Of a stretch of 64,000 bases of DNA, positions 1 to 64,000 are shown in pieces (the first letter of the stretch is position 1; each line of letters opens with the position of its first letter). The position numbers and the translations under genes are program-made. Source of the DNA: Phycisphaerae bacterium (GTDB lineage: Bacteria; Planctomycetota; Phycisphaerae; UBA1845); assembly GCA_963666835.2 (NCBI GenBank), contig CAXXGO010000003.1, positions 384,001 through 448,000 on the forward strand, in the 5' to 3' direction. Below the pieces are notes generated by a model. The model was not told the origin of the DNA and did no database searches. It worked only from the letters and a program-made list of their open reading frames with translations.

Positions 1-112
1 ATGTCCACACCCGGAAGTGACGGGGCTACGGCTCGCGGAATCTCGCGACCCCGGACGGCGTTCGTTCGGTCATGAACGGACGGGTCTAGTCAGCAACCTC
101 GGAGTCAAACGC

Positions 113-2882
113 ATGTTGAAGAACCTCACAATCGGCAAGAAGATCGGCCTCGGCTTCAGCGTAGTCATGCTTCTGCTGGCCTTGGTTGCGGTTCTTTCAT
201 ATACCGGGGTCGGCGGAATCGTGATGAATGCCGGAGAAGTCATCACTGGTAATAAGCTCGACGGCAACTTGGCCCAGAAAGAGGTGGACCACCTCAACTG
301 GGCCAACAACGTCATTGCTCTGTTGACCGACGAGAATGTCACCGAGCTGTCCGTTGAGACGGACGATCATCAGTGCGGCTTCGGCAAGTGGTTATACGGC
401 GAGGGCCGCAAGGAGGCCGAGAAACAGATTCCATCGATTGCCCCGATCCTCAAGGAGATCGAGGGATACCACGCACACTTGCACGAATCTGCGATTGAAA
501 TCGGGGACCACTTCAAACAGGCCGACGCGACGTTGCCCGGCATGCTGGCAGCCCGCGAGGCCGATCACCTCGCATGGGCCGCTGAGATCAACAGGCTGTT
601 TCTGGAGAATCTCCCCCAACTCGAGGTGACGACCGATCCGAACGAATGCGCCTTGGGCAAGTGGCTGGCGAGTTCAGAAGTAGAACGGCTCGCCGCTGCC
701 GACCCCGAGTTCGCCAGTCTGCTCGAAGCCTTGAAGAAACCGCACGCTCTGTTGCACCGCTCAGCCGCTGCAATCCAAGACACGTGGAAGCAACAACACA
801 AGGGTCTCATCCACACATTGCGGGAACGGCTGGACGATCACCGCAGGTGGGCGGCCGGCGTCGGCGAGGCGTTGCTGAGCCACAAGGAAATCGACGTCCA
901 AACCGATCCGACAAAATGCGCTTTCGGCGTTTGGCTCGCCGGCGAAGAGTGCCGCCAACTCTGCGTGAACTGGCCGGAATTCAACGAGATCATCAACAAA
1001 GTCAAGAGGCACCACGCGGACCTCCACGAGTCGGCCGTAGGTATCCGGGAGCACACTAAGTACGCAGAACTCGCCGCAGCCCAAGCAACCGAAAAGCAGA
1101 TTAGCGAAGAATGGAATCGGATCGGCCGGCGGGTTACCACGGCTCTGGAAGAAGGGATGGTCAGCGTTATCGACCCTGCCAAGGCGAGCGCTGAGCAGGC
1201 AAGAGACGTTGCCGCTATGGTCTCGTGGGGCGCCATCGACATGCACATGAACGAGGCGATCATCGCCCCGTTTCTGCAGGCCCGCTTGCTGGCGGCTACG
1301 GCCACCACGCCCGAGCAGTGGCGGGCCTATGACGAGCAGTTCCGACAGGTTAGCGACGGCCTCGCCGAGTGGGCGACGATGATAGACGGCAAGGATAGCG
1401 TAGCGTTACAGCGAACGGCCCAGGCGGTCAGGCAGGCACTCCAAACATGGCAGGAGGCTACTTCCTCGTATCGAAGAGCGCAGGAGGAAGAGCACCAGTA
1501 CGCCGCTGCCTGTGAGCGGGCTCGGGAAATCTACAGAACCCAAACCCTGCCGGCGCTCCACGACGTCGCCACCCCTGTTCGCAAGCGCCGTCGAGATGGA
1601 GAACGAAGTTGTGGCGCAAGGAGAACGCGCCAAGGACATCTTCCATAACCAGACCATGGTGGCCCTGAGCGATACCCGCGCGGCCATCCACAAATGCCAC
1701 GACCATGCTACGTATGCTCTCGAAGGCATGAGGCACGCTGACGAAATCTACGCGAAGAGCACCAAGCCTAATCTGGAGCAAATCCAGATGTTGCTCAACA
1801 AGGTGCGGGCCGAGGTGAGGGGCAACGTAATGACCGATGATGCCATGCTCGCCAGCGCCCAGAACACCAAGCGAAACGTCACGCTCGTAGGGGCGATTGC
1901 CATTGTCGTCGGGGCAGTCTTGGCGTTTATGATCTCCCGCGGGATAAGCACCTCCCTGAAAACCATCATCACGTCTCTGCGCGACGGAGCCGATCAGGTC
2001 AACGATGCCGCCGGCCAAGTATCGTCCGCCAGTCAGGAACTCGCCGGCGGGGCGAGCGAGCAAGCCTCGTCGTTGGAGGAAACCTCCAGTGCTCTCGAGG
2101 AGATGGCGGCCATGACCCGGACGAACGCCGAGAACTCCAGACAGGCCAACGAGTTGAGCAGTCAGGCGTGCGACGCCGCCCAAAACGGCGACCGCACCAT
2201 GCACAAGCTCAATGAGGCCATGATCGGGATCAACGAATCGTCCGACCAGATCAGCAAGATCATCAAAGTAATCGAGGAGATCGCCTTTCAGACTAACCTT
2301 CTGGCGCTGAACGCGGCCGTCGAAGCCGCCCGCGCGGGCGAGCACGGTAAAGGCTTCGCTGTCGTAGCCGACGAAGTTCGCAACCTGGCCCAACGCGCCG
2401 CCCAGGCAGCCCGAGAGACAACCGGACTGATCGAGGATTCGGTCAACAAGGCCAAAGAGGGCACAAACGTTGCCGATGACGTGGGCAAGGCCCTCGGCGG
2501 CATCGTGAATGACATCACAAAGGTCACCGAACTAATCAACGGTATCGCCACAGCCAGCGAAGAGCAGGCCCAGGGCGTCGATCAAGTCAACACGGCCGTG
2601 TCTCAGATGGACCAAGTGACCCAGCGGAATGCGGCAACCGCCGAAGAATCCGCTTCGGCGGCCGAAGAACTCAGCGCCCAGGCGGAATCAGTCAAGGGAA
2701 TTGTGCGGGAGTTGGCGGTCATGGTTGGCGAAGATAGTCACCAAAGCAGTGGCCGCTCGCCACGTCCCCGCCCGCATGCGTTCCCCCGCAGGTCCGGAGC
2801 CTCGCCCAACAGCCCGGTGATTCCTTTGGGAGAGGAACCGCAAGGCACCGAGGTGGAGGATTCGACATTTGCCGGTCTGTAA
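113..2882 (+). CDS. Methyl-accepting chemotaxis protein with three CZB-like domains, split by one frameshift near 1570-1590
   Basis: ATG at 113 after GGAG, followed by a TM segment ([22 protein letters not shown]). Three DH..W / CxFGxWL / HxxLH motifs. The second frame carries TM2 and the MCP hairpin [34 protein letters not shown]. Confidence 0.9.
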
Positions 2883-2991
2883 GCGAGTGTAAGACTACGA
2901 AGAAGAAGGTCGAGCCGGTCGTCGTCGCTTATGTTGATGCCGCGGGACCATGCGAAGGCGCGGCGGTAGGCGGCGGCCCACGAAACCTACC

Positions 2992-3046
2992 GCAGCATCG
3001 GCCGATGTAGGGCATGGTCGAGGTACGAGACCTGCCATGGTCTTCG
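2992..3046. repeat. Partial copy of the REP-like repeat at 7369-8043
   Basis: gcagcatc...tgtagggcatggtcgaggtacgagacctgcc..ggtcttcg also occurs near 7480-7535 and 7867-7921. Confidence 0.8.
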
Positions 3047-3176
3047 GACGTCACAGACGTCTGTGGCCGTATGGGTCCCTCACCTCCAAGGGTGTCCTTG
3101 CGGTGAGCGTGTATGACGCGATTTGAGCGACCCGGTATCGTCAGCCGTCGACCGATGGTGGTCTGGAGGACGGCTG

Positions 3177-3617
3177 ATGAGATCCAGAGGGACAGGCACG
3201 CTCCCGGCTCGCCTCGAGGCGGGTCGGCGGCGTTTTGAACGTTGGCGTCGGACCCGTGAAGGCCGCTCGCGCATTCCGGATCCGCTGTGGAACTCGGCGG
3301 TAAAGCTCTCCGCAACGTACGGGATTCACCGAACCGCCAAGACGCTGCGACTCAATCCCGACTCGCTCAAGAAGCGCGTGGCATCTGCAAACGGCGATGG
3401 CTCGCTTGGGCAGAGGAAACCCCGACAGAAGACCGCCGGGCAGGAGGCAGCCACGGCTTTCGTTGAGTTGGTGTCTACTGAAGGCACTTGCCCGCCCGAG
3501 TGCATCGTCGAACTGGAGCATCCTCGCGGGGCGAAGATGCGGATCCACGCCAAGGGCAACCAAATCCCGGACGTGGTGACGGCGGTGAGCCAGATCTTCT
3601 TCGGCGCCATGCCATGA
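3177..3617 (+). CDS. tnpA: IS66 accessory protein TnpA-like (HTH)
   Basis: RBS GGAGGA; FERWRR..RIPDPLWNSAV and AFVEL..IVELEHPRGAKMRI motifs; stop overlaps the tnpB start. Confidence 0.75.
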   Translation: MRSRGTGTLPARLEAGRRRFERWRRTREGRSRIPDPLWNSAVKLSATYGIHRTAKTLRLNPDSLKKRVASANGDGSLGQRKPRQKTAGQEAATAFVELVSTEGTCPPECIVELEHPRGAKMRIHAKGNQIPDVVTAVSQIFFGAMP

Positions 3618-3976
3618 TTCAGGTCACACCCCAGATGCGCATCCTGGTGGCCGTCGAGCCCGCCGATTTTCGAAAAGGCATAGATGGCCTGGCCCGGCTG
3701 TGCAAGGAGGAGTTGAAACGCGACCCGTTTTGCGGCTGGGTGTTCGTATTCCGCAATCGACGGGCCACGGCTGTGAAGGTTTTGGCTTATGATGGGCAAG
3801 GATTCTGGTTAAGCCATAAACGTTTGTCGAGCGGGCGGTTTCGCTGGTGGCCCGTCAGTAAGACAGGGGCGAGCAAGACGCTGGAGGCGCACCAGCTGCA
3901 CGTCCTCCTGTCGGCGGGCAATCCCGACGCGGCGCAGGCCCCGGCGGCATGGCGGCGAGTCAACGCAGCATCTTGA
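3614..3976 (+). CDS. tnpB: IS66 accessory protein TnpB
   Basis: MIQVTPQMRILVAVEPADFRKGIDGL...FVFRNRR..VKVLAYDGQGFWL.KRLSSGRF is the family signature. Confidence 0.92.
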   Translation: MIQVTPQMRILVAVEPADFRKGIDGLARLCKEELKRDPFCGWVFVFRNRRATAVKVLAYDGQGFWLSHKRLSSGRFRWWPVSKTGASKTLEAHQLHVLLSAGNPDAAQAPAAWRRVNAAS

Positions 3977-4005
3977 GAGCGAATGAAAAAACTCGGCCTT
4001 CGGGC

Positions 4006-4034
4006 TTGCGTTCTACTTTTGACCCTGCTACGCT
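4006..4034 (+). promoter_or_regulatory. Putative sigma70 promoter for a near-leaderless DUF4338-tnpC transcript
   Basis: TTGCGT-17 bp-TACGCT, with the ATG 6 nt downstream and no Shine-Dalgarno sequence. Confidence 0.45.
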
Positions 4035-4040
4035 GCGGTC

Positions 4041-4913
4041 ATGGACGTGCTGCGGTACCGAGGCCGGGTTGTCACCGACGCCGACGTCGCCTTCATTGGT
4101 GACCTCATCAGCGCGCATCCAACCGCCACGCGGCGGGCACTGTCCCTGAAGCTGTGCGAGGCCTGGAACTGGGTCCAGCCCAACGGCGTTCTGCGGGACA
4201 TGGTCTGTCGCGGATTGTTGCTGGCGTTGCATCGCGCGGGCCACATCGAGCTGCCGCCGGCGCGGAAGTCCAATCCTCTGGGGCCGCAGCGTCGGACACC
4301 TTCGCGCGCGACGCTCCGCTGTGATCCCATCGAGGGGCGACTGTCCGACATCCTTCCGCTTACCATCGCTCAGGTGCGACGCACCGGTGATGAATCGCTG
4401 TTCGACAGTCTGCTTCAGACCCACCACTATCTGGGCTACACCCAGCCGGTCGGCGAACATTTGAAGTATCTGATCTCGACAAATGGTGTTCCGGTGGCCT
4501 GCCTGGCGTGGTCCTCGGCGCCGCGGCACCTGGGTCCAAGAGACCGCTTCATCGGTTGGTCGGCCGACAGCCGGCGGAAGAACATCCGCTTCATCGCTTA
4601 CAACCTCCGCTTTCTGATCCTGCCGTGGGTCGAGGTCCCTCATCTGGCCTCGCACATTTTGGGTCGCATGGCCCGGGTGTTACCTCAGGACTGGGAGCGG
4701 ATCTACGGCCACCCCATCTACTTCCTGGAGACCTTCGTTGATCCCCAGAGATTCAAAGGCACCTGTTACCGCGCGGCCAACTGGTTGGTTCTGGGGCGCA
4801 CCACGGGCCGGGGCAAGGACGACCTGACCCACCGGCCTAACCGGTCCATCAAAGAGGTGCTGGGCTACCCACTCTCGAAGCATTTTCGAAAACGATTGTG
4901 CCACACCGCATGA
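4041..4913 (+). CDS. DUF4338 / Druantia DruA-like protein
   Basis: HHYLGY..VGEHLKY, RDRFIGW, N.RFLILPWV.VPHLASHIL and LETFVDP.RF.GTCYRAANW..LG.T.GRG motifs. Confidence 0.8.
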   Translation: MDVLRYRGRVVTDADVAFIGDLISAHPTATRRALSLKLCEAWNWVQPNGVLRDMVCRGLLLALHRAGHIELPPARKSNPLGPQRRTPSRATLRCDPIEGRLSDILPLTIAQVRRTGDESLFDSLLQTHHYLGYTQPVGEHLKYLISTNGVPVACLAWSSAPRHLGPRDRFIGWSADSRRKNIRFIAYNLRFLILPWVEVPHLASHILGRMARVLPQDWERIYGHPIYFLETFVDPQRFKGTCYRAANWLVLGRTTGRGKDDLTHRPNRSIKEVLGYPLSKHFRKRLCHTA

Positions 4914-6628
4914 AGAAGACCATACCCATTGAGAAGATCGCTATGAAAGAACTGGAATCCATTCTGCAACGCGCTGAGACGGCTCCGCTGGATGCAAAGG
5001 ACCGCGCGAAGCTCAAGGCGGTGTTCGAATCCTACCTTCACCTGACGGACCTAGTCGAGGACAAGCAGATGACAATCAAGCGTCTACGGCAGATGCTCTT
5101 CGGCGCCGGCACCGAGAAGACCCGCGATGTGATCAAGGAGGAGGAAGACGAACCCGAGTCGCCGCCGGCGACGGGCGGGGATTCGCGTGCCCCGCCGGAG
5201 AAGACGGGCGAAGAGGGCTCGGAACCGCAGCAGAAACGCAAAGGACATGGGCGCAACGGCGCCGACGCCTACACCGGCGCTGAGAAGATCAGGGTGCCTC
5301 ACGAATCCCTCCAGCCGGGGGATTCGTGCCCGGCGTGCAAGAAGGGCACAGTCTACCAGATGAAGAAACCCGGTGTGCTGATCCGGATTGTGGGTCAGGC
5401 TCCGGTGGCGGCCACGGTCTTCGAGCTTCAGAAGCTGCGCTGCCATCTGTGTGGCAAGGTATTCACGGCCGAGCCGCCCGAGGGAGCGGACGAGGAGAAG
5501 TACGACGCGACGGCAGCGAGTATGATCGCCCTGCTGAAGTACGGAAGTGGGTTACCCTTCAATCGATTGGAAGGCCTGCAGGGAAACCTGGGCATTCCTC
5601 TGCCGGCCTCGACCCAGTGGGACATCGTCCGCGACACCGCCGAGATCATCCAGCCGGCCTATGATGAGCTGATCCGGCAGGCTGCCCAGGGGGAGGTGCT
5701 GTACAATGACGATACCACGATGAAGATTCTGGAACTGATGGGGAAGCGGGCTACCGCCAGAGCCTGTGCCGAAGCTGAAGGCGAGGACGAGGGCGATGGC
5801 GCACCCGAACGTGCGAAGAACGTACCCAAGCGCTCGGGGGTGTTCACCTCGGGCATCGTGTCCACCCGCGAAGGGCGCACGATCGCGCTGTTCTTCACGG
5901 GGCGGCGGCACGCTGGGGAAAACTTGGACGAGGTCCTGGCCCACAGAGCCTCGGAGCTGGGTGTGCCGATCCAAATGTGCGACGCCCTGTCGCGTAATGC
6001 GCCCAAGGAATTCGAGACCATCCTGAGCAACTGCCTGTCCCACGGCCGGCGCCAGTTCGTCGATGTGGTGGAGAACTTCCCGGACGAGTGTCGCCACGTG
6101 CTTTTGACCCTGAGGGACGTCTACAAGCATGATGCCATCGCGCAGAAGCAGGACCTGACGTCCGAAGAGCGCCTCCGCTTCCACCAAGCTGAGAGTGGCC
6201 CGCTGATGGACGACCTCAAGGAATGGCTAACCAGGCAACTCAAGGACCACCTGGTGGAGCCGAACTCCGGTCTCGGCGAGGCTATTACCTATATGCTCAA
6301 GCACTGGGACAAGCTGACGCTCTTCTTGCGTAAGGCTGGGGCTCCGCTGGACAATAATGTTTGCGAACGAATTCTGAAGCGGGCGATTCTTCACCGTAAG
6401 AATGCGATGTTCTTCATGAGCGAAAACGGTGCCCGCGTGGGCGATCTATTCATGAGTCTGATCCACTCCTGCCAGCTTTGCGGCGCCAATCCCTTCGATT
6501 ACTTGACCGAGCTACAGAAGCACGCGGCGGAACTCACCTCCGATCCCGCGACGTGGATGCCCTGGAATTACCGGGACGAATGGAAGAGGCGAAACGTGGA
6601 CACGGAAACGGCAGTGGGATATGTCTAA
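4910..6628 (+). CDS. tnpC: IS66 DDE transposase TnpC
   Basis: N-terminal coiled coil ending LFGAGTEK, zinc finger CPAC..CHLC, and DDT, MCDALSRN, CLSHGRRQF, DNNVCERILK and NPFDYL motifs. Confidence 0.93.
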   Translation: MKKTIPIEKIAMKELESILQRAETAPLDAKDRAKLKAVFESYLHLTDLVEDKQMTIKRLRQMLFGAGTEKTRDVIKEEEDEPESPPATGGDSRAPPEKTGEEGSEPQQKRKGHGRNGADAYTGAEKIRVPHESLQPGDSCPACKKGTVYQMKKPGVLIRIVGQAPVAATVFELQKLRCHLCGKVFTAEPPEGADEEKYDATAASMIALLKYGSGLPFNRLEGLQGNLGIPLPASTQWDIVRDTAEIIQPAYDELIRQAAQGEVLYNDDTTMKILELMGKRATARACAEAEGEDEGDGAPERAKNVPKRSGVFTSGIVSTREGRTIALFFTGRRHAGENLDEVLAHRASELGVPIQMCDALSRNAPKEFETILSNCLSHGRRQFVDVVENFPDECRHVLLTLRDVYKHDAIAQKQDLTSEERLRFHQAESGPLMDDLKEWLTRQLKDHLVEPNSGLGEAITYMLKHWDKLTLFLRKAGAPLDNNVCERILKRAILHRKNAMFFMSENGARVGDLFMSLIHSCQLCGANPFDYLTELQKHAAELTSDPATWMPWNYRDEWKRRNVDTETAVGYV

Positions 6629-7211
6629 ACGCAGCTCGAAGAAAGCGGTCAAACCTCCCAAGATAGCGGACCCCGGGCAACGGCTGCGCAAGGCGCTGGC
6701 CAGGCGCACGAAAGGTGAGCTGATTGATGTTCTCGTGGAATTGGCCAGTGATGATCGCGCAGTTCTCCGGCGGTTTGCGGCACGCTTCGAACTACAGGCT
6801 CCGCCCAAAGAACTCTTGGTGATGACCCGTCAAGCGATTGCCGACGCTACCGCCTTCGACGAGCGGGACGCCAATTACAACTTCAGCTACGACGACGAAG
6901 CATACCGTGAAGTGCAACAGAATCTGAACCGCTTGATCGAGCTGGGGCATCTACGGCCGGCCATGGAGTTGTCGCTGGAGCTGATGGATCAGGGAAGCTA
7001 CCAGGTCGAATCGAGCGATGAGGGATTGATGACCGAGGACATCGAGGCGTGTTTCGGTACGGTCCTGAAAGCCCTCCGAAAGTGCGACCTGCCGGCAGCC
7101 GAGGTGATCGCGTGGTGCGCGAAGATGCTCAAGACTGACCGCGTGGGCTTCATCTGCGATCAGGAGCTTCACACGCTGCGACGGCGATTCGAGGGCACGC
7201 CGTCGCCATGA
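6621..7211 (+). CDS. Hypothetical alpha-helical passenger protein inside the IS
   Basis: 196-aa ORF that overlaps the tnpC stop and lies inside the right inverted repeat. Confidence 0.65.
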   Translation: MSKRSSKKAVKPPKIADPGQRLRKALARRTKGELIDVLVELASDDRAVLRRFAARFELQAPPKELLVMTRQAIADATAFDERDANYNFSYDDEAYREVQQNLNRLIELGHLRPAMELSLELMDQGSYQVESSDEGLMTEDIEACFGTVLKALRKCDLPAAEVIAWCAKMLKTDRVGFICDQELHTLRRRFEGTPSP

Positions 7212-7368
7212 CCCGCCGCCAATTCCCCAGGTGGATGTCGAGTCCTGAAAGCCGACCGGACCTCACATCGTGATGCCCGCCAAGCAACGGCCCGCGTCTT
7301 CCCCCCACCACGAACCGCGCGCCACAAAACCGGATCATACACGCTCACCGGAAAGACACCTCCAAGGA

Positions 7369-8043
7369 GATGGGCCACCCGCTCAGTACCGCGACCGTTA
7401 GGGAGCCGGCCCGACGCTACGATCGCATCGGGCGGGTCGCTTACGCTCGCCGTACTGAGTGCGCAGGCTTCCTCGCAGGGCAGCATCGGCGGATGTAGGG
7501 CATGGTCGAGGTACGAGACCTGCCGTCGGTCTTCGCGCGATGGCGGTGACGCTCCGCCGGCCCATCCGGACGGGAATACGCGGGGCCAAACCGCCCCCAC
7601 GGGTTCCGCTTCGCTCCACCCGTGGCTACTTGCCTAGGTCCCTTCGGGACGAACTATCGCACGACCGCGCCAGCGTCCTTCGCGTAGCGCTGGCATCCTG
7701 CCGGCAGCATGCCGGACAACGTACGAACTCACACAATTCCGCCACCGCCAACGCGATGGGCCACCCGCTCAGTACCGCGACCGTCAGGGAGCCGGCCCTA
7801 TACACCACTCGCCAAGGGCGGGTCGCTCACGCTCACCGTACTGATTGCGCAGACCTCCTCGCAGGGCAGCATCAGCGGGTGTAGGGCATGGTCGAGGTAC
7901 GAGACCTGCCGTTGGTCTTCGCGCGATTCCGGCAACTTTCCGCCGGCCCTTCGGGACGGGCGTACGTGAGGGGGATTCGCCCCCACGGGTTCCGCTCCGC
8001 TCCACCCGTGGCTACTTGCCTGCGCCCCCTTCGGGGCGAACTA
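7369..8043. repeat. Two ~288-bp imperfect tandem copies (7369-7656, 7755-8043) of a composite palindromic REP-like unit
   Basis: Both start gatgggccacccgctcagtaccgcgaccgt and end gaacta. They contain the palindromes tcagtac..gtactga and ccacggg..cccgtgg. Confidence 0.88.
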
Positions 8044-8084
8044 CCGCACACCCGCCTGACACGGTGAGTGCCATTGCGCATATG

Positions 8085-8648
8085 CTACTGCTCGGTAGTT
8101 AAAGCCCGCTTGGGATCGATAGCCACGCCGCACTCCGAGCAGACGCCCGTAACGTTGCCGGTCAGGTCGTAACCGCAGGCAATACACAAACCACGTTTGC
8201 GCCGACGGCGACGGCGAAGTGGGCCGCGGATGAACGTGACGGCCGGGTAGGCCGCCAGAAGACATGCGACGCCCCACGGGAACCTGGCGGACATGTAGAT
8301 GGACAGGTGCCATCCACACGCCCGACTCGGATAGACCTGCACGTTTAGCCCAACAAGTCGTTCGAGGCGTGAGGCCAGCCTGAAACCTTTTGCAGAATCC
8401 ACGATACCGTGAGAGCAACATTGACAACCGGAATACAAACAGTCCTCATTAGCCTCCAAGGCTGCCACCCCGCCGCGCAACACATCAATGGAGCAATACC
8501 AGGGCGAAGGCTGCAAACCACTGTAATACGGCCCCAACCACGGCGATGCACAAACCAGAAACGCGCCGAGGCACGCCATCGACACCGCCCCCAGCGTCAA
8601 CCCGACGATAACGGCCACGCGGAACATCCTGAGGATCTTGCGAATCAC
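8085..8648 (-). CDS. Membrane protein with C-terminal zinc ribbon (array 1, gene 5)
   Basis: VIRKILRMFRVAVIVGLTLGA head and RRRRRRKRGLCIACGYDLTGNVTGVCSECG tail; the GTG start overlaps the upstream TGA. Confidence 0.8.
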   Translation of the reverse strand: MIRKILRMFRVAVIVGLTLGAVSMACLGAFLVCASPWLGPYYSGLQPSPWYCSIDVLRGGVAALEANEDCLYSGCQCCSHGIVDSAKGFRLASRLERLVGLNVQVYPSRACGWHLSIYMSARFPWGVACLLAAYPAVTFIRGPLRRRRRRKRGLCIACGYDLTGNVTGVCSECGVAIDPKRALTTEQ

Positions 8649-9295
8649 GAGGAAACCGCCCTTCCACACTCCGAGCAAACACCCGTGACGTTGCCGGTCA
8701 GGTCGTAACCACAGCCAGTGCATCTTCCGTTGCGCACGCGCCAGTAACGATGGGCTGGTCCGCGAAGGAACACAGTGACCGGATAGAGCGAGAAGACCGT
8801 AAACGCCATCCATATAGGCATCTTCACCGACCATACGGACGTCTGCTTGTTTGCCGCGAAATCCCTGTCTTCTTTGGTGAGCCCGAATCGCCAGCCGGCT
8901 GCGGGAGGCTTCTGGGCATAACACAGAAACTGAAAACCAAGGCCCTCAAGGTCGTGCGGACGGAATGTGGACTCGCGATCAACCTCTACGAACAACCCGA
9001 GGGCAGCATTACCATTGTAGGATTGAAGACACATTCGCCTGCCTGGACCGAGGTCCATGCAACGTCGGTAGCCCGGTGAAACATGACCCGCCAGAGCGTT
9101 CCGCCATCCGGTGGTCAGCCCAACGCGTTGGTGCCACCGAAAAAGCACAAGGAGCTCCCTTCGCATTGAATACGTGGTTCCCCAGCGCTGCGAGTCGTAG
9201 TTGATCGACGTGGCCGTGCTCGAACCCAGACGCCACAGCCAAAGGCACCCCACAGCCCCGAGCACACACCCGAACAGGATGGTCTTGCGGATCAC
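8645..9295 (-). CDS. Membrane protein with C-terminal zinc ribbon (array 1, gene 4)
   Basis: IRKTILFGCVLGAV head and CTGCGYDLTGNVTGVCSECG tail; GTGA overlaps at both ends. Confidence 0.8.
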   Translation of the reverse strand: MIRKTILFGCVLGAVGCLWLWRLGSSTATSINYDSQRWGTTYSMRRELLVLFRWHQRVGLTTGWRNALAGHVSPGYRRCMDLGPGRRMCLQSYNGNAALGLFVEVDRESTFRPHDLEGLGFQFLCYAQKPPAAGWRFGLTKEDRDFAANKQTSVWSVKMPIWMAFTVFSLYPVTVFLRGPAHRYWRVRNGRCTGCGYDLTGNVTGVCSECGRAVSS

Positions 9296-9933
9296 GAGTC
9301 AATCGCCCTCCCGCATTCGGAGCAGACGCCGGATTCGTTGCCGGTGAGGTTGTAGCCGCAGTTGTGGCAGTACGGACACGAGCGATCCGAACACTTCCCG
9401 AGCTTGCCGTAGACTGTGCGGGCCACAACGAATGATGCCGCCAGCGGAAGTACCAGCAATCCAGCAAGCGCGACGTCTTCTGACCCTAAGGATCGACCGA
9501 GCGCCTTGATCCCGTCGCCCCCCTCCAATAATCCGTACTCAACCATGTTGAGAACGTAATTGGCCACGACCATGGACAGCAGGAACGATGCCCCAGCAAT
9601 GACGAGTCTATGACGGCGATATCGCCGAACAGTCCCTCTAATCGCTACGATGGCCGGGTATATGCTCAGGAGAAGAAACGCCGCCCAGAACGGAATGACA
9701 AAATTGCCCCAGAAACTGACACCGCCATACCGCCCAAGATCGACGGCAAACCCACGGTACCCACAGTAACCAAGCACGCACGGAACAGGGGTTGACGCCC
9801 GATCCAGCAGCCCGAAGCCGCACCAATGCGGCAACGTACCCCCGGACACCGTTAGGTTGGCCGGTCTGACCCATAGGGCAGCCGTCCCGATCGCCGCCAA
9901 TGTCAGCACCACAATGATCGCCTTGCGAATCAC
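9292..9933 (-). CDS. Multi-pass membrane protein with C-terminal zinc ribbon (array 1, gene 3)
   Basis: VIRKAIIVVLTLAA head, two extra TM segments, CHNCGYNLTGNESGVCSECG tail. Confidence 0.8.
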   Translation of the reverse strand: MIRKAIIVVLTLAAIGTAALWVRPANLTVSGGTLPHWCGFGLLDRASTPVPCVLGYCGYRGFAVDLGRYGGVSFWGNFVIPFWAAFLLLSIYPAIVAIRGTVRRYRRHRLVIAGASFLLSMVVANYVLNMVEYGLLEGGDGIKALGRSLGSEDVALAGLLVLPLAASFVVARTVYGKLGKCSDRSCPYCHNCGYNLTGNESGVCSECGRAIDS

Positions 9934-10503
9934 GGCGTGATCTCCGTACCACACTCCGGGCAGACGCCTGATACGTTCCCTTGTAGGTTGTACCCGCACG
10001 TCAGGCACAGGCCTCGCTCTTTCCGGCGCCAGCGTCGCCACCTACGCATGGGGCCGCGAATGAAGGTGAGCGTCGGGTATGCCACCAAGACGGCCAATGG
10101 AAACCAGTTTGCCACGCGGGCCCTCCAGACCGCATGTTGTCCCGGGGCGGCAGTCGAATAGAACCTCGCCTGGTCCCACTTGAAAACTCCGAGGTCAATC
10201 ACACCGATCGTCACACCGTCCGGATCCTCCGCCCAGTCGTCGCAAAGCACCGAGGTCCAGGCCGAGCTGATCTCAATGCGCAGCATGCGGTCCCACGCAC
10301 CGATCGGTTCGTTCCCGTTGCTGACCCGCCCCTCAGTAGCGACATATACCGCAATCGAGGTGCCGGTCCCGTCTCGACGGACACCCACGCTTCGTCCCTG
10401 AGACAACCAGCCGTATTCCGTTGCCGGAAACGCCAGAACCACCCAGGCGACGGCGTAGACAATCGCCCCGAACGCGCGCGTACAGGATAGTCTTGCGGAT
10501 CAC
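9930..10503 (-). CDS. Membrane protein with C-terminal zinc ribbon (array 1, gene 2), frameshift near 10470-10480
   Basis: VIRKTIL, then in another frame GAIVYAVAWVVLAFP, matching the paralog at 52807-53376; CLTCGYNLQGNVSGVCPECG tail. Confidence 0.75.
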
Positions 10504-11087
10504 GAAGAAACCGCCCTCCCGCATTCGGAGCAAGTGCCGGATTCGTTCCCGGTGAGGTCGTAGCCGCAGGCAACGCATAGGCCGCGCTTCAACCGTCGTC
10601 GTTGTCGGCGTTGACGCATAGACCCGCGGACAACCAGGAGCAGCGGTGCCGCGGAAATGATGAATGGTGCCCACAGCGGGATGTCCAGTTGCCGGTGCCG
10701 CATGATCACATGGTACATTGTGTGGTCGGACAAGTCAGCTTCAACCGTATACAGAGGGATGTCATGCCGATAGAAGCCCAGACATCCGGAGTTGCCCGGT
10801 GACCCGATGGGCATCTCCCAGCCGCGCCGCCTCTTGTCGATCTCCGAGTCGTAGCTCTCTTGATCGTTGTCCCGGACGGTCTCACAGAAGCGCAATACGC
10901 CTCGCAAGCAGTATACCGCCCTCCACGTTCCGCGATCACTGGATACTCCGTATCTCGGGAACGTCGTATAGCTAAGGACCGCCGCAACGACCACGAGAAC
11001 CAGGCTGACTGAGGCGCAGACGACGAGCAGGCGAAGCACCCTCGGCACCCACCTGACTCTTGCGTCGACCACACCCCTCTCGTGCAT
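10500..11087 (-). CDS. Membrane protein with C-terminal zinc ribbon (array 1, gene 1)
   Basis: ATG after GGGAG; TM1, variable loop, IPLWAPF TM2, then RRLKRGLCVACGYDLTGNESGTCSECG. Confidence 0.78.
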   Translation of the reverse strand: MHERGVVDARVRWVPRVLRLLVVCASVSLVLVVVAAVLSYTTFPRYGVSSDRGTWRAVYCLRGVLRFCETVRDNDQESYDSEIDKRRRGWEMPIGSPGNSGCLGFYRHDIPLYTVEADLSDHTMYHVIMRHRQLDIPLWAPFIISAAPLLLVVRGSMRQRRQRRRLKRGLCVACGYDLTGNESGTCSECGRAVSS

Positions 11088-11555
11088 TCGTCTCTCCCGA
11101 CCATCGCGTCGGATGGGCACATCTCTCCACTTCGTCCCCCAGACTACCAAGACCCCATGATACCGAACCCTCCACCTGCTCGCCAGGAGGATCCATGGCC
11201 ATCCCCCGGAGGACTGCTCACGCGCCGGAAGAGGGCCAAGCCTAAAGGACACGGCCAGCCCGCATCACTCGCGACGTTCGCATGAGTCTGTGTAACGTAC
11301 GTTAGCGTCACCACTTGTCGATAGCGTTATTGTAACAGAGCGTGCTTCCACGCCAGGGACAAGCCCTGGCCCTACACTGGTTTGCGGCGTATACTTCGTT
11401 TGGATGAGTGATTCGGGCTGGGATTAACACGGGGGCGGGGAATCTCTCGCCGTCGACAGGCGTTCCAGGTTCTTGTCCTCCCTATCCGGAACTCAGCTAG
11501 AACACTCGTTACTCTCTGATTCCGTCGCCCGCGTTCACGATATGCTGTATACGTG

Positions 11556-12377
11556 TCACTTCAGATCGAACAGGCTGTTGTCGTCGGTTTGCCCGAACCA
11601 GCCGATGTTGAGGCGGTCGGGGTCGGCCATGTAGATGCCGCTGGAGAAGGTGAGGGTGCGGCGCTGGGCGTCGACGTGGCCGTCGCACCAGCCGACGCCG
11701 GCCAGGCCGTTGTGGCGGAAGTGAATGGACGGGTCGGCCCGGTAGTCGGGGTAGCTGGGGTGGTATCGCGGCTCGACGAAGCTGTATTCAATCAGTTGCG
11801 TGCCCGCGAAAGCGGTTTCGGCGAACATAATGGTCTCGGCGGGCCGCACGACCCATCCAACCAGGGCGCCGGCCCGATCGTTAATCACCTCATACTCGCC
11901 CGAGGGGTACTCCTTCAACTGCACGCCGATGAAGGCGTTGTTGTAGCCGTAACCGCCGTTACCGCGTTCGAAACCGCCGCTTTCGGCGGCGATCTCCTCG
12001 GCGGGGAATGTCGGGCACTGCCGGATCCGCCCTTCCGCCCCGAGGTACGGAACAAGCGGGCCGCGGGTCGAGTCGAAAGCCTCCGCCGGATTGTCGCGTT
12101 GCCCGTGCCAGCGATGCAGATTCTTGTGCATACTCTCGGCGCCGGGGCAATAGACGCCGTCGTTATCCTCGGCGTAGTAGCCGTTGGCGACGATAAGCTG
12201 GTTCAGATTGGAGCGGCAGACGACGCTCTTGGCCTGCTCCCGGGCGGCGGACAAACTCGGCAGGAGCATTGAGGCCAGCAGTACGATCATGCCCATCACG
12301 ACGAGCATCTCCAGCAGGGTCAACGCGCTGCGCCGGCATGTCGGGGGATGTGGCGGCGAGGTTGAGGTGATCGTCAC
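11556..12377 (-). CDS. Prepilin-type N-terminal methylation / DUF1559-like (H-X9-DG) protein
   Basis: ALTLLEMLVVMGMIVLLASMLLPSLSAAREQAKSVVCRSNLNQ and C-terminal HFRHNGLAGVGWCDGH. The exact start is uncertain. Confidence 0.88.
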   Translation of the reverse strand: MTITSTSPPHPPTCRRSALTLLEMLVVMGMIVLLASMLLPSLSAAREQAKSVVCRSNLNQLIVANGYYAEDNDGVYCPGAESMHKNLHRWHGQRDNPAEAFDSTRGPLVPYLGAEGRIRQCPTFPAEEIAAESGGFERGNGGYGYNNAFIGVQLKEYPSGEYEVINDRAGALVGWVVRPAETIMFAETAFAGTQLIEYSFVEPRYHPSYPDYRADPSIHFRHNGLAGVGWCDGHVDAQRRTLTFSSGIYMADPDRLNIGWFGQTDDNSLFDLK

Positions 12378-12559
12378 GGGCAAGCGGACCGCTGGGCTTG
12401 CCGAGTGAACGATCTTGAGCTGTGGTAGGTCATCCGGTACCGCACGTTCTGCTCGATGCTTGCCCATGCCACCCCGGTGATTGCCAATCCGGGGCCTGCC
12501 GGGGCTGATCGTCAATGCCGGATAGCCGCGGATGCCGTGCATGGCGAGAGTATCCTACA

Positions 12560-13700
12560 TTACTGCGGTCCGAGTAGCCGCGCGGAGAATGCCGAGAAAT
12601 CAGAAAGATCCACCAGGGCCGGGGGCGCCCAGGTTCATCCGATCGCAAGGCTCACCGACATTCGTAGTCCGGCCTAGGCACCTTTGCATACCGACCATGT
12701 CTGCCAGATCGATGTCACCATCTTCGTCCCAGTCTCCGAAGGGATCCGGGGCAACGTCGGCCACAGCGTCTATTTCCGGAGATTTCTCGCCGAATCTGCC
12801 CAGCAACACATTTGTTGGGTTCGTCAGGCGGATCAGATTGAAACCCGGCAGATCCGCCGGGAGCATCGTCTCCGGATCAACCGCCCAGGCAATGTCGAAC
12901 GCGTCCCCCCCACCGGAGCCCGGAGTGATTCCGACAACAAGTGGATCATCCGGCACAGTGTAGAACTCCTCCGGCGTTATCTGCGGGTCGTCAACTATGT
13001 TGTCTGCATCGAGATCACCCAGAAACAAGGTAGGCGCGTAGTCGGCATACCCGTAGATACCCTCCACTTCGGGGTCTTCCGCCGGGTTCTCCATTATCAG
13101 ATCCTCGAACGGACTCGCCGGCAGCATCGTGGCACCGGTGTACCAGACTCCGGTCATACCCGGCGGGACCCACGATAGCAGAGTCGGCGGAGTATCCGTA
13201 TCGGGATCGTCGTCCCATTCCTGGGTGGCCCACTGCCCTACCGGATCCACAACGTGAGAGCCCGGGATCAAATACCAACCCTCGTCCGGGTCTACGTCTC
13301 CGTCACCGTTAGCGTCGAGGGCGATCTCAATCGTGCCGCATTCCGCCCAGTGCCGGTGAGCCTGCGAGTCGACCCAGAACGCGTTTCCATAGACGATCGC
13401 ATCCACCCCGAACGCGTTGCGGGGATCATCTTGCACAACGTGGTCGAACCCCAATGTAATACTGCCCCCGAACCCGCCGAGTGAGACTACCGACGCGTTG
13501 CTCGGGTCGAAAGTGCCTGCTCCGATCGGCGGACCAAGTGCCCGCGCCGGATCGTCGTAGTCCGCCTTAGTAACGAACTTCCCTGGCGCCGGCGAGAAAT
13601 CAATCACCGATACGGCAAACGGGCTGTCGCCTCTTGCCGGCACGGCCCCAAGCACCAGCGCAACCGCGACAGCTCGAACCGCAGGTAGAACGTCCTTCAC
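12560..13700 (-). CDS. Secreted cell-surface protein with C-terminal dockerin-like motif, frameshift near 12625
   Basis: GTG after GGAGG and a signal peptide. VIDFSPAPGKF..VVSLGGFGGSITLGFDH..GNAF and GGGDAFDIAWAVD motifs. Tail DWDEDGDIDLAD...VDLSDFSAFSARLLGPQ (stop at 12560). Confidence 0.75.
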
Positions 13701-14876
13701 AAGCCCACCTCCTGCAGAGCAACAGTTCTCGCCAAACCGCTTGTCCTCCGTCGATGCAGAATGAGCGTGCCCACCGTCAGTACCCCGAAAACCATAACGA
13801 TCATCCCCCAAGCGCTGACCGCGGGTACGGAATCCGCAGGAGCCGTTGTAGACATAGACCGTACTAGCCCCGAAATCTGCAATGAGAAGCTCGCGTGTAT
13901 TCGCGTTGTATCCGGCGGAGAAGAAGTTGTTGTCGTTCGGCTCATCCGGGTCGAGCCGCCGCACGTCAGTTGGATCACTCGGATCTACGGGACCGAGACC
14001 TGCTACCGCATCGGCCACCGCCGTAGCACGGACCACGGCCACGAAATCCTCTTCATCTATACCCGCGTAGTAGTCGCCCCCCCCAACGTGCATATTGCCC
14101 TCGGCATCAAAACCCAGCGAGTTGCCCGACAGAATATCGACGACCTCCAGCCCGCCCGACTCGAAGTCCAACGGCGCTCCGCCGGCAAGGGCGGCCGTCC
14201 ATGCGGCGTGCGCGAAGACCTTGACCAGCCCGGTCCCGCTGGGTCCGTCGGACTGGAAGCCGTTGGCGGTGTAGAGGTTTCCGTCGCCATCGAACGTGAT
14301 CCCACCGGAGCTGCCCCCGATGTTGTCGATCACCGCCGGGTTGTCCGGATCCGCCGGGCTTGTGCGTACATCAAGGACCGTGACGACGCTGGTCGGCGGC
14401 ACCGGACGAGCCGTGATAGCCAAGCGCGACTCATCGTACCATTCGGCATCGAAGTGCTCGACTGAGTACCAATCCCCCCCCGTCAAGGCCGGAAACGGGA
14501 GAATGCCCAGTTGGAAGTCATCGTAACCGGGCGCCTGGCTGCCGCCGCCATTGCCCACCGCAATCGCGGACCCGGCCGGCGACACCCGCAGGAAGGCGGA
14601 AGCCCAGAGCGTCGGCACGTCAATCCCGGCAGGGATCGTTCCGCAAACGGTGAACGACCCCGCTCCGGCCGCGTCCTCCAGATAAAGGTCCCGACCGCAA
14701 AGAGCGATGACCCGCCCATCCGGCAGCGGATCGAATACGCAGTTTGCCTGTGGCAACTCAAAGGAAGACTCGAGCGCGTAGCCTTCAAAAGCACCGGCTA
14801 ACGCCATGGCGGGAAACAACGCAGGCCACATGACGACGAGCGTGGCCGGCCCTCGATGCTGAAGAGAACACATCAT
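13697..14876 (-). CDS. Secreted, probably beta-propeller surface protein with IPTL-CTERM-like sorting signal, frameshift near 13845
   Basis: ATG after AAGGAG and a signal peptide. The alternative frame ends VPAVSAWGMIVMVFGVLTVGTLILHRRR, and its TGA overlaps the next GTG. Confidence 0.75.
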
Positions 14877-14927
14877 CCCAGCGACTCCTTTCTCCAGCCC
14901 GCCCGACACCACGCGGAACGAAGCTGG

Positions 14928-14974
14928 AAAAAAAGAAAATCCCGGTGCCCCACATGGTTCGGGAGCACCGGGAT
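14928..14974 (-). terminator. Intrinsic terminator, the likely riboswitch expression platform
   Basis: Minus strand ATCCCGGTGC..GCACCGGGAT stem followed by TTTCTTTTTTT, between the aptamer and the first start codon. Confidence 0.75.
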
Positions 14975-15088
14975 CAATGTCGCTCGAAATCCAAGCCGCC
15001 GCGCCATCGCAAGATGGCCTTGCTGCTTTTGCCGGTAACGACAGATCGCGGCGCCACAACCCCCGAGGCACCACTATCACCAAACAGC

Positions 15089-15282
15089 GACCACCGGCAG
15101 GTCTTCTGGCTTACGGATCATCCTACTAGCCACGCCTTCTCCGCATGTCGGCGTTCACCCAAGGCAGCTCGCCCGACAGCACGAATGGCTCGTGTGGCGT
15201 TCGTCCCCGATCACAGCGGCGGGTCCACGGTGGATTCTCACCACCTTCCCTCAAGTCCGTCACTTAACGGACACCGGCGATC
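15089..15282 (-). ncRNA. Cobalamin (B12) riboswitch
   Basis: Minus strand GGTG...GAGGGAAGGTGGTGAGAATCCACC..GACCCGCCGCTGTGA...GCCAC...GGAGAAGGC...B12 box AAGCCAGAAGACCTGCC; P1 gatcgccgg/ccggtggtc. Confidence 0.93.
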
Positions 15283-15569
15283 GCGACCTATTCACTTGTC
15301 AAAACTACGTCGAGCGTCTCCCGACCACAGCACCATAACCACGCCCTTTTCGGCGGTCAAGTGACAGGTTTTGCGGGATTAGCAGCCTCCGGCGTGCGGT
15401 TTTGCCCCCGAATCGCAGAGCCTGCGCCGCCGCCTCGACACGCCCGCGGCGATGTGCGATACTACAGGGCTGTGTACATTTGAAGAAGAAACGACGCCGC
15501 AGACGACGCCGCGGAGGCCCGCGGCCTGCAGAGTGCAGACGGTCTTATTGGGACGCTTTTTCTGCCGTG

Positions 15570-17778
15570 ATGGAACCTGACTCGCTAGTTGAATTGGTTA
15601 AAAGCGGTAACATCGGAACGGTCGAACAGGAGTGGATGGGCATTATCGAGTCCCCCGAGGTCTCCCCGAAGAAGCTCGCCGCCTATGCCAAGGTGCTCTC
15701 CGAGATGTGCCAGGCCAACAAGTGCCCGCAAGCCGGGGAGTTGGCTTGGTCCGCGATTGAATCCCTTTCATCCCGATACTCGCCGTCCGAGACGCTTACC
15801 GCGGCCGGACCGTTCCTCCTCGGCATCGGAGACAACGCAGAGGTTCGCGCATCGGTAACCGAGCTCTATCGGAAGGCTTACGCAGATTGCCAGGGGCTTG
15901 ACGAGTTGCTTACCGAGGCAGGCATCGCCGGCGGGCGTCCGGTTCGCAGGGCTCTACGCACGTTGGACGTTTGCCTCAGACTGGAGGAGGGCGATTACCT
16001 GGCCGCCCGCCACGAGGACGCCGTTGCTCGTATCGACAGTATCGAGCGGCCCGTCCTGGGAGTTCTCAATCACCCTGGACGGAGAACAGAACACCCTCGG
16101 GCCGGTGCACCTCGCAGACACGTATCGTCCCGGTCCCGGCCACGGATTTCCACGTTCTGATGCACTTCGCCCCGGAGGAGGTGGCGAAGCTGCTGCGCAA
16201 TGATCCGGTTACCATCGTTACGGACATCTGCCGACGGCACGGTGGTCGGATCGACAGCGACGAGTTAGCGGACGAACTGGTGCCGCGTCTGATGGACGAG
16301 GCGGAATGGAAGAAGTGGTGGACCCGCGCTCGAACCGCGCTGAAAGAAGTCCCCGCACGTTACGTTGACTGGACGGTCTCCGTACGAGATCACGTACTCA
16401 GCGAAACCGGTACCGGCCGAGGAGTTGTTCATTCGAGATTTCCGCACTCTGCGCGACCCCAACAAGCAATGGTCGCTCATTGAGAAGTACGTTCGCGAGT
16501 GCAAGCTGCGAGACAGCGACCCGGACCCGGCAGTCATGCGCGAGTGTTACGAGGACTTCCGCGGAAGAGCCCAGCGCATGACGGCGTCCGGCGCCATCGC
16601 TGCCGGCCTGCATTGGATGATCGCGTCCTATGTGGGCGAGCTGGCCGGAGTCGCTGACGCAGAAGCCGGAGCGCTCGAGCTTTTTCGCGAAGCACAAGAC
16701 CCCCGCAGCCCTGCTCCGCTCCATCGATTCTGATGTTCTGGTAACTCGCGCATGGCAGTATCTGATCGAGGCCAAGCCGGAGTCTTGGCGAGATGAGCTT
16801 ATCGAGATCCTCCCGGCCCTGCCTCTGGCGGCGTGTGACGGGGTGGCCCAGCGGCTCATCGAGTCAGGTCGCTCGGTTGCAGATTTCGAGCCGGTGATCG
16901 AGCGGATTCTCGCCTCGCCGTTGCCACACTTCGACGCCCTTCTGTGGCTCTGGAACGGTCCGTCAAACAAAGAGCTTCTGGCCAACGTGACGCCGATTTC
17001 GATCCTCACGCGGATCTTGCGCACTCTGGAGTTTGCCAGGCTGTCGGATGACGTCCCCAACGACGCGCTCAAACGTATGAAAGCAGTCGCTCGAGCGGTA
17101 GTCCCCGCCCGCAAACGCGAACGTTTCCGAGAGTGCCTCGACGGTCTGGAGCCCGGCGTTGCCCGAACCCTCAAACTGCAGATCTCGCGCGGCGAGGGGT
17201 TTGGTTATAGTGTCCGAGACGACCTCGTTCGTGAAATCGAACGGCGATTGCCGACAGAAGCCGCGGAAACCGGAAATCGAACCCTGGAAGCGCGAGGATA
17301 TTCTATTCGCCACGCGGGCCGGAATCTCCCGCAAGCAAGAGGAAATCGATCATCACGTAAACGTCAAAATGGCCGAGAACGCTCGTGCCATCGGCGCGGC
17401 AGCCGAGCGCGGCGATCTCAGTGAGAACTCGGAGTACAAGTTCGCCCTGGAAGAGCGCGACCTTCTGCGGGCTCGCCTTGCCCAGATGAACTCCGAGATT
17501 GGCCATCGCCCAGGTAATCGACCCCGACGATGTCTCTACCGAGCACATCGACATTGGGACTCGAGCGGTTTTCCGGCGCATGGCGGACGGCGCCGAATAC
17601 GCGATGACCTTCGTAGGACCGTGGGAGGCGGACAGCGAAAAAGCGATGTTCAACTATCGAGCCCCCTCTGGCGCAGCGGTTGATGGGTATGCGGATTGGT
17701 GACGAGGTCGAGTTCGACCACGCAGACGTAAGTGGGAAGTACGAGATCGTAGCGTTGCACAACTCCCTGGCTGACTAG
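15570..17778 (+). CDS. greA: Long-form transcription elongation factor GreA with N-terminal extension, several frameshifts
   Basis: EWKKWWTRAR motif; ENARAIGAAAERGDLSENSEYKFALEE; VGPWEADSEKAMFNYRAP; ends YEIVALHNSLAD*. Confidence 0.85.
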
Positions 17779-17828
17779 GAACGCGGCGGGATTACTCGCA
17801 CGGACCGTCTGAAACGGAGAGACAAGCT

Positions 17829-18891
17829 GTGAAGGCCGGCAATAATCGGGCTGCCTCAATCAGGCAAATCGACCGTATTCCTCTGCGCTGACCGGGACCG
17901 CCTCGGATCCTTACGCCCCACCGGAGCCAAGTACTGGCGGTTGTGCATGTTCCCGAACCGCGGCTTGCCGTACCTGGTCAATCTGTACCAACCCAAGAAG
18001 GTCATTCGAGACTACGGCAGAATTCATAGATGTGCCTGGCTGTTCGCGTCGATGACTCCAAGGGACAGGAGGAATGGCGACGGGTCCTTCCGGTCGTGCG
18101 TCAGGCGGACCTTCTGTTGGTCGTCCTGCGGGACTTCGAACTAAGCGGCACGTCGAAGCCTGATCCGAAGGCGGAGTTCGCGGCTATGTGGAACGAACTC
18201 ATCTTTGCAGACCTTGACACGGTCACTACGCGGATCGGAGAGGATCGAGGCAGCCCTCAAGAAGCCTACAAAGACCCATGATGAGGAGAAGCGCGAGCTG
18301 GCCCTGCTCGTGCGGTGCCGCGAGGCTTTGGAGTCGGAGGCCCCCCTATCGACCGTCTTAGATACTGAAGAAGGAAAGAAACAACTCCGGAGCTTCGCTT
18401 TTCTAACGGAGAAGCCGGTCGTTTGTGTGCGAAACGTGGCGGACGATAAGGTCCGATCGGAAGTTGACCCTGCAACTCGACCACGTCGAGGACTCGGTAG
18501 TACTGTGCGCAGAGATCGAAGCGGAGATCGCCCAGTTGGACCCCGCGGACCGTCCTTCGTTCCTGGCGGACTATGGTCTTGAAAGCCCCGCGAGCGATCG
18601 TCTCATCAAAACCTGCTATCGATGCGGCGGCCTGATCTGTTTCATCACGGTCGGCCCCGACGAGGTCCGAGCATGGGAAATCGCCGCCGGGAGCACTGCG
18701 GTCGAGGCCGCAGGCAAGATCCACACCGATCTCGCCCGGGGGTTCATCCGCGCGGAAACCGTGGCCTACGACGACTTCGTAGCGAACACGGACATGAAAG
18801 GCGCCCAAGGCCGCCGGCAAAGTCCGCAAGGAAGGCAAGACCTACATTGTGCAGGACGGCGATCTGCTCAACATCCTCCTCGAGCGCTTGA
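17829..18891 (+). CDS. ychF: YchF/Obg-like ATPase, several frameshifts
   Basis: IIGLPQSGKST P-loop, ELIFADL, FLTEKP, FITVGPDEVRAW, AGKIHTDLARGFIRAE and EGKTYIVQDGD motifs across frames. Confidence 0.88.
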
Positions 18892-19075
18892 AGTGCAACG
18901 CGGACGTGCCCGCCCCCCAGGCGGACCGCTTGGCCTCTTGGCCGGCGCGGCTTCCGACGAGGTGTTGCATCCAGCCGGAATCTGGTAGAGTATCCGGAGC
19001 CGGTGCGGACCCCGGTCCGCCGGATCCGCCCGGCGTGATACATCGATCAGCCCGGGCTCTATCCGGACCTGATTG

Positions 19076-19150
19076 CGGGGCGTAGCGCAGTTTGGTTAGC
19101 GCGCTTGACTGGGGGTCAAGAGGTCGCTGGTTCGAATCCAGTCGCCCCGA
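19076..19150 (+). tRNA. tRNA-Pro (GGG), the integration target
   Basis: CGGGGCG/CGCCCCG acceptor stem, TAGCGCAGTTTGGTTAGCGC D arm, CTTGA-CTGGGGG-TCAAG anticodon arm, GGTTCGAATCC T loop. Confidence 0.96.
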
Positions 19151-19159
19151 TCGTAAAGC
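19109..19159 (+). repeat. attL core (51 bp)
   Basis: ctgggggtcaagaggtcgctggttcgaatccagtcgccccgatcgtaaagc is identical to 63915-63965. Confidence 0.95.
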
Positions 19160-19200
19160 ACTGAAAACAAAGGACTTATGACTCCTCCAAAAACCCCCTC

Positions 19201-19239
19201 TTGACATCTTCATCCTCTTCAGCGTACTTTCATCCTCTT
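19201..19239 (+). promoter_or_regulatory. Integrase promoter and possible arm-type binding repeats
   Basis: TTGACA at 19201 and TACTTT at 19225; direct repeat TTCATCCTCTT at 19209 and 19229. Confidence 0.5.
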
Positions 19240-19264
19240 GAGGGTAGTTCTTGGGAGGTTTAGC

Positions 19265-20405
19265 ATGGCTTGGAAGGCCAGGCCGCGATACAAGCCCGCC
19301 TCGCAACGAGTGGGTACTTCGCTACCAAAACAAGAGTCACTATCTCTGCTCCGGATCTGACAACGAGGCGCTCGCCTGGGCAAAGGCCCAACAGATCCTG
19401 GGCGATACTGGACAGCCTGACGGCCCCCATCGAAACGGTAGGGGCAGCGTGTGAAGACTGGCTCAAAGCATACCACCCCTCGTCCAACTGGCACGCTCAG
19501 ATGCTCGCCCCGTTTATGAACTGGACGGAGGGGCTCATGCCTTGACAATGTCACGCCTACACTCCTGAAGAGATACCTGACGCACCTTCAGAGCATCACC
19601 TACAAGCGAGGGAGACACGAGAAACACTACAGCCCCGCGACGATCCGACGGCAGATGAGGTTCGCCCCGCGCCGTTTTGGAGGAGGCCCGCCAGAACGGA
19701 CACATGTCGCGTCCAACGCCCCCCATGCCCCGCCTGCCCAAGATCCCGCTGGTGGCCCGTGACATCTCGCCGGAAGACCTGAAGAGGATCTTCGAGTACC
19801 TCCCCGTTCGTGCTCGGCGAGTCCTGTACTTCGCGTCGGCCACGGGGATGCGCCCCAGCGAAGCTCGGCTTCTTCGTTGGGACGAGATCCATGAGGATAA
19901 GTGTATCCTTAACCGCGGTAAGACCTACAAAGCAACCGGACAGCCGCGAATAGCCCACCTGAACTCTGATGCAAGGGCGGTGCTGGACTCCGTGCCCGGC
20001 GAGAGGCAGGGGCACGTCTTCTTGAACAGCCTCGGCAAGCCGTACGGGGTAAGCGGACTCCGTTCCATCTTCAAACGGGCAGCCGCCAGTGCCGGGGTCG
20101 AGGTGACCGGCCCGTACCAACTCAGGCATTCGTGGGCGCAGACCCTCTACGACTCCGGGCAACTCTCGCTGGATATGATCGGCGCCGAACTCGGTCATAC
20201 GCCTGGCTCCCCTGTCACGAAAGTGTACGCCCGGATTGGGGAGCAACGCGTTGCGAAGGCCGTGCAAGGCCTAAACGCACCAGTCGCTCCCGGTCTGCTT
20301 GACGCAAAGCGTCGGAAGACCTCTTCTTCGGGGAAGCGATACCGAGGAAGCGGTTCAAAGAAGACTCGAAAAACCGCCAAGGGCCGGAACCGTCAAGCTG
20401 GATAG
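19265..20405 (+). CDS. Tyrosine recombinase/integrase with frameshifted N-terminal part
   Basis: ATG after GGGAGG; catalytic motifs TGMRPSE, GKT, YQLRHSWA, LGH and VTKVY. Confidence 0.88.
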
Positions 20406-20505
20406 CGTGGAGTGATCCGCGGCGGCGGTACGCATGCACCGTCCTAACGGACACCTGTAGGCGATCAGCAACTTGCTGGGGCGTCAGGAGGGTGTCATTA
20501 CTCAA
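20215..20505 (-). CDS. Excisionase-like HTH protein
   Basis: TTG start after GGGAGG; LLTPQQVADRLQVSVRTVHAYRRRGSLHAIQL..WRF; convergent with the integrase. Confidence 0.78.
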   Translation of the reverse strand: MSNDTLLTPQQVADRLQVSVRTVHAYRRRGSLHAIQLDGSGPWRFFESSLNRFLGIASPKKRSSDALRQADRERLVRLGLARPSQRVAPQSGRTLS

Positions 20506-22456
20506 GGAGGCACCCTCCCAACCGGTCAGCAACCGGGAAGAGTGACTGGTCCCAATTCGGGCCTCCGTCGGAGTCAGAACTACATGTAGGGCCCTCATAC
20601 CCAGAGAGAAGGGCCGATTTACCGTCAGTTGCGTCAGTTGCGCCAGAAACCCAATTATTAGGCCCGTGAGGCCCGATTCCGCTTGGCGCAACTCGGATCT
20701 CAACGTCGTCAGTTGCGCCAACATCGCGGCGGTTTGCGCCAGGATCGGCGTTGGCCGGAGGCTCCGGACCCCACCGCAGGGATATCGTCCGGCTGGAATC
20801 AGCCCCTCGACCACGGGATATGGACAGCCCCACAGCGTGTAATGCCCCCTCCAACCGCCCAATACGAGCGCTCAGCGATCGCGCGTTCCGCGGCCAACCC
20901 TGCGGCACTTGGTCAGGGACAAGCAGATTGAACAGGGCCGTCGATGTGCCCTCCCAACTGCGCCTGGCCCTAACAAACTTCAAGACGCCTTGGGCTACCG
21001 GATCAGACTCAATAACGTCCGCGACAATGCTCTGACGTTGCCCACAATAGGTCTCAAACGCCGCTGCCCCCAATACTCCATCCATCGCGGAGAGGATCCG
21101 CCCGAACTCGGCGAGACGGGGCAGGTTATCCGGGCGCGTGTCCGGCAGAATGCGGAGGACTTCGACCGCCAGGTCCAGCACACCCCCTAGAACCAACGGG
21201 TGAACTCGCCGAAACGCAGTCGCCTGCTCTACCTCTGTCCGGCGATCCGCTTCCGAGATCTGCTCAAGCTCCAGCAACATCAGACGAGAGCCGAGGTCAC
21301 CACGCATTGCGCCGGGATCGATACTCGTGAGCAATACGCACCGGCGAAACCCCACTACCGCAAGAGAATCGTCAGTGTACAACTTCCTTCGGAGCAGAGC
21401 CTCTCCGGTAACCGCCCGGCACAGCGCGTCACTCCAATCTGCGCGGATCGTCGAGACATTGTCGACCGGCACGACCCACGAGCCCGCGGCCCCGATCACC
21501 CACGCTTCCGTATCCCGCGGTGGCGTGCGAGGTCCTACTGCAGACGGGTCGAGAATGTCCGCCAGGAACCGAGCCGCCGTAGTCTTGCCAGCGCCCTCCC
21601 CGCCGCCTAACAGCACAATGGGATGATCGATATCGCCGAACAGCAGCGACACCAGCCAGCCGCATAGCAATGGCCAAGCCTCATCGTCTACGTTCAGAAG
21701 TCCCCGAAGATGGTCGAGATCTCCTCCTTTCGCCGGATCAGGTAGCTCACCGGTCAGGGCGGTGCGATAGAACAGAACCGGCGATCGAGCAACGACCTCC
21801 CAACCGCGCGGGCTAATCACGATGGCCCGCCCGTCCGACGAGCCCAAATCGATCACCCTGTCGTCGCCGTGTTCAGCAACGCGAAGGTGCACGGGTTCCG
21901 GCGTGCCCTCCAGGGCCATCCCCTCCAACACGAGCAGCGCGTCGCCAACTGCGGAGCTATTGGGGACCTTGCCGAACTGGCGATTGTAGTTCCGAGCCAT
22001 CTCGGCCCGGAGCGACTGCCGACCACCCCGGAACATCCGCGCTACGTTCGGGCCATCCTTCAGGACCGCGAAGGGTGAGCCCTCCATAGTCTGGCCCAGC
22101 CGATATCGCTCGTGGACCATGCCAACCAGCTTGTCGGCAACCCCATCTCCGCATCGATTCTCGCCATCCTGCCCGGCTTTGTCCTGCCGGAGTTCGTCAG
22201 CCTTAATAGCGTCGTTCGCCTCCAACTCGGCACTCTCCAGCATGCGGCAGACGTCTTCAACCTCGATGGGCTCGTCGCCGGTCAGACGTTCGTCAGACGC
22301 CCACTTCGTGGCTACCTCCTTACGTTTCCGCGGTGAGCCGAGACGGTACCGCTCCATCGCGACATCCCGTCCGCCGCGTGTGGCGATGAACAGTGTCATC
22401 CGGTTGGGTTCTGATTCGGTCCGAATCTCAAATGGTAGTCGGGCGTTATCCGGCAT
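20498..22456 (-). CDS. P-loop ATPase, putative replication helicase of the integrative element
   Basis: RBS GAGGAGG; Walker A GGEGAGKTT, VDNVS, SDALCRAVTG..RKLYTD, RGDLGSR and PRLAEF motifs. Confidence 0.75.
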   Translation of the reverse strand: MPDNARLPFEIRTESEPNRMTLFIATRGGRDVAMERYRLGSPRKRKEVATKWASDERLTGDEPIEVEDVCRMLESAELEANDAIKADELRQDKAGQDGENRCGDGVADKLVGMVHERYRLGQTMEGSPFAVLKDGPNVARMFRGGRQSLRAEMARNYNRQFGKVPNSSAVGDALLVLEGMALEGTPEPVHLRVAEHGDDRVIDLGSSDGRAIVISPRGWEVVARSPVLFYRTALTGELPDPAKGGDLDHLRGLLNVDDEAWPLLCGWLVSLLFGDIDHPIVLLGGGEGAGKTTAARFLADILDPSAVGPRTPPRDTEAWVIGAAGSWVVPVDNVSTIRADWSDALCRAVTGEALLRRKLYTDDSLAVVGFRRCVLLTSIDPGAMRGDLGSRLMLLELEQISEADRRTEVEQATAFRRVHPLVLGGVLDLAVEVLRILPDTRPDNLPRLAEFGRILSAMDGVLGAAAFETYCGQRQSIVADVIESDPVAQGVLKFVRARRSWEGTSTALFNLLVPDQVPQGWPRNARSLSARIGRLEGALHAVGLSISRGRGADSSRTISLRWGPEPPANADPGANRRDVGATDDVEIRVAPSGIGPHGPNNWVSGATDATDGKSALLSGYEGPTCSSDSDGGPNWDQSLFPVADRLGGCLLE

Positions 22457-22946
22457 ATGCGTGCCTCCTCGACCGACGATGACTGACCACGGCCGCCTTG
22501 CGCTTGGGCGAAGCACCTCCCGGGACGAACGGCTCGGCGACCAGGTCTTTGGCCCGCCGCACAAGTTCCCCAGCCCGTCGACGCCGGTCCGCGAGGGACT
22601 TGACCGCCCCGGCCCATCGATCGACGTCAGTATCGAGCACGTCCTCCTCTACCAGCTCCTGAAGCTCGCTCGGATTGAACTCGACGCTGAACGGGTCCCG
22701 GGCTCGCCGGTTCAGCTCGTGCAGGTCGTCGAGGGTCAGCCGGACGTCATTCTCGGCCGCAGTGCAGAGAATCGCGAACAGCCACGAGTGCTCCGGGAAA
22801 CCAAAGTCCGCGCCGCACAACCCGATCCGGTACGCCGCGTTGTTCAACAAGACCGGAAAGTGGAATCCGCTCGACAGTAGCCGCCGCTCGTAGTCGCGAG
22901 CCTGCTCGACGTGGATTGCGGGGTAGTCGTCAATATGTCTGTTCAT
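22446..22946 (-). CDS. Hypothetical protein, possibly helicase N-terminal-like
   Basis: Overlaps both neighbours in the operon; 166 aa. Confidence 0.6.
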   Translation of the reverse strand: MNRHIDDYPAIHVEQARDYERRLLSSGFHFPVLLNNAAYRIGLCGADFGFPEHSWLFAILCTAAENDVRLTLDDLHELNRRARDPFSVEFNPSELQELVEEDVLDTDVDRWAGAVKSLADRRRRAGELVRRAKDLVAEPFVPGGASPKRKAAVVSHRRSRRHAYAG

Positions 22947-23422
22947 GACTTGCCCTCCACAACATCGAGCAAGCCCTGCGCGGCCGCGTAATCCCCAGAG
23001 ACGACGCGTGCGGCTTGATAGAGGTATCGCTCGCAGAACCTGCCTGCGGACATGTGACTACCGGCGAATACGAACGGAATGCGATACTGAGCCATCCATG
23101 CCGAGATGGAGCCCAGCACGGCCGCCGGTGTGACCTTCGGCCGCCAGCCACCGGCCTCGATGGTGTTAAGGTCAGCCTCGACTATCACACACCGGAACCG
23201 GAAGCCTCGAAGCCGCCGGAGTTCACGCTCGAAACGACGCCTGCTTCGGCCAACGCACTGAACGAGGTCGTATAACGACTTGTGTTCGACGCTGATTAGA
23301 CTGGTCAGCCCAGCAACCGAGCAATCCCCCGTCTCCAGGGTGCCCCGTTTGCTGGGCAGGTTCTCGAAGGTGAACGGGTTCTGCTCGCGGGTGTCGATGA
23401 TGATGTGGGCGTCAACCTTCAT
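22943..23422 (-). CDS. ERCC4/XPF-family nuclease domain protein
   Basis: IIIDTREQ, LETGD, VEHKSLYDL and RFERELRRL motifs. Confidence 0.85.
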   Translation of the reverse strand: MKVDAHIIIDTREQNPFTFENLPSKRGTLETGDCSVAGLTSLISVEHKSLYDLVQCVGRSRRRFERELRRLRGFRFRCVIVEADLNTIEAGGWRPKVTPAAVLGSISAWMAQYRIPFVFAGSHMSAGRFCERYLYQAARVVSGDYAAAQGLLDVVEGKS

Positions 23423-23621
23423 TGTACACACCCCCATGTCCCCCACGCCTGGCGTCAATCTCCCTGAGCGCCAGCACGGTGTACTGCCGAGCGAGATTCA
23501 GCTCCCCGCTGAGCGCGGCCGCGGCGGCCCGCAGGAGAATGAAGCCGGCCCCGTTCACAACGGCAGACAGCGGGATCTCCCGAAGCCCAGCCGCGACGGG
23601 GTTCTTGGTTGGGCGCCTCAT
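23412..23621 (-). CDS. Small hypothetical protein
   Basis: ATG overlaps the upstream TGA and the stop overlaps the ERCC4 start. Confidence 0.45.
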   Translation of the reverse strand: MRRPTKNPVAAGLREIPLSAVVNGAGFILLRAAAAALSGELNLARQYTVLALREIDARRGGHGGVYNEG

Positions 23622-23869
23622 ACGGCACCGCCTTCCGCCGAGGCTTGCGCCGCCTCGACAGCGTCCTCCCAGCCCTCCTTGACCGAGACACCCTTCCGGC
23701 GGAGTTCGAACACGATGAACCGGACGTAGCTCGCCGGAATCTGCCGACGACCCGAAACAACCGGACATAGGTCATCTCGGAGTTTCCGGTCGTAGAACAA
23801 GCGGGTGATTACCGCAGGCTTCACGCCGAGGATTCTCGCTACACCACTTACACCCAAGATCGCTGACAT
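23618..23869 (-). CDS. Small HTH DNA-binding protein (AlpA/Xis-like)
   Basis: MSAILGVSGVARILGVKPAVITRLFYDRKL..PVVSGRRQI. Confidence 0.65.
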   Translation of the reverse strand: MSAILGVSGVARILGVKPAVITRLFYDRKLRDDLCPVVSGRRQIPASYVRFIVFELRRKGVSVKEGWEDAVEAAQASAEGGAV

Positions 23870-24094
23870 ACTGCCATCTCCGCACCAGCCCATCATGACG
23901 ACCGCCACTCGGCAGCCCTTGTATGCGCAGTATTGTCAGAGATGTGCGCTTCCGATGTGGGTCACGAATGGGGCAAAAAAGGGTCACGAATGGGCTGGCC
24001 GGGACGAAGAGTCTGAAGTGCGCGCACAGCCAAGCCCCGCCAGTGAGATCGGCAGGGCTTCATTCGCAGTTATCGCGCTATCGTAGTGCTCAGA

Positions 24095-25354
24095 CTACTT
24101 CTTCGGACCTTGTATCGGGTGTTCCTTGCAATAGGCCTGCCCCTTCTCTGTCGTCACCCGGCCTTGTTTTCCGCCTGCTGGACACATAATCAACCCGTGG
24201 GGCTCCAGGGCGTTCTCGCGAATCCTCCGAATGGCCTTTCTATCACGATCGGTGTTCTCTTGAAGAACCGTATCCGTGATGCCGGTTCCGCAATCGAGCG
24301 TGTGCTTGTTGATTGCGTGAAGGATCTGCAGGTCCGGGAAGTCCAGGCAGAACTCGCGGTCTTTCTCGCCCCCGCCATCCACAAGGGCGGCTGATCGGAC
24401 CCCAGTATTCTCCGAACCAGTGTTCGTTTTCCGGATGTTCTCGATTATCCTACAAACATCGCGAGACACCTGCCCCTTTATGGCCTCGACCGGATCTGCC
24501 GGAGCTTCACTGCAAACTCTCTCGGCGCGCATCTGATCGCAGAGAAGCTCATAGTCGTCAACCTCCTTCGAGCGGTACCCGAAGTGGAGTTTGAGCCCGT
24601 ACAAGTCAGAGTCTCCATCGAGCAGTGTCTTCCCGAACCACCTCGAAGCCCTCTCGACGGCCCGCTCGGCCTCGTCCTCGTCGTTGACCACCTTGGGCAC
24701 ATCCTCCATCGGAGAGGGCGAGTACCAGCCGAACCTCGGCAGGGGTTGGTCCGTGTATCCAAGGCGGAAGGCGAGCCGAGTCCCTAGCGTGCCGTTGAAC
24801 CGGCCAAAGCAAGCCGGATCCCGGGGCGGAAATACAGAATCGCCTTCAGACAACTCGCGTACCGCCTCTTGCTTGAATCTGACGAACGCTTCGGCGAGAC
24901 CCTGCTTGAGCTTCTGATCGCCGCAATCACCGATTCCGGGAAAGACCGCCTTCAGGTCTCGATCCAAGGAGTCGTGTTTGGTGATTCGCCCCATCCGATC
25001 TAGCAGGCTGGGGCGACGAGGCGGTTTCGCCGCGCCGCATTTTTGCCGCTCTGCAATCGACTCCTGTTTTGCCTTCTTGCGACCCACAAGAGCCCGCTTG
25101 CACGCCTCTCGGTTTTCCCGGAAGAGTCTCAAGAAGAAGTCCTCCACGGCATCGTTGATCTCGTCGTCGGGGATACCGTTAAACTCCTCGAACGGAAACG
25201 GGGGAAGGCCGAAGTCCAACGGCCCGGGAATGGGACGTCCGCAAGACTTCCAGTCATCATCTTCGTCGACCGGCGCGGGAATATCTCCCTCATCGATGAC
25301 GCGCAGGATGTTGAAATTCCACCAATGCCGATAGAAGACGCGATACCGCTTCAT
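24095..25354 (-). CDS. Hypothetical protein with C-terminal winged-helix-like segment
   Basis: RBS GAGGA; 419 aa; C-terminus DLQILHAI..LEPHGLI...GRVTTEKGQAY. Confidence 0.6.
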   Translation of the reverse strand: MKRYRVFYRHWWNFNILRVIDEGDIPAPVDEDDDWKSCGRPIPGPLDFGLPPFPFEEFNGIPDDEINDAVEDFFLRLFRENREACKRALVGRKKAKQESIAERQKCGAAKPPRRPSLLDRMGRITKHDSLDRDLKAVFPGIGDCGDQKLKQGLAEAFVRFKQEAVRELSEGDSVFPPRDPACFGRFNGTLGTRLAFRLGYTDQPLPRFGWYSPSPMEDVPKVVNDEDEAERAVERASRWFGKTLLDGDSDLYGLKLHFGYRSKEVDDYELLCDQMRAERVCSEAPADPVEAIKGQVSRDVCRIIENIRKTNTGSENTGVRSAALVDGGGEKDREFCLDFPDLQILHAINKHTLDCGTGITDTVLQENTDRDRKAIRRIRENALEPHGLIMCPAGGKQGRVTTEKGQAYCKEHPIQGPKK

Positions 25355-26035
25355 GACACCATCCTCTCGAAGGTCCGGCCGCCACCCGGGCGCCTCGCGG
25401 GATGGTCTCGCGAAGCGCCCAGGGGGCGTGCGGCGATAGCTAATCGCCTACCGGATGTTTCAATGCGGCTCTGGACCGGTGATATCTTCGCGGTGTTGAA
25501 TCCGCCGATCCGGAGTGGCTCCGAGGGCAAGCTACCCCCGAAGCATGTCTAACGACGCCCGCAATCATACCGCACAATTAACCCGCCGTCAAAGCTCACA
25601 CAAGTCTATACTACAAATGTGGTACAAGTTCGTGGCGGTACGCAGTGCCAGGCTCGGCGACTGCCAGAAGGCCCAATTTGTGACAGATGGCTGCCACATA
25701 ATTCCATCAGGAGATCGTCGTGGAGGCGATTAGGGCGGTAGTCGTCCGCCTCCCAAGGTAGGGACCGTCGTTCCCGGCTCCACGGGATCCTCGGATCTGC
25801 TGATTTGGTGGGTGCCGGGCCGGTCCGCGGATCCTCTCCCCAGCGTCACTGGGTAACGCTGGCCGGGGGTGCACGCACGACTTCCCGGGGCGTTGTCCCG
25901 CGCAGGGAAAGTCAAACCACCGGGGCGAGCATTTCGAGCCTCGTGAAGCGGGAAGGCCCGACCTAGACCACCTGCGCCGGGAGTGGTTCGATCGGGCCGG
26001 GCGCTCTGACGATGTGGATTGTGATCACCCACGCA

Positions 26036-26178
26036 GGTCCAGTAGTCCCTTATTGGGGTTTTTTCTTCAGGCATCGCTTCGGCACAGTAACGGTTCATCC
26101 ATCGCGCGGCCGGCGGCGGCGCTCTGCCGCCTCACCGGCCTTGCGGGCCATCCATACTCCCGCCCGAAGCCGCCATAC
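26036..26178 (+). repeat. Orphan plus-strand copy of the ~120-bp leader repeat
   Basis: Colinear with the reverse complement of 43089-43200 (cagtagt..ttcgg..atcgcgc..gctctgccgcctcaccggc..tgcggg). Confidence 0.8.
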
Positions 26179-26227
26179 GCCGCTCTGGCGTCCGTATGGA
26201 GTCCTCAACCGAAGCTACTCCGATTGA

Positions 26228-29200
26228 CTACGGACACCCCGCCGGATCGCTGAACGGGTACGGCTCGCCTTTGAACCCGGATACGGTTCGTTGGACATCG
26301 GTCATATTGACGATCGTGTTTGGTACCTCTCCGTCCAAGTCGACCCAGGTCAGAGGCGGCGCTGTTTCCAGCCCGGAGAAGCCCTGCAGAATCGCTTGAA
26401 TGTCGCTCATGTTCACCACACCGTTGGCCGGATCCCACGTTCCGGTGAAACCACCCACCACATCACCCCAGAACTTCACCCCGGGCTGCGCGACCGTGTT
26501 GACCAGAAGCGGATCGGAGAAGACGATCTCGTCCGGCGTAGCCGTTATCGCATACTCGGCCGCCGGAGTGATCAGACAATCTCCTACGTGCACAACTGCG
26601 GGCCAATCATCACCGAAGTACGCCACGTTCTCCACCTCCGACACCCATACGCCAGGATCATCCGGCACTTCGAGAGGCTCACCCACCCAACCATCGGCGC
26701 CGATCGAACCGGGGAAGTAGTCGCTACCGGTCAGCTCCACCTTGAACGCCACCGTGGCTGAACCGCTGTTTGGATCGAAGGAAACATAGCGGTTCTTCGG
26801 CTCGGCGTCGGTTCCCGTTGCCGGGAGCGGAGATGCCAAATCAATCTCAGCCAACTCACCACCGCGGGCGAAGTTGATGACGGCTCCTTCATCGATCAAC
26901 GTGTTGTAATAGACTTTGCACCGGTCGATCGTGATATTGGCCGCGGCTTTGCCATCCGCGCGGAAGATCAGCTCGTCTACGTATAGTGCTTCCGGTTCGG
27001 CGATACCCTGCTCGTCGTTGTCAAAGAGGTCAACGAACGAGACGGTACTGCCAGCCGCAACCTCCAGCCGGCCCATGGCGAAGTTGTCGCCATATCCGCC
27101 CCCGTCCGCACCCGCGACCTCGAATGTCTGAGATGTATCGCCGTTCATCGTCAGGAAACCGTCCGTCCAATCAAACCGAACGGGGTCCGTGCTTTCGTTC
27201 GCGAAGTCCCCACCGAGGAACACCCCGGCCGTGGGTGCTGCCCGGCCCTTGAAGGCCGGCCCTACGTAGACGTCGACAAAACCCGTCACAAGAAAGCGGC
27301 CCAGGACGGTCACGTGGGCGTTCTCATAGACGCGGAACTTCGGTGGCGGAGAGATTCCTCCCCGACTCGACAGGCCGCAACAGTTGAGGCAAACCGCCGC
27401 ATCCGCACCGACCATCTCGAAGTCGGCGCTCACGGTTACGGACATCTCGTCGGTCAGTTGCACTAAGCCTCCGAATGCCTGCGGGCATTCACAGCGGCCA
27501 TGCAGAATTGACAGATTCTCAGCACTGAGCGACGCAGATACCGGGCTACCCGAGGCCTGGTACACTCCGGCCGCCGCAACGGTCACCTGACCGGCAGAAA
27601 CATCGATCTCGCGATCGTGGGCCACGTACAGATTGCTGGACGGACACAGGGCCGGGTCATCGGTATCCAGACCGCCGCGGATGAGGAGTCCCGCCCCGGT
27701 CACGATGGCGAGGTCGTCGTCTTCCATGGCATCGTCGCTGGTGACGTTGAGCGTCGCCGCTTCAAGCAGAGCGAGGGAGTTGACCGTAACGGGCATATCG
27801 AGATTGACCGTCTCGGTGACGTTCGAATCGCCGCGGATAACAACGTTATATGTCGTTCCGCCGTCATTGTCCGGCACCTCGTCGTCCTGCCAGTTCTCCG
27901 GCGTGCTCCAGTCGTCGTCGGCACCTCCGTCATCCCATTCATGACATTCGTCCGGCACACCGAACGGCGCGAAGTCGTCCGCGGATGTCTCGTCTGCAAT
28001 GTCGCAGCCATCCGGAACGCCGTTGAGATTGCAGTCGTCGCAGCCCGGATCGACCGCCGAATCGCAGGCGGCAATGTCGCACTCGTCCGGAATGTCGTTT
28101 TCGTTGCAGTCCGCGCTCTGGCCGCAACCGGGGAGATTGCAGTTTCCATCCAGGGCGCCGCAGTCCAAATCGCATACGTCGGGAAGATGATTGACGTTGC
28201 AGTCCAGGTAATACTCGTAGGCCCCCATGTCGACTACCGGCGAGCCGGGAACACCCGTGTCGGCCGTGTCTGGGTCATCAACGGAGCGAGGTCTCCCGCT
28301 AAGGTCCAACGGCGTCGGTTCGACAATGTCGCCGTCGTCGTCTAGATCCGTAACGTCCGCCGGGAGTGCCGTACTATCGGCGGCGTCAATGCCCGGCGAT
28401 CCCGCCGAGAGCCGCAGGTCGTCGTCTTCAGTACCCACGATGTCGTCCAGCCCGTCGGCGTCCACCAGGAGCGGGTCTACGTTGATATTGTCAGCACCCG
28501 CCCCGACCAATGTCCCATCCTGCACGCAACAGTAATCCAGGGTCCGGCTACCCGAGCCGTCAGTTGCGATCTGCGGCGCGGAGCTGTTCCACAGAACGCA
28601 GTTGTCCATTAGAAGTACCGAGGACGATTGGAGCCAGGCCACGCTGCCCGTCGTCGAGGCGGAGTTGTTGCTGAACGTGCAGTTCACGAAGGTGCCCGTC
28701 GCCCCACCGTGTCCGAGAAGTGCGCCGCCGGATCCATCCGCCGTATTGCCGGAGAACGTGCTGTTAACGATGGTCTGCGCACCGAACGCGTCGGCAAACA
28801 TGATTGCCCCGCCCATCCCGGTGGCCAAGTTGTCGAGGAACTCACAATTAACCATGACGGTGTTATCGTTGCCCAAGGACGCCGCCCCACCGTTCACTGA
28901 CGTGTTAGCGATGAAACGGCAGTCCCGGAACTCCGGGACGCCGGGCCCACCGCTCGACGTAACCAACACCGCTCCGCCGTCTACCGCGCTGCGATTGTCC
29001 TGGAAGGTGCATTCCGAGATTGACGGGGCCGAGGTGGGTCCAGCCACGACTACCGCTCCCGCGGAGTCTATCGAGTCATTCTCGAGGAACCGGCAGTTCC
29101 GCACCGTGCAGCTACCATCCTGGACGTACAGGCCGCCACCCCGGCAGGACCCGCTACATCCCGCCGTATTGCCCGACCGGATGGTGAAGCCGTCCAGCAC

Positions 29201-31696
29201 GGCCGTTCGATCCGTGCCGCTGCCGTCCACTACGTGATAGCTGTTGTCAGCGTAGTTCTCGAACAGGCCGGGACCATCGTTGCCACTCAAGTCACCGCTA
29301 AGGGTCGTTTCGTACGCGTCGAGGTCCCGCTCCTCCGGGTCCGGCGCCCCGCACCCGGCGTAGCCACCTTCGATGGTCACGCCATTGGCGAGCGTAAACG
29401 TGGCCGCCTGATCGCCGGATGTCTGACCGCCGCCTTGGTCGGGGGTGTACGTGCCGTTGGCCACGCGGATCAAAGCACCGCTCGTCACCACGGCCAGTGC
29501 ATCCTGAAGGGCAAGGTATGCCCCGCACCAGCTCTTGCCGTCATGCGTTGGGCCTGTGGCGTTCTCATCGACATGGACGGGAAAGGCAATCTTGAATGCG
29601 TTGTCGCTTCGCAAGCCAGTAACGAACACGTTGCCGGCCTCGTCTACCGCTATGCTCGTGGGACGATCGAGTGGGTTGCCAGCGCCGTCACCAGCTGCAT
29701 CGATGATCTCAGTGATGACCCCGCCCGGACTGATCCGAAATGCGTTGTGGGAGTAATCTCCGGTAACGTATACGTTGCCCAACCCATCCACCGCGACGTC
29801 CGCCGCCGCGTAGAGAGTATTCCCCGCGTGGTCCCCTGCCGCATCGATGATCTCGGTAGTCGTCCCGCCCGGAGTGATTTTGAACGCGTTGCTGCTACCT
29901 TCGCCCGCAACGTACACATTGCCCGACGCGTCCACCGCTATGCCCCGTGGACCTTGGAGCGGACTACCGGCTCCATCGCCGGTTGAGTCGATGATCTCAG
30001 TAATGACCCCTTCCGGAGTGATCTCGAACGCATTATGGCTCTCCCATCCGGTGACGAACACGTCGCCGAGAGGGGTAACTGCTATACCCCCCGTGCGACT
30101 GAGCGTATTGCCCGCTCCGTCGCCGGTCTCATCGATGATCTCGGTAATGGCTCCTTCCGGAGTGACCTTGAATGCATTGTGGCTCATCCAACCGGCAACG
30201 TAGACGTTGCCCACCTCGTCCGCCGCAAGGCTGGGCGACCCAGAGAGTATATTGCCCGCCCCATCACCGCTAGAATCGATGACCTGCGTGATGACTCCAC
30301 CGGGGCCGATCTTGAACGCATTAGAGGACCAGTCTCCGGTTACGAACACGTTTCCAACCCCGTCCACCGTCAAACCAACCGGACTACTAAGCGCATTGCC
30401 CGCTCCGTCACCGGTCGAGTCGATAATCTCGGTAATCACTCCCCCCGGAGTGATTTTGAACGCGTTGTCAGTGAAGCCACCCGCCAGGTACACGGCACCC
30501 TCCTCGTCGACCGCAATGCCGCGCGCCCACTTGAGTGTGCTGCCCGTCCCATCGCCCGTCGCGTCCATGAACTCAGAGACAATTCCACCCGGAGTGATCT
30601 TGAACACATTGTTACTGCCCATACCGGCCACGAAGACGTTCCCCGACGCATCCGCCCCAATGCCCTGCGGGCTCGTGAGTGCTCTTCCCGCTCCGTCGCC
30701 GGTCGAGTCGATGATCTCAGAAACAACACCACCCGGAGTGATCATGAACGCGTTGTCGGTGCCCCATCCACCCACGTATGCGTTGCCCGACGTGTCAACG
30801 GCGATGCCCCGCGGGCTGTCGAGCGCGCTCGCCCCGTCGCCCGTCGTATCGATAATCTCAGAAATGCCCCCACCCGGAGCGATCTTGAAAGCGTTGTCCG
30901 TCGCCCATCCAGTGACGAACACGTTGCCCGACTCGTCCGTCGCGATTCCCCTCGGGTCTTCGAGCGTATTGCCGCCACCATCGCCGGTCGAGTTGATGAT
31001 CTCGGTGATGTCACCGCCGGGAGCGATCTTAAACGCATTATTGCTGATCATACCAGTGACGTACACGTTGCCGAAGACGTCAGCCGACATATCCCGCGGG
31101 CTGTCCAACACACCGCCTGCCCCGTCCCCGGTCAAGTCGATGATCTCCGTGACAGTACCTTCGGGGGTGATCTTGAACGCATTGTCACTGGTTTCCCCGG
31201 CAACGTACACATTGCCTGCCGCGTCAACCGTAATGCCGAGTGGACGGTCGAGCAAACCGCCTATTCCATCACCGCTTGAGTCGACGATCTCAGTGATGAC
31301 ACCACCAGGAGTAATCTTGAAGACATTGTCGCTCTCAGAGCCAGCGACATACACGTTGCCGGAATCGTCCACCGCTATGCCGTACGGGTAACGAAGCTCG
31401 CCGCCCGCTCCATCGCCGGTCGCGTCGACAATCTCGGTGATTACACTGGAAGGAGTGATCCTGTAAGCCTTGTGTGTCTGACGTACGGCAACGTACACGT
31501 TACCCGCCGTATCCACAGTGACGCCATCAGGTTCGACTACCCCCCCCTCGATCAACTGGGTAATAACCTGCCCGCTCGCGGGCACCGCGGTCGCGCCTGG
31601 AAGCAAGAAAGCAGCCATTGCGACACCTCCCCAGAACGTCCACCGAGGTGTCAGTGTGCGAACACGTCCGCGATTGCGATAACGATCCTGGTCCAT
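26228..31696 (-). CDS. Large secreted protein: 14 NHL/SBBP-like propeller repeats, beta-helix, Cys/Asp-rich repeats and a conserved dockerin-like C-terminal domain
   Basis: RBS GGAGGGG, signal-peptide-like region, 48-aa repeats, F..N.A..GG beta-helix turns, DCN.NG.PD.CD repeats and a KNRY..YPFSDPAGCP tail. Confidence 0.85.
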   Translation of the reverse strand: MDQDRYRNRGRVRTLTPRWTFWGGVAMAAFLLPGATAVPASGQVITQLIEGGVVEPDGVTVDTAGNVYVAVRQTHKAYRITPSSVITEIVDATGDGAGGELRYPYGIAVDDSGNVYVAGSESDNVFKITPGGVITEIVDSSGDGIGGLLDRPLGITVDAAGNVYVAGETSDNAFKITPEGTVTEIIDLTGDGAGGVLDSPRDMSADVFGNVYVTGMISNNAFKIAPGGDITEIINSTGDGGGNTLEDPRGIATDESGNVFVTGWATDNAFKIAPGGGISEIIDTTGDGASALDSPRGIAVDTSGNAYVGGWGTDNAFMITPGGVVSEIIDSTGDGAGRALTSPQGIGADASGNVFVAGMGSNNVFKITPGGIVSEFMDATGDGTGSTLKWARGIAVDEEGAVYLAGGFTDNAFKITPGGVITEIIDSTGDGAGNALSSPVGLTVDGVGNVFVTGDWSSNAFKIGPGGVITQVIDSSGDGAGNILSGSPSLAADEVGNVYVAGWMSHNAFKVTPEGAITEIIDETGDGAGNTLSRTGGIAVTPLGDVFVTGWESHNAFEITPEGVITEIIDSTGDGAGSPLQGPRGIAVDASGNVYVAGEGSSNAFKITPGGTTTEIIDAAGDHAGNTLYAAADVAVDGLGNVYVTGDYSHNAFRISPGGVITEIIDAAGDGAGNPLDRPTSIAVDEAGNVFVTGLRSDNAFKIAFPVHVDENATGPTHDGKSWCGAYLALQDALAVVTSGALIRVANGTYTPDQGGGQTSGDQAATFTLANGVTIEGGYAGCGAPDPEERDLDAYETTLSGDLSGNDGPGLFENYADNSYHVVDGSGTDRTAVLDGFTIRSGNTAGCSGSCRGGGLYVQDGSCTVRNCRFLENDSIDSAGAVVVAGPTSAPSISECTFQDNRSAVDGGAVLVTSSGGPGVPEFRDCRFIANTSVNGGAASLGNDNTVMVNCEFLDNLATGMGGAIMFADAFGAQTIVNSTFSGNTADGSGGALLGHGGATGTFVNCTFSNNSASTTGSVAWLQSSSVLLMDNCVLWNSSAPQIATDGSGSRTLDYCCVQDGTLVGAGADNINVDPLLVDADGLDDIVGTEDDDLRLSAGSPGIDAADSTALPADVTDLDDDGDIVEPTPLDLSGRPRSVDDPDTADTGVPGSPVVDMGAYEYYLDCNVNHLPDVCDLDCGALDGNCNLPGCGQSADCNENDIPDECDIAACDSAVDPGCDDCNLNGVPDGCDIADETSADDFAPFGVPDECHEWDDGGADDDWSTPENWQDDEVPDNDGGTTYNVVIRGDSNVTETVNLDMPVTVNSLALLEAATLNVTSDDAMEDDDLAIVTGAGLLIRGGLDTDDPALCPSSNLYVAHDREIDVSAGQVTVAAAGVYQASGSPVSASLSAENLSILHGRCECPQAFGGLVQLTDEMSVTVSADFEMVGADAAVCLNCCGLSSRGGISPPPKFRVYENAHVTVLGRFLVTGFVDVYVGPAFKGRAAPTAGVFLGGDFANESTDPVRFDWTDGFLTMNGDTSQTFEVAGADGGGYGDNFAMGRLEVAAGSTVSFVDLFDNDEQGIAEPEALYVDELIFRADGKAAANITIDRCKVYYNTLIDEGAVINFARGGELAEIDLASPLPATGTDAEPKNRYVSFDPNSGSATVAFKVELTGSDYFPGSIGADGWVGEPLEVPDDPGVWVSEVENVAYFGDDWPAVVHVGDCLITPAAEYAITATPDEIVFSDPLLVNTVAQPGVKFWGDVVGGFTGTWDPANGVVNMSDIQAILQGFSGLETAPPLTWVDLDGEVPNTIVNMTDVQRTVSGFKGEPYPFSDPAGCP
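29587..31567 (-). repeat. Intragenic tandem repeat, 14 units of ~144 bp
   Basis: The unit ITEIIDxTGDGAGxxLxxPxGIAVDxxGNVYVxGxxSxNAFKITPGG was counted 14 times. Confidence 0.9.
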
Positions 31697-31947
31697 GGTC
31701 CCCTCCGAAGCGAATAGGCTAACTGCCCACGAGTGAATCCATCCCTTCCGGTTTCTGACGCAGCGCCGGTATGACTTGCGGACCCGGCCGCGCGGTTCAA
31801 TCCTATACGGAATAACCGCAGGAATGCAAGTGCAAACTGCAAACGCCGTCGAGTGAGGGCGGGGCAACGGCTCAGACCCGACGGGCAACCCAACCGGCCC
31901 GCTCAGGGATAGTCGTGTTTCTTGCGGAAGACGGCCGGAAACTCACG

Positions 31948-34317
31948 TCACGAAGTGCCGGTACGCAACAAACCCCGGGTCTCGGCACGAAGACCCTCCA
32001 ACTCCGCCCGGGACTCAAACCAGAGAATGCCCTCGTCGTACTTGGCCATGAACTCGGCTTCTTCGAACTCGGATGGCCACGCGTCGCCGGCGGCATCGAG
32101 ATGCGCTCGGGCTGCCTCCGCATCCCCGAGCCGGGCCTGGGCGTTGGCAATGATCAGGTGGTTGATAGCCGGGAGATCTCCGAGTTCAAGAGCCAACCGG
32201 GCATGCTTAGCCGCCTCGGCGAATTCGCCACACCGCAACTGGGCCAAAGCTCGCATTCGCTTGGCCCGGGCGTTGGTCTCGTCGGCCAGGTGGTCAGCGA
32301 CTTCGGCGTACTCCAAGGCGATCCTCCAATCGGACGGACCTTCACCCACAAGGCGGACCCGGGCGCGGAGAGTCAAGCTCGGAACATCGTCTCGTTTCAA
32401 GTCGATTGCGTCGTGGACATGCTCGGCGGCGCTGTCCTCGTGGAGGTACAGTTCGAGGGCCGCCAAGTTCCGCCAGGCGTTGGCGCGATCCACGGGTCGG
32501 TCCCTACCCACCTCCTCGGCAAGCCGCGCCCCCTCAATCAAGCACTCCAGGGCCTTCTCGAGGTCTCCGGCCATCGCAAAGTAAGCCCCGAGGTTTGACC
32601 ATGCGGCATAGTGACCGGGATCCAGGTCAGTGACTCTCTTGGTCACTTCTATGGCCTCGGCATAGCGTTCCAGCTCTTTGAGGATGATCCCGCGATAGTT
32701 CAAGGCCGTGAGGTTGTGTGGCTCGCGATCAAGAACCCGGCGACACAGTTCGTCGATCTCCTCGCGATAGTCCGTCGTCCGCAATTCGGGTTCGGTTTTG
32801 AGTTTCTCGATCTTCATCCACGCAACGGCCAACATGGCCCGAACGTGGTCAGGGTCGATTTCCAGAGCCCTCGCAAAGTCGGCCCCGGCATCGCCCCACT
32901 CCCCTCTTTCCCCGAAGGCAATCCCGCTCTCGATGAACGCCTTGATGTCAGCCTCTCGACCGTCCCGCCACAGCTTGACGCAAACGGCCCCCGCACCGGC
33001 CAACAGAACGACAGCCACTACAGCAACCACGGCAGCCTTGTGTCGCCGGGTGAACTTCATCAATCTCCGAGCGAGCCCCGGGCGCTTCGCGCGGATCGGC
33101 AGGTCGTTAATGTAGCAGCGCAGATCCTCGGCCAGAGCCCTTGCGGTGGCATAGCGCGCTTCCGGAGACTTCTCCAGAGTTTTGAGGCAAATAGTCTCCA
33201 GTTCCGGCGGGACTTGGTGATCGACCTTCCGCGGTCCGGCGGGATCGCGGGCAATGATCGCCCCGAGAATCTCCTTATCATCATCGCCCGGGAAGGCCGG
33301 CTGGAAGCACAACAGCTCGTACATCGTGGCCCCGAGCGAGTAGATGTCGGTGCGGTGATCGACGCGGACTCGCTTGGCCATCGCCTGCTCCGGGCTGATA
33401 TAGCGGAGGGTCCCGAGCAGCGAGCCGGTAAGCGTGAGCGATTCATCATCGACCACTTTCGCCAAACCGAAGTCGGCGATCATGATCCGCCCATCGGTGG
33501 ATAGAATCAGATTGGCAGGTTTGACGTCGCGATGGACGATACCCTCGCCGTGGGCGTAATGCAGGGCGTCCGCCGCGTCTGCCATCCAGCGGGCCACCTG
33601 CTGATAGTACGGCCGGCCGCGCCCGGTGGACGAGGAAGCGATGCTGCTGGGCGGCTCGTCAACGGAATCAGATTCCGGCTCGGGCGATGTCGCCGTCTCC
33701 TTGGGGTCCGCGATAGCAGTGTGCAAAGCCGTCGCCAGCCGGGTCGGACCGACATGCCCGATGTTCTGCTCGGCGAATCGACGGATCAGGACATTGAGCG
33801 CCTGCCCGGTGATCAACTCCATCGCGCAGTAGTACGCATCGCGTGATTCCCCGAAGTCGTAGATCGGAACAATGTTGGTGTGATGCAGACGGGCAGCGGC
33901 CGTTGCCTCCCGACGAAACCGAGTTACCGCCGAGGGGCTGGCCGTCCCGACGATGGCCGGCAGCACCTTCAGGGCCACCGTGCGGTTGAGCCGCGTCTGC
34001 ACGGCCCGATAGACGATCCCCATCCCGCCCTGTCCGACAATCCCCACAATGCGATAGCCGTCAATCTTCGGGAAGTGCTGAGCGACCTTGGCCGCAGGGG
34101 ATGTGTCGTCAACATCCTCCGGCCGTGGCGGAGTCGTCACGGTCTTCGACGCCACCTCCCCGTCGTTCGCAGATGCTTGCGATGATCTGTACTGTTCAAA
34201 GGCGATCCGGCAGGTTTCGCAGGTCTCGAGATGCGAACGAAGGGCGCCTTCCTCACCCTCGGCGAGTTCCCCGGAGGACAGCCGTTCGATTTCGGCCAGC
34301 GATAGGCATCTTGACAT
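31948..34317 (-). CDS. Hanks-type Ser/Thr kinase with N-terminal zinc finger, TM segment and TPR repeats
   Basis: HLETCETC; GQGGMGIVY, VALK, HRDVKPAN, DFG and YISPEQ motifs; TM AAVVAVVAVVLLAG; TPR repeats. Confidence 0.93.
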   Translation of the reverse strand: MSRCLSLAEIERLSSGELAEGEEGALRSHLETCETCRIAFEQYRSSQASANDGEVASKTVTTPPRPEDVDDTSPAAKVAQHFPKIDGYRIVGIVGQGGMGIVYRAVQTRLNRTVALKVLPAIVGTASPSAVTRFRREATAAARLHHTNIVPIYDFGESRDAYYCAMELITGQALNVLIRRFAEQNIGHVGPTRLATALHTAIADPKETATSPEPESDSVDEPPSSIASSSTGRGRPYYQQVARWMADAADALHYAHGEGIVHRDVKPANLILSTDGRIMIADFGLAKVVDDESLTLTGSLLGTLRYISPEQAMAKRVRVDHRTDIYSLGATMYELLCFQPAFPGDDDKEILGAIIARDPAGPRKVDHQVPPELETICLKTLEKSPEARYATARALAEDLRCYINDLPIRAKRPGLARRLMKFTRRHKAAVVAVVAVVLLAGAGAVCVKLWRDGREADIKAFIESGIAFGERGEWGDAGADFARALEIDPDHVRAMLAVAWMKIEKLKTEPELRTTDYREEIDELCRRVLDREPHNLTALNYRGIILKELERYAEAIEVTKRVTDLDPGHYAAWSNLGAYFAMAGDLEKALECLIEGARLAEEVGRDRPVDRANAWRNLAALELYLHEDSAAEHVHDAIDLKRDDVPSLTLRARVRLVGEGPSDWRIALEYAEVADHLADETNARAKRMRALAQLRCGEFAEAAKHARLALELGDLPAINHLIIANAQARLGDAEAARAHLDAAGDAWPSEFEEAEFMAKYDEGILWFESRAELEGLRAETRGLLRTGTS

Positions 34318-34324
34318 GTACAGT

Positions 34325-34354
34325 AGTCTGCCTCGCGCGGGGCCAGGGTGTCAA
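34325..34354 (-). promoter_or_regulatory. Putative sigma70 promoter giving a leaderless kinase mRNA
   Basis: TTGACA-18 bp-CAGACT, 7 nt before the ATG at 34317, with no Shine-Dalgarno sequence. Confidence 0.5.
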
Positions 34355-34694
34355 GCGCCAGCCGGCCGGGCGGCTCCAACGAGTAGCCACTGGCGGTCCT
34401 CGGTTGCCCTCTCGCCTTGACCGTCATTCGGAGTCAACGGCAGGGGCGGTCGGCCGACAATCGAGCCGGAAAGCACGCACCGACCGTGCTGCCTCCGGCC
34501 TTGACCATGTCGAAGCGCACCGCGAGTTTGCGGCACCTTGCCCCCTGCCCCGCCTCATACACGGCAGATTGACCGCCCCGCCGTCTTTCTCGGCCCGGCG
34601 GACCACACATACCCCCGAAGTCATAATACGCAGCTCTGCCGCATCTGACGGCGGTTCGGGCACGCGGGCCCCGCGTGGAAGACCGCCGTGTCCG

Positions 34695-37600
34695 CTATTT
34701 GCTGAACGCCGTCTGGAACTCGCCGAAGTCCTTCAGGTCGACGTCGTCGTCAGTGTCGACGTCAAACGCATTCGTGCACATATCCGGCGTGGCCGGCAGA
34801 CTCGGGTCAGGTGGGACTCCGGGGCCACCAAGACAATACGCGAGATCCGCGATGTCCACGTCACGGTCGAAATCGACGTCTCCGGCAATGGCCGGGTTGA
34901 TGACCGCCTGGTAGTGCGCGTTGTTTGTCTCGTCGAACTCGGGGATCTCGCCCAGATCGTCGGCCACGGCGTAGACCTCGACCGTCTCATCGGGAACCAG
35001 CCCCTCCGTATCCCAGATGAAAGCAACCTCGTGGGCGCCGTCGGCCACGATCGAGGTAACGCCGCTTCGGCCGATCTCCAGGGCCGTCTGCGCTCTCGAG
35101 TCGCCAGGACAGCTCGAACGATCCGGTCGGGATTACTCCCGGGTTCGTAACGCGAGCCATCAGCGCGACAGACGTATATGACACCTGGCTGTTCCAGCAG
35201 TTCTCAATCGCCAGGTCCGGCAGAACCACGTCAATCGACGTCGAATTGTTGCCGCGATCTCGATCAAGGAACCCAAGCGTCGGGTCGGCAACTACGTAGA
35301 TCTCGTGCGACATGGGGAAGCTCGGCACCTCCCACACAACCGACACATCGGCGCTCGATCCGCCAATCAACTCGTCAGGGATAGTCTCCACGGTGCCGAT
35401 CAGCGTCCCGCCACCGTCCGGATCACCATCGTAAAACGCATACTCGACGGATTGGGCAACTTGCTCCCCGCGATTCTCCACCGTGGCGCGGATCGTCGCC
35501 GACGTCCCCGGCTCCGGATTTGGCGGCTCGATCACAAGCGAGTCCGCCTCGACGGCCAAGTCATGCCCGAGCGTGTGCTTCAGAAGGCAAAGGTCCGTCC
35601 GTCCCGGTTGGGGCACGTCCTCCAGGTGATGTACCTCCCCGTCGAACTCGATGTCGACAGCGTTTCGCTCGGTCTGGGTCTTCAGATAGGCGATGGCCAA
35701 TTGCACGCCGTCGCACGCGAGCGAAAGCGCGCTCTCGGCGTGTTCATCCTGCGTGAGCTGCCGGGGAAGCGACCACGTATCGAGCGTCAGATCGTAAAAC
35801 GCCGCGACGATATCCACGCCTTCCGGACCCTGGCTCGCATACGCAATCGCCGCTCCGCCACGCATAGTGACGCCATCGAGCGACGGGGCCTCGTTGGCCA
35901 GCGTGTCCTCGGCGTAGACCGGACGCGGATCCCAGACATCGAACTCCGTGTACATCACTGTCGCCCCCGATGCCCAGACACAGATGATCTCCCCGTCCGG
36001 GGCGACCAGCACCGGCAGCGCGTCCTCCACGGTGTCGTCAGTCAACCGCACGGCCGACTGCCATATTCCGTCTGCGGTTTCGACACCGTATAGCTCGCGG
36101 TCAGCCGTCGTATCGAGATCCCCGTCCTGGTCAACAGCAAACACGAGGTGCCCCTCGCCATCGTAATCACTGATGAAGGCGTGGCCGAGAATCCCGTTCG
36201 GGCCGGACCACAACATCTGCGGAGCGGACCAGTCGCTGCCGTCCCACTCGGCGAACATCAGGCGGTCGCCCGACGTCGCATGCCCCAGGCTCGCGTCGGC
36301 CTCGTTCTGGATCCAGATAACACCGGTTCTGCTTCCCATACGCGTCGGGTGCGGAGCCCGGTCTACAACATCATTGTCCACAACCAGAACCGGTGGGGCC
36401 CATTGCTCGGTGGCACGGTCAAACCACGACGCGGCGATCTCCAGATGTGGCGCGACGTCACCCGGGTCCTCCGCCGCCGAGACATCGCCATCAACCTGTT
36501 CCCACACCGCAAGGTCGGAGTTCCCGTCCACCGCATCGAGTGCCGGACCGAAGTCAGCCACGCTATCGTCCGCGATACGCTCCATCGTCCACGGCGCCCC
36601 GCCTACCGAGCGGATGGACGCGATGTCCGTGGCCTGGTGCCACGGCTTGTCGGGGTCGTGCATGGCGAAGGTGACGTGCGTTTCAGTCGATTCCGTGAGC
36701 AGCGATGGTTCCGCCAGTTGAGTCACGTTCTCCACGAGCGTTTCCTCCAGCACGCGCCCGCTCTTCTCTATGGAATCCGACCCCGGCAGCCGCCGGGCTC
36801 TACCGTTCGCGATCCGGTTGGCATCACCCCAACGCAATGCCTCCGAGCCGATGGGCCGCCATTTGCCGTTTAGCGACGGCTCATCCACCAGCACTCCGTT
36901 GACGATCAGCCCCTTCCCGCAATCGCCGAAGCAGAGTTCGGCACCAACCTCCGTGGAGTGCTTGAACAGCCAGGACTTGGCGAAAACACCCACATAAGCC
37001 CGGAGTTTGACGCTGTTGAACTCCAGGTCGGGGCAGATCTCGAACTCCGGTGTCCCCGTTCCACCGGCATAGACGCCGGCCTCGGCGCCGAATAGCTCCA
37101 AAGCTGCTTGCGCTTCGATCCCCATCATCCCGGAGATCGTCAGCTCATCCGCGCCGAGGAAGCAACCCGGACTTCCCTCGCTGTCGAAGTACTCACCCGC
37201 AACGGCTACGCCGCCGAGCACGTATACCTTGACCTTGAGCGCACCAACAACCTCTCTGACGACCGGCACAATAAGCAGTCCGTGGACGGCCGGTGCCGCA
37301 GGTGGGAAGATCACATCGACAGCCAAGACTACCGCCGCCCCCACGCCAGCTTTCCCAGTGAAGGACGCCTCCCACCCGGCCGTGACCTCAGGATCGTCGC
37401 AGCCGGCCAGGGAGATATCCAGGTGACCCGACAGATCGACCTCCGCACCGCCGATGAAGTTGAACCCGTGGCCAGGCACGGGGCATTCGAATTCCAGTCC
37501 GCCGGCGCCGGCCAATGTGCCGCTGAACGTCGCCCCGAGCAGGTCGTAACCCAAGCCGGCGGTAGCTCCAAGCGAGGCCGTCAGTTCCAAGTCCTCGCCC

Positions 37601-39339
37601 CCAATCGGAAGATCCCAATCGTGGGAGATCTCGTACGAGTGGCTGAGCGTCGCACCGTCGAGCGTCCACCAGATGTTGTCCTGATACCATGGGATGACGA
37701 TGCCGGGAATCGGCGATACGTGTACGCCCGTGTCAAACCAGGTCGTCTCTCCCTCGCCGTTGACCACTTCGACCTGCACTTCGCTACATAACCCGACCGC
37801 CGACGGCGCCGCGAGGGTCAAGGACGCCTGCGCAAGGCCACCACCCAGCTCGCTTACCGTAGCCTCTACTCGCACCCCGTTTACGTGGTAGAACACCGAC
37901 CCCGGCGAGCCGTTCCACGCCACGGCCACCTCGAACGTAACATCCCCCGGCATCCCCTCGATCAAGTGGTTGCCGCTGGGTGAGCGGAAATCAAACGCGC
38001 CCGGAGTATCACCCGACGACTCCGTCAAGAGCTGGAACGTCTCGTGCCGCGTTTGTCCTTCGAGGAGGTTCAGCTCGCGACTCACCGCGTGATACCCCGG
38101 CTTGCTGACAGTCAGCGTGAGCGGCCCGGGATCCAGTTGATCGAACGAGAACTGGCCGTCCTCCGACGTATCTTCTTCGGGACCATCTGTCACCGTTACT
38201 GTCGCTCCACCCAACGGCCCGCGAACCAGCCCCTGTGCGTCTACCTCCACGACTACACCCGCGAGAACGGACTCGTCGTGGATACTCGCACGCCTCTCGA
38301 TGATACCCCGACTTTCCGTCCATGAGTAATCGTCAAACCAGCCATCCGGATACGGACAGCCTTGCGTACAGTAGTTGATCGCAGCGTAGTTCTCGCCTGG
38401 TAGCGTACCATTCGGTTCGCCCGGATACCAATTCGTATATATGACCTCTTCACCACTGCTCCACTCCCATCCGCCGCGGGGCTCCGAGTACCCGGCATGG
38501 TCAGGATGTTGGTGCATGCCAATCCAGAGCCACTCGTCCGTTCCGAAGGTGTTCTGCAGCCACGTCTCCTCGGCCGCCGAGCGCAGGGTGGCAAGATGCG
38601 CCCCCCACGTGTTGACAGCTTCAGACTCCGCGTCCTCCCAAGTCATTGCGGTATCGGTCAGGCGAAAACAACGATCGTTCGCCGGATTGTGAATCCAGCC
38701 AGGTTCACATGCCCCACCGCCATCAGCCCGCCCGTACTGGACATGGTCAATCTTCCAGTCCGTAGCTTCTTCCTGAACACTGCGCAGGATAATCCTTGAG
38801 ATCCCCCCGGGATGGTAGACGCCGAAGAAGCGATCCTCAGCGGTCCCACCTGCGTTGGAGCCGTCGCCAACCGGTTTCGGGCCTTTCGTTCCGAGCGACA
38901 TCCCGGTTGAGTCGAACGCTTCGAACTCTACATGATCTTCGCAGTCACCCCCCACGTCTGTCCACACCACGCCAGCGCAAGTTGGAAGACTCCCTAAGGC
39001 GACCCCGTCGAACGTAAGTGTGAACTCAGCGGCATAGGGGTTGTACGAGTGACCGGCGGTGCCGGACTGATCGATCACACCGTCATCCTCATCGACGGAA
39101 TCTGTGGTATCTCCGGGCTGTATCACGGCACCCGGGTGTGCTGGTGAGACGCCCGGCTCATTGAAGGAATCGTCCTCAAAGTTCTCAAGGTGGAAGTAGC
39201 TGAAACTCGTACCTGCGAATGGGCTGTCGCCAAACTCGGCGTAGGGCGAGGGCCCGAAGAAGGTCGCCGCCAAAACCGACGACGGCGTCACTAGCAGCAC
39301 TGAGCTGCCCATAAGGTAGAGCACTACCCGGGTTATCAT
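34695..39339 (-). CDS. Large secreted protein: C-type lectin, carboxypeptidase-regulatory-like, CARDB and dockerin-like domains, frameshift near 35050-35080
   Basis: RBS AAGGAG and a signal peptide; TWEDAE..LWIG..YTNWYPGEPN; VADD..EIPEFDETNN; GDVDFDRDVDIAD..DVDLKDFGEFQTAF. Confidence 0.82.
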
Positions 39340-39739
39340 ATCTTCGCTCCTTCTTCGAAACGTACATGGCCGCCAGGACTGGTCAGCGGCGAGGACCTTG
39401 TCATGCAGAACATCCATAGGTCTTTCCCATTGACCGACGTTTGTCGGATACGGTACTTCAAGCTGCCAACGCGTCCGGAACAACGACCGGTCGCCGCCGA
39501 CGTCAAGGCACATCGCCTCCCGCCCGCCCTCACACGGGTCAGGCTGCCCGTTTTTGGTCTTTCTCGACCTGCCGGGCCAACCACACGCCGGAGCCCAGAA
39601 TACGACGCTCTGACGGTCGTGATGACGGGGTCCGGTGTTACTCCGTGAAGAGGTTCGTCGACTCCACCGAATGGCGTGCTTCACGCCCATTCCTCAGACC
39701 CACCTGACCCACATCCGCAATCCCTCTCCGCTGTTCCAA

Positions 39740-42700
39740 TCAGTCCACGACGTGGAAATCGGTGTTCGAGAAGTTCTCCAAGTCCGCCAACGTTGTGATA
39801 CTCGTGAGGTTCGCCATGATCTGGTCGGTGTTTCCGTCGATATTCACGTCGGTACCCAGCGTCGTCGTGAAGTACATCCGCGCGTAACCCTGCGTAGAGT
39901 CGAAGTAGATCACGACCGCGTCATTGGCGGAGGTCGAGCCCGCGACAACCGCGTCCTCGGCCGCACCCGCCGTAGCGTACGACGCACTCGTAACCACCAC
40001 TACCTGGTACGTCGTCGCCCCGAGTGTGGCAGGAGCACCTTCGTAGTAGTTTGTGCTGGTAACCGCACCCCCACCACCCCAGGCCGTGCCGAAGTAGTTG
40101 CTCTTGTCGAACTGTAAGTAGTCCGTGCCCGGAGTGAAGTCAGTAATCGTGTTCGTGCCCGCGGCGTATTGGGCGTTGTCCGTAAAATCCAGGAAGTGGA
40201 AGAAGTCCTGGCCAGGACCGCCTGTAAGGATGTCGTTGCCCCGACCACCGCATACCACGTCCTGACCGTCGCCGCCGTTGATGGTGTCCGCATTCCCGGA
40301 GCCTATCAGGGTGTCGTCACCGCTTCCGCCAACGATGCTTCCGCTGCCGCTCGCCACCATCGGAGCGGTCAGAGTCATCCTCAGGTCATGTGCGAAACCC
40401 GAGGCATCGATTCTGTCGGCCGTAACCGCACCCGTTATCGTGAGTGCCTCCGTACCGGTAACGACGACAGTCTCGAACGCGGCCGTGTTCGTCATGGTCA
40501 GCGCGCCGCCGATCACATTGACGCCCCCGCCGTCAGCCGCCGCACCCGAGACGTTCACGTCGGAGACCAGATTGAGGTTCTCGACACCCGTCATCGTGAT
40601 GGCCGCCGCCCCAAAGTCGTGGTCGGCCAAGACAAGCGTCATCGTGTCCGCGATTCCGCTGCCCGGGATGATGAACGACCGGGCGTTGGCGGTACTGTCC
40701 ATGCCGTCCTCGCAGACGACGGTCGTGCCGCTTGGTACCGTCAGACTAGTATTGTTGCCGAAACCGTTCTCTACCGTGAACGTGCCGATGTCACCCCACC
40801 AAGACGTATTGATCCACCCGGATAAGGGGTCTGTTATTCGCAACGCCTCGATACTCGTGGCGACGTTGGTACCCGGAACGGTTTCCGTGGCATTGTCGGC
40901 ATCGGCGGAAGATAGACGAAGGGTGTCGGTACCCTCGCCACCGTCAACGGTGTCGCGCATGGCGGTCGGCGTAATAAGGAACTCGCCGGGGCTGAACGTG
41001 AACTGGTCATCGCCGGGACCGCCGGTTACGGTCATGATCCCGCTGCCGGTTCCGATCTTCAGATTCCCGGCCGTCATCCCGCTTCCGTCAATTGTCGTTA
41101 CCTGATCCGGGAAGTCTGCGGTGACGGTAAGATCCTGATCACCGGTGACCACCACGGACGCCCAGGTGATACCGGTTGTCATCGGAATGGCGTCGAGGAC
41201 ATTCGGTGAACCCGTGGAGGCAATCGACATTGCCTCGATGCCGTTGGCTGCACCGGTCGTGATGCCCAGCGTCGAACCTGGCCTCGCCCCGGAGAGGGTG
41301 ACGGCCATGGCATCGTCCGGGCCGCTCGTCGCAGCAGCATCGAACATGAGCCACAGGTCCGCCGAAGTCCCCGTCAGGCCGCAATCGACCAACGTCGGCA
41401 AGACGTTGACCATTACGTTCGAGGAGCTGTCGACGCTGTTTATCGTAGTCACCCCGGAGAACTTGTTACCATTAAGCGTGGTTACTGCGGTGCCGGTATC
41501 CGAGATGCTGATCGTCTCGATATCCGTGATGGTCGGCGTTACGGTTTTCACCGCCGCGTGTTCGAACTCGACCTTCAGCACATCGCTACCGTCGCCTCCG
41601 TCAAGCGTATCTTGCGTCTGCAACGTCGCCACAAACGTGCCCGAATCGAACTCGACGAAGGCGTTGAAGATGTCGTCCCCGCAGCCCCCGGTGAACTCAT
41701 CGCGGTTGAGCGTGAGATCGTAGATCTCGGTTACGCAGGTGGTATCGACGCACTCATTGTTGTCGTCGCACTCTTCACCCTCACCGGTGCAATCGGCATC
41801 GGTCAGGCACTCGACGCAACCGCCGGTGTCCTCGTTGCAGAGCAGGCCTTCGCCGCAATTGTCGGTGAAATCACAGAGTCCGTCCTCGCCACACGTATCG
41901 TCAGTGCAAGCAACCCCGTCATCACAGTCCTCATCCCCAAAACAAGAAGGACCTTCCGCAACCCGAAAACCAACCGTGCGAAACTCGTCCGCGGGGTAGT
42001 CGCCGTCGCGGTACGCTGCCTGCATACCGTAGCCGTCGAAGTCGAACGACCCGCCGCGCAGACCACGAGACGAACCGGAGATCATCGCCTCATTCCACTC
42101 CCAGACGTTCCCGCCTTGGTCAAAGGTGCCGTACGGGCTATCTGACGGTTCGGCGTCGTACGCCCCAACCTCAGTCCGGAAGTACGGGCTGCCTATCGCA
42201 TAACCGGTATCGAAGTCATAGTAGTTCGCTGAGCCGTTCGCCTGGTCTGTGCCCGGAGGAACCTCCGACGTCGGCGTCATGTCCGGCCCCGTCGGATAAT
42301 TCCAGTAGTTGCTTGTGGGCCCGTCATTCTTGTGGTACGCCGCCTTGTACCACTCGTCCTCTGACGGAATCACCCATGTGGCCCCCGGTTCGCGCGTTAC
42401 TGTCATCAGATCAGCGTCAATCGTCGCCCCATCGAGGAAGTATGACCCATCCTCCGTCGTAGTCAGATCCTGATCTCCAACCGGCTGGCCATTGTGCATC
42501 CAGTTGCAGAACCGGGCGGCATCGCCCCAGGAAACGAAGTTCACTGGACGGTTGGCCCATTCGCTAACCACCGAGTAGTTGTAGCCCCCCGGCTTTGGCA
42601 ACGATCGGCGGATCTTGCAGCCGAAGCTGCTCGACCACATGTCCGGGTTATACAGATCGTAGGTGTCCGTCGCCGCTACGGCGTTAAGGAACTCCGTGTA

Positions 42701-43066
42701 CTGCCCAGCGGTCACCTCGAACTTGCCGATGCTGTAGACGTAGGCCACTGCGCCATAAACATGGTCTGGGCTCCAATCGCCGGGGTTTCCGGGATTGCCG
42801 ACGGTAACGGTGTCAATCACGACGGGAGGCGCCAACGGGCCGGTGAACCCCTCCAGAAAGAGGGCGTAATCCTCTACGTCAGTGTCGCAGTCCTTATCGA
42901 TGTCGCCCAGGGGACGTCCCTCCGCATCCACCGCGGTGCCCGCGGGTGTCTTGTCGCAGAGGTCCAAGGCGTCCTCCACACCGTCGCCATCAACATCGCT
43001 GGCCCATGCCCCCGATACGCAGAACACCGCCGACAACAACGCTGGAACGAAACCGTGATGCGACAT
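39740..43066 (-). CDS. Secreted FGE-sulfatase (SUMF1)-fold protein fused to an S-layer/RTX-like region
   Basis: Signal peptide; VTVGNPGN, GKFEVT, IPSEDEWYKAAY, DQGGNVWEW and RGGS..GFRV motifs; GGxGxDxL repeats; NTITDFTPGTDYL. Confidence 0.85.
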   Translation of the reverse strand: MSHHGFVPALLSAVFCVSGAWASDVDGDGVEDALDLCDKTPAGTAVDAEGRPLGDIDKDCDTDVEDYALFLEGFTGPLAPPVVIDTVTVGNPGNPGDWSPDHVYGAVAYVYSIGKFEVTAGQYTEFLNAVAATDTYDLYNPDMWSSSFGCKIRRSLPKPGGYNYSVVSEWANRPVNFVSWGDAARFCNWMHNGQPVGDQDLTTTEDGSYFLDGATIDADLMTVTREPGATWVIPSEDEWYKAAYHKNDGPTSNYWNYPTGPDMTPTSEVPPGTDQANGSANYYDFDTGYAIGSPYFRTEVGAYDAEPSDSPYGTFDQGGNVWEWNEAMISGSSRGLRGGSFDFDGYGMQAAYRDGDYPADEFRTVGFRVAEGPSCFGDEDCDDGVACTDDTCGEDGLCDFTDNCGEGLLCNEDTGGCVECLTDADCTGEGEECDDNNECVDTTCVTEIYDLTLNRDEFTGGCGDDIFNAFVEFDSGTFVATLQTQDTLDGGDGSDVLKVEFEHAAVKTVTPTITDIETISISDTGTAVTTLNGNKFSGVTTINSVDSSSNVMVNVLPTLVDCGLTGTSADLWLMFDAAATSGPDDAMAVTLSGARPGSTLGITTGAANGIEAMSIASTGSPNVLDAIPMTTGITWASVVVTGDQDLTVTADFPDQVTTIDGSGMTAGNLKIGTGSGIMTVTGGPGDDQFTFSPGEFLITPTAMRDTVDGGEGTDTLRLSSADADNATETVPGTNVATSIEALRITDPLSGWINTSWWGDIGTFTVENGFGNNTSLTVPSGTTVVCEDGMDSTANARSFIIPGSGIADTMTLVLADHDFGAAAITMTGVENLNLVSDVNVSGAAADGGGVNVIGGALTMTNTAAFETVVVTGTEALTITGAVTADRIDASGFAHDLRMTLTAPMVASGSGSIVGGSGDDTLIGSGNADTINGGDGQDVVCGGRGNDILTGGPGQDFFHFLDFTDNAQYAAGTNTITDFTPGTDYLQFDKSNYFGTAWGGGGAVTSTNYYEGAPATLGATTYQVVVVTSASYATAGAAEDAVVAGSTSANDAVVIYFDSTQGYARMYFTTTLGTDVNIDGNTDQIMANLTSITTLADLENFSNTDFHVVD

Positions 43067-43079
43067 CGCCATCCCTCCG

Positions 43080-43200
43080 AAAGACAAGACCCGCACAGCC
43101 GGTGAGGCGGCAGAGCCCCGACGGAGGCTGCGCGATAGGTGAAACCCCAGGATACCGAACGCGTCTGGAGAACTCAACCGCCGCAAAGTACTACTGAACC
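43080..43200 (-). promoter_or_regulatory. Conserved leader repeat of an FGE-fold gene
   Basis: TTCAGTAGTACTTTGC is identical to 62248-62263; the motif is 121 nt from the start codon. Confidence 0.7.
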
Positions 43201-43517
43201 CGGCTGAGGGATTCGATCGGCCGACCTACTCGCAGCCTGGGTTGCCTCACGTATCGAGGCCAACGCCAGATTCGGGCTGAACGCGCCATCTGGCACGACT
43301 GACGGTCGAGTTGGAATAGACTCGCGGATCATCGTCCCAACCGTCCCGTGCGTCCCGAATCCCGCACGAGTATCCCGCCAAGCCGCACCGGCCGGGACGG
43401 AACAACATGCGGCGGGACGGACCCGCGGGAAGCCAAGCACCCCCGCCCCCGTGTTCTTCCCCAACAAGAGCGGACGGGTGTGCCAACGGAAGAGGTACGC
43501 CCGCCTGCGCGCTGCCG

Positions 43518-43654
43518 GAATCCCCGGCCGTGTTGTACGTTGCGCTGCCTACCTCACAGAACGTCGCCCCGTGCCCCGCACCAGGCCCGTCAGATTGGTC
43601 GTTCTGCGGCTCTCTCGACGCGGCGGGCCATCCATACCTGTCAGGCCGCCATAC
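43518..43654 (+). repeat. Degenerate orphan plus-strand copy of the leader repeat
   Basis: gaatccc..gccg..tgttgtacgttgcg ... gttctgcggc...gcgggccatccatac...gccgccatac; the tail is shared with 26143-26178. Confidence 0.6.
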
Positions 43655-43845
43655 CAGGCTGTGACGTGCGTGACGGTGGGTTCAGGCTCTTAGGGCGTCT
43701 CAGAACAGGCGAAGCCGCTAGTCGCCCAACGACGTTCGCTCCAATCGGCAACCGCGGCGAGCTGACGTTGGACGCCGGAAACCCCGGTGTCCCGGAGTTC
43801 CCGGCGCCAATGAGATTGCCCGGCCGGGCAGCGCCCTTTCAAGCC

Positions 43846-46800
43846 CTACGGGCAGTCCGCCGGGGCGGGGAACGGGTACGGCTCGCCCTTGAACCCGGCC
43901 ACGGCTTGCTGGACGTCCGTCATGTTGACGATTGCGTTAGGCGTCTGGCCGTCGAGATCGCACCACGTCAACGGCGGTGCACTCGAGGTAGACGAGAAAC
44001 ACTGAAGCACGGCCATAATGTCGCTCATATTGACGGTCCCCTGCGGCTCGGTCCACGCGGCCCCGCCGAAGTCGCCCACCACGTCGGCCCAGTACTTCAC
44101 GCCCGGCTGCGGGATCGTGGTCACCGTCAGCGGGTCGGTGAGTATCTCACCATTGCAGGTTGCGCTGACCTCATACGTTGCGGCCGGCACCACGTGGCAA
44201 TCGCCGACGTGCACCGTCGCCGGCCAGGCGGAGCTGTAGTACGCCTCCGCAGCCAACCGGCAGATGTCGTCCGCATCCGGCTCGCCGACCCAGCCGTCGA
44301 AACCAACCGAACCGGGGAAGTAGTCACTGGCCGTCAGCTCCACGTGGAACGCCACGGGCTCGCCCGCGTTGTTCGGTTGGAAGGACAGATACCGGTTCTT
44401 CGGAGTCGCCACGGCCTCTGCGGCCGGCGATTCGATGGTCATAACGGGGATCAGGGCGCCGCCTCCGGCCGAGTCGATCACGGTCACTCCGCTGTCCGGG
44501 GCGTACGGGTCTTCAGGCGTCACCGTCACGTAGTAGACGTGGGAGCCGGCCAGGTCCAGGGTCGTGCCTTCATCGAGGACCAACTGTTCAACGTACACGG
44601 CCTCGGCCCCGGCGCCGGCGGCGTTGTCGTGGTCGTCAACAAGCTGGACAGTCGTGGCTGTGGGGCCGATGCGGATCCCGCCGAACGAGAAGAGAGACGG
44701 ATCGGGCAGGACCACGCAAGCGCCCACGTCCTCCGCAAGCACCTCGATTAACTGCGGATCATCCTCCGGCAGACCGACGAGCTGCAACGTGCCTGCTGTA
44801 ATGTTGAGCCGGGCCGGGTCGTTGATAGCAACGTCGAAGTCGCCCACCAGCTTCAGCGTTCCGTTGGCGACCTGCAGCGATCCCGGGGCGGCGGCCTGAT
44901 AGTCACCCAGAACGGTAAGGCCGTCGTTCCCGCTGCGGCCGAAGAAATCACCCACAATGGTCCCCGAGCCGGTCAGCGAGCCGAGAATCGTCAGGAGCCC
45001 GCTCTGGATCGTCACGAGGCCGTTGTTGACCAGATCGCCGACGATCTCCGTATCCGCCACGAAGGTCATCTCGCCGCCGTTCGTCGCGTCGGAGTCCACC
45101 GTGCCGAAACCGTAGATCAGCGCGGACGGGTCGTTGGTCAGGCTGGGGGCCCCGAGGGAGCCTCCCAGGATCGTGACGGTCCCGCCGGCCAGGTTCGTCA
45201 GCGCGGCGTCGAACAGCACACCGGCCTGCGTGTTGATCTCCAGCTGACCGCCTTGCGTCACCTCCGTTGATGCAACGTATACCAACGAACCGAACGGCGC
45301 ACCTACAAGCCCGGATGCCTGGTTTTGGAAAATGCTCCCGGAGAACAGCAGCATTCCCCCGGCCGCGCCGCTGATCTCGCCCTGGTTGACGAAGTCGGCC
45401 GACACCTCGCCGGATCCCGAGACGCTGCCACCCGCGTTGATTACGACCCCGCCTTCGAGCACCGTGCCCTGCAACTCGATTTCACCGCCGGCGGATATGG
45501 TGGTCGTGTTGTGCACCACGAGTTCCGCGAAGTTCTCAATCCGAAGGAACTGCCGGCCGGCGCTCGTAGCCCCGATCGCCAGGGTGCAGATCTCCCGCGA
45601 GCCGGATCCGCTCAGAATGCTCCGGTTGTCTACCTCCGTAACGTTCGACAGCACCGCATCGCCGCCAACCCCGGGCACCCCGGCCGGGTCCCAGTTCGCC
45701 AGTTCCTCAAACGACCCGTCTCCTGGCCCGACCCACCCGAAGGAGCCGTACCCGGCCTCGCACTCGTCGGGGACACCGCCGCTGTCGCAATCCGGACTCG
45801 TGCCCGCTGCGATGTCGCATTCGTCCGGGACGAGGTTCGCGTTGCAGTCCAAGCTCGTGCCCTCGCCGATGTCGCAGATGTCGCGGACCGCGTTCGTGTT
45901 GCAGTCTTCATCCGGCTGACACTCATCCGGCACATAGTCGAAGTTGCAGTCGTCGCTCGTACCGTCGGCGATGTCGCAGCCGTCCATTACGGAATTTCCG
46001 TTGCAGTCTTCGTCGGCCGGGTAAACGTGCGCGATCAGGATGTCGCCGTCGCTGCCGAGCCTTTCTTCGAAGTCTTCGTGTGAAGACCACACGGCAATCC
46101 AGCGCCCGTCTCGGTCGCTGGCCACGTGCGAGTCCTCGTCCGTCCCTTCATCCCCAAAGGCGTTGCTGTTCAGGACTTGCGACGCACTCCAAGTCTCGCC
46201 GTTATCAAGACTGTACGAGACAAGAATCTCGGTATCCTCGCCGGTCGTATCCCTCAAATCGTAACTGCCCCACACCGCAATCCACGCTCCATGCTCATTT
46301 GTGGTGAGGGACGGATCGCTATCGCCATAGCTCTGGGAGGAACCCGCGTTGCTGTTGAGTGCTGCCGGTGCTGTCCACGTATTTCCGTCATCGGAGCTTC
46401 GGGCAAACAGGATGTCACGGTCGCTGCCAATCGTCCCGTCGAGATCGTCGTTTGAGTCCCACACCGCGACCCAGTGCCCCACGCCGTCGGCAATCAACAC
46501 TACGTTCGAGTCGGTGCCAGTATCGGTTGCTGCGTTTGTGTTTAGGGGTGCCGGGGTCGACCATGACGCGCCGTTATCCGAGCTTTGTGCCACCAAGATG
46601 TCCTGGTCTGTCCCGAGCGGGTCGCCGGACAAGTTTCTGGACTGCCACGCCACTATCCAGCGTCCCGAACTATCTGTGGCGACGTGTGGATACGCGTCTT
46701 CCCGGTTGTCCGTGCCAGCCCCAACGTCCAACGGAAGTGCCGCCGACCACGTCTGCCCATCATCTGCACTACGCGAGAGGAGAATGTCCTGATCACTACC

Positions 46801-48300
46801 AATAGTCCCTCCAAGGTCATCCTCCGAAAACCACGTGGCCAACCAAGTTCCCTGCCCATCTGCTGCGAGTTGGACATCGTAGTCTCCAGAGTCGTCGCCG
46901 ACCGCATTGCTGTTCAACGCCACCGGGTGACTCCAAGTCGCTCCGTTGTCAGAGCTGCGAGTGAACAGAATATCCCAATCGGAATCGATCATCCCGCCCA
47001 GGCTATTGGCGGAACGCCACGCAACTACCCAGTTGCCCAGGCCATCGGTGGAAACCGTGGGCTGCTTATCGCTAGCATCGTCCGTCATTGCAGTCGCGTG
47101 GACCGGTACGGGTGCTGACCAGGTCATCCCATCGTCAGTGCTTCGAGAGAACAGGATGTCCCAGTCATCGCCAACGGTCCAGTCAAGCCGATCATTGGAC
47201 TCCCATACCACTATCCACGTGCCCTGGCCGTCGGCCGCAATCTGGGAATGGTCATCCTCGCCGGTGTCATCCACGGCATTCGTATTCAGCGGCTCCGGGT
47301 AGCTGATTACGGGGCACCAGGTCCTCGGCAAAGCCTCCGGGACATTGGCGACACGAAAGCCGTTGTTGTAATGCTCAAATGTCGGGTCACCGGACTTGCG
47401 GTGCGCCGCGAGCATGTAGCGATCGTAGCCGTGAAACGCCCCACCGCGGAAACCACGGCGCGTCCCGAAGAGTATGGCTTCGTTCCACTCATAGACATTG
47501 CCGCCCTGGTCGAACGTACCATACGGGCTTTCCGAGTTTTCGAAGTCGCCGGACTCGCTGCGGTAGTAAGGCGGGCCTAAGGCATAGACTAGGCCGAGCG
47601 TAGCGAAGTTCGCATTGTTGCCCGGATCGGGATCGACCAGTTCGTTGCTCGGCACATCATCCGTGCCCGTAGGGTAGTTGTAGTACGCGCCACTGCCACC
47701 ATCGTAGTACGCTGCTTTGTACCATTCGTCCTCGGTCGGGATTACGAAGTGCGCATCCGGTTCGCGCACGACGGCCAACAACTCCACGTCCATCGTCTCG
47801 CCGTTGACGTAATACGATCCGTCCTCTGTGGTACTCAGATCCTGAGGACCTGTCGGTTGCCCGTTCTGGAGCCAGTTGCAGAACCGGGCCGCGTCGCCCC
47901 ATGAGACATAGTTGACCGGCCGGTCGGCCCAGTCGGGAGCGATAGTGTAGCTATAGCTGCCAGGCGAGCCGCTACGTTGGATATTGCACCCCCACACTTC
48001 CTCGGTGGACGGATCAGCCATGTCCTCGTGGTACAGCCCATACGTGTCCGTTGCCGCCACCGCGTTGAGAAACTCGCAGTACTGCCCGGCCGTAACCTCG
48101 AACTTGCCGATGTCGAAGACGTAGTCTACCGATCCACAGACGCGGTCCGGGCCGTATCCGTCCGGCACACTCTCCCCCGATTCTTCGCCGAAGTTCCCCG
48201 GATTGCCCACGGTCACCGTCTCGATGACCACCTCGGCCCGACCGACTGACGCGCAGACCACGACCAGCAACAACACGGAAAGCACACGAGGACTCGACAT
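43846..48300 (-). CDS. Secreted FGE-fold protein with BNR/Asp-box (sialidase-like) repeats and the conserved C-terminal domain
   Basis: FGE motifs; six (S/Y)xDxGxTW-type Asp boxes; DCN repeats; PKNRYLSF..YPFPAPADCP tail. Confidence 0.85.
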   Translation of the reverse strand: MSSPRVLSVLLLVVVCASVGRAEVVIETVTVGNPGNFGEESGESVPDGYGPDRVCGSVDYVFDIGKFEVTAGQYCEFLNAVAATDTYGLYHEDMADPSTEEVWGCNIQRSGSPGSYSYTIAPDWADRPVNYVSWGDAARFCNWLQNGQPTGPQDLSTTEDGSYYVNGETMDVELLAVVREPDAHFVIPTEDEWYKAAYYDGGSGAYYNYPTGTDDVPSNELVDPDPGNNANFATLGLVYALGPPYYRSESGDFENSESPYGTFDQGGNVYEWNEAILFGTRRGFRGGAFHGYDRYMLAAHRKSGDPTFEHYNNGFRVANVPEALPRTWCPVISYPEPLNTNAVDDTGEDDHSQIAADGQGTWIVVWESNDRLDWTVGDDWDILFSRSTDDGMTWSAPVPVHATAMTDDASDKQPTVSTDGLGNWVVAWRSANSLGGMIDSDWDILFTRSSDNGATWSHPVALNSNAVGDDSGDYDVQLAADGQGTWLATWFSEDDLGGTIGSDQDILLSRSADDGQTWSAALPLDVGAGTDNREDAYPHVATDSSGRWIVAWQSRNLSGDPLGTDQDILVAQSSDNGASWSTPAPLNTNAATDTGTDSNVVLIADGVGHWVAVWDSNDDLDGTIGSDRDILFARSSDDGNTWTAPAALNSNAGSSQSYGDSDPSLTTNEHGAWIAVWGSYDLRDTTGEDTEILVSYSLDNGETWSASQVLNSNAFGDEGTDEDSHVASDRDGRWIAVWSSHEDFEERLGSDGDILIAHVYPADEDCNGNSVMDGCDIADGTSDDCNFDYVPDECQPDEDCNTNAVRDICDIGEGTSLDCNANLVPDECDIAAGTSPDCDSGGVPDECEAGYGSFGWVGPGDGSFEELANWDPAGVPGVGGDAVLSNVTEVDNRSILSGSGSREICTLAIGATSAGRQFLRIENFAELVVHNTTTISAGGEIELQGTVLEGGVVINAGGSVSGSGEVSADFVNQGEISGAAGGMLLFSGSIFQNQASGLVGAPFGSLVYVASTEVTQGGQLEINTQAGVLFDAALTNLAGGTVTILGGSLGAPSLTNDPSALIYGFGTVDSDATNGGEMTFVADTEIVGDLVNNGLVTIQSGLLTILGSLTGSGTIVGDFFGRSGNDGLTVLGDYQAAAPGSLQVANGTLKLVGDFDVAINDPARLNITAGTLQLVGLPEDDPQLIEVLAEDVGACVVLPDPSLFSFGGIRIGPTATTVQLVDDHDNAAGAGAEAVYVEQLVLDEGTTLDLAGSHVYYVTVTPEDPYAPDSGVTVIDSAGGGALIPVMTIESPAAEAVATPKNRYLSFQPNNAGEPVAFHVELTASDYFPGSVGFDGWVGEPDADDICRLAAEAYYSSAWPATVHVGDCHVVPAATYEVSATCNGEILTDPLTVTTIPQPGVKYWADVVGDFGGAAWTEPQGTVNMSDIMAVLQCFSSTSSAPPLTWCDLDGQTPNAIVNMTDVQQAVAGFKGEPYPFPAPADCP

Positions 48301-48307
48301 ACCTTAA

Positions 48308-48432
48308 CCTCCGGAAGATGAGACCCGCGCATCCGCCAGGGCGGCATAGTTCCGACCCGGCCGGCGCGATGACCAAACCCTGATAATACGGAACCCCGGC
48401 CGAACATACCAAGCGAAAACAGTACTACTTCA
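48308..48432 (-). promoter_or_regulatory. Conserved leader repeat of an FGE-fold gene
   Basis: AGTAGTACT 121 nt from the ATG, then atcgcgc..tgccgcc..gcgggtc..ggagg as in the other copies. Confidence 0.65.
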
Positions 48433-48705
48433 GCGGGATTGTGGCCTGGGGTCATCGACCCGGAAGGCCCCCTACGGACCGGTCGGCCCATGATGGACTC
48501 CGCCCGGCCGGCGTGCGGTAATCTCAATAACCGTGCCGATCGCTCTGGTCCCACCCCGAATAACGAGGTGGATATCTCCCGACCTCAGCTCAGTACCAAG
48601 AGAACACCCCCAGAACTCGGGACTGAGCCCGGAGGGCGCACACTATTCCGAGGCGCGCCCCGAAACCAGTCGACTTCGGTGACCCCTGCCCCTAGGATGC
48701 TCCCC

Positions 48706-49549
48706 ATGACGGCAGTGTCCAACGATACCGCGACCCAGGAACCCCGCTGCCCGAATTGCGGCTACTCCCTGGTCGGGTTGCCGGAGTTTCGTTGCCCCGA
48801 GTGCGGCGCGCCTTTCGACGCGGAGTATCTTCAGGACGCCGCCCCACCTGCTCCCCTGGGAGCGGCCCGAGGTCGGCGGAAGACTCAGACGGATGACTCG
48901 GACAGTAATCAACGCATCACTCCACCCTGGCCGGTTCTTCACGGCCGTCAGCCAACGCAAGGATCGCCGGATATCCGGCGCGGGTTCGTTCGTCGTTGCG
49001 TGCTTCCTCGCAGCCGTGTGCCTTCATGTCGCGGCGTTCGTTTTGAGGTATTTCGTCATCTTCCTCGAATCGGCATTCAGATTCGGCGATCCGCTGAGGG
49101 CCTTGGACTTGGTTGCAGCAACGATCGGGACAGTCGCCCCAACGGCGTGGTTCATGCCGTCTCTTCTGACCCTGCCGCTGCTCCTGTCCGTCTTCCCCAT
49201 CGCGTTTCTCCTCACGCGCCTGTTTCGGAGTCATTCCGGCGCACTTCGGACCACGGACTTCGCCGCGCTTCTGAGCCCGGCCATCACGCTTGGGGCGTTC
49301 ATCGCCGCCGTCACCGACGTCCTCCAGACGCCTCTCCAACATGCCTCCACGGTCCTCTCCACGCTGAAGGCCTACGGCGGGGACGCGGCCCTGCTCTTGC
49401 TTGTCTGGCATCTGTGCCGGAAGCTGCTGGCCCTGAGTCGCGTGCGGACCGGGGCGATGGTCGTGGTGTGCTGGGTCCTACTACATGGCGTCTACGTTGC
49501 CGTTGACTCGGTCCTCACGTCGCTGTTGTGGTCGATGATCTTCCCGTGA
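48706..49549 (+). CDS. Membrane protein with N-terminal zinc ribbon, frameshift near 48840
   Basis: CPNCGYSLVGLPEFRCPECG, then in the other frame LPWE..HPGRFF and several TM helices. Confidence 0.7.
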
Positions 49550-49601
49550 CTCTCAAGGTGGTCAAGTGCTGTGCCTGATAGCCCGCAGAACGCCGCAGTA
49601 G

Positions 49602-50096
49602 TCACCCGCCCTCATCCTCCGGAGGCTGGGGTATCGCGCTGCTGGCGGCCGTTTGCCGGGGCACGGGCGTCCCACACTCCGAACATCGGCCCGAGACGTT
49701 CCCCGTCAAGTCATACCCGCACTTCGCACAATAGCCCGGCGGAATCCGGCGGTCGCGACGCCAGGCCAGGAATGTCGGGACTCCGATCACGACCAGGGGG
49801 ATCCAGAGAGGGACCTCAAAAATCAACCATACAGGATAACCGCCCTGGCTCTCGGGCAATAAGAAAACCGTCGGCCTATCTCTCCTGCGGCACTCCCAGC
49901 CTCGCGGGACCGAAGGGTGGAATCCACCTGAGTCGTATTCGAAGCCGGCAACCCCCGCGCCAAGGCCGCCCCCGCAATTCTGACCGGTGTAGCGACAGTA
50001 CCACCATGGGGTTATGACCATGGCCAGAAACAGGACCACGCACGCCACCAGCCCCGCCCACTTCAGGAACCGCCGTTTCCGAGAGATGGTCCGCAT
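49602..50096 (-). CDS. Membrane protein with C-terminal zinc ribbon (array 2, last gene)
   Basis: RRFLKWAGL TM; VPLWIPL; RRIPPGYCAKCGYDLTGNVSGRCSECG. Confidence 0.8.
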   Translation of the reverse strand: MRTISRKRRFLKWAGLVACVVLFLAMVITPWWYCRYTGQNCGGGLGAGVAGFEYDSGGFHPSVPRGWECRRRDRPTVFLLPESQGGYPVWLIFEVPLWIPLVVIGVPTFLAWRRDRRIPPGYCAKCGYDLTGNVSGRCSECGTPVPRQTAASSAIPQPPEDEGG

Positions 50097-50101
50097 GGTG
50101 G

Positions 50102-50587
50102 TTATCCGGGAGCCTCATCCTGCTTGGGATCGATCGGGACGCCGCACTCGGGACAGACGCCCGTGATGTTGCCGGTTAAGTCGTAACCGCAGCCGACGCA
50201 GAGGCCACGTTTCAGTCGGTAGCGCCTGATGGTACGAGGTAGTAACGGATAGGCGACAACCGGAAGCAAGACAAGAAGAGATAGATGGAGCGGCACTCTG
50301 ACCCGCCACTGGCTCGGCACTGAAAAGTCGATACTAGGCAGCATTTGCCAGGGCACATATGCCGGGGGGTGGTATGCGTGAAATGCACCGTACCAGGGCA
50401 GAGTGTCCAAAGGCGTTCCTGAAGGAGCCCAGTATGGGTTGCAGCCCAGCATACCATGCTGGAAGTAGACGTAGACGCGGTAACCGGGATCCCACCAGCC
50501 AACGATCCAACGGAAACTCAGCGCTATGGCCACGAGCACAAGGGCCGTCCCGGCGAGCGCCACCCACCATCGCCTGCGAAAGGTCAC
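50102..50587 (-). CDS. Membrane protein with C-terminal zinc ribbon (array 2)
   Basis: GTG overlaps the upstream TGA; KRGLCVGCGYDLTGNITGVCPECGVPIDPK tail. Confidence 0.8.
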   Translation of the reverse strand: MTFRRRWWVALAGTALVLVAIALSFRWIVGWWDPGYRVYVYFQHGMLGCNPYWAPSGTPLDTLPWYGAFHAYHPPAYVPWQMLPSIDFSVPSQWRVRVPLHLSLLVLLPVVAYPLLPRTIRRYRLKRGLCVGCGYDLTGNITGVCPECGVPIDPKQDEAPG

Positions 50588-51135
50588 CGCACATCCTCCC
50601 CGCATTCTGAGCAGACGCCGGACTCGTTGCCGGTCAGGTTGTAGCCGCAGCTGATGCACAGACCTCGCTTCCGGCGACGGCGGCGGCGAAGGGGACCGCG
50701 GATGAAGGCGACGGCGGGGAAGATGGAGAACATGACAGCCACGAGCCATGTAGGTAGTGCCAGCGCGCGAATGTGCATGCGCGGTTCCATTGGCATGGGG
50801 ATACTCATACAGCAGAAATCAAGGATACAAGCCCCAAACGGTCCGCCTGGGTCCAGTATCTCATGAAGGGCATCTACATGGGGCCAGTGCTTGTTATACC
50901 AAAACTCGTCTCGGACATGGACAAACATCTCCGTGGCAGCCCGCAAATCGTTCCCCTCGGCTGTCCAACTATACAAGTAAACGACGCCGACCCCATCTCG
51001 TATGTCGAACATCGCCTGCGCGCGACTCATCGGACGACTCATCCAGAACACGCGATCGGTGTAGCTCCAGAGAGAGATGACGATGAACAAGCCCGTGAAC
51101 ATCAGCGATAGACCCAATAGGGCTTTGCGAAGCAC
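50584..51135 (-). CDS. Membrane protein with C-terminal zinc ribbon (array 2)
   Basis: VLRKALLGL head; FIRGPLRRRRRRKRGLCISCGYNLTGNESGVCSECG tail. Confidence 0.78.
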   Translation of the reverse strand: MLRKALLGLSLMFTGLFIVISLWSYTDRVFWMSRPMSRAQAMFDIRDGVGVVYLYSWTAEGNDLRAATEMFVHVRDEFWYNKHWPHVDALHEILDPGGPFGACILDFCCMSIPMPMEPRMHIRALALPTWLVAVMFSIFPAVAFIRGPLRRRRRRKRGLCISCGYNLTGNESGVCSECGEDVR

Positions 51136-51284
51136 GTTCGATCCCCTGTCCCATGGACACTCGTCACCAGAACCCCAGGAGTACCTTGGGGCCCGCTCAC
51201 GCCCTCGCATCCCGCACCACCTCGCCTCTCGCTCTCACTCGCAAGCTATCGCATCATCATAATACCGCGTCCCCTGCTGGCGCC

Positions 51285-51480
51285 TTCGGTGGGATTGTAG
51301 CCACAGGTAATACAGTGGCTGTCCTTGCGGCCACCGCGAGGCATGGGGCCATGAGCCAGGAAAGCGCGAGGGCGGCCAACGGCAGAAGCACGACCGAACG
51401 ATCGGTACCCGATCCACAAGCAGTCAGGCGGATGCCCCAGCGTCCGCCAGTCGGCCCCCGCCCCAGTGGAAAACGCACAG
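51285..51480 (-). pseudogene. Degenerate 3' remnant of a zinc-ribbon array gene
   Basis: VVLLPLAALALSWLMAP TM and HCITCGYN in different frames; the second CxxC is missing. Confidence 0.5.
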
Positions 51481-51502
51481 CTACGCCACACCCGCTCTGG
51501 AA

Positions 51503-52594
51503 CTATGGTCGATCATCGGGGCCCTCTGAATGCCCTATATCGCGAACAACGCGGAAACCGACGATCTGTCGGAAGCCCACCTCTTCCCCCGAGAAGGGAA
51601 CACGGTCAAGGAGAGGCAGCGGGAAGCGAGCGGTGGATGTGCATGCCAGCGGGTTATCTGCCAGCCACGCACCGCTTCGAAGAACGTGAGTCCACCCAGC
51701 TGGCGGCCCCACCGGATCAACCATGAGGCCCTTCGCCTCGCATTCCAAGTAATAGGAATTGGAGAACCAGTCATGTACCCACTCAGCAACGTTGCCATGC
51801 ATGTCGTAGATTCCCCACGCGTTTGGTTTTAGTCCTGCCACGCGGGAGGCGCGTCCAATGTCCCTCTTGCACCACCCGTAGTCGGCAAGTCCGAAGCGGA
51901 AACGTCCAAACGACCACTGGGTATCGGTGCCTGCCCGACAAGCGTATTCCCATTCAGCTTCGGTTGGCAGCCGGTAGACCGCGTCTTCCTTCTGAGAGAG
52001 AGTATCGCAGAAGCGGCGCGCTTGTTCCCACGTTACCCCCACCGCCGGAGAGTCAGGATCCGGCGAATACGCGCTTGCTTTGAACGACGGGGACAGCTGC
52101 TGCATCTCCTCGTTGGTTACCTCGGTAACCGCGATGAAGAACGAACGGGAGATTCTGACGGGATGGGCAACATCTTCTTCATATATCCTGTGTTTGTCCG
52201 GCCCCATTGTGAACTCACCGGGGGCAATCTGAACAAACCTCATCCCCAGCGTGTTTACACGGGCGGCCACCCAGACCTGACCGCGGTTCACAGGATCTCT
52301 CTCGGCGATTCGCCCCAGGGCCTGTGTGGCCGGATACCAATCCGCACGCTTGCTCTGTTTCGTCAGGCTAACCAACTGAGCGAATTCGCTTGGGCTCTGC
52401 TCGCTGTGCCCCTCATCCGGCTGGGCGTGGGCCACACTCGACGCGGTCGAGACGATGGCAAGCGCCATCAACAACTGCGTGATCGCGATGCCAGAAGCAG
52501 CCTTACCTATCGCGTCTCTTCGGCCGATCGAGAACCGAGCAACCTCACGATCAGACTCTGGTGAAGTCGGGCACTGGCCCTGCTTGCCTATCAT
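51503..52594 (-). CDS. FGE-sulfatase (SUMF1)-family protein
   Basis: NTLGMRFVQIAPGEFTMG, TEVT, YRLPTEAEWEYACRAG, PNAWGIYDMHGNVAEW and GFRVV motifs. Confidence 0.88.
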   Translation of the reverse strand: MIGKQGQCPTSPESDREVARFSIGRRDAIGKAASGIAITQLLMALAIVSTASSVAHAQPDEGHSEQSPSEFAQLVSLTKQSKRADWYPATQALGRIAERDPVNRGQVWVAARVNTLGMRFVQIAPGEFTMGPDKHRIYEEDVAHPVRISRSFFIAVTEVTNEEMQQLSPSFKASAYSPDPDSPAVGVTWEQARRFCDTLSQKEDAVYRLPTEAEWEYACRAGTDTQWSFGRFRFGLADYGWCKRDIGRASRVAGLKPNAWGIYDMHGNVAEWVHDWFSNSYYLECEAKGLMVDPVGPPAGWTHVLRSGAWLADNPLACTSTARFPLPLLDRVPFSGEEVGFRQIVGFRVVRDIGHSEGPDDRP

Positions 52595-52720
52595 CTTGTC
52601 GCCTCCACTTTCAGTCACGCCACAACAGACCAGATGATCTACCGCGTCGCGGGCTCCTCTTCCATCTCGCTCGCTGGTCGCCCCCGCGCATTGGGGCGCC
52701 GGCCAGATGCCCGAACGACT

Positions 52721-52810
52721 TCATCCCATCCAATTATCCACCGTTAGCACTCCAAGCGTCAACCCGACGATGACGGCCACGCGCAGCACCCTGAGGATCT
52801 TACGAATCAC
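52721..52810 (-). pseudogene. Truncated 5' head of a zinc-ribbon array gene
   Basis: VIRKILRVLRVAVIVGLTLG, then a stop after 29 codons; near-identical to the head at 8648. Confidence 0.75.
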
Positions 52811-53376
52811 TGCGGAATCTCCGAACCGCACTCAGGGCAGACTCCCGAGGCGTTCCCCTCTAGGCTGTACCCACACGTCAGGCACAAGCCTCGCTTTCTT
52901 CGACGCCACCTGCGAACCGGGCCACGCACTAAGACAAGCCCCGGATACGCTGCCAGGACGACGAACGGGAACCAGCTTGGCATCTCAATCGCCCGGGTCA
53001 CTTCTGACGGACCGGGACCCGCGATAGATTTCTCCACCGCCCATGCAAGGCTCCCGAGGCCAATCCGCCTGACCGTCACGCCTCTCGGATCCTCCGCTCG
53101 GTTTATGAGTACCACGCTGACTCGGTCTGGCCTGACCCCAACCAGCAGGACGCGATTAAACGAGACCGCCCCTCCACGTTCGCGCCCGTTCAACCTCTCA
53201 GTGCCGAAGCTCAGCGAGAACACACTTATGGAGTGGCGCGGCAGCCGAAAGACATGCATTCTCTGATCTTCGGACATCCAGCCAAAGTTGGCTCCCGGGA
53301 ACGCCAGGACCACCCACGCGACGGCGTAGACAACCGCCCCCAGCACGCACCCGAATAGGATCGTCTTGCGGATCAT
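52807..53376 (-). CDS. Membrane protein with C-terminal zinc ribbon (array 2)
   Basis: MIRKTILFGCVLGAVVYAVAWVVLAFP head; RKRGLCLTCGYSLEGNASGVCPECG tail; ATGA overlap. Confidence 0.8.
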   Translation of the reverse strand: MIRKTILFGCVLGAVVYAVAWVVLAFPGANFGWMSEDQRMHVFRLPRHSISVFSLSFGTERLNGRERGGAVSFNRVLLVGVRPDRVSVVLINRAEDPRGVTVRRIGLGSLAWAVEKSIAGPGPSEVTRAIEMPSWFPFVVLAAYPGLVLVRGPVRRWRRRKRGLCLTCGYSLEGNASGVCPECGSEIPQ

Positions 53377-53903
53377 GAGGTGGTTGCCCTCCCGCATTCG
53401 GGGCAGGTGCCGGAGGTGTTGCCGGTGAGGTTGTAGCCGCAGGCGAGGCATAGCCCACGCTTCCGGCGACGGTGACGACGGAGTGGGCCGCGGTAGAAAA
53501 CCGCCGACGGATAAGCTCCGAATAGGACGACGGGCAGCAAGAGCCCAACTAAGATACGATCCGCCTTCATGTGCACTCCAGCGTTGGGTGCCGAGTTGGG
53601 GAATGTGAAACCGCTCTCGTCGCATCCCAACACGACAAGCCGCAACTGCGGTAGCACGACCCAATGTGTCCGTCGAGTTTTCTGTGCCGTATCCACCACC
53701 GTGTACCGCCAGAAATTGACCCTGCCATCGACGAAAACTACCACAAACTGCTGTTCACCAACGACGAACAAAGGTCGGTCAGGGATCATCACCTCGACCT
53801 GCGTGAAGAACCCGACAATGCCACACCCCAGCGTGAGGGCTGCCCCCAACGTCAACCCAACGACGACGGTCACGCGGAACACTCTGAGGAACTTGCGGAT
53901 CAC
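53373..53903 (-). CDS. Membrane protein with C-terminal zinc ribbon (array 2)
   Basis: VIRKFLRVFRVTVVVGLTLGA head; RKRGLCLACGYNLTGNTSGTCPECG tail. Confidence 0.8.
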   Translation of the reverse strand: MIRKFLRVFRVTVVVGLTLGAALTLGCGIVGFFTQVEVMIPDRPLFVVGEQQFVVVFVDGRVNFWRYTVVDTAQKTRRTHWVVLPQLRLVVLGCDESGFTFPNSAPNAGVHMKADRILVGLLLPVVLFGAYPSAVFYRGPLRRHRRRKRGLCLACGYNLTGNTSGTCPECGRATTS

Positions 53904-54493
53904 GGCCTGATCTCCGACCCGCATTCCGGGCAAACACCGCTGACGTTGCCGGTGAGGTTGTAGCCGCAGGCGATGCAGTAACCGGGCGGAGGGAGTCGAA
54001 ACCAACGGAGCTTCGCGATGATGGCGGCGATGAGCAATCCGATGTGCATGGGCAATATCGCGTAGATCGGCACGAAAAGGAAGATCATGCCGTCGTTCGG
54101 TCCCACCCGTGCGCCAACATAGATGGTACTCCAATAAGCGGCGTACACCGGCACCAACACGCTGAAGATCCCCAGCAACCCACACCACAGAAACAGAAAG
54201 CACTGTCTTCGCAACCGCTTCCTACTCAGCACGAGAATCCAGAGGGTCAGGCCGACGAAGGGAACGAGAGTCCAACCGAACGACACACCCAGTGTGCCAC
54301 GCATGCTCAGTGGCCAGCGGAGAACGTCCGCCGCAGCCGGAGCGAATGCTACCTTTCCTGCGACACACCGCACTGCCAGTTGAGCCAGGCCCAGGGTAAG
54401 CGTGCCCATAACCAATGGCAGCAGCATGAGGTAGATGCGTGTGGAGCCCGTCACTTTCTCCGAGTACCGGGTTGGAATGTGGACTGTGGGCAC
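53900..54493 (-). CDS. Multi-pass membrane protein with C-terminal zinc ribbon (array 2, first gene)
   Basis: About four TM segments; PPPGYCIACGYNLTGNVSGVCPECG tail. Confidence 0.78.
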   Translation of the reverse strand: MPTVHIPTRYSEKVTGSTRIYLMLLPLVMGTLTLGLAQLAVRCVAGKVAFAPAAADVLRWPLSMRGTLGVSFGWTLVPFVGLTLWILVLSRKRLRRQCFLFLWCGLLGIFSVLVPVYAAYWSTIYVGARVGPNDGMIFLFVPIYAILPMHIGLLIAAIIAKLRWFRLPPPGYCIACGYNLTGNVSGVCPECGSEIRP

Positions 54494-55045
54494 CGCGATC
54501 TACCTCAAAGCAGTTTCGGCAAGAAACTCGCAGACAGAGAACGAACAGAGCCCAGGAGCCTCCATGCCGATTCTCTCCAGCGTCTGCGCTGCCAGCGGGA
54601 CAACGAGGTAGCCGCGGCGACGCGCAGATAATCCCCAGCATGATACCGAACCAGCCCCCTGTTCGCCAGCGCTATCCAGGATCGCCCAGCGAAAACTGCT
54701 CACGCGTCGGAGGGGGGTTAAGTCTAGATGGTACCGCCAGGATCGACCGGGGGGCGTGGTTCAGCTTTTCCAGGCCGATAGGGGGCCCACGTCTTTCGAT
54801 TCGCCCTTCCACACGTGCTTCGCCTTCGGCGCCGGCACCTTCGGGCGATGCCATAAGCGCGGCACGTTGCAGAGAGAAGGCGCCTTCATCCGGCATCGAC
54901 TCACCGCAAACAACGCGGAGACGAACCGGAAGGACATCGGAAACACCTTGAAAACAAGGGTGAAACACGCTCAGCGGATTACATTGGTATAGTGTCATGA
55001 CGTGGCATTTTTTTTGCGCAACCCACCGGTGGTATAATTTTCTTC

Positions 55046-55074
55046 TTGCATTCCCCTAATTCGTGGGGTATGTT
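55046..55074 (+). promoter_or_regulatory. Sigma70-like promoter of the ArdC operon
   Basis: TTGCAT-17 bp-TATGTT in an AT-rich patch, followed by a hairpin ggtcccg..gatg/catc.cgggacc at about 55095-55123. Confidence 0.55.
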
Positions 55075-55155
55075 TGTTGTGTTGAATGAGAAGTGGTCCC
55101 GCGATGCTACCAACATCCGGGACCGTGGCCAACACCTACTGGAGAGGTATTGACG

Positions 55156-56013
55156 ATGGAAACTGTAGCAAGAGAATCGACGAAGGACAAGGCGAAGCGA
55201 CTCCGTGAGACAATCGACAAGAGCCTAGACACACTGGCCAACGCGGTTGACGCGGTTCGCGCTTCGGAGACGTTTCAAGCATATCTGGCGATTCAAGCCA
55301 AGTTTCACCGCTATTCTTGGCACAATTCGCTTCTAATCCTCTCGCAATGCCCGAACGCTAGCCACGTTGCCGGGTTCAAGGCATGGAAGACCAAGTTTCG
55401 GCGTAGCGTCCGCAAGGGCGAGCGCGGAATTATGATCTTCGCCCCACGTCCCTACTCGAAAGAGATCGAGAACGCGGACGGGGAAACCGAAACGGTTAAC
55501 GGCGTGTCCTTCCGTGCCGTTCATGTCTTCGACGTTTCGCAAACCGACGGGGAAGACTTGCCGAGCGTCGACTGTCCGACAATCGACGTTGCAGCCGATA
55601 CGCTGCTATCCAATCTGCAAGCGGTTGCCACGAATCGCGGAATCGCCCTGGAATTCAAGCGGATTGACGGCGGAGTCTTCGGTGTAAGCAAGGGCGGTTC
55701 AATCGAAGTCGACAACACGCACGAAACGGGACAACAGGCAAAAACGCTCGCCCACGAGCTAGCCCACGAAGCCCTACACAAGACAAACCGGGGCGCGTTA
55801 ACCCGCAATATGGCGGAGCTTGAAGCCGAATCGGTCGCCTACGTGGTTTGTGCTCACTTCGGTCTTGACGTCGAAGTCCGAGCAAGTCGCTACATCGCCC
55901 TTTGGGACGGAGACTCGAAAGCCCTGCGCGAGAGCCTGGACCGAATCAGCAAGACCGCACGGGAGATTATCGACGATGTCGAAACCCTCAAGACCCGAAA
56001 GGCGGTGGCATGA
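55156..56013 (+). CDS. ArdC-like ssDNA-binding/antirestriction protein with HExxH metallopeptidase-like domain
   Basis: FHRYSWHNSLLI..Q.P.A..VAGFKAWK..R.VRKGE, VFDVSQTDG, TLAHELAHE and ELEAESVAY motifs. Confidence 0.82.
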   Translation: METVARESTKDKAKRLRETIDKSLDTLANAVDAVRASETFQAYLAIQAKFHRYSWHNSLLILSQCPNASHVAGFKAWKTKFRRSVRKGERGIMIFAPRPYSKEIENADGETETVNGVSFRAVHVFDVSQTDGEDLPSVDCPTIDVAADTLLSNLQAVATNRGIALEFKRIDGGVFGVSKGGSIEVDNTHETGQQAKTLAHELAHEALHKTNRGALTRNMAELEAESVAYVVCAHFGLDVEVRASRYIALWDGDSKALRESLDRISKTAREIIDDVETLKTRKAVA

Positions 56014-56270
56014 TGAAGGCTATCGACCTTGACGCCGCATTGGCTATCGCCCGGTCCGATCGGCCGTTGAACATGGACGACTTATCGATCTTCGACGGGT
56101 TCGGACTAGCGGACTTCAAACCCGTGACATGCACTATCGAAGCGTTGGCAATGCTAGTGCGTTGGCAGTGTGTCTGCTTCGACGGTTCGATCGACGCTGA
56201 GAATCTCCTAGAGATAGCTACGGTAGGCCGACACCGCTTCACCGTGCTTTCCGGAAAGGCGGTGGCATGA
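56010..56270 (+). CDS. Small hypothetical protein
   Basis: ATGA overlaps at both ends, with the repeated junction sequence. Confidence 0.65.
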   Translation: MMKAIDLDAALAIARSDRPLNMDDLSIFDGFGLADFKPVTCTIEALAMLVRWQCVCFDGSIDAENLLEIATVGRHRFTVLSGKAVA

Positions 56271-56548
56271 TGACCGGGCCGAGACGAATAAGAGCCAAGT
56301 ATGCTGGAAAGTGTCGGGATTGTGGCGGTGAAATTCGCGTTGGCGATTCGGTTTACTGGCAACGCGGACACGGGGCAAGGCACGTCGACTGCGAAACCGC
56401 TCGATTGCGGGATAGCGTCTGCCCGGTGTGTAGTGGACATGGGGCAAGCTGGAACGGTACACCGTGCCGGTCTTGTGACGCTACGGGTAGCCGGGAGGTT
56501 TACGAATTCGCCAAGGCCGGGGGACATCCGAGAAAGGCGGTGTCCTAA
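56267..56548 (+). CDS. Small zinc-finger protein
   Basis: AKYAGKCRDCG..HVDC plus CPVCSGHG..CRSCDATG (DnaJ-type CxxCxGxG). Confidence 0.7.
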   Translation: MMTGPRRIRAKYAGKCRDCGGEIRVGDSVYWQRGHGARHVDCETARLRDSVCPVCSGHGASWNGTPCRSCDATGSREVYEFAKAGGHPRKAVS

Positions 56549-56742
56549 TGAAACTGTCAAAGGCCACAAGCCGAGCAATCCGCCGGAGTCGCCAGAGCGA
56601 CGAACCGGTCTACGTGGTCTTCGATCCGACTGAAGACTGCAATCACGCGGACGCCTACTTCGTGACCGACGATGTAGGCTTGGACACTTACTACGCCGGG
56701 ATAATCCCGACTGCCTGTTACCTTGGGGGAACGCCATGCTAA
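56548..56742 (+). CDS. Small hypothetical protein
   Basis: TAATG overlap with the upstream gene and overlap with the next start. Confidence 0.55.
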   Translation: MKLSKATSRAIRRSRQSDEPVYVVFDPTEDCNHADAYFVTDDVGLDTYYAGIIPTACYLGGTPC

Positions 56743-57425
56743 GCGAACGATACCGACCGCAGACGTGGGAAGACTTCATCGGCCAGCCGATTATCGACGA
56801 CATCCGGGAAGCCTGCGCCGACGATTGGCTGTTTGAGGGTTGCGGCGAGCGCTGGTTATTCGAGTCGGACGGGATTGCCGGTTGCGGCAAGACTAGCGCG
56901 GCCTACGTCACCGCTCGCGCTCTTGGTTGCTCCGATATGAGTATCGAGCGGATCGATAGCCGGTCCGTGTGCGTCGCGGACTTCCGTGCCCTGGAAGCGT
57001 CGATGTATTGCTTCGCTATGGGCGGATCGGGGCGACGCGCCTTCATTGTCGATGAGATTCAACACCTTAATAGAGATTGCCAGCGCCTGTTACTGGGGCT
57101 TCTGGAGAATCTGCCGAATCACGTCATCGTCATCGGGACCACGACAAGCACAACGTGGGCGAGCGAAGTCGACGGACTGGCCAGTCGGTGGCGCCGGTTC
57201 CGGTTCCGCAAACCCAGCGCTCCGGCCGTTGCTGAGCACCTGGAGCGAATCGCGCGAGAAGCGAACCTACCGATTCCACCAGGTTTCCGGTTCCTTTCCT
57301 ACGTTCAAGGCAAGTGTGGAGTCGATCTGAAGGGCAACAACATCCGGGACGCTATCGACCAGCTTCCCGACACGCTCCGTAGGTACAAGGGCAAGCCGGT
57401 CAAGGCGGTTCACGTAGCCGCCTAG
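56736..57425 (+). CDS. Short clamp-loader (DnaX/RFC)-like AAA+ ATPase
   Basis: ERYRPQTWEDFIGQ, GIAGCGKT, IVDEIQHL, VIGTT and LASRW (SRC-like) motifs. Confidence 0.78.
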   Translation: MLSERYRPQTWEDFIGQPIIDDIREACADDWLFEGCGERWLFESDGIAGCGKTSAAYVTARALGCSDMSIERIDSRSVCVADFRALEASMYCFAMGGSGRRAFIVDEIQHLNRDCQRLLLGLLENLPNHVIVIGTTTSTTWASEVDGLASRWRRFRFRKPSAPAVAEHLERIAREANLPIPPGFRFLSYVQGKCGVDLKGNNIRDAIDQLPDTLRRYKGKPVKAVHVAA

Positions 57426-57445
57426 GCGCGGGGAAGGAATAGAAT

Positions 57446-58138
57446 ATGAACGCTGTAGGATACACGCGCGTAAGCACGCAAGAACAGGCGAGTAGCGGGC
57501 TCGGGCTGGAAGCGCAGGCCGAGCGGATCAAGGCCTACGCAACGCTCAAGGGCTTGTCGCTGGCCGAGATAATCGTCGATGCCGGAGTATCGGGCGGGAA
57601 GCCGTTGGCCAGCAGAGAAGGCGGGAATCGGCTGCTGGAGTGTCTCCGGGAGCGCCGCGCCGGAGCGGTGGTCATGTTGAAGCTCGATCGAGGGTTCAGG
57701 AACGCTGGCGACTGCCTGAACACCGTGGAGCGTTGGGACCGGAAGGGAATCGCCCTGCACGTGGTCGACTTGGGCGGGAATGCGATCGACACGACATCGG
57801 CGGCCGGGAGGTTCATGCTGGTAGTCTTGGCCGGCGCGGCTGAGATGGAACGCAACCTCACCCGCGAGCGAACCAAGTCCGCCATGGCCGTGAAGAAGTC
57901 GAACGGCCAGAGAGTCGGGACGGTACCCTACGGTTACGATCTTGCCGAGGACGGGATAGCGCTCATCCCGAACGAACCCGAGCAGGCCGTAATCCGGGAC
58001 ATACAGGCTATGCGGGCGAGCGGGAACACCCTCGTGGCCATCGCCGAAAAACTGACGGAACGCGGCATCCCTACTAAGACGGGCAGGTCGAAGCAGTGGA
58101 GTCACTCGGCGGTAGTGCGGATACTGAAGAGGGAGTAA
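57446..58138 (+). CDS. Serine recombinase (resolvase/invertase family) with C-terminal DNA-binding segment
   Basis: GYTRVSTQEQ, DAGVSG, KLDRGFR, EMERNLTRERT and PYGY motifs. Confidence 0.92.
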   Translation: MNAVGYTRVSTQEQASSGLGLEAQAERIKAYATLKGLSLAEIIVDAGVSGGKPLASREGGNRLLECLRERRAGAVVMLKLDRGFRNAGDCLNTVERWDRKGIALHVVDLGGNAIDTTSAAGRFMLVVLAGAAEMERNLTRERTKSAMAVKKSNGQRVGTVPYGYDLAEDGIALIPNEPEQAVIRDIQAMRASGNTLVAIAEKLTERGIPTKTGRSKQWSHSAVVRILKRE

Positions 58139-58558
58139 GTATGAGGCGAAATCACAGGTGCATGCACGTCGTCCTTCCGAGACCCACCATTCAATCCCCT
58201 CCCCAGGCAATGAGCAACTCACTCAACGCCCACAGGGGCGATCTGCGCGATTGGAGGCATTTGCCCACAAGATAGGGCGATCGTCCAACACAGGGCGATT
58301 CTGTGCGAATGAGCGGCGGCTGAGGGCGAGTCGATACGCGATTCAGATCCCCAATGTGCCCCATGAGTCTATACACACACAAGAATCCCCCGACAGGCGA
58401 GCATGACTCACCCGCCTGTCGGGGTCAGCAGTTTCAGTTATATGGCGAGCGAGGGGGCTCCACCAACACTATCATTGCGGCCCTTGCCGCAAGTCCCGGT
58501 CGGCTTGGCGACGTTCTTAGCGCCCCGCCACTCCATCGCGACCTCGCAGCAATCCTGT

Positions 58559-61500
58559 TCACGGGCAGTCCGCCGGATCGCTAAACGGATAGGGCTCGCC
58601 CTTGAACCCGGCCACGCCCTGTTGGACGTCGGTCATGTTCACAATCTTGTTCGGCACCTCGCCATCCAAGTCGGCCCAGGTCAAATGCGGCGCTGTTTCC
58701 GAGCCGGAGAAGCTCTGGAGAATCGCCTGGATGTCACTCATGTTGACCACGCCGTTGGGCTGGTTCCACGTCCCCGAAAAGTCCCCCACAATGTCCGCCC
58801 AGTACTTCACTCCTGGTCGCGCGATCGTAGCGAGTGTCACTGGATCGACGAAATCAACGCCGTCGAAACTACCCCAAACTTCGTACGTTGTCGAAGGCCC
58901 GATCCGGCAATCGCCGATGTGCACAACTGTCGGCCACCTATCCAGATACACCGGCGCGCCTACGATTCGAGAGATGTCGTGCTCGTCCGGCTCCCCCACC
59001 CAGCCGATCTCTCCTACTGATCCTGGCCACGATAGGCTCTCAACTATCTCCACACGCAAAGCGATCGCATAAGGCCAATATTGGGTCACGAGAGAAACGT
59101 ACCGATTCTTTGTCGCCTCACAATCATCCGGCACGTCGTTCACGTTGTAGTCGTCTGCATTCCCAGATGCTATATCACATTCATCCGGCACACCGTTAGC
59201 GTTGCAGTCCCCCGCTAGGTCGAACGAGATCTCACATTCGTCCGGGATGTCGTTCGAATTGCAGTCTTCCGCTCCGTTGTTAACGGCATTGTCAATGACT
59301 ACCGAGGCCAACGCGAGATTCCCCGCGTCATCCCTGGCGAGATAGTGCACTGTATACACTTGCCCACAGCTCCCATTGCACTGCGCGCGCAAATCGAAAC
59401 TCCGATCGTCCGTACCAAACACAGCCCCAACCACATCGCCCTCTACCCAATCCCACGCCCCCTCAATGCTATGAAGTATGACTTCCGGCGTATCATCCGT
59501 CTCATCGTTCACGGTCACGTCCATATAGACCGCAACTAGACCACCGTCACACGAACTGATCCCGCCCGGGACGGCCGTGACTGATATTATGGGCGGCGTC
59601 ACGTCCACCGGCACTGTAATAGGCTCCGTGGGAAGCTCTATGACCTGCACTTCGTCGAGCAGGACCGTTGTCTGCCCTCGATCCTCTACAATGAGCGTCA
59701 CCAGTGCGTCTGGGGCCGCACCGGTCTCGGGGATGACTGAGATCAAATAGGTGCCGCCTAGCGGTACTGCAATGCGTATCTCATCATCGAGATCCCCATC
59801 CCCATTCAAATCCTCTTCTATGTAAATGGCCTCACCAATCTCGTTGATAGCCTTTCCTATCACATCTCCATTCGGATCCACGATTGAGAGATCCACCGGG
59901 CAGGTTGTCTGGGCGACGATTCCGCCATCATAGATCGGGTAGAATCTCGTTACGCCCAAGACTTTGATAGGGTTTCCTCGACCCCATTTCCAGAACTCCT
60001 CGTTGCCGATCATCTGAACCGCCCCCTGTTGGCCCATTTTTGCATCCGAGTTGCCATCCTCGAACCCATCGCGCACAGCAAACCACTTGTCATTGTTCAC
60101 GTCCACGTAATACCCATAGGCGACGATACTGTGGCCCAGATTATGCTCCCCCTCATAGTCGATGTGCAACTTAACAATGACAGGACGTCCCGCATCAATC
60201 TCCGCTTTCAGGATCCCGAAGTCGGACCACCGTTCATACACTCCATGGAACGCAGTGTCTTCCCCTTGGTTGTTGACGAAATCTGAGAGGAAGCGGAGAT
60301 TTTCGGACAGCGTAGAGCCACAGCCAAGCAGCCACTTCGATGTCCGAATGAAGTCCGAAAGACAGTTGTAGGCTCCGCAGTCACCGCCTTCACAACGGCA
60401 GGCGCAGTGGCTATCGGATGTGATGCTACTCCGAAAAGCGGCGACAAAAGGTTCGGGCGCGAACGGGGGAGTGGAATCCGCAAATGGATGAGGACCTATC
60501 CCGGGAGCGCGCCCCCCGGGAAAGATGTTCTCATACTTGCCAGAAGGATCGCGATCCCACCATCCGAGGACGACAGCTGCTGCATTTGGCGTACAACCGC
60601 CAATCGATCCGGGGCATTTGTATGCCCAAGAAGAGCTGTATCGGGGAACTGCACGGAAACTCTCGCGATCACCCCAGATATACTTCGCACCCGTAGTGTC
60701 TGGTGGTATGGACACCGCATTAAGCTCAACTCCAACTGGGCTGTTGACGGCTTCGGCACTGTCAATCCGAAGACCGGCCACATTCTCTCCGGACGCTCCC
60801 CTCGCGACGGTGACTATGTGCGTCCTTTTCTGACTCGGGCCAGTGGATGACCCTTCAGTTGGAAGCACGTCAACAGACGAAAACCCGCCATGTCTTGCGG
60901 CCGTATTGAACAGGCGTTCCACTATTTCATAATGCAGGGTCCCGTCGCCAGAATTCCAGACCTCAAACTCAAGCGACGAATCGACGCCACCGAAGTCCAG
61001 GATGGGTTGATCCAGTGAGGTTGCGATGACGGGACCAATGCAATCCTCCGGGCAATTGGCGGAGTCCTCACCGGGTTCACACATGCCATTCCCGCAATCA
61101 GGGGCCGGGGGGGGCAGGGCGATGCGAAAGCCACCGCTGTGGTACTCGCTCGCGGGTGCACCGGGGTTGTCGCGGTATGCCGCCGTCAGGGACTCCGGAA
61201 CGTGGAAGTAGGTGTACGAGCCGCCACGAAAGCCACGAAACGTACCAACTACCGTTTCATTCCACTCCCACATGTTCCCGCCCTGATCGTAGCTGCCGTA
61301 AGGGCTGCTCGAGTTCTCCCATTCTCCGACTCTCGTGCTGTAGAATGGGCTGCCGATGCCATAGTCGCCTCCGTCACCGTCATACGTCGCGTAGTTGCCG
61401 GGATCGGTTCCGCCTTCCGCGAAGGCAGTGCCAGCCGGGTACAGATTACCGCTGTCGTTTACGTAGCCCGGAACGCTATCGCTGCTCGTGGGATAGTCGA

Positions 61501-62131
61501 AGTAGTTGCCTGTTGCCCCGTCGTTGTAGTGATACGCCGCCTTGTACCACTCATCCTCCGACGGGATTACCCACGTGGCGTCTGGCTCGCGGACGACTGC
61601 CATTAGCTCGGCGTTGCTCATCGCTCCGTTGAGGTAGTATGTTCCGTCTTCCGTAGTGTTCTGGTTCTGGTCTCCAACCGGCTGCCCGTTGTGCAGCCAA
61701 TTGGCGAACCGAGCAGCATCGCCCCAAGAAACGAAGTTCACTGGGCGGTTCTCCCAGTCAGCTTCCGTCCCACTCGGACGCCCGCTGAAATCGTACGTGT
61801 AGCTTCCGCTGGTGCCGTGCCGCGTGATTTGGCAACCCTTAGAATGGTCATCCATCTCCGCGTTGTATAGCCCGTATGTGTCGTCCGCCGCCACAGCATT
61901 AAGAAACTCGCAATACTGCCCGGCCGTCACCTCGAACTTGCCAATCTCATAGACGTAGTCGACGGCCCCACAGATGCGGTCAGGACCCTCGCCGCCCGCT
62001 CCTGTACCCGACAGCTCCCCGGCATTCCCCGGATTCCCGATGGTTACCGTTTCGATGACGACGTCGGCCTGAACCACCGAGACGAAAAACACCGCCAACA
62101 TCAACGCTAGAACGAAGCCGAAACGCAACAC
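58559..62131 (-). CDS. Secreted FGE-fold protein with a papain-like (C39/C10-type) peptidase domain and the conserved C-terminal domain
   Basis: GTG after GGGAGG and a signal peptide; FGE motifs; GCTPNAAAVVLGWW..EIDAGRPV..GHSIVAYGY..AVRDG; KNRY..YPFSDPADCP tail. Confidence 0.85.
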   Translation of the reverse strand: MLRFGFVLALMLAVFFVSVVQADVVIETVTIGNPGNAGELSGTGAGGEGPDRICGAVDYVYEIGKFEVTAGQYCEFLNAVAADDTYGLYNAEMDDHSKGCQITRHGTSGSYTYDFSGRPSGTEADWENRPVNFVSWGDAARFANWLHNGQPVGDQNQNTTEDGTYYLNGAMSNAELMAVVREPDATWVIPSEDEWYKAAYHYNDGATGNYFDYPTSSDSVPGYVNDSGNLYPAGTAFAEGGTDPGNYATYDGDGGDYGIGSPFYSTRVGEWENSSSPYGSYDQGGNMWEWNETVVGTFRGFRGGSYTYFHVPESLTAAYRDNPGAPASEYHSGGFRIALPPPAPDCGNGMCEPGEDSANCPEDCIGPVIATSLDQPILDFGGVDSSLEFEVWNSGDGTLHYEIVERLFNTAARHGGFSSVDVLPTEGSSTGPSQKRTHIVTVARGASGENVAGLRIDSAEAVNSPVGVELNAVSIPPDTTGAKYIWGDRESFRAVPRYSSSWAYKCPGSIGGCTPNAAAVVLGWWDRDPSGKYENIFPGGRAPGIGPHPFADSTPPFAPEPFVAAFRSSITSDSHCACRCEGGDCGAYNCLSDFIRTSKWLLGCGSTLSENLRFLSDFVNNQGEDTAFHGVYERWSDFGILKAEIDAGRPVIVKLHIDYEGEHNLGHSIVAYGYYVDVNNDKWFAVRDGFEDGNSDAKMGQQGAVQMIGNEEFWKWGRGNPIKVLGVTRFYPIYDGGIVAQTTCPVDLSIVDPNGDVIGKAINEIGEAIYIEEDLNGDGDLDDEIRIAVPLGGTYLISVIPETGAAPDALVTLIVEDRGQTTVLLDEVQVIELPTEPITVPVDVTPPIISVTAVPGGISSCDGGLVAVYMDVTVNDETDDTPEVILHSIEGAWDWVEGDVVGAVFGTDDRSFDLRAQCNGSCGQVYTVHYLARDDAGNLALASVVIDNAVNNGAEDCNSNDIPDECEISFDLAGDCNANGVPDECDIASGNADDYNVNDVPDDCEATKNRYVSLVTQYWPYAIALRVEIVESLSWPGSVGEIGWVGEPDEHDISRIVGAPVYLDRWPTVVHIGDCRIGPSTTYEVWGSFDGVDFVDPVTLATIARPGVKYWADIVGDFSGTWNQPNGVVNMSDIQAILQSFSGSETAPHLTWADLDGEVPNKIVNMTDVQQGVAGFKGEPYPFSDPADCP

Positions 62132-62138
62132 GGCAGAC

Positions 62139-62263
62139 CCTCCCAAAGAGTGAAACCCGCACAACCGGCAGGACGACGACGCCCCTCCAAGGCCGCGCGG
62201 AAGATGAGAGGTCAGCGTATCGAGGGTATTCCGGGCATGCAATAGCTGCAAAGTACTACTGAA
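62139..62263 (-). promoter_or_regulatory. Conserved leader repeat of an FGE-fold gene
   Basis: TTCAGTAGTACTTTGC 121 nt from the start; ccgg.tgtgcggg..tcttt.ggaggg as at 43073-43110. Confidence 0.7.
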
Positions 62264-62614
62264 TCAGGCCGGTGCGTTGACCTTGTTGAGCAGGTCCATC
62301 GCCTTGACCTCGGCCCGCCAGGCCATCTGGGACTCAAAGTAAGCGAGCCACTCAGGCTTGTCGGCGGTGTGACCGCCCAGAGCTGCAGCCAGCGCGTCTA
62401 CGAGCAGCCGGATGTTATGCCGCGGAATCGTGAAGTACCTTTTCGTCGGATACCAGCAGTCATGTACCCGATGCCGGTTCCAGGTATGGAGATGGGTGTA
62501 CTCGCGCCCGCCGTGATGGCAGTTTTCAACGATCACCAAGCGACGATCGCCATCGCCCCAAGGGACTTCCGCGATGAAATCCTTGCGTGTACTACAGATG
62601 TCGACCTTGGCCAT
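62264..62614 (-). CDS. Small protein resembling the PC4/YdbC-like ssDNA-binding fold
   Basis: RLVIVE...GREYTHLHTW....WYPTKRYFTI pattern; RBS GGAG. Confidence 0.5.
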   Translation of the reverse strand: MAKVDICSTRKDFIAEVPWGDGDRRLVIVENCHHGGREYTHLHTWNRHRVHDCWYPTKRYFTIPRHNIRLLVDALAAALGGHTADKPEWLAYFESQMAWRAEVKAMDLLNKVNAPA

Positions 62615-63914
62615 GACCGGCAAACTCCGTAATCTCGGACAGGCGCTTTTAGTTTCAGATGTTAACTATTGAGTATTGTGTACTAATACGTCGGCAAGTC
62701 AAGTCCGGCCACCGGCAGGAAGGCAGCCGAGGCGGCGGGGAGATAGCCCCATCCCCCAACCACGAGTCTGGCTCAGGAACCCTCCAGGTACCCAACTTCG
62801 ATCCCCAGCGGCTCCAACTGCCATCCGCGCATCCACAAGCCCCACCCCTCTCGCCTCTCTTGTACTACACCAGCCCCCCCGTCCACGATCACCATTCTTC
62901 CCGCGAAGCTGATCCTCGGAGGATCGAAAGCCAACCACGGAGTAACTGGAAGAGGCGCCACCCGGGTAGTCGGCGTCGCGGGAAATTGATCATGATCAGG
63001 ACCGCCCCCGCCCTGGACGAGCGTCACGGGTCTCTTAGACGCTCATATCGGGTGCCGTTGAATAAAGCCGACGATCACTCGATCTTGGCACTGTCTGGTG
63101 ACACAACCTCCCAGAATCGCCCTCTCTGGTGACACTACCCCATCTCAGAGGCCGCAATCACCGGTAGTGGCACCGTCACCAGTGTCACCCACAAAAACGT
63201 CAAGACTACCCCGCATGTTGGCGCACCCGTCCCGAGGTGCTGGACCGCACGCGATGGCGACCGGGGCATCCTCGGTCGGTGGCGTTCTTCTGTTGGTGAC
63301 AGCGGTGAAGGTGACGCTACCTCCACTCCGGTCTGCCACCGTACGAATCTCCCGTGGTCCATCCGGCCACCGTTGGGGAGATCCTCCAATACCGACCGTT
63401 TCCAGTTCCAGACCATACGCGCGTACAGGAATTCCGAAACAGCGTCGTTCTTGCTTGGCCAGAGCTATCCCCGCCCCTTACGCGCTCAGTTGCTTATGCA
63501 CCGAGTTGTTCACAGACTCAGTCGTGGGTCTGGGGGAACGTGCTCCGAACGCCCACGGGCGACTCTGCTTCTGGGCGTGCATCTTGATCACCCGCAAGGG
63601 CGATGGCAGAACGGCGAAACCTCCGCTGCCCTCAGATTGCGCAGAATCGTACTCCCACCGTTGTAGATGTGCGCGGGTCCGACTCTTGCCACTGAAGCGG
63701 CAGATCGGCCAGCACAGGGCGTTACTGGGGGCCGGAAACCGATTATAATGCTTGACCCTTGGTCAAGAGGTCGCCAAGGGTTGGTTCTTGGTCTTGCCCC
63801 TCAAACACCCCCGTTTTTGTGGCATTATTCGACGCGCGTCTTGGTCTTGGAAGTGGACACAAACAACAGTGTGCGCCTATGTATACAGTGTTTGCCGATC
63901 TTCGGCGCGCAACT

Positions 63915-63965
63915 CTGGGGGTCAAGAGGTCGCTGGTTCGAATCCAGTCGCCCCGATCGTAAAGC
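63915..63965 (+). repeat. attR core, the duplicated 3' half of tRNA-Pro
   Basis: Identical to 19109-19159; the 5' half of the tRNA is absent here. Confidence 0.95.
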
Positions 63966-64000
63966 CATTTGTTTTCAACTACTTACGGACGTTTTCGGAC

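Follow-up and report, generated by a model that had tools for sequence, protein, structure and literature searches.

A tandem array of membrane zinc-ribbon genes in a Phycisphaerae genome: a possible shuffled repertoire of sensors or protectors

The lpl/csa1 genes of S. aureus form tandem paralog clusters of envelope proteins, also described as 'gene accordions' (Tsuru and Kobayashi, 2008, PMC2568036; PMC7360770). In these clusters a conserved coding block is used for homologous recombination at varying points, and the inherited unit runs from the end of a gene into the start of the gene that follows. Their conserved block is central, intergenic DNA lies between the genes, and no exchange between loci or species was found (PMC2568036). 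Among proteins with a comparable ribbon, ZitP of Caulobacter and GltJ of Myxococcus are inner-membrane proteins with a small cytoplasmic Cys4 ribbon that binds proteins (PopZ for ZitP, its own linker and MglB for GltJ); this ribbon is N-terminal and has a longer Cys spacing (C5, C8, C28 and C31 in GltJ) (PMC11135422). Polyimmunity loci, as described by Zhang et al. (2012, PMC3482391), carry tandem distant paralogs in one operon with variable content, multi-domain fusions and sometimes XerC/D nearby. Integrons, shufflons and diversity-generating retroelements (DGRs) also hold same-strand variable units as a repertoire.

We analyzed a 64,000-nt stretch of a Phycisphaerae genome (the window, to which positions without a contig label refer). 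Five head-to-tail genes, all on the minus strand, occupy 8085-11087, and this first array is one of six such arrays in the genome. As originally predicted, all four gene junctions are 4-nt GTGA stop/start overlaps, genes 2-5 have IRK heads (4/5), and all five genes terminate in the zinc ribbon CxxCGY(D/N)LxGNxxGxCxECG. Gene 1 (10500-11087; 195 aa from an inferred start codon) has a basic head without IRK, TM1, a unique middle, TM2, an Arg run and the Cys4 zinc ribbon. Gene 2 (9930-10503) is 574 nt long and frameshifted, with a middle of the Ma family. Gene 3 (9292-9933; 213 aa) starts with the family consensus head IRKAIIVVLTL and has a short middle and four hydrophobic helices, the extra pair sitting between the Arg run and the ribbon. 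The longest middle of the array, about 135 aa, belongs to gene 4 (8645-9295; 216 aa); a search for its relatives returned none besides itself. Gene 5 (8085-8648; 187 aa) combines a Cys-rich middle of the Mb family with an IDPK-type tail. The proposed single plan has exceptions in the frameshift of gene 2 and the four helices of gene 3. Ribbon DNA is 65-85% identical among the five genes. None of the 10 pairs of middles aligned better than shuffled sequences (163-454 of 500 shuffles scored as high), so that the middles are unrelated within the first array, as had been claimed, but those of genes 2 and 5 have paralogs in other arrays. Two of the five middles are therefore ordinary diverged paralogs of sequences elsewhere in the genome, which counts in part against the original claim.

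Compared with its paralogs, gene 2 lacks 2 nt at a GCGCGCG run (10473-10479, minus strand). Its IRK frame ends after 56 codons at a stop codon (10335-10333), and the segment from the middle through TM2 to the ribbon is in a different frame from the IRK head. A short-read contig from the same sample (run X2) covers 9242-10916 with zero differences, the GCGCGCG run included; the frameshift is therefore not an assembly slip. An in-frame GTG at 10442 could yield a gene 2 product without most of TM1.

The original prediction of a membrane-protein bank in which the outward part varies and the cytoplasmic ribbon stays constant is supported by the charge pattern and by structure models, both predictive. 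Models of genes 4 and 5 gave pLDDT values of 75-93 for TM1, TM2 and the ribbon; their middles contain beta strands modeled at low confidence (pLDDT mostly under 60). The gene 4 middle conforms to the beta framework of the family, and the modeled protein reads TM-beta-TM-ribbon. The same framework was detected in 11 of 24 middles of this genome and in one of five in the first array. The four ribbon cysteines are invariant. A Foldseek search with the gene 4 model, whose middle is under pLDDT 60, gave no match at E ≤ 0.001 (best Z 3.5, on the helices), and a PDB sequence search returned only matches at the level of CPECG, to C2H2 fingers and a DUF1610 ribbon. The homodimer prediction for gene 5 scored 0.02. 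The predicted cytoplasmic Cys4 ribbon on an inner-membrane protein (cysteines, models and charge pattern) resembles those of ZitP and GltJ; here, however, it is C-terminal, 20 residues long and carried by dozens of shuffled paralogs. Generic C4 ribbons (Pfam DZR PF12773, DUF7129 PF23455 and the LapB rubredoxin PF18073) share the CxxC...CxxC knuckles and gave weak, below-threshold matches, but no single-unit member passes a curated cut-off, and the GY(D/N)LxGN spacer is specific to the ribbon family.

The window contains a second array, also on the minus strand. It comprises gene 1 (53900-54427; four TM helices and a ribbon), gene 2 (53373-53903), gene 3 (52807-53376; Ma family, a paralog of first-array gene 2), gene 4 (50584-51135), gene 5 (50102-50587) and gene 6 (49602-50096; MRTISRK head, Mc family). 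An FGE-sulfatase-domain gene (51503-52618, minus strand), inserted behind a truncated IRK head, splits this array. Counting first-array gene 2, the Ma family has 7 members in five arrays; the Mb family has 3, the paralogs of first-array gene 5 lying at C5:38.1k and C6:567.4k. Arrays often finish in a truncated head and include several pseudogenes and fusions. In-frame fusions of 2-4 units indicate that units act as modules. The genome as a whole is repeat-rich and rearranges generally.

The conserved ends had been proposed to serve as homology blocks for swapping, and this proposal gained support from three mapped crossovers and from a tail-to-next-head linkage. One crossover falls at the beginning of the 60-bp ribbon, one in its middle and one at its end. 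In blocks of 30 nt, gene D_1 (C5:38.6k) shares 25-28 positions with gene E_1 ahead of the ribbon and 21-22 inside it. With its crossover partner at 50102-50587 it shares 8-18 per block ahead of the ribbon, where D_1 is unrelated, but 26-30 from the ribbon onward, through the ribbon, the tail and the next head. Between the gene at 53900-54427 and a pseudogene at C1:1,359k, identity is 92.6% as far as the YNLTGN codons of the ribbon, past which the tails and next heads of the two copies differ. At the CPECG codons, E_1 is joined to a locus of another ribbon subtype, with 95.6% identity over 457 nt. In a test covering 18 of 28 units, which are non-independent and whose classes were drawn post hoc, tail class followed the head of the next gene (V 0.81, p 0.00015) and neither its own head (p 0.37) nor its own middle (p 0.76). 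IDP tails precede MRTI heads in 5/5 cases, behind five different middles. Similarity of middles was uncorrelated with that of any flanking segment (26 units; Mantel r -0.12 to 0.05). These comparisons show that heads, middles and tails have been recombined within and between arrays through the shared ends. The contigs of two samples, at low depth, showed no convincing rearrangement at the first array. Two gene-skipping joints (8649-9310 and 10038-10424) have 51-nt sides, probably represent paralogous sequences of other arrays or organisms, and were left uncounted.

The shared coding block, the linkage of a gene end to the next start and the varying breakpoints are all features of the lpl clusters, so the shuffling mechanism itself has precedent. 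The ribbon family has no sequence relation to lpl/csa1, and no Pfam or NCBIfam match of the Lpl/Csa type was found among the ribbon array genes. Its proteins differ from Lpl in being two-pass and in carrying a zinc ribbon. In addition, the conserved block of the ribbon arrays straddles the 4-nt stop/start overlap, so that whole middles are swapped; crossovers join distant arrays, and organisms share middles.

On the strongest reading of the original proposal, the array would be a dedicated cassette system, with a specific enzyme acting on the junction to add, remove or reorder units. The same ribbon-to-IRK junction is present in 18 other genomes, about 14 nt of homology sufficed for one fusion, and the truncated heads at array ends would fit such a system; so would the ribbon Asn codon, which is AAC in 28/28 units of this genome. 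However, AAT is used in 23 of 126 ribbons elsewhere (103 AAC), and a DNA constraint on this codon was rejected. Identity at codon positions 1, 2 and 3 of 28 ribbons was 0.80, 0.87 and 0.48, so third positions vary almost freely. The junction DNA is conserved, as had been claimed, but at the level that protein conservation gives; it is conserved as protein and not as a DNA site. Neither strand of the junctions gave a hairpin (mean z +0.5 and +0.6; 0/28 below -2), and an attC-like or other DNA site was rejected by the codon-position and folding tests. The best match to the integron integrase TIGR02249 in this genome (92% complete) reached 89 bits against a cut-off of 265, and with no attC hairpin found the array is not an integron, in agreement with the original prediction. 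The one tyrosine recombinase in 36 loci, near array A, scored 127 for IntI vs. 329 for XerD. None of 14 reverse transcriptase (RT) matches lies at the six arrays, no first-array middle has a near-identical second copy that could serve as a DGR template, and in the one pair compared, D_1/E_1, substitution was not adenine-specific (A takes part in 24 of 66 changes, and C/T transitions are the most frequent). All units are on one strand, with just two chance-like inverted pairs and no inverted sites. Integron, DGR and shufflon were rejected, with no integrase over the cut-off and no RT at the arrays. With breakpoints at three different places as well, a dedicated enzyme is highly improbable, and the proposal of an undescribed diversification system was not upheld insofar as it implies dedicated machinery: breakpoints are scattered, the junction is no DNA site, and the lpl clusters share its logic (PMC2568036). 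The array appears instead to be a case of homologous shuffling as in the Staphylococcus lpl clusters.

Beyond this genome, the family profile finds 29,505 clusters (50% identity; E ≤ 1e-10), with members in Phycisphaerae only within the sample examined. No Pfam, NCBIfam, PADLOC or solved-structure entry exists for the ribbon family and a literature search found no paper on it, in line with the claim that such arrays lack a functional description, although a mention in supplementary tables is possible. The family probably ranks high in size among unnamed membrane families and serves as a marker of Phycisphaerae biology. Of 134 C-terminal ribbons in related loci (n=78), 89 finish with an NTGA overlap and 34 lead into an IRK-type head, against a background of 818 NTGA and 10 IRK-type among 2,762 long ORFs of this genome; the ribbon-overlap-IRK arrangement exceeds chance. 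Junctions are more similar within genomes than between genomes. One middle can stand under differing heads in different organisms: that of second-array gene 2 is 77% identical to the middle of database protein P0157, whose head differs and whose locus was absent from the metagenome hits, and a further case was found at 48% (G015). The ribbon is also attached to prepilin peptidase, Yip1-like and MauE/DoxX membrane proteins, as expected of a portable cytoplasmic module. None of 45 members matched PADLOC anti-phage models; a phage origin was rejected, with a PHROG match in 1 of 45 and just one viral-collection locus. Among neighbors (138 of 143 ORFs scanned at 36 loci) no ligand, partner, toxin or defense gene recurred, though unannotated ORFs could conceal toxins, and a conserved partner gene was rejected. 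In 0 of 18 other genomes was a ribbon gene within 6 kb of the orthologue of the prepilin-type gene upstream.

What the arrays do was judged from selection, turnover and gene context. Ribbons gave dN/dS values of 0-0.25 vs. 0.37-1.27 for middles (10 pairs); the latter, estimated near saturation, reach 1 in 2/10 pairs and stay below 1 in 8/10, and relaxed constraint fits the middle values too. The arrays could represent plain birth-and-death evolution of paralogs of a membrane adaptor with a structural or housekeeping role, such as interchangeable subunits of mixed membrane complexes; the middle would drift under weak constraint, and recombination would be a by-product of tandem homology. Such drift would agree with the middle dN/dS, the ordinary middle families, the pseudogenes and fusions, the random neighbors and the general rearrangement of this repeat-rich genome. 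It does not readily account for tens of thousands of distinct 50% clusters, for middles common to several organisms under different heads, or for a range of 0 to 80 matches per relative genome (30 relatives, none of the same genus); also against it, the median identity of middles is 16% vs. 48% for heads and 66% for tails, values for 104 proteins chosen by profile, which inflates the ends. We regard it as unlikely. A homogeneous polyimmunity-like bank, in which middles neutralize periplasm- or membrane-acting competitor toxins and the ribbon is a folding, stability or turnover tag that relays no signal, is quite unlikely. The high turnover of arrays favors it, and polyimmunity loci as described in PMC3482391 are matched by the single operon of tandem distant paralogs, by the fusions of several units and by an XerD-like gene some 1 kb away from array A. 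Yet no Imm family match and no toxin among the 138 neighbors was recognized, and immunity does not require an invariant cytoplasmic ribbon; in that paper, extended loci are reported only from proteobacteria, bacteroidetes, firmicutes and actinobacteria and usually once per genome, compared with six loci here.

We favor, with a probability of roughly 0.55, the view that small two-pass inner-membrane proteins expanded in this lineage as a tandem array and were diversified by homologous recombination of the ordinary kind in their conserved coding ends. The 4-nt overlaps weld TM2, Arg run, ribbon, stop/start, next head and TM1 into one conserved block that separates the middles. The traveling unit covers two genes, with crossovers at several points in the block; general host machinery would recombine the units, with exchange between species. 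Arrays gain and lose units, as seen in fusions, truncated heads and pseudogenes. The genes are probably co-translated, and by the positive-inside rule and the models both protein ends would be cytoplasmic and the middle a periplasmic beta-rich domain. There is about an even chance that the middle binds an outside ligand and that the constant ribbon, like those of ZitP and GltJ, is a docking module for a shared partner in the cytoplasm or for other ribbons. The most likely driver, though at less than even odds, is biological conflict, be it with incoming toxins, phage entry proteins or non-kin cells. More doubtful is a class-wide receptor repertoire, in which tens of thousands of periplasmic recognition domains on a loose beta scaffold would be traded across arrays and species through the ribbon/head block and report to one Phycisphaerae-specific cytoplasmic hub, giving antibody-like innate recognition or kin discrimination without a dedicated recombinase. 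The layout shows that translational coupling alone can make neighboring gene ends one recombination block, and whole extracytoplasmic domains can in this way be swapped without a dedicated enzyme. If the middles are binding domains, the arrays would be a natural library on a small scaffold and would offer a route into how these uncultured bacteria recognize phages, toxins or neighbors.

Scans of the surroundings of the first array gave no sigma-70 promoter in 7100-11600 and no Rfam match at 6500-12600. Directly downstream, in the flank outside the genes, the array is adjoined by a pair of hairpin repeats (7357-8028), two 286-nt copies that are 85% alike and belong to a genome-wide family.

The original prediction of a head-to-tail array of membrane ribbon genes with GTGA overlaps was borne out. 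Five minus-strand genes (gene 1, 11087-10500; gene 2, 10503-9930; gene 3, 9933-9292; gene 4, 9295-8645; gene 5, 8648-8085) overlap by GTGA at 4/4 junctions and all carry the ribbon motif, with 65-85% pairwise identity over the 60-nt ribbon. The proposed common plan holds for the ribbon in all five, but gene 2 is frameshifted and gene 3 has four hydrophobic helices. Within a GCGCGCG run (10473-10479), gene 2 (574 nt) lacks 2 nt that its paralogs have; its IRK frame meets a stop after 56 codons. A contig from short-read run X2 spans 9242-10916 with no difference from the window sequence. The contig from run X1 (the same sample as X2) has one extra letter relative to the window, which cannot account for the two missing nucleotides. 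Genes 3-5 may be less well translated as a result of the frameshift, and the CG run could be subject to slippage.

The middles had been described as unrelated. This was true inside the first array (0/10 pairs aligned better than shuffles), but the middles of genes 2 and 5 match others elsewhere in the genome. Among 27 units compared, the gene 2 middle matches six others in five arrays (family Ma) and that of gene 5 two others (Mb); a third family (Mc) lies behind MRTISRK heads, and the remaining middles are single within the genome. Ribbon motifs in the genome number 83 by a loose and 49 by a strict count. Those of the arrays' GN subtype form six arrays (C1:261k, C1:1,149k, C1:1,360k, C5:38k and two in the window) with 27 intact, plus scattered copies such as E_1 (C6:567k). 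Signs of turnover include in-frame fusions (array A), truncated heads where arrays end, pseudogenes and an FGE-sulfatase gene (51503-52618) inserted in the second window array (49602-54427). Three arrays (this one and loci L003 and L066) contain or adjoin FGE-sulfatase-domain genes, and in two database proteins (P0216, P0217) the domain follows a ribbon unit as a fusion; its fold is a variable binding fold in DGR targets. A plus-strand ORF (48439-49506) with an N-terminal-type ribbon (CPNCGYSLVG...CPECG) converges on the second array, and its 3' part resembles a frameshifted gene.

Intact window genes have 2-5 K/R before TM1 and an Arg run after TM2; this pattern probably places both termini in the cytoplasm and the middle in the periplasm. 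For genes 4 and 5, models (mean pLDDT 68) gave confident helices and ribbon, with a beta-rich middle at low confidence. A fold search with the gene 4 model gave no match, and a search with its middle returned itself only. In 104 proteins chosen as single units from 214 fetched, the middle had a median identity of 16%, compared with 48% in the head and 66% in the tail; a strand-Gly-strand, GF, strand-PxW pattern recurs. With a profile of 97 foreign middles, 11/24 of the genome's own middles scored above 95% of shuffles, gene 4 alone passing in the first array; one loose scaffold is therefore likely, though shown for a part of the middles only. The same ribbon ends a prepilin peptidase and occurs on Yip1-like and MauE/DoxX proteins, and it is therefore a portable cytoplasmic module. 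Comparable ribbons of ZitP and GltJ are protein-binding (PMC11135422).

The units have been shuffled, as read from patterns of descent; no rearranged strain was seen for the first array. On the upstream side, as far as the ribbon, D_1 (a ribbon gene at C5:38.6k) matches E_1 at 25-28 positions per 30-nt block, compared with 8-18 for window gene 50102-50587. From the ribbon onward it matches the window gene at 29, 29, 30, 28 and 26 of 30 nt, and E_1 at 22, 21, 14 and below. For 757 nt, as far as the YNLTGN codons, window gene 53900-54427 shares 92.6% identity with its C1 copy; past that point their tails and next heads differ. E_1 switches at the CPECG codons and thereafter matches a locus of another ribbon subtype. 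Of the three breakpoints, one is at the ribbon's start, one in its middle and one at its end. Gene C_2 has an IRKxLR head on a middle of family Ma, whose other members sit under IRKTIL heads. The class of a tail predicts the head of the following gene (p 0.00015) but neither the head (p 0.37) nor the middle (p 0.76) of its own gene, in the 18 of 28 units with both, the classes being drawn post hoc. The breakpoints and this tracking uphold the claimed swapping via conserved ends. Different organisms have middles in common under different heads (database protein P0157, 77%; a gene of genome G015, 48%), and junctions are more alike within genomes (head 0.65 vs. 0.55 between; 0/2,000 permutations, in a subset of array-bearing loci). 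The pattern is that of the S. aureus lpl clusters, where homologous recombination occurs in a conserved block and the inherited unit covers two genes (PMC2568036); exchange between loci was looked for there and not seen, whereas the ribbon arrays do exchange between loci. Protein P0073 of another assembly differs from P0072 (gene C_2), compared at the protein level, at ~10 residues; the head is unchanged and most of the differences fall in the middle.

The overlaps would lead to co-translation of an array into a set of two-pass proteins, with varied domains toward the periplasm and the same ribbon toward the cytoplasm. The overlap would also join TM2-Arg-ribbon-head-TM1 as a single continuous conserved block, so that general recombination in it could swap whole middles and alter unit number with frames kept. 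A dedicated cassette enzyme is very improbable. The junction was rejected as a DNA site: identity at codon positions 1/2/3 over 28 ribbons was 0.80/0.87/0.48, and no junction folded better than shuffles. Same-codon use at invariant residues was only slightly higher than genome usage (0.52 vs. 0.43). No integron integrase exceeded the cut-off in the genome, in line with the claim that this is not an integron, and no reverse transcriptase was found at the arrays. One tyrosine recombinase, scoring as XerD and ~1 kb from array A, was present among 138 neighbours of 36 loci. Two of the genome's 13 near-identical reverse transcriptases (C6:1,065,894; C6:2,624,913) adjoin clusters of other ribbon subtypes, and a fourteenth is part of a 958-aa frame (C6:1,809k).

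We favor receptors with a docking tail, at a probability of about 0.5; conflict as the driver of such arrays is a tentative suggestion. dN/dS in ten pairs, rough and near saturation, was 0-0.25 for the ribbon, 0.14-0.42 for TM2 and Arg run (one pair 0.93), 0.15-1.03 for heads and 0.37-1.27 for middles. The middles seem to evolve fast, perhaps adaptively. We consider it unlikely that the units are drifting structural paralogs. Immunity proteins without signalling (PMC3482391) seem slightly less probable still.

The survey of related genomes proposed with the prediction found matches in 27/30 relatives (family and order; 0 to 80 per genome). Nearly all named matches came from MAGs of Phycisphaerae or Planctomycetota; one was a contig labelled Opitutaceae. 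In a phylum sample with at most 24 candidates scored per genome, 4/7 same-class genomes matched and 0/143 others. At 78 loci (loci, not independent genomes), 84/134 C-terminal ribbons stand in runs of at least two, 89/134 end in an NTGA overlap and 34/134 run into an IRK-type head; the background in 2,762 long ORFs was 818 NTGA overlaps and 10 IRK-type heads. A 45-sequence profile retrieved 81,338 clusters at E<=0.001, the weakest of which may include generic ribbons, and 29,505 at 1e-10. Single units matched no Pfam, NCBIfam or PADLOC family above its cut-off, and an Atlas search returned unnamed Planctomycetota clusters. No name for the ribbon protein family turned up in the libraries and literature searched; the diversification logic is already known.

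Just downstream of the first array lies an IS66-type element (3088-7359) with a DruA-like ORF (4041-4913), a transposase (4898-6628) and an unknown ORF (6621-7211); another copy, at C6:1,922.5k, shares 99.6% identity with the element across 4,274 nt. A hairpin repeat family (7357-8028) has ~740 short-word matches genome-wide. Upstream of gene 1, a second dispersed repeat (11255-11420; ~30-40 copies) folds as a long hairpin and has no Rfam match. Direct repeats flank array A (593 nt, 94.8% identical) and E_1 (443-454 nt, 97%) and could move or delete whole arrays. A segment of 3.5 kb (54664-58129), which includes an ArdC-like anti-restriction gene, is 91% identical to DNA upstream of array D (C5); the upstream region of the second window array is thus composite and common to two other arrays. 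A similar sequence, (T/C)TGGCG-18 nt-TATC(A/G)T, precedes three arrays (window ~54640-54680; C1:1,359.3k; C5:37.26k) and by eye looks like a sigma-70 promoter. A prepilin-type N-methylation gene upstream of the first array (11556-12542) is single-copy in 57/80 family genomes, with a ribbon gene beside it in 0/18 genomes checked. At 17-2882, ORFs that overlap in different frames encode CZB and MCP-signal domains and are possibly one frameshifted chemoreceptor gene.
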